Below, one piece after another: positions 1 to 25,690 of a stretch of DNA of 25,690 nucleotides. Source of the stretch: a virus (taxonomy: Duplodnaviria > Caudoviricetes); IMG/VR virus record IMGVR_UViG_3300025066_000136, positions 1-25,690 of that record, one strand, 5' to 3'. Both the position numbers and the translations under genes were made by a program. The notes beneath the pieces are model-generated. The model was not told where the DNA came from. It ran no database searches and saw only the letters and a program-made list of their open reading frames with translations. Each line of letters opens with the position of its first letter. Within the stretch, counting starts at the first letter, position 1.

Positions 1-30
1 GAATTTATTATTACGTAACAATAAATGATT

Positions 31-147
31 ATGTCAGAAGAAAACGAAACTCCAGAAGTAGTAGAAGAAACTACTGAGGAAGTTGTAGAGGAAGCTCCAG
101 TAGAAGAAGGGGCTGAAGCTCCTGCAGAGGAAGTAGTAGAAGAGTAG
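31..147 (+). CDS. Small, extremely acidic protein (38 aa, MSEENETPEVVEE...VVEE)
   Basis: Read by hand, below the ORF-track cutoff. A-rich context before the ATG (in-frame alternative ATG at 25), 17 Glu and no Lys/Arg, followed by a terminator. Confidence 0.7.
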   Translation: MSEENETPEVVEETTEEVVEEAPVEEGAEAPAEEVVEE

Positions 148-164
148 TTCCCCACACTCTAATA

Positions 165-193
165 GAAAAAACCCCAGCTCTTGGGGTTTTCTC
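165..193 (+). terminator. Intrinsic terminator, probably bidirectional
   Basis: Stem AAAACCCCA (168-176) / TGGGGTTTT (182-190) with a 5-nt loop; A-tract on the left and T-tract on the right. Confidence 0.75.
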
Positions 194-296
194 GTTCAAA
201 TTTAAATTTATGAATATTTTACGATTCAACGCTTAATCTGTCGTAGTTACAGAATATATAAAGTATGCAATAGTTTATAGTTGCAAGTCAAGGGGT

Positions 297-337
297 TGTG
301 GAAAACTTTTTGATAGAAAAAACTAATAGTGTATACT
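297..337 (+). promoter_or_regulatory. DnaA-box consensus plus sigma70-type promoter for the replication gene
   Basis: TGTGGAAAA at 297-305 (reverse complement TTTTCCACA), TTGATA at 310-315, 16-bp spacer, TATACT at 332-337. Confidence 0.6.
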
Positions 338-360
338 AGAAAAAGGTGATAGGATTTATA

Positions 361-436
361 AGGTCGACAAAAAAGTTCTACTGGATTAGTTAGGAAGTCG
401 ACCTCCTGACTACTCCATTAGGACTTTTTTGTTTTA
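361..436 (+). promoter_or_regulatory. 5'-leader hairpin or attenuator of the replication gene
   Basis: Long stem 369-395 / 404-430 with G-U pairs, ending in a U-tract. Loop GTCGACCT (397-404) is complementary to AGGTCGAC (361-368). Confidence 0.6.
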
Positions 437-448
437 ACAAAAATAATT

Positions 449-1123
449 ATGGCACAAAAAAGAATGTTTGATAAAGCAATAGTGGATACAGATAGATTTA
501 TGGATTTATCAATGTCTTCAAAAGCCCTTTATTTCCTTTTAGGAATGGAGGCAGATGATGAAGGATTCGTGTCCTACAAAAAGGTGATGAGGATTCATGG
601 AGGTAACGATGATGACATAAAATCACTACTTATGAAGAACTTCATTATTGGATTCAAATCGGGTGTTGTGGTCATCACAGATTGGAAGAAAAACAACTGG
701 TTAGACACGAGAAGGATAAAACCTACCGAATATCAGGTAGAAAAGCAATTACTGGCTATAAACAAGGATAAAAGCTATGTGCTTAGCGAAGGCTTAGCCA
801 GTATAGAGGAGAGTAGTATAGAGGAGAGTAGTATAGAGGAGAAAAACCCTATCTCTAAATCAAAAAACTTTGATAGATTTTGGGAGGTTTATCCGAAGAA
901 AGAGAACAAGAAGAAATCTCGTGGTTTATGGGAGTCCAAGAAGATGGATGGACACATCAACGAGATTCTGGAGTTCGTTGAGAAAGCCAAAAAAACCGAC
1001 CGTTGGATAGATGGGTATGTTAAAGCTCCAGATGTATTCCTGAGGAATGAGACTTGGGAGGACGATTTGAGTTCGTATAACAATATTAACAAGGAGGTCG
1101 GTCACGAAGTAATAAAAATATAG
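449..1123 (+). CDS. Phage replication initiator (replisome-organizer type)
   Basis: N-terminus MAQKRMF..IVDTDRFMDLSMSSKALYFLLGMEADDEGFV is typical of phage replisome organizers; central repeat linker; C-terminal FDRFWEVYPKK...PDVFLRNETWED domain. Confidence 0.85.
   Translation: MAQKRMFDKAIVDTDRFMDLSMSSKALYFLLGMEADDEGFVSYKKVMRIHGGNDDDIKSLLMKNFIIGFKSGVVVITDWKKNNWLDTRRIKPTEYQVEKQLLAINKDKSYVLSEGLASIEESSIEESSIEEKNPISKSKNFDRFWEVYPKKENKKKSRGLWESKKMDGHINEILEFVEKAKKTDRWIDGYVKAPDVFLRNETWEDDLSSYNNINKEVGHEVIKI
781..842 (+). repeat. Tandem repeats inside the initiator gene (candidate origin iterons)
   Basis: GCTTAGC at 781-787 and 792-798 (11-bp period); AGTATAGAGGAGAGT about x2.9 at 800-842 (15-bp period, encoding SIEES repeats). 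Confidence 0.75.
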
Positions 1124-1126
1124 ATT

Positions 1127-1675
1127 ATGTATCAAATTAAACTCAAGGGCGATTACAAGGATATTGAATTGAACGAAGAAAGGGGTTCCGAACTTTTAAA
1201 GCAATGGTTGGCGTATCTGGAGAATAAGGTCAACAAGGGAGTCAGCTTTGATGGTTTTTATGGTCAGCTCTCCGACATCAAGAATATTCGGGAGGTTAAA
1301 GCTAACCGCAGTGAGAATGAATCAAGTTCCGTTGCTCAGGATACCATCCGAGAATATGCTAGTGAGCATGAGAAGATTAGAGGGATGTCAGTAGAGTCTA
1401 AAGCTAGGAAATGTGCTGGGTTTACGAAGTTAATGCACTGGGTGACGACAGGTAACCAGTTGGAAGATGAACCTCAGGAGCTAAAGGAAGAAGTGTACGG
1501 TCGTTTGCTGAAGTTCTTTAAAGAAAATCCGACTAGGATATTTCCTGACTTAGAGACCTTTGCTGATTTATATGAATTGAATAAGGAAAAAGTGGGAGAG
1601 CATAGATTTACTGGACTGGAAATTATTGGTAAACAAATCAGTTCAGATATTGCCCAGCAAAAGTATATTGATTAG
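1127..1675 (+). CDS. Hypothetical protein, possible replication accessory or helicase loader by position
   Basis: 182-aa ORF starting 3 nt after the initiator stop; no Walker motifs seen. Confidence 0.6.
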   Translation: MYQIKLKGDYKDIELNEERGSELLKQWLAYLENKVNKGVSFDGFYGQLSDIKNIREVKANRSENESSSVAQDTIREYASEHEKIRGMSVESKARKCAGFTKLMHWVTTGNQLEDEPQELKEEVYGRLLKFFKENPTRIFPDLETFADLYELNKEKVGEHRFTGLEIIGKQISSDIAQQKYID

Positions 1676-1677
1676 GT

Positions 1678-1720
1678 TGTGGATAACTAGCTTGTATATA
1701 TATTTAGATGTGTTTAGATA
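1678..1720 (+). promoter_or_regulatory. Perfect DnaA box with a possible promoter
   Basis: TGTGGATAA at 1678-1686 and TTGTAT at 1692-1697; the -10 is not clearly defined in an AT-rich tract. Confidence 0.55.
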
Positions 1721-1758
1721 TATATACGGCAGAAGATTATTAAGTTAAATATAAAATT

Positions 1759-2028
1759 ATGGAAATACAAGAATTAAAAGATGGATTAATATCACAATGT
1801 GACGAGAGTTACGATGGTGAAGATGGAACTCCTGCAAGAGAAATGATTGATGAGCTGTGTAATCTACTTGCAGAGAGGTTTACTGTCGTACCTATCTTCA
1901 CTGAGGATGAGCAGAACGCTTACGCCTTGATTGATGCTGGTGATATTGTAGAACCAAAAGCAGATAAGGTCTTACTTGATGAAAGATTGGCAGACCTTGT
2001 TACTCACTTTAATTTATTTGAAAATTAA
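1759..2028 (+). CDS. Acidic hypothetical protein (89 aa)
   Basis: ORF with A-rich initiation context (TAAAATTATG); Asp/Glu-rich. Confidence 0.75.
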   Translation: MEIQELKDGLISQCDESYDGEDGTPAREMIDELCNLLAERFTVVPIFTEDEQNAYALIDAGDIVEPKADKVLLDERLADLVTHFNLFEN

Positions 2029-2029
2029 T

Positions 2030-2164
2030 ATGGAAGAAACAATTAACAAAATGGTAGAGGTGGCAGAAAATTTAGAAGAAGCAACGAAGAAGCAATCAGA
2101 AATAATTGAGGAGCTTATCAATGACTTAAATAAGTTAGCAGACTTATATAATATAGAAAAATAA
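2030..2164 (+). CDS. Small coiled-coil protein (44 aa, MEETINKM...)
   Basis: Start reassigned to the ATG at 2030, right after the upstream TAA; heptad-like pattern. Confidence 0.7.
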   Translation: MEETINKMVEVAENLEEATKKQSEIIEELINDLNKLADLYNIEK

Positions 2165-2166
2165 AT

Positions 2167-2316
2167 ATGACGACTAAAACAACAGGAGAATTACTAGAAG
2201 AACTTAAAGACAAGTCAGCTTTCAAGTTAGCCTGGTCAGTTATCTGGCGATGGGCAGTATTGGTGATGATAGCTTATGCTGCGATGGGATTACTTGGGGC
2301 ATTATTCGCTTACTAA
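2167..2316 (+). CDS. Small membrane protein (49 aa, MTTKTTGELLEELKDKSAFKLAWSVIWRWAVLVMIAYAAMGLLGALFAY)
   Basis: Translated by hand; fills the gap between neighbours; hydrophobic C-terminal helix. Confidence 0.7.
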   Translation: MTTKTTGELLEELKDKSAFKLAWSVIWRWAVLVMIAYAAMGLLGALFAY

Positions 2317-2322
2317 ATAAAT

Positions 2323-2589
2323 ATGAATAAAATTAGAATACCAACAGAACAATTTGCCTTCATAGAAGTTGAGCATGAAGGAACTCCAGAAGAGGCAATA
2401 GAATTGCATAACAGAATGGTAGAAGCAGTTAAGCCAAAAGCTGGGCTACCTAACAAGGAATGGATGCAAGCACTGGATGAATATATTAGTACACAAAAAC
2501 TTCAGGTTGAATATTGGGATAAGATGAGTCCAGAACAACAATCTACCATCCAAGAATTAAAGAGGTCTTTTGCTAGGTTAGATAAATAA
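2323..2589 (+). CDS. Hypothetical protein (88 aa)
   Basis: ORF in a tightly packed operon; N-terminal RIPTEQFAFIEVE strand; lies just upstream of the SSB-like gene. Confidence 0.75.
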   Translation: MNKIRIPTEQFAFIEVEHEGTPEEAIELHNRMVEAVKPKAGLPNKEWMQALDEYISTQKLQVEYWDKMSPEQQSTIQELKRSFARLDK

Positions 2590-2640
2590 CTTTGTCCGCA
2601 ATGACGCCATAAACTATACTAATAACTAAAAACTAAGACT

Positions 2641-3033
2641 ATGAAAATGAATAAAAAAACGAGTGTATCTGGAGTCTTCGCTAAGAAATCAGATTATGAA
2701 TGGGAAGGGACTCAATATGAAGCAGATATAAAGAGTGGTGATAAAGTCACTATTCTTAATGAAGGTGAGACAACCGAGGGTCAATTTGGAACACAATATG
2801 TATTCTCAATTAAGACTCGTAATGGAGATAAGAATTTAACTTTTAACCAAAGTACAATCAACGTACTTCATGATGAATTTGGTTCTGATTCTAAAGATTG
2901 GGTTGGAAAGGAAGTTAAGGTTCTTATGAAGAAAGATGTAGTAGCGGGGAGGAAGGTGGATATTGTTTATCTAGTGACAGAAGGTTGGGCATTAGATGAA
3001 TATGGAGACTTGACTAACGAAGTAGCGTTCTAG
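2641..3033 (+). CDS. Putative single-stranded DNA-binding protein (OB-fold-like)
   Basis: Beta-rich with an N.ST...L..EFG.DS.DWVGK.V.V pattern seen in phage SSB-like proteins; acidic tail ending in Phe (DEYGDLTNEVAF). Confidence 0.55.
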   Translation: MKMNKKTSVSGVFAKKSDYEWEGTQYEADIKSGDKVTILNEGETTEGQFGTQYVFSIKTRNGDKNLTFNQSTINVLHDEFGSDSKDWVGKEVKVLMKKDVVAGRKVDIVYLVTEGWALDEYGDLTNEVAF

Positions 3034-3061
3034 TCAATAGTTAATAATTAAATTTAGAAAA

Positions 3062-3568
3062 ATGTTTGGAAAAAATAAAAAGAAAGAAGTGGTAGCAGGA
3101 GTAAGTAGGAAGGACTTAGAAAAATCTTTAGAAATATTCGATATTATGAAATCGAGTATATATGCTTTAGATATGACTGTTAAAGGATATCAGGGCAGAG
3201 AATTAACAAAGGATGACATACAAGCTTGTATTGCAGGTGTAGTAGGAGCTGTTCTCGCACTGGATAAGTCTGTTGACCATGATGAATTGGCCAAGATAAG
3301 TAAGGCGGCTGAAGATACTTTGGCTCTCCAGTATCTTGGTGAGATTCCTAGCCTATTTAAAAAGGGTGCATCTGGCAAGACAGTAGGAAGTGAAATTAAA
3401 ATCAAGGGCAATCTTAGTGGGGAAGAACTTAACAGTGCATTAAAGGGCATGAAAGAAGCATTAAAAGAAAAAATGGGAGTTTCTTTTGAGGAAGATACTG
3501 AGGATGAAAAGCCGAAACGAAAGAAAGGAGCAGGTCGTCCGAAGGGTTCAAAGAACAAGAAGAAATAA
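3062..3568 (+). CDS. Hypothetical protein with a C-terminal AT-hook-like motif
   Basis: Ends EEDTEDEKPKRKKGAGRPKGSKNKKK: a GRP core flanked by basic residues. Confidence 0.7.
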   Translation: MFGKNKKKEVVAGVSRKDLEKSLEIFDIMKSSIYALDMTVKGYQGRELTKDDIQACIAGVVGAVLALDKSVDHDELAKISKAAEDTLALQYLGEIPSLFKKGASGKTVGSEIKIKGNLSGEELNSALKGMKEALKEKMGVSFEEDTEDEKPKRKKGAGRPKGSKNKKK

Positions 3569-3595
3569 GAATTATTAAATTAATTTATAAATTAT

Positions 3596-4405
3596 ATGAA
3601 TAGATATACAGATGAGAGAGGTGAGGTATTAGGGGGCAAGGTTATCAGAGATATTATTCTGGCTATAGTAGCACTCGTTCTTGTGTTCGGTTCTATGTTC
3701 ACAGTTCGGGCAGGTGAGATGGGAGTTGTACTCCGATTCGGAGAAATCAAACGAACTGCGGACGAAGGTCTACATTTCAAGATTCCATTGATTGAGGGAG
3801 TAAAGAAAACTAACGTTCGGACTGCAAAGATTGAGCGTGAGGCTAGCTCATCATCTAAGGACTTGCAGGTAGTTACTACACAGGTAGCTCTTAACTACAA
3901 TGTTAATCCAGGTGATGTAGCTGACTTGTACCGACAGGTTGGTAAGAAATATGAGTCTCGTATTATTGACCCAGCTATTCAAGATGCAGTAAAAGCTTCT
4001 ACAGCACAATTCAATGCTGAAGAGTTGATTACGAAACGAGCAGAGGTTAAGGACTTGATGGAAGCTGACCTTACACAACGACTACAATCATCAGGATTAG
4101 TTGTGACAGCGATGAACATTGTTAATTTCCAGTTCTCAGCAGAGTTCGACAACGCTATTGAGCAGAAGGTGACAGCAGAACAGAACGCTCTAAAGGCTGA
4201 GAACGACTTGAAGAGAATTGAGTTTGAGGCACAACAGAGAATTGAAGAAGCGAAAGCCGAAGCAGAAGCTATTAGAATCCAAGCTCAGGCTATTAACTCT
4301 CAAGGTGGTGAGGACTATGTTCAGCTCCAAGCTATTGAGAAATGGGACGGTATTCTACCTGCACAATTCGTACCAGGTTCAGCTATCCCATTCCTAAGTA
4401 TCTAA
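3596..4405 (+). CDS. SPFH / Band 7 / prohibitin family membrane protein
   Basis: N-terminal TM helix, GVVLRFGE, EGLHFKIPLIE, SKDLQ.V, FS.EF..AIEQK..AEQ and an AEAEA coiled coil. Confidence 0.93.
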   Translation: MNRYTDERGEVLGGKVIRDIILAIVALVLVFGSMFTVRAGEMGVVLRFGEIKRTADEGLHFKIPLIEGVKKTNVRTAKIEREASSSSKDLQVVTTQVALNYNVNPGDVADLYRQVGKKYESRIIDPAIQDAVKASTAQFNAEELITKRAEVKDLMEADLTQRLQSSGLVVTAMNIVNFQFSAEFDNAIEQKVTAEQNALKAENDLKRIEFEAQQRIEEAKAEAEAIRIQAQAINSQGGEDYVQLQAIEKWDGILPAQFVPGSAIPFLSI

Positions 4406-4406
4406 C

Positions 4407-4814
4407 ATGCGGAAGAAGATACTGTGGGGCATATTAATCTTACTAGCGATTGGGCACTTTGATTCCATCACTAATGGAGCAAACTACAACCAATCAAAGT
4501 ATGAAATATGGCAAGCAGGTGTAGCGTACCCGCATAGAGCAAAGATGGAGTGTCAGAATCAGGAGTTAGGATTCTCTATCAAAGTTGTGGTCAGAGAATT
4601 AGATGAGGACATAATGGCTCACTGGCTTCCTGGGAAGGATACGATTGAATTTCAGCCAGGAGTTACAGACATAGATACTATCGCTCATGAGGTCTATCAT
4701 GCCACTCAGACTATGAAGCAAAGATATGGTCTAGGGTACGATGAAGAATTATCAGCATATATGCAAGGTGGAATGACAGGATGTGTATATAAATTAATCC
4801 ATAACGTACGATGA
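4407..4814 (+). CDS. Membrane-anchored or exported zincin-like metallopeptidase
   Basis: N-terminal basic plus hydrophobic segment (MRKKILWGILILLAIG); TIAHEVYHA (HEXXH) with a downstream EELSAY third-ligand motif. Confidence 0.7.
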   Translation: MRKKILWGILILLAIGHFDSITNGANYNQSKYEIWQAGVAYPHRAKMECQNQELGFSIKVVVRELDEDIMAHWLPGKDTIEFQPGVTDIDTIAHEVYHATQTMKQRYGLGYDEELSAYMQGGMTGCVYKLIHNVR

Positions 4815-5062
4815 AAAAAGGATTTACATTAATTGAACTACTTATTGTTATCGCCATTGTAGGAATCCTGTCAGCCGTTGCTCTTGCAGGAGTACAGGAT
4901 AGACATGAAGAATATGGTGGTGATTCAAATTATAGAATCTGTGGTAGTGGTAGATGCTATAACGTAGAATATTACACAAAGGAGCAGAACTGTGTGTTCC
5001 TTTCAGAAGAAGAAGTAAGAGTTTGTGGTGATTACAGTATTACCAAGCTGAACGTAGAGTAG
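4811..5062 (+). CDS. Type IV pilin-like protein (class III signal peptide, N-methylation motif), 83 aa
   Basis: MKKG|FTLIELLIVIAIVGILSAVALAG with Glu at +5; short soluble domain with four Cys; ATGA overlap with the peptidase stop. Confidence 0.9.
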   Translation: MKKGFTLIELLIVIAIVGILSAVALAGVQDRHEEYGGDSNYRICGSGRCYNVEYYTKEQNCVFLSEEEVRVCGDYSITKLNVE

Positions 5063-5167
5063 TGCAATCGCCTTTGGCGAACCCTCAATCAGATGTTGTA
5101 TTTTCGTAGCTGATAATATTGTGTCTATTCATGTTAGTTGATTGGGGGTTCCCTGAAGGAGATTGTA
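5063..5167 (+). ncRNA. Long stem-loop RNA element (about 29-bp imperfect stem, about 47-nt loop)
   Basis: 5063-5091 pairs with 5139-5167 (TGCAATC/GATTGTA, GAACCCTCAATCA/TGATTGGGGGTTC); G-U pairs form on the + strand. Confidence 0.55.
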
Positions 5168-5291
5168 ATAGCCCTGAGAGGCTCAAAATTGAGCACCAGA
5201 GAGTTTAGATAGGAATAATGAAGGATGTATCTATCAGGATGGTAGAAGCCCTTAGAACGCAGAAATGAGATTAGTATTAAAATAAGAACAG

Positions 5292-5669
5292 ATGACACCA
5301 AAATCAAGATTATTTAATGAAATAAAGATATACCTACAGCATGGAACCAGGAATCCAGAGAAGAATCCTACTCGTTTTGATGATAAAGCTAGAGTACTAT
5401 TAACATTGTGTGATACACATAAGTTATTCCTTGATAGTATACTGGAGTTTAGACACCTGCATGCTAAAGGTTGGAAGGATATTCTAGGTCGTAGACTTCT
5501 GAAAGAGGTTGAGAGAGACAGAAAGAGAGGAGATGACCTTAGACAACGCAGGAAGAACAAACCTTTGCTCGATGCCTTACAGAAAGAACGCAAAGAGATG
5601 ATGCGGGAGAGACTTGCTTATCAATATCCTGGTGTAGATTTGTCACTACATTGGGCGAACCAAAAATAA
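5292..5669 (+). CDS. Basic hypothetical protein (125 aa)
   Basis: Arg/Lys-rich ORF abutting the RusA-like gene. Confidence 0.7.
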   Translation: MTPKSRLFNEIKIYLQHGTRNPEKNPTRFDDKARVLLTLCDTHKLFLDSILEFRHLHAKGWKDILGRRLLKEVERDRKRGDDLRQRRKNKPLLDALQKERKEMMRERLAYQYPGVDLSLHWANQK

Positions 5670-6008
5670 ATGAAAATAAAAATACCCCTACCACAAAAAA
5701 TATCAACTAATAAAATTTATGCGGGAACACATTGGGCTACCAGAAAGAAACAAGCCGACCTCTATCATGAAAGCCTAATAGAATATCGGAATGAAAAGAT
5801 TACAGAATATCCTGTAGATATAAATTATATTTTTTCTTTCAAAGGTAAGACTTTAGATACAACCAACTGTAGTTACATGGTGAAGATGTTAGAAGATGGA
5901 TTAGTTAAATCAGGAGTGCTAGAAGATGATGACCCTAAGCATGTTTCCTTCACTGGAATCTATTCTCAGAAGGGTAAGAAAGATGAGGTGGAAATTATTA
6001 TCACCTAA
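5670..6008 (+). CDS. rusA: RusA-like Holliday junction resolvase
   Basis: S.N..Y..HW..R N-terminus and LDTTN....VKMLEDGL...GVLEDDD catalytic pattern. Confidence 0.78.
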   Translation: MKIKIPLPQKISTNKIYAGTHWATRKKQADLYHESLIEYRNEKITEYPVDINYIFSFKGKTLDTTNCSYMVKMLEDGLVKSGVLEDDDPKHVSFTGIYSQKGKKDEVEIIIT

Positions 6009-6038
6009 TATAGGGCTAAGAATAAGGGTATTATAGGG

Positions 6039-6049
6039 TGTGGATAACT
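6039..6049 (+). promoter_or_regulatory. Perfect DnaA box upstream of the HNH gene
   Basis: TGTGGATAA(CT) at 6039-6049 in an intergenic gap, followed by an AT-rich promoter-like tract. Confidence 0.6.
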
Positions 6050-6087
6050 TTCTGGTGTTATTAGTATAAATAATGTAACATATAAAT

Positions 6088-6465
6088 ATGTTATCAGAAC
6101 AAGAAAAAAAGAAGTGTAGAATTTGCAAAGAGAAGCCTGGTGAGATGGTCTTATCAACTAACCCCAGTAATGGACATAAGAGATTGTGTTGCCTTGCTTG
6201 TAATGCAAAGAGAATGAAGAAGTATCGTGACGAGAACAAAGATAAAATTAAGATTATTAGTAAGAGATATGAAGTGGCAAATCAAGAAAAGCGTAGAGCT
6301 TGGATGAAGGTTCGTTATGCAGTAGTAACAGGAAAGCTAGTAAAGCCTGATGCGTGTTCTGATTGTGGAACAGAGGGTCAATTAGATGCACATCATGAGG
6401 ATTACTCTAAAGCTTTGGAAGTTACATGGGTATGCCGTAAATGCCATAAAGCGATACATAAATAA
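6088..6465 (+). CDS. HNH-family zinc-finger endonuclease
   Basis: CRIC...CLAC N-terminal finger; CSDC...LDAHHEDYSK.LEV.WVCRKCH C-terminal domain. Confidence 0.82.
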   Translation: MLSEQEKKKCRICKEKPGEMVLSTNPSNGHKRLCCLACNAKRMKKYRDENKDKIKIISKRYEVANQEKRRAWMKVRYAVVTGKLVKPDACSDCGTEGQLDAHHEDYSKALEVTWVCRKCHKAIHK

Positions 6466-6472
6466 AAAAAAT

Positions 6473-6625
6473 ATGGATGAATTAGAAAAAGAAATGATAA
6501 GAATAGCTGGCCTTTGGAATGGCAAAAATAGTGGAGCTTTAGAAGAAAAGGCTCAAAGAGCTTTGGAGGTTTTAGAACACCTAAAAGAAATACATAGATT
6601 ATTGGAGGAGATTGAAAATATATAA
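6473..6625 (+). CDS. Hypothetical protein (50 aa, MDELEKEMIR...)
   Basis: Start reassigned to the ATG at 6473 after an A-tract, removing the overlap with the HNH gene. Confidence 0.7.
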   Translation: MDELEKEMIRIAGLWNGKNSGALEEKAQRALEVLEHLKEIHRLLEEIENI

Positions 6626-6627
6626 CC

Positions 6628-6819
6628 ATGACAACACTTAAAGAGATAGCCCTAAAGGGGTTAAACAAAGAAAAGCAGATGTTGACACTGTCTTTAATAG
6701 GATTTAACGAACAGAAAAAGTATTCAGGGGCTATAGATATTAAGAACCGTTTACGGGAGGTGGATACCCAGATAGGGTCTATCTTAAAAGAAGCCGAGGC
6801 GTTATTAACTAACCAATAA
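6628..6819 (+). CDS. Hypothetical protein (63 aa)
   Basis: Tightly packed ORF ending LTNQ*. Confidence 0.7.
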   Translation: MTTLKEIALKGLNKEKQMLTLSLIGFNEQKKYSGAIDIKNRLREVDTQIGSILKEAEALLTNQ

Positions 6820-6823
6820 AGAT

Positions 6824-7075
6824 ATGTCAGCAACAAAAACAATAACAAAAGAAAGGTGGAAAGAGCTTGTCGCAATTAATTCCTTAGATACCTATAGTAT
6901 GGTTGTAATGTTTGGAATACTGACCCTGTGGGAAGCTGGGGTCAAAACAGAAGAAGAGGCTAATGAGGTTTTGTTAAACAAGAAATTAGGATTAACAGGA
7001 TTTCAAGCAGAAAATATAATTGCCAAGGCGTTAGGGAATACTCCAGATTGGAATCTTGGAATGGATAAGGAGTAA
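6824..7075 (+). CDS. Hypothetical protein (83 aa)
   Basis: ORF starting at the ATG of the 23-bp repeat. Confidence 0.75.
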   Translation: MSATKTITKERWKELVAINSLDTYSMVVMFGILTLWEAGVKTEEEANEVLLNKKLGLTGFQAENIIAKALGNTPDWNLGMDKE

Positions 7076-7093
7076 TAAGTTATATATCAAGAT

Positions 7094-7258
7094 ATGAAAA
7101 GCCCATATTTCAAACGTGCAACGAGCAAGATTACCAAGATAGAGATTTCTATTGAGAGGGAGAATGAATCTAAGGTTGTGGTTGCTTGGGTAAGACCAGA
7201 AAAAATAAAGGAATTGGTGGAAAAAGAGAAATTTATTAGAGAATTAACTAACCAATAA
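7094..7258 (+). CDS. Hypothetical protein (54 aa, MKSPYFKR...ELTNQ)
   Basis: Translated by hand; AAGATATG start context; ends LTNQ* inside the second repeat copy. Confidence 0.65.
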   Translation: MKSPYFKRATSKITKIEISIERENESKVVVAWVRPEKIKELVEKEKFIRELTNQ

Positions 7259-7262
7259 AGAT

Positions 7263-7418
7263 ATGAAAGAAATCATAGAACAAATACAGGTACTAGCTAT
7301 GGATAGAATGACAGAAGATGGCATACACCATGACGATTTCCCAGACCGAGAGGCAGACTACGCTTACGATATCCTGGAAGAGCTTGGTGAGGTTTGGGAC
7401 ATTGATTTAACAACTTAA
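7263..7418 (+). CDS. Small acidic protein (51 aa, MKEIIEQIQV...WDIDLTT)
   Basis: Translated by hand; 16 Asp/Glu versus 3 Lys/Arg. Confidence 0.7.
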   Translation: MKEIIEQIQVLAMDRMTEDGIHHDDFPDREADYAYDILEELGEVWDIDLTT

Positions 7419-7431
7419 CTAAATAAGATAT

Positions 7432-7638
7432 ATGAACAATCAAAAAATAGGCATTTTGACAACAAACGACCCTGCATTATGTGAATGGTTAACAGAGAGT
7501 TTTCCATGTTGGGTAATTGCAATAACGCCCAATTCAAAGGTAATAGAGTTTTTTCCATTACCAAATCAACAACCACACACAACAGTAGAGTCGCCCGAAA
7601 TTCCCGTAACAATATGTGAGAATAAATGCAAACCTTAA
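7432..7638 (+). CDS. Hypothetical protein (68 aa)
   Basis: ORF with the same junction and initiation context as its neighbours. Confidence 0.6.
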   Translation: MNNQKIGILTTNDPALCEWLTESFPCWVIAITPNSKVIEFFPLPNQQPHTTVESPEIPVTICENKCKP

Positions 7639-7703
7639 TTAAAATAGTCTGTATACTATTCGGCACGACCCTTCTTATTGGCTTAATTAGATTGTGTTGG
7701 TGA
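7626..7703 (+). CDS. Possible 25-aa single-TM peptide (MQTLIKIVCILFGTTLLIGLIRLCW)
   Basis: Hydrophobic mini-ORF with AATAAATG context filling the gap; very short. Confidence 0.35.
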   Translation: MQTLIKIVCILFGTTLLIGLIRLCW

Positions 7704-7720
7704 CTATCAGGAGTTATACT
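7692..7720 (+). promoter_or_regulatory. Sigma70-type promoter giving a predicted leaderless mRNA
   Basis: TTGTGT (7692-7697), 17 bp, TATACT (7715-7720); the ATG begins at 7727. Confidence 0.55.
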
Positions 7721-7726
7721 TTTCTT

Positions 7727-8410
7727 ATGAAGGGAATAATATTAGCAGGAGGTCAAGGAACAAGACTACGACCTCTAACATATTTAACAAACAAGCACCT
7801 ATTACCTATCTATGACAAGCAGATGGTTCTATATCCTCTACAAACTCTCAAAGATATGGGAATAGAGGACATTCTTTTAGTCACTGGAGGTGAGCATATC
7901 GGACAATTTGCCGAATTACTAGGAGATGGGTCTGAATATGGGGTGAAATTGACCTATAAAGTCCAGAAAGAAGCTGGTGGTATTGCTCAAGCTCTACTAT
8001 TAGCTGAAGATTTCGTTGACGATGAGTCATTTGCCGTTATTTTGGGAGATAATATCTTTGAATATCCAGTCAAATGTCCTACAGGTTGTGGAATTGTAGT
8101 AAAAGAAGTAGGTGACCCTGAGAGATTTGGTGTATATCAAGACGGAGAGATTGTAGAGAAGCCAGAAAAACCTAAGTCTAATGATGCTGTATTAGGATTA
8201 TATTTCTATACCAGAGAGATTTTTGACTTTATCAAGACTCTGAAACCTTCTGCAAGAGGAGAATTAGAGATTACTTCGGTGAATAATTGGTGTTTAGCTA
8301 ATGTCGAGTCAAATATTTTACGCTATGATGGATTTTGGTCAGATGCTGGTACACTAAAGTCTATCCAGAAGTGTAATGAGTGGGCTTCAACTAGGAATGT
8401 GTTAGAATAA
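7727..8410 (+). CDS. rfbA: Glucose-1-phosphate thymidylyltransferase-like sugar nucleotidyltransferase (short form, 227 aa)
   Basis: MKGIILAGGQGTRLRPLT...NKHLLPIYDK, ILGDNIF, EKP, PSARGELEIT, WSDAGT. Start moved to the ATG at 7727. Confidence 0.92.
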   Translation: MKGIILAGGQGTRLRPLTYLTNKHLLPIYDKQMVLYPLQTLKDMGIEDILLVTGGEHIGQFAELLGDGSEYGVKLTYKVQKEAGGIAQALLLAEDFVDDESFAVILGDNIFEYPVKCPTGCGIVVKEVGDPERFGVYQDGEIVEKPEKPKSNDAVLGLYFYTREIFDFIKTLKPSARGELEITSVNNWCLANVESNILRYDGFWSDAGTLKSIQKCNEWASTRNVLE

Positions 8411-8416
8411 ATACAA

Positions 8417-8890
8417 ATGGCAAAGAAAATACCTAATAATCCAGAGTTAATCAAATCTAAGTTAGATACTAAGGTTGGTAAGTATTTCATTAACAGACAA
8501 AAAGGTATGAATAAGAAAGAATCACAGTTGGCGGCAGGATTTGCTGATGGTCAACATGGCACTAGGATTGAAAATACAGAACAGTACAAAGAATTAGAGA
8601 AGATTTTCTATAAAGATGAGTTGTTAGCTCAAATATCTCTAACAGAATTAGCTGAGGAGCTAGTAAAGAATGTGAAACAAGACAAGGAATTGGGGGCTAA
8701 GAATAGGGCTATTGAGATAGCTTTGAATAAGATAGAACCAGATAAGATACAAGAAACCTTTGATGATAGAGTCCATGTTGTCTTGGTAGAGCCTGAAAAG
8801 GTACATCGAGTTGAAAAAACTAAGGTTCATGAGGTCGAGTCAAATCCTGTAGAGGAGGAAGAACCTATCAATGCTACTCTAGAAGACTAG
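8417..8890 (+). CDS. Probable terminase small subunit
   Basis: N-terminal HTH-like KYF...KGMNKKESQLAAGF (compare NATQAAIRAGYS), helical middle with AKNRAIEIALNK, C-terminal beta strand; last + strand gene before TerL. Confidence 0.55.
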   Translation: MAKKIPNNPELIKSKLDTKVGKYFINRQKGMNKKESQLAAGFADGQHGTRIENTEQYKELEKIFYKDELLAQISLTELAEELVKNVKQDKELGAKNRAIEIALNKIEPDKIQETFDDRVHVVLVEPEKVHRVEKTKVHEVESNPVEEEEPINATLED

Positions 8891-8970
8891 CTACATACTA
8901 TATTTGTCTAAAAAACCGCAACTAATCAGATGCAAAAATTTCACGGGTTCACCACTTGTGTTTTTCGTAC

Positions 8971-9034
8971 TCTATCCCCTGTATAAAAATAGATTTTGAT
9001 TATCAGTTAAAATTTAGCTTATACAGGAGATAGA
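8971..9034. repeat. Long imperfect inverted repeat where two transcription units converge
   Basis: TCTATCCCCTGTATAA (8971-8986) / TTATACAGGAGATAGA (9019-9034), 15/16 match, with further inner pairing. Confidence 0.75.
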
Positions 9035-9070
9035 AAACAAAAAAGCGACATATAAGTTAATATATATCGC
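9035..9070 (-). terminator. Intrinsic terminator of the minus-strand cassette, possibly bidirectional
   Basis: Stem 9045-9054 / 9061-9070 whose single mismatch is G-U on the minus strand; followed by UUUUUUGUUU on the minus strand. Confidence 0.75.
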
Positions 9071-9089
9071 CCTTTTGATTTTTACCTTT

Positions 9090-9386
9090 TTAATGGTCAT
9101 CAGAGTAGTGCGGTATTGATAGTCCGCTTTTCTGACAATAGCATATTTCGGCTTTTTTCTTTTCGGCTTTTTCGTCCCACAAGACTATATCCCTGATACC
9201 GTATCCCCTTTCATCAAATACGGTGGCTTTCAAGATAAATCTATTGTGATGTTTTTTGAATACAATGTTTACAACCTCCCTATCCTCTTTGCTATCGTCT
9301 CTAAATTTGTAAGTAGTATTTAGGTATGTATTCCCTCCTTGTCCCTTGCTAGCCCTTTCGCTAGTTGTTGTTGCGTATAGTTTCAT
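9090..9386 (-). CDS. Hypothetical early protein (98 aa, MKLYATTTSERASKGQGGN...)
   Basis: Last ORF of a tightly packed minus-strand operon. Confidence 0.75.
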   Translation of the reverse strand: MKLYATTTSERASKGQGGNTYLNTTYKFRDDSKEDREVVNIVFKKHHNRFILKATVFDERGYGIRDIVLWDEKAEKKKAEICYCQKSGLSIPHYSDDH

Positions 9387-9388
9387 AG

Positions 9389-9586
9389 CTATATGATGTT
9401 GATTAGTTGATTTTCTACTAATGAGATTTTTTTGTTAGCACTTAGACTATTTTCGTATGGATACAGTGTAAATCGTATCTTGCCGTTTTTAGCCTCACAT
9501 ATCTCAATTACTTCGTAATTAAGCCCATTGTGAATATCAACTTTATCACCTAACGAAACTTCGCAAGCGTGTTTTTGTTCTATCAT
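9389..9586 (-). CDS. Hypothetical protein (65 aa, MIEQKHACEVSLGDKV...), small beta-barrel-like
   Basis: Start moved to the ATG at 9586 (AATAGAATTATG context, same as the 10553 start); the track's longer version runs through hairpins. Confidence 0.7.
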   Translation of the reverse strand: MIEQKHACEVSLGDKVDIHNGLNYEVIEICEAKNGKIRFTLYPYENSLSANKKISLVENQLINII

Positions 9587-9609
9587 AATTCTATTGTTAA
9601 AGTTCTTAT

Positions 9610-9665
9610 AAATCGCAAGTCTAACGACCTGCACAGAATACACCTGTATAGATGTACTCTAGCAG
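9610..9665 (-). promoter_or_regulatory. Intergenic hairpin pair (possible RNA processing or stability element)
   Basis: Stem 9629-9645 / 9650-9665 with two mismatches that are G-U on the minus strand; second hairpin GGUCGU/GCGAUU at about 9611-9629. Confidence 0.5.
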
Positions 9666-9669
9666 ATAA

Positions 9670-9876
9670 CTAGTCAATCAATTCTAAATCAGTTATTTTG
9701 CCGTTGATAATTTCCGCCACCGCTTCTCTGCCCTCCCACGAGGTTGTAATACCATAAGTAAATCCAGCATCATTTTTGGTCTTGGCAGATACATTATTCT
9801 CAAATTCTATCAAGTAATTAGGATTACCATTGACTGAATTCTTTATCCTCTCAATGTTGTGAATTTTCGTTCTCAT
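9670..9876 (-). CDS. Hypothetical protein (68 aa)
   Basis: MRTKIHNIERIKNSVNGNPNY...; packed against the upstream stop. Confidence 0.75.
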   Translation of the reverse strand: MRTKIHNIERIKNSVNGNPNYLIEFENNVSAKTKNDAGFTYGITTSWEGREAVAEIINGKITDLELID

Positions 9877-9877
9877 A

Positions 9878-10027
9878 TTAGTTCAATTTAATGATTGTTA
9901 ATGCTCCTAAAACAAGTAAGATAATTACTATCCTCCATGTTCTTTTCCTGCTCTTACTCCTAAACTCTGGATATAGTTCTGAATGTTGCATGGTTGCTTG
10001 TTGTTTTTCTAGTTGTGAATGTTGCAT
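9878..10027 (-). CDS. Small membrane-anchored protein (49 aa, MQHSQLEKQQATMQHSELYPEFRSKSRKRTWRIVIILLVLGALTIIKLN)
   Basis: Translated by hand; basic patch followed by a TM helix; TAA-N-ATG junctions on both sides. Confidence 0.7.
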   Translation of the reverse strand: MQHSQLEKQQATMQHSELYPEFRSKSRKRTWRIVIILLVLGALTIIKLN

Positions 10028-10028
10028 G

Positions 10029-10187
10029 TTAGTATTCTCTTTTAGTTAGTTCCCTTTCTAATTCTAGTAATTCTCCAATCACATCATCTAATGCACCGTT
10101 TGTGTGTTTTGATAGTTCTGCTATCAATTCCTCATGCCTTTCAATGATGTAATCATCTGTTTTATCCTCTATATTTTTGCTTTCCAT
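10029..10187 (-). CDS. Small acidic helical protein (52 aa, MESKNIEDKTDDY...ELTKREY)
   Basis: Translated by hand; TAACATG junctions on both sides. Confidence 0.7.
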   Translation of the reverse strand: MESKNIEDKTDDYIIERHEELIAELSKHTNGALDDVIGELLELERELTKREY

Positions 10188-10188
10188 G

Positions 10189-10359
10189 TTAATAGTTTTG
10201 TTTAATATATGCTAATAATGCGTCTAACTCCTGTATTACATCAGATGATAGCTCATAATCGCCTTGCATAAGCTCCTTATAATCATCTGCAAAGTAGTTA
10301 TTAAGGTACTTTTTAAGCCACCATAAGTGGTGTAGTAATTGTTTGTCGTTTTTTTCCAT
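10189..10359 (-). CDS. Hypothetical protein (56 aa, MEKNDKQLLHHLWWLKK...)
   Basis: Start moved to the ATG at 10359, just after the upstream stop. Confidence 0.7.
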   Translation of the reverse strand: MEKNDKQLLHHLWWLKKYLNNYFADDYKELMQGDYELSSDVIQELDALLAYIKQNY

Positions 10360-10361
10360 GG

Positions 10362-10553
10362 TTATATTGTTATTTCGTGCTGGCAGTTGTCGCAATGGAT
10401 TGTCATTTCTTCGTCTGCCTCTTGTAAATAGTCTAATAACGCCAGTGTGCTGTTAACAGACTCCACTGCTGTCTTTTCTCCTGCATTTAGAGGGTTGTCT
10501 TTCTTGTAAATGAATATTGCCTCTCTGATTGTGTCTTGTAAGTTGTTTTCCAT
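10362..10553 (-). CDS. Hypothetical protein (63 aa) with a C-terminal CxxC
   Basis: A-rich initiation context; ends IHCDNCQHEITI. Confidence 0.7.
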   Translation of the reverse strand: MENNLQDTIREAIFIYKKDNPLNAGEKTAVESVNSTLALLDYLQEADEEMTIHCDNCQHEITI

Positions 10554-10594
10554 AATTCTATTTATTTAGTTAATAATCACAAAGTAAAAACCGA

Positions 10595-10711
10595 TTAACT
10601 GTTTGCTATCGAAATCAATGTTAGAAAAAAGACAGGTAATCCAATTAGAATTATATCTGTATCTATCATTCCTGCTAACATTATCCCTGCAAATACCACT
10701 ATTGCTCCCAT
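10595..10711 (-). CDS. Very hydrophobic 38-aa peptide (MGAIVVFAGIMLAGMIDTDIILIGLPVFFLTLISIANS)
   Basis: Translated by hand; first ORF after the minus-strand promoter; TAAAATTATG context identical to the 1759 start. Confidence 0.6.
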   Translation of the reverse strand: MGAIVVFAGIMLAGMIDTDIILIGLPVFFLTLISIANS

Positions 10712-10749
10712 AATTTTATATATTTAACTGATAATCTTACTTCCTCTTA

Positions 10750-10822
10750 AACATAGCATAGTTATCTGATAACACAAGCATAAGTTATCCACACCTGTGG
10801 AAAAGTATCAATGTTGTATAAT
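10750..10822. promoter_or_regulatory. Divergent promoter pair around two inverted DnaA boxes
   Basis: Minus strand: TTGTGT (10777-10772), 16 bp, TGc-TATGTT (10755-10750). Palindrome GTTATC-T-GATAAC at 10761-10773. TTATCCACA at 10785-10793 and TGTGGAAAA at 10796-10804. Plus strand: TATAAT at 10817-10822. Confidence 0.7.
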
Positions 10823-10828
10823 TAGATT

Positions 10829-11075
10829 AAGAGTAAAACATATCTGACGGTGAAACCCGCCGTTTCAATCGCCTCATGACTGAGGGTAATGAATAAAGAA
10901 CCGACACCATACGGAACAATAGGATATGTAGATAATAGTTTAATTGAATATAATCTGTTTACAGGGGTTCAAGGTTTACCGTAGAGGATATCAGGTGCAT
11001 AACAGTATTACAGCTATTGGTACTAATCAATAGCTACTGTTAATTAAATCGCTTAGAACTCAATTTTAAGCTTTA
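10829..11075 (+). ncRNA. Candidate structured non-coding RNA
   Basis: Begins just after TATAAT; multibranch fold at 10838-10929 plus hairpins at 11000-11042 and 11051-11071; G-U pairs on the + strand; no ORF. Confidence 0.4.
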
Positions 11076-11327
11076 TATTGTAGTTTAAGGTAAGTTTATC
11101 AAGGGTAATGTGATGTGATATGTGACATTATGCAATCATAGTCTAGTGTTTTATATTGCTTGTATGTCTATTATCACCACACACACCCTACTATAAATCA
11201 CTGAACATTAAAGGGGGGGGTAGTAAGTCAAGTTGAATTGTAAGTTAAAATATATGATTTAGACTATCTACACAGACTAGAAATGAGACAAATGAGATAA
11301 GCTCAGTTAAAAGTTTGGGGAGGGGTG

Positions 11328-11336
11328 TGCTAGAAT
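11328..11336 (+). promoter_or_regulatory. Extended -10 promoter for terL (near-leaderless)
   Basis: TGc-TAGAAT at 11328-11336; ATG at 11346. Confidence 0.5.
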
Positions 11337-11345
11337 ATAAGATAT

Positions 11346-12866
11346 ATGAGTAAAAAACCTATTGATGATTACGAGAAGTTAGGACAAGCTCTTTTAGATG
11401 GTAAAGTTATTAATGAGATTACTTTGAAAGGTAAGCATTATAAGTTTGCTTACACCTATGATGAGTTTTTATCTAAGGCTCTGAGTAATGGTTGGCCTAG
11501 AGAGTTTGTTGATGATGTTGTATGGCCTAAATATCGACCTGTGCAGGCTGAGTTTATCTCTGATATGAAGTCGGACTTTGCGTTAGGGAGTGGGGGGTTC
11601 GGTTCAGGTAAGTCTCTGGCTCTATATGTGAAGCTTATTCTAACTTGTCGTTGTTTTCCGAATAACCGTATCCTTGTAGGTAGAAAGACTCTGTCTGACA
11701 TTGAACGTGCGATTCTACCTGATTTGTTTGATTTGATGCCAGCTAGTTGGTATGAGTACAGGGTGAAGGATGGAGTGATTAATTTTAAGAATGGTAGCCA
11801 GATTATCCTTTTTGGGTTGGATGCGATGCAATCTGGAGGGGTAGCTGATATTAAGAAGGCGGAACAGAAGCTAAAGTCTCTGAACTTAGGAGGTTATTTC
11901 ATTGACCAGTTGGAGGAAATTGAGGAATCAGTGTTTGATGTTCTTAATTCTCGTCTTAGAAGGACTAATGTACCCTTTAGACAAGGAAATATGACTACAA
12001 ACCCTGCTAACTTCTGGGCATATGATGCTTGGGTGGCTAATCCAAGGCCAGGATATGAGTTATATGAGTCTTGTATGATATTTAACCCCTCTTTGCCTTG
12101 GGATTACCTCCGAAAACAGCTTGCTATGCCCGAAGACTACGTAAAAAGGTTCGTTATGGGAGAATGGACTACTGATTTGCTCTTAAAAGGGGCTGTATTT
12201 GCTAAAGACAACATCCAATATCAAGAAAAGATGCTAAAACAACCTCTGATGGTAGAGGAGGAGTGTGAAATCTACGAAATGCCGAAGCCTGGGGTGGAGT
12301 ATAGGATGGGTGTAGACCCTTCTATGGGTGTTGTAGACCCTAGTTCTATTTCGGTGGTGTCTTCTGAGGGTAGGAAGGTAGCTAAATTCAATGGAAAGGT
12401 TCCCGTTACCGCTTTAGCAGAAAGAATCAAATTTTTATACTATAAGTACAATAAACCTCTGATTATTCCAGAAACAAACTGTACGGCAGGTGGTGGATTG
12501 ATACGGGAGATACGAGACCTTAATGTCTATCGGAGGAAGGAGTTAAACTCTAAGTACGATAAGGAATCTGAGAAACTCGGCTTCCATACCTCCTCTTCTT
12601 CAAAGGCTCAACTCATCACCCACTTCAATAGATTGTTAAATGAGAAGGTTCCAAAGATTTATGATAAGAAGACTATTGAGGAGATGAAGACTTTCCTTTG
12701 GAGTGATGAAGCAAAGCAACAGGGGGCGGGGGCAGCCAGAGGATTTCATGATGATGACATCATGTCCACCATGCTCGCATACTGGGATTTCTATCCAGAG
12801 AAGGTAATTGAAAGGCAAGTTGCTAAAGCTCAACCCATTGCAAGAAAGAAGTTTCAATATACGTAA
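11346..12866 (+). CDS. terL: Terminase large subunit
   Basis: Walker A SGGFGSGKS, Walker B-like GYFIDQLEE, motif III TTNP, RNase H-like nuclease motifs GVDPSMG, IIPETN and HDDDIMS; precedes the portal. Confidence 0.93.
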   Translation: MSKKPIDDYEKLGQALLDGKVINEITLKGKHYKFAYTYDEFLSKALSNGWPREFVDDVVWPKYRPVQAEFISDMKSDFALGSGGFGSGKSLALYVKLILTCRCFPNNRILVGRKTLSDIERAILPDLFDLMPASWYEYRVKDGVINFKNGSQIILFGLDAMQSGGVADIKKAEQKLKSLNLGGYFIDQLEEIEESVFDVLNSRLRRTNVPFRQGNMTTNPANFWAYDAWVANPRPGYELYESCMIFNPSLPWDYLRKQLAMPEDYVKRFVMGEWTTDLLLKGAVFAKDNIQYQEKMLKQPLMVEEECEIYEMPKPGVEYRMGVDPSMGVVDPSSISVVSSEGRKVAKFNGKVPVTALAERIKFLYYKYNKPLIIPETNCTAGGGLIREIRDLNVYRRKELNSKYDKESEKLGFHTSSSSKAQLITHFNRLLNEKVPKIYDKKTIEEMKTFLWSDEAKQQGAGAARGFHDDDIMSTMLAYWDFYPEKVIERQVAKAQPIARKKFQYT

Positions 12867-12876
12867 TGGTATAATT
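12865..12876 (+). promoter_or_regulatory. Extended -10 promoter (late motif, copy 1)
   Basis: AATGGTATAATT; near-identical copies at 15065 and 22991. Confidence 0.7.
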
Positions 12877-12903
12877 TAACTATTACTAGATAAAACACGT
12901 GTT

Positions 12904-13044
12904 ATGAAAAATCCTTTAAAAAAGAAAAAGGTTGCTGAAAAGGTGGAGAAGGAAAAAGTTGAGGTTGTACAGCCTCAAAGTATTGAGGAACATCCTGAAT
13001 ATGACCCTGACCTACCTTTGCATAAGCAACGACACTTAATATAA
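12904..13044 (+). CDS. Small charged protein (46 aa, MKNPLKKKKVAEK...HKQRHLI)
   Basis: Translated by hand; lies between the promoter and the portal gene. Confidence 0.6.
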   Translation: MKNPLKKKKVAEKVEKEKVEVVQPQSIEEHPEYDPDLPLHKQRHLI

Positions 13045-13051
13045 GCAAACA

Positions 13052-14830
13052 ATGGCATTAAATGAAATCAGAAAAGAAGTTGAAGATTTCGAGACAAAGG
13101 AGGTGCAGATAGTGCCTGGTCTTACCTTTAATCAAAAAGATATGATAGAGAATATTTTCTTCTACTATCATTCTAAGTTTGTTACTGGTGATGAAGATGA
13201 TGAGGGGGATAGAAAATATTTCTATAATATTGTTAAGAACCCTTGTAAGGTCTTCTCAAAAGCTATTGACTTTGATACTAAGAATATTCGCCTGCTAACT
13301 ACGGGTGGGGGAGACCCTCTAAAGACATGGTTCATGGAGAGGGACTTGAAGTATTGGATGCGAGATAAACAATTTGGTAAGACTCTGAATAGAATCTTTA
13401 AAGAATTACCTATCTTCGGTAGTGTGGTTTTGAAGATTGTTGATGGTACTCCTTTCTTTGTAGATTTACGAAACTTCATTGTAGAACAGTCTGCTGACAA
13501 GTTAGACGAATCTAATTACATTATTGAAATTCACAACTTCACTGTGGATGAATTTCGTACTGTAGGAAAGAAGATGAAATGGGAACAATCTAAGATTGAT
13601 GAAACAATCAAACAGTTCCGAGAGATGAGAGGTACATCTCATATTCGAGTTTATGAACGATATGGTGAATATGAAGATGTTAATGAAAAGGGTGAGAGCA
13701 AATACTCAAATCGTAGAGTATTCTTCGCTGATGTTGGAGTAGACGAATATGACCAATACGATAATCTAGTTACTCCAAAACAAGGTGTAGAACTTTCTTC
13801 AGATGAATGGGATGGAAACCCTTATTGGGAGTTCCATACAGACAAGTTATCTGGAAGATGGTTGGGAATGGGAGTAGTTGAATCTCTGATTGAGCCTCAG
13901 GTTCGTCAGAATGAATTAGCTAACCTACAATCCAAGGCTTCTTACTGGGCTGCTCTTAGAGTATTCCAAACGAGAGACTCTGCCATTAACAGAAATCTTC
14001 TAACTGATACAAGGAACGGTGAGATTCTAAACGTTGACCAAGAAGTTACTCAGATTGATATGTCAGATAGAAACCTGGCGTTCTTCAATCAACAACGAAC
14101 TGATTGGATGCAGAACAGGGATGAATTAACATTCTCCTTTGACGCTATTCAAGGTGAGAGGTCTCCTGCGGGAACTCCTCTAGGTTCAACTCAAATCTCT
14201 GTAGGACAATCACTATCGTATTTTGAAGGTATCCAAGAGAACATTGCTCTAGATATTAAAGAAATGCTTTATAAGGTGATAATCCCTCAATTTGAGAAGG
14301 ATAGTAAAGCTAAGCATACACTACGATTAGTAGGTGAAGACTTAGATACTTACATTGGAATGGTGAAGAACCAACTTGTATTGAAAGAAATCATCAGACA
14401 AGCAGACCAATATGGAACACTTCCTGATGGTGAACAGAAAGAGGTGATTGAATTGGCTATTACTGAATCAATCAAGCAAGAGAAAGAAAAGATTCTGGAT
14501 GTTCCTAAAGGGTTCTATGATGACAGTAAATACGATATTGATATTGATATTACTGGAGAAAGTATTGATACCAGAGTACGAAGTGCGACAATGCTATCAA
14601 TCTTACAAGCTGTAACTGCTGACCCTCAGATGACTGTAGACCCTGTAAAACGAAAGATTCTATACAGAATGGCAGAAGATGGAGGTATTAACCCTAATGA
14701 TTTGTTTGATGTGGAAACTAAGGAGGTAGAAAATGCTATCCCTGCTGAAGCCGCTAGAGCTGGAGGTGGAGTATCTGCACCAGCAATGGGAGGTCAATCA
14801 GCTCCAGGTCAAACTCAACAAACAGTCTAA
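13052..14830 (+). CDS. Portal protein (P22-like)
   Basis: 592 aa after TerL; GRWLGMGVVESL..PQ...NEL.N and GE..PAGTPLG patterns, YDIDIDITGES crown and low-complexity Q/G/A tail. Confidence 0.88.
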   Translation: MALNEIRKEVEDFETKEVQIVPGLTFNQKDMIENIFFYYHSKFVTGDEDDEGDRKYFYNIVKNPCKVFSKAIDFDTKNIRLLTTGGGDPLKTWFMERDLKYWMRDKQFGKTLNRIFKELPIFGSVVLKIVDGTPFFVDLRNFIVEQSADKLDESNYIIEIHNFTVDEFRTVGKKMKWEQSKIDETIKQFREMRGTSHIRVYERYGEYEDVNEKGESKYSNRRVFFADVGVDEYDQYDNLVTPKQGVELSSDEWDGNPYWEFHTDKLSGRWLGMGVVESLIEPQVRQNELANLQSKASYWAALRVFQTRDSAINRNLLTDTRNGEILNVDQEVTQIDMSDRNLAFFNQQRTDWMQNRDELTFSFDAIQGERSPAGTPLGSTQISVGQSLSYFEGIQENIALDIKEMLYKVIIPQFEKDSKAKHTLRLVGEDLDTYIGMVKNQLVLKEIIRQADQYGTLPDGEQKEVIELAITESIKQEKEKILDVPKGFYDDSKYDIDIDITGESIDTRVRSATMLSILQAVTADPQMTVDPVKRKILYRMAEDGGINPNDLFDVETKEVENAIPAEAARAGGGVSAPAMGGQSAPGQTQQTV

Positions 14831-14833
14831 AAT

Positions 14834-15064
14834 ATGATTAACGACCAACAAAGAGAACTAATGAAACAATTACCTGATACGGCTCATGGACGGGCTTTAA
14901 AGGACTACTTAGACGGAAAATTAAAAGAAATTCTGGATGTTTCAACATGTAATTCATGGGAAGAAACTCTAGGAAGAAAGTATGCCGCTCAACTGATAAA
15001 AGACCTTTTCTACATGATGGAGAAGAGAGAAACAGTCAAAAAGAGCAAAAACACGTATGAGTAG
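14834..15064 (+). CDS. Small helical head-module protein
   Basis: 76 aa between portal and scaffold; T.HGRALKDYL pattern typical of this slot in podovirus head operons. Confidence 0.7.
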   Translation: MINDQQRELMKQLPDTAHGRALKDYLDGKLKEILDVSTCNSWEETLGRKYAAQLIKDLFYMMEKRETVKKSKNTYE

Positions 15065-15076
15065 AATGGTACAATT
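15065..15076 (+). promoter_or_regulatory. Extended -10 promoter (late motif, copy 2)
   Basis: AATGGTACAATT upstream of scaffold and capsid; small hairpin GGCAG/CTGCC at about 15099-15117. Confidence 0.65.
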
Positions 15077-15132
15077 ACATTGTGGTTATTAGAAATTTGG
15101 CAGTTGTGTAATCTGCCGTAACAAAAACAACG

Positions 15133-15762
15133 ATGAATGAAGAAAATGAGGTAGTGGAGACTACCGAAAATACTCCCGACAATGGTGATGTTGTCGAAAA
15201 TTCTGAAGAAGCTCCAGAGGAAACTCCAGAGACTCCTGAGGAATCATCAACCGAATCTTCTCAAGAGGACTTGGTAGCTGTGGAACATCAGAAGTTCCAA
15301 GACCAAAAAAAGAGAGCTGAAAAGGCAGAATCAGAGAGAAAGGCTCTGGAAGATAAGCTAAACAAAGCTAATCAAACCAACACAAAAGACGGTGAGCAAT
15401 CATCAGCTCTAGATGTTGAAGATTACATTGGTATTAGCACTTCTCTCGAAGGGTTAGACCAGCGTGAAAAAGAACGACTGGCACGAGAGCATAAGCTTAC
15501 GGGTCGTCCCTTAGATGAAATACGACAAGATGAAGACTTCGCCCTTTGGCAAGATGCCTACCGAGCAAAGAAGGAGAAAGAGCAGGCCGCTTTAGCTCCT
15601 AGCGGTAAGCAAGGTGATGCGACTAAACCTACAACTCTGATGGATAGATTAGCTAACGCTTCTATTGAAGAGAAGGAGGCTATTCTTCAAGAGGCTGGAC
15701 TTTATAAAGCTCCAACCACTAAGAAAGACCGTGCACCGATTGGCGATGGACGAGGTAATTAA
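15133..15762 (+). CDS. Capsid scaffolding protein
   Basis: Acidic disordered N-terminus, KKRAEKAE coiled coil, directly before the capsid gene. Confidence 0.8.
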   Translation: MNEENEVVETTENTPDNGDVVENSEEAPEETPETPEESSTESSQEDLVAVEHQKFQDQKKRAEKAESERKALEDKLNKANQTNTKDGEQSSALDVEDYIGISTSLEGLDQREKERLAREHKLTGRPLDEIRQDEDFALWQDAYRAKKEKEQAALAPSGKQGDATKPTTLMDRLANASIEEKEAILQEAGLYKAPTTKKDRAPIGDGRGN

Positions 15763-15789
15763 AAGATTACCAATTAACTTACATTAAAA

Positions 15790-16725
15790 ATGACTCAAGT
15801 AGTATCAAATGATGTTAGTGCAATCACACCTGAATTATGGTCAAGCATGGTACAGGTTCCTTTGTACAAGTCTCTTGTTGCTCTAGAGGTTGCAAACACT
15901 CGTTTAGAGAATGAATTGCGAAATGCGGATACAATCCACATGCCACGATTCGGTGACCTTTCAGCACAGACTTATACTCCAGGCACAACAATCACAGCCA
16001 CAGCTCAAGACTGGGCATACGACACACTTGTGGTTTCAGCTTACAAGCATGTTACATTCTATGTAGACAATGTTGAGCAACTACAAGCTAACGTAGACCA
16101 AGCACGAGAACTGGCTACAGAAGCCGCTTACAGACTACGTGACTCTATTGACACTCACGTATTCGCAAACATTACTGGAACAGATGGATTTACAGTCGCT
16201 GACGATGAAGACCTTCTAGGAGGAACAAACGCACGACCTATCTCAGCAGGTACAGCAAACATCATCAACTTGTTTGCAGGTGCTCGAAAAGTTCTACGTG
16301 AGAACAACGTAGAAGAAATGGGAGATTGGGTAACTGTTGTTACACCTAAGGTTGCAGCCGACATCGAAATCAAGGCAGCTAACGTTGGATTCAACGTAGC
16401 AGATGCCACTCTTCGTAATGGTTATGCTGGAGACTTCATGGGATTCCAAGTGTACATCTCAAACAACCTACCATCAGGTAGCGTTTCAGCGATTGCACCT
16501 CAAATTTCAGGAGGAGCAGTTTCAGCTACAACAGCCACATCTATGTACTTCGGACGAAAAGGAACTATTGATGTAGTTCTACAAAAAGCACCCGCTTTGG
16601 AAATTCGTCAGAAAGATGACATGATTGGTGCAAACTTCATTACCTACACAGTTTATGGTTCAAGTGTATTCACAAAGAACCGTTCACGAGGTTTGAACGT
16701 TGCAGTTGACGCAGCATTTGCCTAG
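15790..16725 (+). CDS. Major capsid protein (P22 coat-like, HK97 fold)
   Basis: ITPELWS, DTIHMPRFG, AAYRLRDSID, NGYAGDFMGFQVYISNNLP and VYGS motifs; strongly biased codon usage. Confidence 0.92.
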   Translation: MTQVVSNDVSAITPELWSSMVQVPLYKSLVALEVANTRLENELRNADTIHMPRFGDLSAQTYTPGTTITATAQDWAYDTLVVSAYKHVTFYVDNVEQLQANVDQARELATEAAYRLRDSIDTHVFANITGTDGFTVADDEDLLGGTNARPISAGTANIINLFAGARKVLRENNVEEMGDWVTVVTPKVAADIEIKAANVGFNVADATLRNGYAGDFMGFQVYISNNLPSGSVSAIAPQISGGAVSATTATSMYFGRKGTIDVVLQKAPALEIRQKDDMIGANFITYTVYGSSVFTKNRSRGLNVAVDAAFA

Positions 16726-16744
16726 TCCTTTCGACTAAGTTGTT

Positions 16745-16792
16745 TATCGCCTATTCTACTCACTTTGGAGTAGGCGATACAAAGTGAGAGTA
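16745..16792 (+). promoter_or_regulatory. Post-capsid hairpin with an alternative pairing and no U-tract
   Basis: 13-bp stem 16745-16757 / 16767-16779; CTCACTTTG (16759-16767) is complementary to CAAAGTGAG (16780-16788). Confidence 0.65.
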
Positions 16793-16822
16793 ACTTAGAT
16801 ACTACTTATTAACTTAACGATT

Positions 16823-17038
16823 ATGAAAATATTTTACCGTTGGTTAGCAAAAAGCCGACTAATTAGAAGATACAAATATCTTATTGAAGTGAATAATATT
16901 CTAGAGGAATATATTACTCACAAGATTACTCAAGGTGGTAGTTCAGAATTTCTGACAAAAGCCCGACAAGACTTGGTAAACAAGCAAGCAGAGATTAAGG
17001 AGACTTCTGCTATGTTGGACTTCTTAAAAAAGGTGTAA
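16823..17038 (+). CDS. Hypothetical protein (71 aa), first gene of the glycan block
   Basis: Basic amphipathic N-terminus; A/T-rich initiation context. Confidence 0.7.
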   Translation: MKIFYRWLAKSRLIRRYKYLIEVNNILEEYITHKITQGGSSEFLTKARQDLVNKQAEIKETSAMLDFLKKV

Positions 17039-17051
17039 TATAATATTATCT

Positions 17052-18167
17052 ATGAAAATACTGTTTATGACAGATAGCCAGATGTGTTTCCAATCTGGAA
17101 TCTGGTGGCACAGGATAGAGATGCCAACAAGAGCTTTGGAAAAAAGAGGACATGCTGTTAAGCAAGTTGCTATTGGAGCTGAAGTACCAGAAGCATTAAT
17201 GGAGTGGCCAGATGTTGTAATCTTTGGTCGTTCTTATGCAGAGTGCTTTGACCCTGTTAAGATAATGCGTGATTACAAGAAGAGAGGTACACGAGTATTG
17301 TACGATATGGATGATGATTTCTGGGAAGTAGCCGAACATAATCCATCAAGTCTTGTATCTAATGCCCATAAAGACCAATACGAAGGCATGATTAAAGAGG
17401 CTGATGTAGTAATTACTCCAAGTAAGAATCTAGCCAAGAAGTTCAAGAAACACTTCAAGAAGCAGAAGGTAATGATTTGCCCTAACGCTATTGATACCAA
17501 GGAATACAAACCACGACCTAAGCAAATGGATAGACCAGTTATTGGGTACATGGGGGCAGCTTCACACTGGAAAGACCTACAGCTTATTGGAGAAGTAATT
17601 GAAGACCTATCAAAAAAGTACGATTTCTTCTTCACTATCTACGGAATTACAGGTGATGCTCTTGAAGCAGCGTTGTATATGTACAACAAGATGTACAAGA
17701 TGAATCTAAAGCCAGAGCAGAATGAATACTTCAAAGCTGCCTTGGAATTTAGAGACCAACTGAAAGAAACTAAACTCCTACACATACCTTTCATGCCACC
17801 AGAATTACATCCTGGGGTACTTTCACGTTCTGACTTTGACATTGGTATTGCTCCTCTAGAGGATACTGAGTTCAACAAAGGAAAATCTTGTGTGAAATTC
17901 TATGAGTATGCTGGTGTAGATACTGTAACTCTAGCTTCTGACGTAGAACCCTATAAATCAGAGGTTAATTATCGAGCCAAGAATACTAAAAAGGATTGGT
18001 ACAACAAACTAGAGAAGTTACTGGTAGATAAAGACTTTAGAGAGAAGACTCTGGCTGAACAACAGAAGTATGTTCTAGAGAATAGAACTGTTGAAACTGT
18101 AGGTGTTGATTGGGAAGTAGCCTTACAAAATCAAGACGGAATTAAGACTCGTAACCAAAGGAAATAA
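17052..18167 (+). CDS. GT-B fold glycosyltransferase (GT4-like)
   Basis: R..MP..AL, YDMDDDFW, AD.VIT.S..LA, PNAID, IGYMGAASH.KDL and DIGIAPLEDTEFNKGKSCVKFYEY. Confidence 0.88.
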   Translation: MKILFMTDSQMCFQSGIWWHRIEMPTRALEKRGHAVKQVAIGAEVPEALMEWPDVVIFGRSYAECFDPVKIMRDYKKRGTRVLYDMDDDFWEVAEHNPSSLVSNAHKDQYEGMIKEADVVITPSKNLAKKFKKHFKKQKVMICPNAIDTKEYKPRPKQMDRPVIGYMGAASHWKDLQLIGEVIEDLSKKYDFFFTIYGITGDALEAALYMYNKMYKMNLKPEQNEYFKAALEFRDQLKETKLLHIPFMPPELHPGVLSRSDFDIGIAPLEDTEFNKGKSCVKFYEYAGVDTVTLASDVEPYKSEVNYRAKNTKKDWYNKLEKLLVDKDFREKTLAEQQKYVLENRTVETVGVDWEVALQNQDGIKTRNQRK

Positions 18168-18168
18168 T

Positions 18169-19035
18169 ATGAAGGTTCACATCCAAGACCACAATCAAAT
18201 CTTGGGGGACATTCGTAAAGAATTTGAGGTTGTTGAGAAGTTAGATGAAGCTGATGTTCTGTTTATCTGGAACGATGTGTTGTCTGTAGAACGTTCTATC
18301 ATTGATTATGCAAAGAAACGGAAGATTAAGACTTATGTGTTTGAACATGGTAGACGAGGCTCTTCAAAGTATTACCCTCCATTCAACGAAGAAATCTATG
18401 CAGACACGATGTTTGTTTGGGGAGAATTAGACAAAGAGAGGTTAATTGAAGCTGGTAGAAAGAAGAAAAAGATTAAAGTCGTAGGTACCACCGTTTTCTC
18501 TCATCTCAAAGGGAGGAAGGAACATGAAGGTATAAATGTCGTCTTCTGTCCTGAACATTGGGATAAGCCAGTAATTGAGAATCAGCAAGTACGGAAAGAA
18601 TTGAACAAATTGAAGGGAGTAAATATCGTTACTAAGCTGATTGATATGCACGACCCAAGTTTGTTTGATAATCCTATAATCTCAGACCGAAGGAGTCCTG
18701 ACCATCTAGATATTTGTGCTGATGTTCTATCTACCGCAGACCTTGTGGTGGGTGTTGCTGAAGGAACATTTGAGTTAATGGCACAGGCTCTAGACATTCC
18801 AGTTGTGACAATGGAGGAGTGGTCTCCTAAGGCGTTTGGGGGTGATGAGAAGTATGAGGTATACACTCGTCATATATCTCCAGCATCTAAGAGAGCAACG
18901 ATGGATAATCTTCTGGAGGTGATTCAATCACAGCTAGATAATCCAGATGAACTGAAAGAAGAGAGAAAGAAAGCTGTAGAAGACGAGGGAGGAATGAGCT
19001 TAGACACAATCAAATTAATAAAAGAACAATTATGA
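18169..19035 (+). CDS. GT-B fold protein, putative nonulosonate or polyol-phosphate transferase
   Basis: FEHG, D..FVWGE...E.L...G...KIKVVG and ADLVVG..EGTFELMA..LDIPVV resemble capsule-synthesis transferases; a UDP-GlcNAc 2-epimerase-like role is not excluded. Confidence 0.65.
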   Translation: MKVHIQDHNQILGDIRKEFEVVEKLDEADVLFIWNDVLSVERSIIDYAKKRKIKTYVFEHGRRGSSKYYPPFNEEIYADTMFVWGELDKERLIEAGRKKKKIKVVGTTVFSHLKGRKEHEGINVVFCPEHWDKPVIENQQVRKELNKLKGVNIVTKLIDMHDPSLFDNPIISDRRSPDHLDICADVLSTADLVVGVAEGTFELMAQALDIPVVTMEEWSPKAFGGDEKYEVYTRHISPASKRATMDNLLEVIQSQLDNPDELKEERKKAVEDEGGMSLDTIKLIKEQL

Positions 19036-20285
19036 AAATAAAAGATACAATCAGCGAATTATTTAAATTCAACCGATGTCTATTGGGAGAAGGATATGAT
19101 AATGCGATGGAGTATATTAATCAGTTGGTAGGGGTGGAAGTTACATCAGTTCCTAGTGGGACAGAATTAGGAACATGGACTGTACCTGATGAGTGGGTTA
19201 TACGGGATGGTTGGATTAAATTCAATGGAAAGAAGATTGTTGATTACAAGAAGAATCCTCTTTCAGTAGTTGTTGGTTCTATGCCAATCCATAAGAAAGT
19301 TAAAAGGGCTGAGCTATTGAATCATCTCTACTACAATGAAGAGAGACCAGATGATTACAAGTATGAATATAAGTTCTATGACAAGGACTGGGGGTTCACT
19401 ATGCCCTATAACAAAGTTAAGGACGAAGAAGGTAAGGTGATTCTAAAAGAAGGAGAGTATGAGGTATTTGTAGATGCTGAATATAAGCCTGGTAATCTAA
19501 AGTATGGGGTGCATACTATTCCAGGTAAGACAGATAGAGAAATACTTCTATTCGCCCACCTAGACCACCCATATCAGGCTAATGATAATCTATCAGCAGT
19601 AGCTTGTTTATTGGACTTAATTAAGGATGCTAAGAAGGCTAACTTTGACCATACAATCAAGCTAGTATTCTGCCCTGAAACTATTGGTTCTCAAGCGTAC
19701 GGTTATACGGAAGACCTTTCCAAGGTTGATTTTGTAGTGGCCGTAGACATCTGTGGTAATGACAATCCTCTTCTATTCCAGAAGTCATTCGATGCAGACC
19801 ACATTCTCAACAAGATTACTCACAGTGCCTTTCACACACTGGCTCGTCAGTACAGAAAGGGACAATTCCGAAACCTAATTGGTTCAGATGAATATTTCTT
19901 CAATGACCCTAATGTAGGTATCCCAGGAATAATGTTGAGTCGTCATCCATATCCTGAGTATCATACAGATAAAGATACTCCAGATATTATTGATGAGAAG
20001 ATGGTGCATGAGACAGGAGAGGCTATTCTGAAGATGATTGAAGTCTACGAGAATGACTTTATCCCTAAGAGATTAGCAAAAGGTTCTCTGATGAGAAGTC
20101 GTTATGGGTATCAAACTCTAAGTCCACAAACAAACCTAACTCTGGATTACTTCTACTACTCAATAGATGGAAAGAAGACTCTTGCTGAGTTGTGTTGTGA
20201 TTATGGTCTTAGCTTTGACCACATGAAAGAATTATTAGAAAAAATTGAAAAAGATGGAAAACTTGAAAGGGTTAATAATAGCTAA
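19032..20285 (+). CDS. DUF4910/DUF2172 M28 aminopeptidase-like protein with C-terminal winged helix
   Basis: R.L.GEG, SGT....WTVPDEW, HLY...ERPD, Y.Y.FY...WGF, HLDHP..ANDNLS, PETIGS, GSDE..F, YPEYHT..D and DGKKTL. Confidence 0.88.
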   Translation: MKIKDTISELFKFNRCLLGEGYDNAMEYINQLVGVEVTSVPSGTELGTWTVPDEWVIRDGWIKFNGKKIVDYKKNPLSVVVGSMPIHKKVKRAELLNHLYYNEERPDDYKYEYKFYDKDWGFTMPYNKVKDEEGKVILKEGEYEVFVDAEYKPGNLKYGVHTIPGKTDREILLFAHLDHPYQANDNLSAVACLLDLIKDAKKANFDHTIKLVFCPETIGSQAYGYTEDLSKVDFVVAVDICGNDNPLLFQKSFDADHILNKITHSAFHTLARQYRKGQFRNLIGSDEYFFNDPNVGIPGIMLSRHPYPEYHTDKDTPDIIDEKMVHETGEAILKMIEVYENDFIPKRLAKGSLMRSRYGYQTLSPQTNLTLDYFYYSIDGKKTLAELCCDYGLSFDHMKELLEKIEKDGKLERVNNS

Positions 20286-20826
20286 ACAAAATAGCAATAG
20301 GCTTCCAGGCAAAAACACTCTAGACTTTAATGGTGAGCCAATGTTCCTAACGAATGTGAAGAAATGTCTAGAAATCTTTGATGAGGTATACGTCAGTTCT
20401 GACAGTAAGGACATCTTGGCTCTTGCGGAAGAGGTTGGAGCTAAGACAATCATCAGAGGAGAGGAACTTTGTGGTGAGACTCCTAATGTGAAGGTCTATC
20501 AACATGCTATTAAGCATATGGGAGATGTTAGCGGTATTGTTGCAGTTCAGGCTAATAGCCCCACTGTGGAATCAAAGAATATATTACTAGCAAAGTATCT
20601 ATTGGAAGCAGGATTACAGGAAGTAATGACCAGCCATCCTGTGGTACATCAGAAGAAGTATCATGACCAGAACGCTAAGATATATGGTTCGGTATGGGGA
20701 ATGTCAAAGAATAGGCTTGAGCATTACCCAGACCCATATAAGCCTAATCCTGATGCTTTACTGACGGATTATAGTATTGATATAGAGACAATAGATGAGT
20801 ACCAAGAAGCATTAAAAACTAATTAA
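20254..20826 (+). CDS. neuA: Acylneuraminate cytidylyltransferase family (CMP-nonulosonate synthetase-like)
   Basis: IIAKQNSNRLPGKN, FDEVYVSSD, QANSP and SIDIET motifs; adjacent to neuB. Confidence 0.82.
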   Translation: MENLKGLIIAKQNSNRLPGKNTLDFNGEPMFLTNVKKCLEIFDEVYVSSDSKDILALAEEVGAKTIIRGEELCGETPNVKVYQHAIKHMGDVSGIVAVQANSPTVESKNILLAKYLLEAGLQEVMTSHPVVHQKKYHDQNAKIYGSVWGMSKNRLEHYPDPYKPNPDALLTDYSIDIETIDEYQEALKTN

Positions 20827-20834
20827 TAATTACC

Positions 20835-21902
20835 ATGATTAAGATAGGAAATAAAATATTAGGAGAGAAGCCATACATCATTGCCGAGTTTGGCGTGAAT
20901 CATAATGGCTCTTTAAAGAGAGCAAAAGAAGGTATTAGAAAAGCTGCCCATGCTGGTGCAGATGCAATAAAATTCCAGACATATACAGCAGATGAGCTTG
21001 TATGTAAGGGTACGCCCAAATTCTGGGAGTTTGAAGAGGACGAGGAAAAAGACCAACATGAAGCTTATGAAGGTCTAGGGGGAGAACCAATGGAATGGTA
21101 TCCCGAACTGATGAAGTATTGTGAGGAGTGTGGAATTGAGTTCATGACTACTTGTTTTAGTGCTGAAACTGCTGACCACTTCAATGAACTAGGAATGAAA
21201 GCATTTAAGGTAGCATCCTCTGATATGTCTACAATTCCGTATCTAAAGCATATTGCTAGATACAATAAGCCAATCCTTCTATCAACAGGGGCTTCTACAA
21301 TGGAAGAGATTGAGGAGGCTGTACAAGCTATCAAGGAAGAGGGCAACAATCAGATTGTGGTAATGCACTGTACTCTTTGTTACCCAACAATGTATCCTGA
21401 CAGAGAGGTACATTATGAAGATGCTAATTTATCAATTATTCAGACCCTAAAAGCTAAGTTCCCAGATTTAGTGATAGGAATATCTGACCATACTCAGACT
21501 CCATCTTCTTCAGTTATAGCTTACGCTATGGGAGCTGATGTTATTGAGAAACACTACACAGTAGACAAGACACTGGGTAAGTCAGCCGACCACTGGTTCT
21601 CAGTTGACCCCGAAGAATTGAAAGAGATTGTAGATAATTGTAAAGAAGTCCAGACACTCAAAGGTACGGCAGAGAAGAAAGTATTTGACTGTGAGAAAGA
21701 AACTCGCTTACACGACAAACGGAGTATTGTATTGAAAGTAGATGTTAAGGAGGGAGATGCAATCACAGAAGATATGTTGACCTATAAGAGACCAGGAACA
21801 GGTATCTGGCCATCAGAGTTAGATGAAGTAATTGGTTCAACAGCTTCTGAAGATATTAATAGAGATAATCCACTACAATGGCAGCAACTAAAAAGGAAAT
21901 AA
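20835..21902 (+). CDS. neuB: N-acetylneuraminate/nonulosonate synthase with C-terminal SAF domain
   Basis: PYIIAEFGVNHNG, GADAIKFQTY, FKVASSD, LSTGASTMEEI, MHCT..YP, GISDHT, IEKHYT, DH.FS and KRPGTGI. Confidence 0.95.
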   Translation: MIKIGNKILGEKPYIIAEFGVNHNGSLKRAKEGIRKAAHAGADAIKFQTYTADELVCKGTPKFWEFEEDEEKDQHEAYEGLGGEPMEWYPELMKYCEECGIEFMTTCFSAETADHFNELGMKAFKVASSDMSTIPYLKHIARYNKPILLSTGASTMEEIEEAVQAIKEEGNNQIVVMHCTLCYPTMYPDREVHYEDANLSIIQTLKAKFPDLVIGISDHTQTPSSSVIAYAMGADVIEKHYTVDKTLGKSADHWFSVDPEELKEIVDNCKEVQTLKGTAEKKVFDCEKETRLHDKRSIVLKVDVKEGDAITEDMLTYKRPGTGIWPSELDEVIGSTASEDINRDNPLQWQQLKRK

Positions 21903-22450
21903 TGAAAGACCTTAAAGATGTTATGGCCGTCTTTAAGAGATTTGGAGTAGAGGCCTATCTATCTTATGGAGCAGTTCTTGGAGCTGTGCGAGATGGAGAC
22001 TTTATCCCCTGGGATGATGACATTGATATTGATGTTATAGACGATATTCCTTTTGAGGTTAGAAAGGCAATAGGTTGGGCACTATATGATATTGGTTTTA
22101 ATCCCCAACCAATCTCTTTCAATATCTTTGGAAGGATGGAGTTAGCTGAATTAGGGTACAACGGAGATGCTGAAACAGGAATCATTGTTTGTGAGAGAAA
22201 CTTCCCATTTTCAATATTCTTCTATAGGGAAGAGGGAGATGAAATGGTTTGTACTCCGAAGGTAGGTTGTAGAAAGCTCCTTAGCGTACCTACTAAGTTC
22301 TACAAGAAACCTGATACAGTTAAACTACATAGGACTAAGTTCAAGACACCAGGCCCTGTTAAAGAGTATCTGACCTACGTCTATGATGACTGGAAAGAAC
22401 CAGTTAAAGATTATCACGCACCTAAATACGAAGACCGACATGCAAACTAA
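21902..22450 (+). CDS. LicD-family nucleotidyltransferase-fold phosphotransferase
   Basis: YGAVLGAVRDGDFIPWDDDIDI and P...KEYLT.VY.DWK.P; start set at the TAATG overlap with neuB. Confidence 0.88.
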   Translation: MKDLKDVMAVFKRFGVEAYLSYGAVLGAVRDGDFIPWDDDIDIDVIDDIPFEVRKAIGWALYDIGFNPQPISFNIFGRMELAELGYNGDAETGIIVCERNFPFSIFFYREEGDEMVCTPKVGCRKLLSVPTKFYKKPDTVKLHRTKFKTPGPVKEYLTYVYDDWKEPVKDYHAPKYEDRHAN

Positions 22451-22973
22451 ACATTGGAAAGATTTTTACGAATCACATAAAGAAACACAAGGAGCTAGTT
22501 CTTTTGCTAAGTTCACCTTACGTCTAATGAGAGATAGTGGAGGGAAGGTTGTAGACCTCGGCTCAGGAGACGGGCGAGACACTAACTTCTTTAAGAAGTG
22601 GGATATAGACGTTACGCCAGTTGATATTGCTACGACAGGAGTATCAGTAAAGGATTATATGAAAGACAATTCATCTCCGAAGTATGTATATACCAGATTC
22701 TTCTGGCATGCTATCTCCAGAGAAGAACAGCTAGCTATATTAGAATGGGCTTCTGATTACGTCTTAATTGAAGCCAGAACTACAGATGATGAGGGAAGGA
22801 CAAAGATATATGATGACCACAACAGAAACTATGTTGATGTTAATAAATTAGTTAGTGACCTGAAGTATCATGGCTTTGAAATAAGGTATCTGGCAGAAGG
22901 TACTAACTTCTCTAAGATGGAAGATGAAGACCCTCATCTTGTAAGAGTAGTAGCTCATAAAACAAAGAAGTAG
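22440..22973 (+). CDS. Class I SAM-dependent methyltransferase
   Basis: HWKDFY, SSFAKF, VVDLGSGDGRDTNFF, YTRFFWHAI, IEART and H.R.YV; start moved to the ATG at 22440. Confidence 0.82.
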   Translation: MQTKHWKDFYESHKETQGASSFAKFTLRLMRDSGGKVVDLGSGDGRDTNFFKKWDIDVTPVDIATTGVSVKDYMKDNSSPKYVYTRFFWHAISREEQLAILEWASDYVLIEARTTDDEGRTKIYDDHNRNYVDVNKLVSDLKYHGFEIRYLAEGTNFSKMEDEDPHLVRVVAHKTKK

Positions 22974-22990
22974 ACAGCTTGTTACACCTC

Positions 22991-23002
22991 AATGGTATAA
23001 TT
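22991..23002 (+). promoter_or_regulatory. Extended -10 promoter (late motif, copy 3)
   Basis: AATGGTATAATT right after the glycan block, before the adaptor gene. Confidence 0.7.
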
Positions 23003-23025
23003 GGATTATATAACCAATATATATT

Positions 23026-23721
23026 ATGAATGTAACTGATTTAAAAGCAGATGTAGACTTTTTGTGCGGTTCTACCTCTGCAACATACCCAGATGCAGAT
23101 AAGATTAGAAACATTAATATTGCTTACCAAGATGTAGCCCGAACTATTTGGGAATCTGCTGACGGTTGGCAATATGACGATTCTAATGCAACAACCTTAC
23201 CAATCGCTAAGGCTAATATGGTGCATACCCAGCAGGATTACTCTATACCTTCTACAGCTCAGAGAATACAGCGTGTAGAGGTTAAAGATTCCGCAGGTAA
23301 TTTTAAGAAGCTAAAGCAGGTTGATATACACGATGTAACTATCGCTATGGGTGAATTTAATGAGACACCAGGACTACCAGTCTATTACGATGTGGTTGGC
23401 CGTTCTTTGATGTTATATCCGACACCAGCATCAGGGAGTGTAACTTTATCAGCAGGTTTGCAGTTGTACTTTGATAGGGATATTGAGGACTTTGCAGTAT
23501 CAGCTTCAACTGAAACACCAGGGTTTGCAAAACCATTCCACAGATTACTTTCTTATGCAGCTTCAATAGATTTTGTACGAGATGACAATGAAAAGAGAGT
23601 ATTGGCAGAACAGAAGAAACGACTATCTGATGGTCTTACAAGATTCTATGGAAAGCGTAACGTAGAGTACAAATCAACGATTAAGCCTGCTGGTAAGAAG
23701 AGGTGGCGACAATACTTGTAA
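23026..23721 (+). CDS. Head-to-tail adaptor protein
   Basis: IRNINIAYQDV helix, WQYDD, QQDYSIP, G.P.YY, LYPTP and P.F..PFHRLL.Y.A pattern of podovirus adaptors; position before tail genes. Confidence 0.75.
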   Translation: MNVTDLKADVDFLCGSTSATYPDADKIRNINIAYQDVARTIWESADGWQYDDSNATTLPIAKANMVHTQQDYSIPSTAQRIQRVEVKDSAGNFKKLKQVDIHDVTIAMGEFNETPGLPVYYDVVGRSLMLYPTPASGSVTLSAGLQLYFDRDIEDFAVSASTETPGFAKPFHRLLSYAASIDFVRDDNEKRVLAEQKKRLSDGLTRFYGKRNVEYKSTIKPAGKKRWRQYL

Positions 23722-23723
23722 TT

Positions 23724-23984
23724 ATGACAAGCTGGAACGAACAAACAAAAAATAGTACGTCATTCACAAACTGCGAATTAGACAGTCAGACACTCTGGAG
23801 TGACCCGCAAACAACATGGGCTGACTCAGGAGCGTTCTGGGCAGGAGGTATCTCTTGGATTGATACAGGTAAGAGCTTACAGTTATTAATGATAGATGAT
23901 ACATATTTATTTGAAATAGATTCACTTGGTCACAATCTAATCATTGACGATGCAAGTGCATGGACTAACAGAATTAAAAATTAA
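23724..23984 (+). CDS. Small Trp-rich putative virion protein (86 aa)
   Basis: Start at ATG 23724; spaced Trp residues (WNE, WSD, WAD, WAG, WID, WTN); within the tail operon. Confidence 0.6.
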   Translation: MTSWNEQTKNSTSFTNCELDSQTLWSDPQTTWADSGAFWAGGISWIDTGKSLQLLMIDDTYLFEIDSLGHNLIIDDASAWTNRIKN

Positions 23985-23986
23985 TT

Positions 23987-25045
23987 ATGGCTACAAATTT
24001 CCCAACAGGATTACAGGACTTAGACCCAACTCGTGGTACAGATAACGAGAGGCTTGATAGTCCCAATCATGCAACACACCATGAAACAGAAGATGATACT
24101 ATTGAAGCCTTGCAAGCCAAGGTGGGTATTGATAGTTCCGCAGATACTACTTCCTTAGACTATAAATTGAAAGATTCTGGTTCTATAGACCCAGGACACA
24201 AGCACACACCATCCACATCACTAAACACCAGTGGTACTCCAGGGGCGGGTACTTTTTTAAGAGGAGATGATTACTGGTCTACAGCACTTATCACAGATGT
24301 TCAAATTTTCACTTCTGGTGGTACTTGGACTAAACCAGCAGATGCGGAAACTGTAACCCTTATTGCTATTGGAGGTGGTGGAGGTGGTGCTAGACCAACT
24401 AATGTTGGTAATACTACCTATGGTATAGGAGGAGGTGGTGGTGGCGGGGGAGGTCTTTCAATACTGACACTAAATGCTGATATTGCTGGTGCTACTGAGA
24501 CAGTAACCTTGGGTTCAGGTGGTAGTGGAGGGACTACAAATGGAGATGCTGGTGATGCTGGTGGCGACACATCATTCGGGTCTTTGGTCTATGCTCGTGG
24601 CGGAGGAGGCGGAAGTGGTAGAACTGCTGGGGCTGGAGGGGTTGGTCTATATACTGGTGGAACTGGTGGAACTGGTGCGACTATGGGTGCGGATGATGCT
24701 GTTGCTGCAGTAGACACATTGTTTGCCCCTGCGGGTGGTGGAGCAGGAACTTCACAAAATAATCATAATAATGCAGATGGTGCAGATATATCTGGCCCTA
24801 TAGAGAGGGCGGGTGGAACATCCAGTGGGGATGCAGGTGAGAGTTCAGCTGCCAATGATGCCAATGGTGGTGGTGGAGGTGCTGGAGGAACTGGGGGTGT
24901 TGGAGGAGCACCAGATGGCTCTGCAGGAGGTGCTGGAGGTAACTATGGAGCTGGCGGGGGAGGAGGAGGAGGTTGTGGTACGGACGGTACTTCGGGCAAC
25001 GGTGGAGATGGAGCCGATGGTATCTTGATTGTAATTACAAACTAA
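23987..25045 (+). CDS. Glycine-rich tail fibre or receptor-binding-type protein
   Basis: MATNFPTGL...IEALQAKVG anchor, DPGHKH, TFLRGD..W, QIFTSGGTWTKP and polyglycine repeats ending GGDGADGILIVIT. Confidence 0.8.
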   Translation: MATNFPTGLQDLDPTRGTDNERLDSPNHATHHETEDDTIEALQAKVGIDSSADTTSLDYKLKDSGSIDPGHKHTPSTSLNTSGTPGAGTFLRGDDYWSTALITDVQIFTSGGTWTKPADAETVTLIAIGGGGGGARPTNVGNTTYGIGGGGGGGGGLSILTLNADIAGATETVTLGSGGSGGTTNGDAGDAGGDTSFGSLVYARGGGGGSGRTAGAGGVGLYTGGTGGTGATMGADDAVAAVDTLFAPAGGGAGTSQNNHNNADGADISGPIERAGGTSSGDAGESSAANDANGGGGGAGGTGGVGGAPDGSAGGAGGNYGAGGGGGGGCGTDGTSGNGGDGADGILIVITN

Positions 25046-25054
25046 GAATTAAAC

Positions 25055-25690
25055 ATGGCTTACGATTCAAATAAAAAAGGAACAGAATTAGACGCATTAA
25101 CATCCTTAGATGATGGAGATGTTATTATCGTCTCTGACTTAGATGATTCTGGTAGAGCAAAGAAGATTACAGCAGGAAATTTAGCTGATGACCTATTTGC
25201 TGACACAACAGCACTAGACTCTGCTGGTATTTATCGTACTGGTAGCACAGATGTGGCTGTGGCAGATGGTGGTACTAATATATCTTCTTATACAAAAGGG
25301 GACATCTTAGTAGCAACTGGAGCTACTACTCTAGCTAAGTTAGGGGTTGGTGCCAACGACACGGTGCTGAAAGCCGATAGTGGAGAATCTTCTGGAGTAA
25401 AATGGGCAGGAGCAGCTAATACTCCAACGGTTGTTGTTTATGAAGTTGGAGATTCCCCTGCCACATGGACAAAGGCGGATTACTCAGGTTTGGTCTATGT
25501 AGAAACAGAGGTAGTTGGTGGAGGGGGTGGTGGTGGTGGTAATAACGATGATAACGCTGGTTCTGGTGGGGGTGGTGCTGGTGGTTATTCTAAAAAAACT
25601 ATCGCCGTGGCCGACCTGGGAGCAACTGAGACTGTTACTGTTGGGGCGGCTGGAACTGCTGGGATTAGTAGTGGTGGTGCTGGTGGAGTG
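25055..25690 (+). CDS. Second glycine-rich tail fibre-type protein (3'-truncated by the window)
   Basis: Open from ATG 25055 to the window end: MAYDSNKK..., VAVADGGT...YTKGDILVA...LAKLGVG, TWTK, VGGGGGGG, ATETVTVG. Confidence 0.8.
   Translation, partial: MAYDSNKKGTELDALTSLDDGDVIIVSDLDDSGRAKKITAGNLADDLFADTTALDSAGIYRTGSTDVAVADGGTNISSYTKGDILVATGATTLAKLGVGANDTVLKADSGESSGVKWAGAANTPTVVVYEVGDSPATWTKADYSGLVYVETEVVGGGGGGGGNNDDNAGSGGGGAGGYSKKTIAVADLGATETVTVGAAGTAGISSGGAGGV

Follow-up and report, generated by a model that had tools for sequence, protein, structure and literature searches.

Aqs1, Zip, and Tip mediate pilus-directed superinfection exclusion in Pseudomonas phages and inhibit PilB, PilZ, or PilC, either in the cytoplasm or at the membrane. 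SPFH proteins are among the commonest membrane proteins encoded by phages, and we know of no phage SPFH protein with an assigned function. The described SPFH systems closest to the locus studied here are the prohibitin and HflK/HflC cages (with m-AAA and FtsH) and the stomatin-NfeD operons. Pilins are themselves encoded by phages. A prophage FimU protein (P-FimU) is incorporated into the pilus, where it prevents phages from adsorbing, and a truncated PilA of 60 residues occurs in six lytic Pseudomonas phages, according to the available text of Sztanko et al. (Cell Rep 2026, PMC12952977).

We analyzed a stretch of 25,690 nucleotides (here, the window) of the virus contig IMGVR_UViG_3300025066_000136, whose completeness was estimated at 61% (CheckV). 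On its plus strand, positions 3596 to 5062 hold a three-gene operon for an SPFH protein, an HEXXH protein, and a mini-pilin (Table 1). The operon can be likened to the genes for Aqs1, Zip, and Tip in that those are early or moron genes by which phages shut down type IV pilus function, although they have neither a pilin motif nor an SPFH partner. Like the prohibitin and HflK/HflC cages and the stomatin-NfeD operons, it includes an N-terminally anchored SPFH protein, with prohibitin-2 and HflK as the closest solved relatives, next to a small membrane protein and a putative protease. It differs from HflK/HflC in that its SPFH protein falls under the equivalog cutoffs, from the SPFH-protease and NfeD systems in that the neighbor is a 135-amino-acid (aa) HEXXH protein rather than an AAA+ protease or a ClpP-like NfeD, from stomatin-NfeD operons in that neither downstream protein has an NfeD domain, and from all of these in its phage context. 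Like P-FimU and P-PilA, the mini-pilin gene is a phage gene with a type IV pilin N terminus for which a block of pilus-dependent superinfection is proposed; like the truncated PilA, the mini-pilin is small (the two are about equal in size) and keeps only the N-terminal helix. P-FimU, in contrast, is a full-length minor pilin with a demonstrated function, whereas the mini-pilin lacks the globular pilin domain and its role is predicted. The available text on P-FimU and P-PilA mentions no SPFH partner and describes Pseudomonas hosts, whereas the mini-pilin is coupled to an SPFH gene, the likely hosts are Patescibacteria, and its head is a distinct four-Cys mini-domain.

The operon lies in the early/replication region, with a gene for a DnaD-like helicase loader on one side and one for a RusA-like resolvase on the other, upstream of the terminase gene. 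The first-pass annotation had described three consecutive genes in this position, with 1-nt spacing or an ATGA overlap, and had remarked on the lack of other pilus genes. Reading frames, spacer, overlap, and placement were all confirmed; the whole record gave a single N_methyl family match, and Pfam scans of 30 other open reading frames (ORFs) found no pilus genes. A promoter and terminator scan gave chance-level results only, and neither Rfam matches nor tRNA genes were found. PADLOC had no match for the pilin, the HEXXH protein, or the ORF upstream of the operon, and matched the SPFH protein weakly and only to PDC-M11A (E value, 9.6e-4; 16.1 bits). Contigs from four other runs labelled marine metagenome hold the stretch in pieces and nearly free of differences, which records its presence only; no RNA sequencing runs carrying it were listed.

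Table 1. Positions of the operon, its sequence features, and nearby genes in the window
Feature	Position	Strand	Description
Gene for DnaD-like helicase loader	449-1123		one side of the operon region
SPFH gene	3596-4405	+	269-aa ORF
SPFH transmembrane segment	3650..3706	+	N-terminal, about residues 19-37; best 19-residue hydrophobic window
SPFH/HEXXH junction	4403..4409	+	TAA-C-ATG, 1-nt spacer; read from sequence
HEXXH gene	4407-4814	+	135-aa ORF
HEVYH motif	4686..4700	+	residues 94-98, within predicted helix 89-106
Mini-pilin gene	4811-5062	+	83-aa ORF
ATGA overlap	4811..4814	+	HEXXH stop codon/pilin start codon; read from sequence
Class III (prepilin) leader	4811..4822	+	MKKG, predicted PilD cut past G4; sequence
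Hydrophobic alpha1-N	4823..4894	+	F5-V28, with E9 = E+5 of the mature protein
Mini-pilin head	4895..5059	+	about 55 aa; C44, C49, C61, C72; pilin alpha-beta domain absent
Gene for RusA-like resolvase	5670-6008		other side of the operon region
Terminase gene	11346-12866		operon lies upstream of it

The first protein is an SPFH (Band 7) protein of the prohibitin branch, as had been proposed at first pass. It matched the Pfam family Band_7/SPFH (PF01145; residues 36 to 223; E value, 2.3e-36; 125.9 bits against a cutoff of 23.6) and phrog_200 (E value, 5.7e-44). Its closest solved relative was prohibitin-2 (8rrh_B; residues 30 to 248; E value, 3.9e-29), followed by HflK (7vhp_E; E value, 6.5e-11). 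Identity as an HflK/HflC equivalog was rejected, with 59 bits against a cutoff of 134.4 for the NCBIfam model TIGR01932 and 54.9 against 159.4 for TIGR01933. An N-terminal hydrophobic segment was present in 160 of 166 SPFH family members. Because K and R residues are in excess on its N-terminal flank (2.93, compared with 1.74 on the C-terminal flank; N>C in 91 members and N<C in 28), the family favors an N-in orientation, which would place the SPFH domain outside the cell membrane.

The third protein carries a class III signal, i.e., MKKG/FTLIE (the slash marks the predicted cleavage site) followed by a hydrophobic helix. It scored above the cutoffs of N_methyl (PF07963; E value, 8.4e-9; 35.1 bits against 21.2) and TIGR02532 (E value, 4.4e-10; 38.9 bits against 16.3) and also matched phrog_3433 "pilin" (E value, 2.8e-8), and both the pilin motif and the four-Cys head reported at first pass were upheld. 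Residues 1 to 14 are identical to those of a 152-aa pilin encoded in the Saccharibacteria metagenome-assembled genome (MAG) that has the closest cellular SPFH gene. In an alignment of 16 SPFH-linked small proteins (A6), G4, F5, I8, and E9 were present in ≥90% of the rows. Mature pilins are typically >110 aa. The mature mini-pilin would have 79 aa and no globular alpha-beta head, and its identity as a full-length pilin was rejected; full-length pilin equivalog models scored far under their cutoffs and matched residues 2 to 32 only.

The head itself is conserved within the window's own clade. Its four Cys are invariant across the window and two related loci (L002 and L029), and head identity was 37/46 to L002 and 34/45 to L029 (76 to 80%), compared with 149/265 (56%) for SPFH. 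A word search with the head found only the mini-pilin itself, with neither relatives nor a known fold; in the Atlas, the best feature score was 0.75 and the structural rows were short and beta-rich only. Because the head is the best-conserved part in the window's clade, a specific partner of the head is indicated, rather than a headless filler.

The pairing of SPFH and mini-pilin genes recurred among phages. An SPFH gene stood directly upstream in 9 of the 27 viral loci retrieved by the pilin search. We also took a census of SPFH loci, which covered the best 80 of 186 viral and the best 80 of 354 cellular relatives. A same-strand pilin-motif ORF (42 to 119 aa) lay downstream of SPFH in 15 of these 80 viral loci, in 13 cases within about 260 nt, and a relaxed motif raised the number to 16; no pilin gene was found in the other 64 to 65. 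A rough classing of the ORFs that follow SPFH passes over small genes and does not enter these numbers. None of the same 80 viral loci had a pilin-motif ORF upstream of SPFH or on the minus strand, and none of the 80 cellular loci had one within 3 kb. SPFH-linked pilins were all small (36 to 104 aa; 10 ORFs in 9 loci); unlinked phage pilins from the same search were mostly 114 to 326 aa, and only 5 of 21 were ≤104 aa. The pairing also occurred with a distant SPFH type (27 to 29% identity; L013 and L026). On the SPFH tree, 21 pilin-positive rows are scattered and need 16 changes, at least 9 of them forced by well-supported branches, which would mean at least nine independent gains or retentions of the pairing. 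The SPFH-then-mini-pilin arrangement is a recurrent, position-specific, and phage-specific pair that is not due to chance. Among isolated phages, related SPFH proteins occurred in 62 records; the regions of nACB2, CSP3, and ctpbd312 (isolated or complete phages) had no pilin after SPFH (0/3), and the pilin query reached only four isolated-phage records, of Synechococcus and Delftia phages, with its N terminus alone.

The first-pass annotation had expected all three genes to travel together. The SPFH and pilin genes recur as a pair, but the HEXXH gene followed SPFH in only one other intact case (contig L192), with a truncated remnant in L005, and was not found in the remaining SPFH loci. Many contigs have, instead of the HEXXH gene, a gene for a helical protein of 58 to 75 aa between or beside SPFH and the pilin. 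The upstream ORF of the window (positions 3062 to 3568) was considered as a member of this helical family, with which it shares an MFGK start, and was left out because it had no HMM match at an E value of ≤0.01. A claim of priority is weakened, as phage pilins in superinfection exclusion and the truncated PilA were already known (PMC12952977, in the text available). For the conserved coupling to SPFH, no published description was found in the literature searched.

The second protein has the hydrophobic N terminus and the HEXXH motif that had been noted at first pass. It matched no Pfam family, and word-based search, a search of viral contigs with the single protein, and a PDB sequence search returned no close relatives. 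HMMER found 45 relatives at an E value of ≤1e-3 among 1.84 billion representatives, and C49, H94, E95, H98, A117, G121, and C126 were invariant in their alignment (A4; 42 rows). The protein is a member of an unnamed family in which the HExxH motif and two Cys never vary. About 16 to 18 residues past the motif, the alignment has a column of Glu or His (E114 is nearly invariant in alignment A5), and this candidate third ligand, together with the HExxH in a predicted helix, marks the protein as a putative peptidase of the zincin type. Because of the N-terminal signal or anchor and the two invariant Cys, the family is likely extracytoplasmic.

An AlphaFold2 model of the HEXXH protein built with alignment A4 had a pLDDT of 91.4; a single-sequence model reached 57, and its Foldseek rows were meaningless. 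The better model matched nothing in the Foldseek pdb set at an E value of ≤1e-3, and its best, nonsignificant rows were 6cyy (E value, 0.027), selecase, IrrE, and proabylysin. VIA-wide, the scores for jannalysin (Z 4.1), ArdC (Z 4.1), and PprI (Z 4.3) fell in a range (Z 4.1 to 4.5) below the noise level of about 5, and the only leads from the Atlas were to M78, SprT, and ArdC. The minigluzincins (selecase, proabylysin, and projannalysin) and M78-type ImmA/IrrE are thus the best weak structural neighbors, with no significant sequence or fold match. They resemble the HEXXH protein in size, in the HExxH within a helix, in the Glu or His about 16 to 18 residues on in the next helix, and in the beta-sheet before the motif, whereas the N-terminal signal or anchor and the two invariant Cys set the HEXXH family apart.

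The closest cellular SPFH genes belonged to Saccharibacteria and other Patescibacteria (59 to 62% identity). Three of three candidate host-type MAGs had five to nine pilin matches each, in open frames of 123 to 598 aa, and all three had Peptidase_A24/PilD (PF01478); pilins of this group share the N terminus of the mini-pilin. These results fit the Saccharibacteria-type host guessed at first pass, and the contig likely represents a virus of ultrasmall Patescibacteria.

Our preferred, though tentative, reading is that the mini-pilin disturbs or re-dresses host type IV pili in the manner of superinfection exclusion, with the SPFH protein as its probable membrane partner. All three proteins may face the outside at the cell membrane, because of the prohibitin/HflKC-like topology of the first, the signal-like N terminus and two invariant Cys of the second, and the class III anchor of the third. 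The host prepilin peptidase is predicted to cut the mini-pilin, which would then probably join the membrane pool of pilins. The cut protein would consist of the filament-core helix and a tiny head only, and it would therefore either poison assembly or enter the filament lacking the usual pilin surface. The HEXXH protein would be an optional addition, perhaps a peptidase that works within or next to the SPFH assembly. The small proteins of L029 and L095, which keep the anchor, the head, and SPFH adjacency, have lost G/F and E5, which counts against a strict pilin role. Pilin processing is therefore possibly not essential, and function may survive without the prepilin motif. L095 is colinear with the pilin-type loci L008 (E value, 1e-8) and L055 (E value, 1e-4).

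Interchangeable anchors of this kind would suit a somewhat unlikely alternative, in which pili are not the target. The phage prohibitin homologue would form a cage or microdomain on the membrane of the infected cell, which would be stabilized or reorganized during infection; the small protein would be a single-pass SPFH partner, as NfeD is to stomatins, and would be anchored N-in/C-out through a borrowed class III signal. This alternative would also accommodate the conservation of the head above that of SPFH within the clade, the very tight spacing to SPFH in several loci (-3 to +2 nt), and the existence of a second phage-only small partner, i.e., the helical family, which adjoins SPFH in 8 contigs and has no PHROG match. 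Phage SPFH proteins are common, moreover, and the available text of a preprint (bioRxiv 10.64898/2026.10.24.761521) proposes that they take part in membrane management. It accounts less well for G-1, F+1, and E+5, which are kept in ≥90% of 16 linked proteins from very different phages and which a plain anchor does not need. A buried Glu, in particular, would be unexpected if the helix were just a membrane anchor. The heads of different clades are not related, and a few of the proteins are nearly headless (36 to 43 aa), so the head is unlikely to bind a conserved SPFH surface. Finally, NfeD (PF01957) had no match in either protein downstream of the window's SPFH at E values up to 1.

There is a slim chance that the SPFH protein is an HflK/HflC- or prohibitin-like modulator of a host FtsH-type protease, protecting phage proteins or steering the choice between lysis and lysogeny, with the pilin and HEXXH genes as mere passengers that have nothing to do with it. 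HflKC has a role in lambda CII turnover. Besides this role, the solved relatives (prohibitins and HflK), the matches to the HflK and HflC NCBIfam models, albeit below their cutoffs, and one public phage record in which an SPFH homologue is annotated as a lysogenization protein point in this direction. Left unexplained, however, are the translational coupling and a pilin gene that is position specific and arises repeatedly; neither an integrase nor a repressor gene turned up in the window, although the contig is only 61% complete.

It is likewise doubtful that the genes are independent morons without a joint function, gathered as host-derived pilin fragments by an insertion hot spot 3' of SPFH. 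The content 3' of SPFH is indeed highly variable, the pilin N termini look host derived, and mini-pilins also occur without SPFH (L008, L025, and L027). However, all 15 motif ORFs among the best 80 of 186 viral loci were on the same strand directly after SPFH, with none elsewhere in about 6 kb on both strands. Their start codons touch or overlap the stop codon of SPFH, frames are intact and motifs conserved across divergent phages, and the head is better conserved than SPFH. A role in lysis timing, with the small protein as an SPFH-organized holin or antiholin, is very improbable: its size, single hydrophobic helix, and charged tail, the cell wall hydrolase-like genes nearby on the opposite strand in L002 and L111, and the overlap of the L027 mini-pilin gene with an SLT-like gene would allow it, but holins are not characterized by a conserved prepilin motif, and the window's operon is surrounded by replication genes, with no nearby endolysin gene identified.

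Returning to pilus interference as the preferred reading, a bolder and unlikely version would make the locus a dedicated extracytoplasmic pilus-takeover device of phages of ultrasmall Patescibacteria, in which a prohibitin-type cage and a pilin with little or no head, joined in some cases by an exported mini-zincin, trap, cap, or degrade the membrane pool of host pilins. If true, it would switch off or re-dress the pili that episymbionts use for attachment, DNA uptake, and phage entry, and no phage SPFH protein is known to have been assigned a function before. The HEXXH family, which has no Pfam name, may represent a new family of small exported metallopeptidases. Truncated phage pilins were recently noted without explanation; they are now a larger class, well defined and tied to a fixed partner in the genome. 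A recurrent phage-only partner gene provides a concrete handle on the function of phage SPFH proteins. Type IV pili of Patescibacteria mediate attachment to their own bacterial hosts. Therefore, if the hosts are Patescibacteria, a phage module acting on pili would affect episymbiosis as well as competition among phages.

The three genes of the operon, which encode an SPFH/Band 7 protein, an HEXXH protein, and a mini-pilin (genes 1, 2, and 3, respectively), lie exactly as the first-pass annotation had described them, as read from the sequence (both coordinates and junctions). The operon and its replication-type neighbors are all upstream of the terminase, portal, and SU10-type head and adaptor genes of this virus contig (25,690 bases; estimated completeness, 61%). 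The N_methyl family was matched once in the whole record, and Pfam scans of 30 other ORFs of the window revealed no further pilus genes. An imperfect long hairpin sits immediately 3' of the pilin stop codon in a 229-nt gap preceding the next gene; its fold z-score was only -1.9, and Rfam and terminator searches gave no match. A region lacking ORFs of ≥70 aa adjoins two minus-strand ORFs just 5' of the terminase gene, with GC and AT skew reversed. Within the structural module, a sugar-nucleotide/nonulosonic-acid-type cluster separates the major head gene from the SU10-type adaptor; its products could glycosylate the virion itself or a surface structure of the host.

Features of the window and of other viral contigs (L-numbers) recovered in pilin or SPFH searches
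Contig	Feature	Coordinates	Strand	Remarks
Window	DnaD-like helicase loader	449-1123		5' neighbor region of operon
Window	Operon	3596-5062	+	Genes 1 to 3
Window	Gene 1, SPFH protein	3596-4405	+	269 aa
Window	Gene 2, HEXXH protein	4407-4814	+	135 aa; starts 1 base past TAA of gene 1
Window	Gene 3, mini-pilin	4811-5062	+	83 aa; ATG overlaps TGA of gene 2 (ATGA)
Window	Stretch matched in marine contigs	4817-4850		34 bases; GFTLIELL part
Window	Imperfect long hairpin	5063-5170		
Window	RusA-like resolvase	5670-6008		3' side of operon
Window	HNH endonuclease	6088-6465		3' side of operon
Window	NTP_transferase	7694-8410		Counted with sugar cluster
Window	ORF-poor region	9644-11345		~1.7 kb
Window	Sugar cluster	17052-22973	+	GT4-like glycosyltransferase, Epimerase_2, DUF4910/DUF2172/M28, CTP_transf_3, NeuB+SAF (E 3.4e-74), LicD, methyltransferase
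L002	Small helical protein	1850-2053		
L029	Small helical protein	3770-3973		
L003	Small helical protein	1106-1312		
L055	Small helical protein	3768-3944		
L100	Small helical protein	3818-4024		
L004	Small helical protein	5158-5352		
L060	Small helical protein	175-402		
L085	Small helical protein	2638-2853		
L029	Motif-less protein after SPFH	3970-4224		Homologous to pilin-type proteins
L095	Motif-less protein after SPFH	3863-4075		Homologous to pilin-type proteins
L027	Mini-pilin and 255-aa protein	4259-5165		
L005 (same contig as L092)	HEXXH-family remnant	5426-5599		57 aa; stop just 5'; E 2.9e-8

Pairing of an SPFH gene with a pilin gene recurs among viruses. Searches of viral contigs with the pilin yielded 27 loci, 9 of which had an SPFH relative (27 to 57% identity) ending 0 to 920 nt 5' of the pilin start. 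With an SPFH alignment as the query, 15 of the best 80 viral loci (of 186 relatives) carried a pilin-motif ORF of 42 to 119 aa in the same orientation 3' of SPFH (within ~260 nt in 13 of the 15), and none of the 80 carried one upstream or on the opposite strand within 3-kb flanks. A relaxed motif added one viral locus (L041). Several linked ORFs start 2 nt past the SPFH stop codon or overlap it. Among the best 80 of 354 cellular SPFH relatives, no pilin-motif ORF was detected within 3 kb; the neighborhoods of four cellular regions inspected resembled ordinary chromosome.

In a FastTree phylogeny of 166 SPFH proteins (21 pilin-linked viral rows), pilin linkage required 16 state changes, at least 9 of them forced by well-supported branches; shuffled linkage states gave a mean of 20.1 changes and were as low in 2 of 500 shuffles. 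Given these changes, the pair has undergone many gains or losses and does not descend as a single inherited block. Viral and cellular rows were interleaved (21 changes across the 166 rows), which, together with close relatives in MAGs of DPANN archaea and in Patescibacteria, suggests either that ultrasmall cells and their viruses have repeatedly exchanged SPFH or that some MAG bins include viral contigs.

Gene 3 begins with a class III signal (MKKG/FTLIE), followed by a hydrophobic helix reaching approximately residue 28 and a head of ~55 residues with four cysteines. It exceeded the cutoffs of PF07963 and TIGR02532; full-length pilin models all scored far below theirs and covered only the first ~30 residues, so that gene 3 encodes the N terminus of a pilin but no pilin body. 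Across 16 linked proteins, which come from widely differing phages (GC, 0.30 to 0.65), G-1, F+1, and E+5 were retained in ≥90%, and many linked proteins retain the start of alpha1-C (an ASLNSAR-type stretch); by sequence, they look as if they were pieces cut from host major pilins. SPFH-linked pilins were all small (36 to 104 aa; 10 ORFs at 9 loci); unlinked pilin ORFs of the same 27 loci were mostly 114 to 326 aa, with 5 of 21 at ≤104 aa. In the window's clade, heads share 76 to 80% identity, compared with 56% for SPFH, which argues that the head has a constrained role of its own. Across clades, heads were unrelated, and some linked proteins were nearly headless. Judged by SPFH, the nearest phage relative among those compared is L029 (63%); its small protein has a head identical to the window's at 34 of 45 positions and an anchor from which G/F and E5 have been lost. 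The motif is also absent from the small protein of L095, which is homologous to and colinear with pilin-type proteins encoded by L008 and L055. Both look like prepilin signals decayed to plain anchors. L027 offers a further context for phage mini-pilins: there, with no SPFH gene nearby, the end of a membrane-anchored 255-aa protein, which carries a lytic-transglycosylase-like motif, is overlapped by a mini-pilin of 54 aa.

Gene 1 matched SPFH/Band 7 (Pfam PF01145, E 2.3e-36) and phrog_200. Its closest solved relatives were prohibitin-2 (E 3.9e-29), prohibitin-1 (E 1.8e-20), and then HflK (E 6.5e-11); scores against the HflK and HflC equivalog models were under the cutoffs. An N-terminal hydrophobic segment was present in 160 of 166 family members, with more K/R on its N-side than on its C-side (2.93 versus 1.74; N>C in 91 members and N<C in 28). 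The domains of prohibitins and of HflK/C lie on the intermembrane-space or periplasmic side of the membrane; with the K/R bias, this orientation suggests that the SPFH domain of gene 1 is outside the cell membrane.

Gene 2 has a hydrophobic N terminus and HEVYH at residues 94 to 98. Pfam gave no family, and PHROG gave only a weak match (phrog_1365, E 2.1e-4). Exhaustive HMMER searches identified 45 representative relatives (E≤1e-3), mostly of 100 to 170 aa with a similar N terminus; C49, H94, E95, H98, A117, G121, and C126 were invariant in a 42-row alignment, and none of the 42 members had a convincing Pfam match. The AlphaFold2 model from this alignment (pLDDT 91.4) comprises an N-terminal helix, five strands, the HExxH-bearing helix, and a last helix. 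Fold searches returned nothing significant; the best weak rows included small zincins (selecase, proabylysin, jannalysin, IrrE/PprI, ArdC, and CapP) and, equally, unrelated folds, and Atlas leads were similar. We regard the gene 2 product as a zincin-like HEXXH protein whose family has no name and as a putative peptidase, likely exported or anchored in view of its signal-like N terminus and two invariant cysteines.

The proposed three-gene module held as a recurrent two-gene SPFH-pilin core; HEXXH as its third member is a rare arrangement, since among the viral contigs searched, beyond the window, the gene accompanied SPFH only in L192, which has it after SPFH (HMM E 7.4e-34) with no pilin behind it, and as a remnant in L005. 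The remnant, ~260 nt 3' of an SPFH-linked mini-pilin, may be a decaying gene. Eight further viral matches were cousins that lack the signal or the Cys pair and occur in unrelated neighborhoods. A commoner neighbor was a helical protein family of 58 to 75 aa, which lay near SPFH in each of the 8 distinct viral contigs that encode it and was absent from the best 80 cellular loci. Its MFGN-type start and DILGK-type end are conserved, and no PHROG match was found.

Host inference was based on the nearest cellular SPFH, matching pilin N termini, PilD (prepilin peptidase), and capsid relatives, all of them indirect. Among the best 80 of 354, the closest cellular SPFH proteins were from Saccharibacteria MAGs (59 to 62% identity), followed by other Patescibacteria, some DPANN archaea, and MAGs labeled Gammaproteobacteria. 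The 14 N-terminal residues of the mini-pilin are those of a 152-aa pilin of a Saccharibacteria MAG; three MAGs checked encode PilD and 5 to 9 pilins apiece. Capsid relatives (26 to 34% identity) occurred in 4 of 401 sampled Patescibacteria genomes. The stretch was nearly unchanged in contigs from four further runs labeled marine metagenome. Several other marine-run contigs matched only the 34-base stretch and then diverged; the GFTLIELL stretch is thus shared, as DNA, by further pilin genes of those samples.

The first-pass annotation was confirmed in what it observed and supported in part in its pilus-hijacking interpretation, well for the pilin signal and the SPFH-pilin pairing and more weakly for the three-gene linkage. 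The best explanation, put forward tentatively, is pilus interference: host PilD would process the mini-pilin, which, with the SPFH protein, would interfere with host pili. The conserved G-1/F+1/E+5, the host-like N terminus, PilD in MAGs, and the alpha1-C start favor a link to pili, as does precedent for phage pilins acting on the pilus. In PMC12952977, incorporation of a prophage FimU into the pilus blocks phage adsorption, and six lytic Pseudomonas phages carry 60-residue PilA fragments suggested to join or block the pilus. The motif-less proteins of L029 and L095, the constrained head, and the unrelated heads between clades count against this link. The main rival, an SPFH-based membrane module that uses the pilin signal only as an anchor, is somewhat less likely than this explanation.

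That phages use pilins to defend against other phages has been described, and truncated forms have been noted, in PMC12952977, whose Table S3 tabulates PilA-like phage proteins. Phage SPFH proteins are abundant, with only general roles in membranes proposed, in the available part of bioRxiv 10.64898/2026.10.24.761521. A CPR-phage preprint names pili solely as host features. The literature searched (few subscription journals; PMC12952977 without its supplements) yielded no description of a phage SPFH-pilin pair or of pilins from Patescibacteria phages. To judge from this literature, new here is a defined mini-pilin class fixed behind a phage prohibitin gene, joined in the window by a third member from the HEXXH family, which has no name.

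Follow-up and report, generated by a model that had tools for sequence, protein, structure and literature searches.

Tailed phages of a family with 41–45 kb genomes carry a fixed gene module between their capsid and adaptor genes. While virions are assembled in the cytoplasm, the enzymes of this module probably put a charged glycan on virion proteins, the major capsid protein being the likeliest target. The glycan would include a sialic-acid-like (ulosonic) sugar that the phage makes itself. It is described here from virus record IMGVR_UViG_3300025066_000136 (Duplodnaviria; Caudoviricetes), positions 1 to 25,690 of which form the window analysed; the glycan block occupies positions 16823..22973 of the window.

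Gene order and family assignments

A first-pass annotation of the window had placed seven glycan genes and one small open reading frame (ORF) between the capsid and adaptor genes, nearly all of the seven overlapping or abutting. All eight ORFs are located there, with the spacing between neighbours ranging from +13 nt down to overlaps. The features are as follows:

15067..15075, + strand: extended -10-type motif 5' of the scaffold gene, likely start of the scaffold–capsid–block transcript
15790..16725, + strand: major capsid protein, HK97 fold, candidate acceptor (phrog_267, E 2e-37)
16737..16796, + strand: conserved structured element after the capsid gene (folding z-score, recurrence in relatives)
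16823..17038, + strand: conserved 71-aa basic helical protein (no family matched)
17052..18167, + strand: GT1, GT4-like glycosyltransferase (phrog_7162, E 1e-34; PF13439, E 4e-5)
18169..19035, + strand: GT2, compact GT-B protein of a phage-rich family (structure model; Epimerase_2, E 5e-4)
19032..20285, + strand: DUF4910/M28-fold protein (PF16254, E 2e-49; PDB 3k9t, E 4e-45)
20245..20826, + strand: NeuA-type CMP-ulosonate synthetase (PF02348, E 3e-13; in-frame ATG at 20254)
20835..21902, + strand: NeuB-family PEP-condensing synthase with SAF domain (PF03102, E 3e-74)
21878..22450 (likely start 21902), + strand: LicD-family phosphotransferase (PF04991, E 2e-11)
22383..22973 (likely start 22440), + strand: class I SAM methyltransferase (phrog_29440, E 1e-16; weak Pfam match)
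22993..23001, + strand: extended -10-type motif 5' of the adaptor gene (sequence reading; recurs in relatives)
23026..23721, + strand: SU10-type head–tail adaptor, which closes the block (PF24175, E 3e-12)

Profile searches bore out the calls of DUF4910/Peptidase_M28, CTP_transf_3, NeuB plus SAF and LicD, all above the Pfam cut-off, and structure comparison agreed that the second transferase, GT2, is a GT-B protein. The GT4-like call for GT1 and the methyltransferase call also have profile matches, but every Pfam match falls below the cut-off (E 4e-5 and E 4e-4, respectively), as does that of GT2 to Epimerase_2. The block is not an assembly artefact, since the same order occurs in independent phages and pieces from four other runs match at >=99%; these are separate pieces, no one of which covers the whole stretch.

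Conservation and exchange within the family

GT1 lies within 1.5 kb 3' of the capsid gene in 60/60 distinct phages that have at least 700 nt downstream (86 contigs surveyed, 66 distinct; 56/56 among phages recovered by capsid query). The order GT1–GT2–DUF4910–NeuA–NeuB is kept in all 21 complete capsid-to-adaptor blocks, which span 6.3–13.3 kb, the window's being the smallest. The synteny survey proposed in the first-pass annotation thus confirms the position of the block within the family, and the link to the capsid gene persists despite replacement of the terminase in 12 of 40 phages. Homologous blocks with no link to structural genes, named there as evidence against a virion role, do not occur among these 60 phages, but outside the family no structural gene is recognised at 48 of the 76 other viral NeuB loci examined, the annotation of such genes being a lower bound. 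NeuB lies within three ORFs of a head gene in 13 of these 76 loci, in unrelated phages.

The remaining content of the block varies. LicD is present in 19 of the 21 complete blocks, with the methyltransferase in 10, with a phosphonate pathway of the hydroxyethylphosphonate type in nine and with both in none; the methyltransferase is found only alongside LicD and never alongside PEP mutase. Accessory genes in relatives include those for B12 radical SAM, TylF and phosphonate enzymes. The 71-aa ORF recurs in 20/21 blocks, and alignment shows its conservation, while searches returned no family for it.

GT1 has a median pairwise identity of 0.60 across 21 phages, and its distances correlate with those of the capsid protein at 0.83. 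Given the portal, the partial correlation with the capsid is 0.69 for GT1, 0.64 for DUF4910, 0.46 for GT2 and about 0 for NeuA and NeuB. Capsid-specific co-evolution, which these distances suggested, was rejected: GT1 shares five supported splits with the capsid tree and six with the portal tree, and DUF4910 shares two with each. As the gene trees are widely in conflict and the splits stand at five versus six, the GT1–capsid correlation may reflect linkage. What is kept from the distance comparison is that the transferases stay with the head module and the donor genes swap.

No close relative was found among cultured phages, in which capsid identity is at most 30% and neither GT2 nor DUF4910 has a match. 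NeuB matches 3 of 50,697 cultured-phage records. The nearest cultured-phage relatives of GT1 (23–27% identity) adjoin primase/polymerase genes in phi92-like phages or sit among tRNA genes in Mimi. GT1 matches 128 phage records, all below 60% identity, with no Mycobacterium among the matches listed (ten organism words, four more unlisted). Two MAG contigs carry relatives, one labelled Ca. Paceibacterota and the other an unclassified bacterium, but both contigs are phage over their whole length and neither is taken as an indication of host.

Transcription of the block

The extended -10 motif precedes the scaffold gene in 13 of 54 distinct phages (0.66 expected) and the adaptor gene in 9 of 21 relatives (0.48 expected). 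It is rare before the block genes: GT1 1/54, GT2 1/48, DUF4910 0/39, NeuA 0/30, NeuB 0/28 and LicD 1/24. By this motif analysis, the block is predicted to share a transcription unit with the scaffold and capsid genes. The late promoter claimed to restart after the block corresponds to the motif at 22993–23001, but this is of the extended -10 type and is absent from the -35/-10 scan list. A separate GT1 promoter was considered and dismissed, the -35/-10 match at 17016–17044 being within chance (33 found, 39.7 expected) and conserved in 1/54.

The capsid gene had been described as lacking a U-tract terminator; none was found, but a strong stem-loop stands there instead, at 16737–16796 (z -3.96; none of 200 shuffles as stable). 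Similar structures recur in relatives, with an outer stem, an inner stem and an apical segment complementary to a 3' bulge. The element has no Rfam match and is possibly an attenuator, a processing site or a switch.

Donor-sugar and decoration enzymes

Enzymes of the NeuB family join PEP to a sugar by condensation, and NeuA supplies the CMP-activated donor. The window's NeuB scores 249.8 bits against a PF03102 cut-off of 22.1 and so belongs to the family, and its matches include SpsE (1vli, E 2e-58, best in PDB), PseI and SiaC. Positions aligned to SiaC E25, K53, Q55, K129, S132, H215, E234, H236 and R314, which we take to form the PEP/metal site, are conserved, whereas E134 and N184 are replaced by D and L. 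A short NeuB of ~230 aa that lacks the SAF domain is found in 13 of 21 relatives. NeuA (~190 aa) scores 50.7 bits for CTP_transf_3 (cut-off 22.6), and its N-terminal motif K-x2-S-x-R-L-x2-K-N is invariant in 22 sequences. Its best PDB match is CMP-Neu5Ac synthetase (1eyr, E 8e-8), and in PDB it is nearer to NeuA than to KdsB.

The claim of a nonulosonate pathway stands for the NeuB and NeuA families but not for the precursor enzymes. NeuB falls below the equivalog cut-offs for N-acetylneuraminate and pseudaminate synthases (TIGR03569, 318 versus 399.65; TIGR03586, 278.5 versus 340.25). Five near-complete relatives have no PF02350 (NeuC-type epimerase) match above cut-off and no PF01041 (sugar aminotransferase) match, which leaves a gap in the donor route and makes any assignment of the sugar putative; a dehydratase is present in only 6 of 21 complete blocks. 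The product may be a sugar other than a classical nonulosonate.

The DUF4910 protein combines DUF4910, DUF2172 and an M28 fold, with H176, D178, D239, D286, E287 and H311 invariant in 25 sequences. Its likely task is to swap or attach N-acyl groups on the sugar. The family presumably includes Cj1295. Cj1295 (PIRSF015244) is described as aminopeptidase-like and often encoded close to sialic acid synthases (PMC3068675).

GT1 is likely the initiating NDP-sugar transferase. GT2 is a 288-aa protein (structure model pLDDT 94) and a candidate CMP-ulosonate or CDP-polyol transferase, or else an epimerase. Its top structure matches by VIA Z are TarL (17.6), TagF (16.6) and epimerases and GT4 (16.1), and GNE and NeuC score no more than 1.7 Z below the top matches; its atlas neighbours are TagF-like, LIC12162 and LA_1612. 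Epimerase_2, the sole Pfam match of the window's GT2, is matched by 5 of 33 family members and a Kdo-transferase N-domain weakly by 4 of 33. No sialyltransferase appears among the 50 fold matches listed, an absence that excludes nothing. In the comparison with the Che8 and Corndog glycosyltransferases, a search of phage records gave no match for GT2.

Proposed pathway on the virion

The capsid protein's fold matches are phage capsids, the best being Che8 (8e16). Across 39 sequences, residues 229–252 form a variable, uncharged, Ser/Thr-rich loop (S+T 31% versus 15% elsewhere), although capsids that bear no glycans may often have Ser/Thr/Gly-rich loops too. N-glycosylation sequons were looked for across the capsids and are not universal.

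In the proposed pathway, host metabolism would supply the precursor sugar, NeuB would condense it with PEP and NeuA would make the CMP-donor, as is known for their families. GT1 would place the first sugar on a capsid Ser/Thr, with loop 229–252 as the best candidate, and GT2 would add the CMP-ulosonate, whose N-acyl group would be altered by DUF4910. LicD would then add a phospho-substituent, its donor shaped by the methyltransferase in the window and, in nine relatives, by the hydroxyethylphosphonate pathway. Particle coats would thereby vary as donor modules are swapped.

The virion-glycan interpretation of the first-pass annotation is favoured by the family-wide position, the transcript predicted from motifs and the lack of lysogenic-conversion marks, but not by the sugar class, by the loci outside the family or by the genomic setting of the cultured-phage relatives of GT1. 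The shield proposed in that annotation is one of the purposes that such a glycan may have. Tyrosine integrase, resolvase and GtrA are absent from 5/5 near-complete relatives, with controls positive, and the window's eight block proteins have no membrane segments and are predicted to be soluble.

Alternative readings

Instead, the enzymes could alter the surface glycans of the host at the cytoplasmic face (S-layer, pilin, LPS or capsule precursors), blocking superinfection or changing the dealings of the infected cell with its own partners, in which case the capsid-adjacent position would merely provide strong expression. In bacteria, the machinery for cell-surface glycans includes LicD, TagF-like folds, DUF4910 and phosphonate pathways (PMC3068675; 10.1101/2020.11.04.368217). 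Variable cyanophage sugar clusters are interpreted in this way (PMC7824862), but they are sporadic, unlike the fixed core here. The window also has a pilin-like and an RmlA-like gene; however, the pilin motif is missing in 5/5 relatives, whereas the block is universal. Surface remodelling is unlikely, given also that membrane segments, GtrA and integrase are lacking and that late co-transcription with the capsid gene would leave little time for surface turnover.

The virion could also be glycosylated with GT2 acting as a NeuC-like hydrolysing epimerase or a TagF-like polyol-phosphate polymerase, the acid sugar being attached by another enzyme or the coat being teichoic-acid-like. The Epimerase_2 match and the TarL, TagF, GNE and NeuC structure matches point this way, and an epimerase would provide the precursor step that is lacking. 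Yet the epimerase profile scores are weak and below cut-off, epimerases have 360–385 aa rather than 288, GT2 is unaltered between phages with long and short NeuB, and no alternative candidate CMP-sugar transferase exists in all 21 blocks. This version is distinctly improbable.

It is very unlikely that the block hypermodifies phage DNA with sugars before packaging, as an anti-restriction measure. To our knowledge, NeuA, NeuB and LicD have no role in DNA modification. GT-B enzymes do glucosylate phage DNA, with the T-even phages as precedent (PMC9614988), and GT1 relatives adjoin replication genes in phi92-like phages, but a thymidylate-synthase-fold hydroxymethylase occurs in 0/5 relatives (control 10/14), two relatives have ordinary DNA methyltransferases and the block stays with the capsid gene when the terminase is replaced. 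TET/JBP dioxygenase was found in 0/5 genomes, but the controls were silent too. Least likely of all is a free small glycoconjugate or phosphonate inside the cell, for counter-defence or as a metabolic sink: B12 radical SAM, TylF and phosphonate enzymes are known in natural-product clusters too, but two transferases and CMP activation point to a macromolecular acceptor and the block is fixed in the head module.

Significance and comparison with known systems

Beyond the virion glycan itself, it is tentatively proposed that a widespread family of small tailed phages spends 14–30% of the genome on a core capsid-glycosylation pathway with its own sialic-acid-like sugar, its own phosphonate in about half of the members and swappable "glycan serotypes", and that unrelated phages independently recruited NeuB/NeuA into head operons. 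If true, particle glycosylation would count among the core traits of environmental phages, for which antibodies are irrelevant, raising the question of whether the coat serves adsorption, aggregation, grazing or proteolysis. New small soluble enzymes (the 288-aa GT-B, 190-aa NeuA, 230-aa NeuB and DUF4910) would have a likely acceptor, and the case would be strengthened that many "auxiliary metabolic" sugar and phosphonate genes of viromes serve the virion rather than the host.

Tailed-phage virion glycosylation (in a few mycobacteriophages) and self-made donor sugars (in giant viruses) are known already; the literature searched holds no demonstration of a phage coat with a self-made sialic-acid-like sugar. 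The mycobacteriophages Che8, Corndog and Myrna also encode glycosyltransferases (PMC12363180, PMC11256854, PMC4351075, in the portions consulted). Corndog has an O-methyltransferase and three glycosyltransferases in its head operon, between portal and protease (PMC4351075), and its virion proteins are reported as glycosylated (PMC12363180, citing Freeman 2023). In contrast to the block, those portions name no genes for NeuB/NeuA donor synthesis, LicD, DUF4910 or phosphonates, and the mycobacteriophage genes lie at portal–protease or at the genome end, in phages of other hosts, whereas the block is a family-wide core trait.

Giant viruses (chlorovirus, Mimivirus and, with a putative Kdo pathway, CroV and Fadolivirus; PMC9614988) resemble the block in clustering donor synthesis with glycosyltransferases, in clade-specific sugars and in a predicted ulosonic-acid pathway. 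They differ in their eukaryotic hosts, genomes of 0.3–1.5 Mb and a Kdo8P synthase route known in silico only, as against a NeuB-type route in 41–45 kb tailed phages. The gtrABX prophage conversion genes and cyanophage LPS-type clusters are likewise phage-borne glycan genes that vary among relatives, but the block is without GtrA, membrane proteins or integrase and has a core fixed in the head module. The Campylobacter flagellin Pse locus (Cj1295) and the Bacillus sps operon (SpsE) share with the block a NeuB-family synthase, a CMP-synthetase, an aminopeptidase-like modifier and methyltransferases. Compared with these loci, the block has no precursor enzymes or Maf-type transferase detected, its acceptor is a candidate only, and it is viral.

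Place of the glycan block

The record, a single virus sequence of 25,690 bases, has a head module in the order terminase–portal–scaffold–capsid. The first-pass annotation had placed glycan genes between capsid and adaptor, and this is borne out: eight ORFs on the + strand occupy the 6.3 kb interval (a 71 aa small ORF, GT1, GT2, DUF4910, NeuA-like, NeuB, LicD and a methyltransferase). The features are:

4811–5062: type IV pilin-like gene with an N-terminal methylation motif
7694–8410: RmlA-like nucleotidyltransferase gene, immediately upstream of the small terminase gene
15790–16725: major capsid gene, the upstream flank of the block
16737–16796: conserved structured element directly after the capsid stop, at the same place in relatives
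17052–18167, + strand: GT1, a GT4-like glycosyltransferase
18169–19035, + strand: GT2, a compact GT-B protein (288 aa)
23026–23721: adaptor gene, the downstream flank of the block

The Pfam matches of DUF4910, CTP_transf_3, NeuB with SAF, and LicD are above cut-off, those of GT1, GT2 and the methyltransferase below. GT1 resembles a phage glycosyltransferase family (E 1e-34), and the structure model of GT2 has a GT-B fold (pLDDT 94). The G+C of the block genes (0.38–0.40) lies inside the range of the flanking structural genes (0.38–0.44), which argues that the block was not recently inserted.

Conservation across the phage family

Relatives, that is, uncultured phages sharing this capsid and block, were gathered with capsid and transferase queries. 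The capsid gene is present on 86 contigs, which represent 66 distinct phages at 95% capsid nucleotide identity; setting aside six that end less than 700 nt past this gene leaves 60. Capsid identities of relatives to the window are 48–81%. The synteny survey proposed by the first-pass annotation gave a uniform answer within the family: GT1 lies within 1.5 kb downstream of the capsid gene in 60/60 phages (including one contig identical to the window), and in 56/56 found by the capsid query alone. The terminase is less than 35% identical to the window's in 12 of 40 phages, and the small ORF and GT1 still follow the capsid in all 12.

For complete blocks, the counts rest on the 73 contigs (57 distinct) collected first; 21 of them extend to the adaptor. 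GT1, GT2, DUF4910, NeuA and NeuB occur in fixed order in 21/21, the small ORF in 20 and LicD in 19; two more complete blocks, near-identical to one another, match this core order. Block size is 6.3–13.3 kb, the window's being the smallest, and the five near-complete relatives are 41–45 kb long. A wider protein search gave 530 capsid clusters with E values of 1e-40 or lower, and none of the best 120 NeuB relatives is on a contig longer than 82 kb, as expected for a viral clade. The block is a real, conserved and modular family trait. Separately, LAGLIDADG-type insertions break the capsid gene in relatives L015, L048, L057, L086 and L094, and in L030 and L087 HNH genes separate GT1 from the small ORF.

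The gene trees built from the 21 complete blocks disagree in many places. GT1 shares five supported splits with capsid and six with portal (capsid–portal, only two), so that the distance correlations do not demonstrate co-evolution specific to the capsid. Cultured relatives of GT1 (23–27% identity) lie upstream of the terminase in Zuko, amid tRNA and glycosyltransferase genes in Mimi, and next to the primase in a phi92-like phage.

Homologous blocks lacking a link to structural genes had been named as a counterargument. None appeared within the family (60/60), but outside it 48 of 76 NeuB loci have no recognised structural gene, including six giant-virus contigs and large sugar clusters. These 76 are the non-family loci among the best 80 of 536 confirmed NeuB stretches (about 1,100 viral stretches estimated). 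A structural gene is recognised in the other 28 (23 distinct), a lower bound because only multi-member clusters were annotated (PHROGs for 71/130 representatives, 0/503 singletons), and lies within three ORFs of NeuB in 13. At least three other layouts occur, such as terminase–NeuB–dehydrogenase–NeuA–methyltransferase–portal. An unrelated HK97-type head module has its terminase and portal genes separated by genes for NeuB, a short-chain dehydrogenase, NeuA and an FkbM methyltransferase (contigs L133, L137–L139, L165–L167, L169, L174, L175, L183, L187). In L134 (13288–14163) and L182, terminase–NeuB–portal is followed by a PF01973 (MptE-like) protein, a domain known from Maf flagellin nonulosonate transferases.

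Enzymes and sugar identity

The best solved relatives of NeuB are SpsE, PseI and SiaC. Aligned to SiaC, it keeps E25, K53, Q55, K129, S132, H215, E234, H236 and R314, residues that we take to have roles there, and has D at E134 and L at N184. It scores under both equivalog cut-offs, and so no product can be assigned to it. For NeuA, the nearest relatives are CMP-Neu5Ac synthetases. Five relatives were searched for a NeuC-type epimerase and a sugar aminotransferase, and neither turned up, so the ulosonate precursor would have to be supplied by the host, or else by GT2. By the tests run, the block does not belong to the classical Neu/Leg/Pse pathways.

In fold comparisons GT2 matches TarL (Z 17.6, rmsd 3.4, 265 aligned) and TagF (Z 16.6, rmsd 4.0, 265 aligned), in a tie with epimerases and GT4 enzymes (Z 16.1); in the atlas, viral clusters make up most of its neighbours, followed by TagF-like, LIC12162 and LA_1612 proteins. 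Since it is the sole unassigned transferase in all 21 NeuA-bearing blocks, we read it as a putative CMP-sugar transferase. The His/Asp/Glu residues of DUF4910 are invariant in the alignment. An altered N-acyl group on the pseudaminic acid of flagellin has been linked to Cj1295, an aminopeptidase-like protein (PMC3068675).

Accessory modules

All accessory genes are of glycan-tailoring types: a GT-A glycosyltransferase, several methyltransferases (including TylF and B12 radical SAM), sulfotransferase, GNAT, dTDP-glucose dehydratase, RmlA, PEP mutase, phosphonopyruvate decarboxylase, iron alcohol dehydrogenase and cytidylyltransferase. The last four correspond by annotation to early steps of hydroxyethylphosphonate synthesis. 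LicD accompanies the window-type methyltransferase in 10/21 complete blocks and PEP mutase in 9/21 (none of the three in 2/21), a split that suggests that LicD is supplied either by the methyltransferase or through the phosphonate pathway. Phage-encoded phosphonate genes stand beside LicD in those nine (L082, L083, L085, L087, L094, L097, L098, L100, L111), seven with the iron alcohol dehydrogenase. A phosphonate survey reports PEP mutase in 0 RefSeq viruses and in 1 giant-virus MAG (PMC8942020).

Eight blocks have a long NeuB with a SAF domain and the other 13 a short one; 10/13 short forms but 0/8 long ones come with a small HAD phosphatase, and 7/8 long forms versus 1/13 short ones with GT-A, the window having long NeuB without GT-A. 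All these co-occurrence counts are patterns rather than p-values, because related phages are not independent samples. The RmlA-like gene sits at the block's end in L093 and L111, and the window's copy may thus be the source of GT1's donor. Among the accessory families, just one is clearly hydrophobic, a DUF6580 membrane protein inside the block of L050 (13558–14064).

Transcription and the post-capsid element

In the family's upstream regions, extended -10 motifs occur more often than expected ahead of scaffold (13/54 versus 0.66 expected) and adaptor (9/21 versus 0.48), but not ahead of block genes; the block is thus most likely carried on the scaffold–capsid transcript. In many relatives the motif often lies 6–7 nt before the ATG of adaptor, scaffold and terminase genes, with AT-rich starts, which suggests leaderless transcripts there.

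The post-capsid element has the form A-B-C-B'-C'-A', in which the bases of an apical segment complement those of a 3' bulge, and the letters differ between phages. A crossing helix of at least 7 bp occurs in 34/54 phages, versus 38/270 shuffles and 3/54 coding controls; Rfam gave no match. The two pairings look sterically exclusive, and the element is possibly a switch, a processing site or a site of intermolecular pairing.

Acceptor and known systems

Conversion of host surface or pilus glycans is the alternative to a virion acceptor, and cyanophage sugar clusters have been interpreted as host-surface modification (PMC7824862). The window has its pilin-like gene, the motif of which was not found in five relatives; these also lack tyrosine integrase, resolvase, GtrA and thymidylate-synthase-fold genes (controls positive). 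A search for TET-type genes gave no hit in the five relatives or in its controls. No membrane segment occurs in the window's eight block proteins (19-residue hydropathy peaks at 1.32, whereas the pilin-like protein reaches 2.93 and the SPFH protein 2.49). By the tests run, the block is not a member of Gtr conversion. An endolysin was found in one relative and DNA methyltransferases in two.

Capsid loop 229–252 is variable, uncharged and rich in Ser+Thr (31% versus 15% elsewhere), and presumably faces outward as in P22/T7-like capsids. The top fold match of the capsid model is Che8 (19% identity), a match that shows no function.

Glycosylated virion proteins of Che8, Corndog and Myrna are attributed to Freeman et al. 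2023 (as cited by PMC12363180 and PMC11256854), and in Corndog the interval from portal to protease holds genes for one O-methyltransferase and three glycosyltransferases, which have been proposed as capsid modifiers (PMC4351075). Giant viruses have their own donor synthesis, with a Kdo route that is predicted only (PMC9614988). The first-pass annotation knew of no characterised phage system adding a self-made nonulosonate to its capsid, and among the titles and opening lines of abstracts searched in the open literature none described a phage whose virion operon contains NeuB/NeuA. The proposed virion glycan draws support from the family-wide position behind the capsid and the motif-based scaffold–capsid transcript, while its acceptor and sugar are ones that we infer. 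The block most likely works like Corndog-type virion glycosylation, from which this family differs by the addition of donor synthesis.
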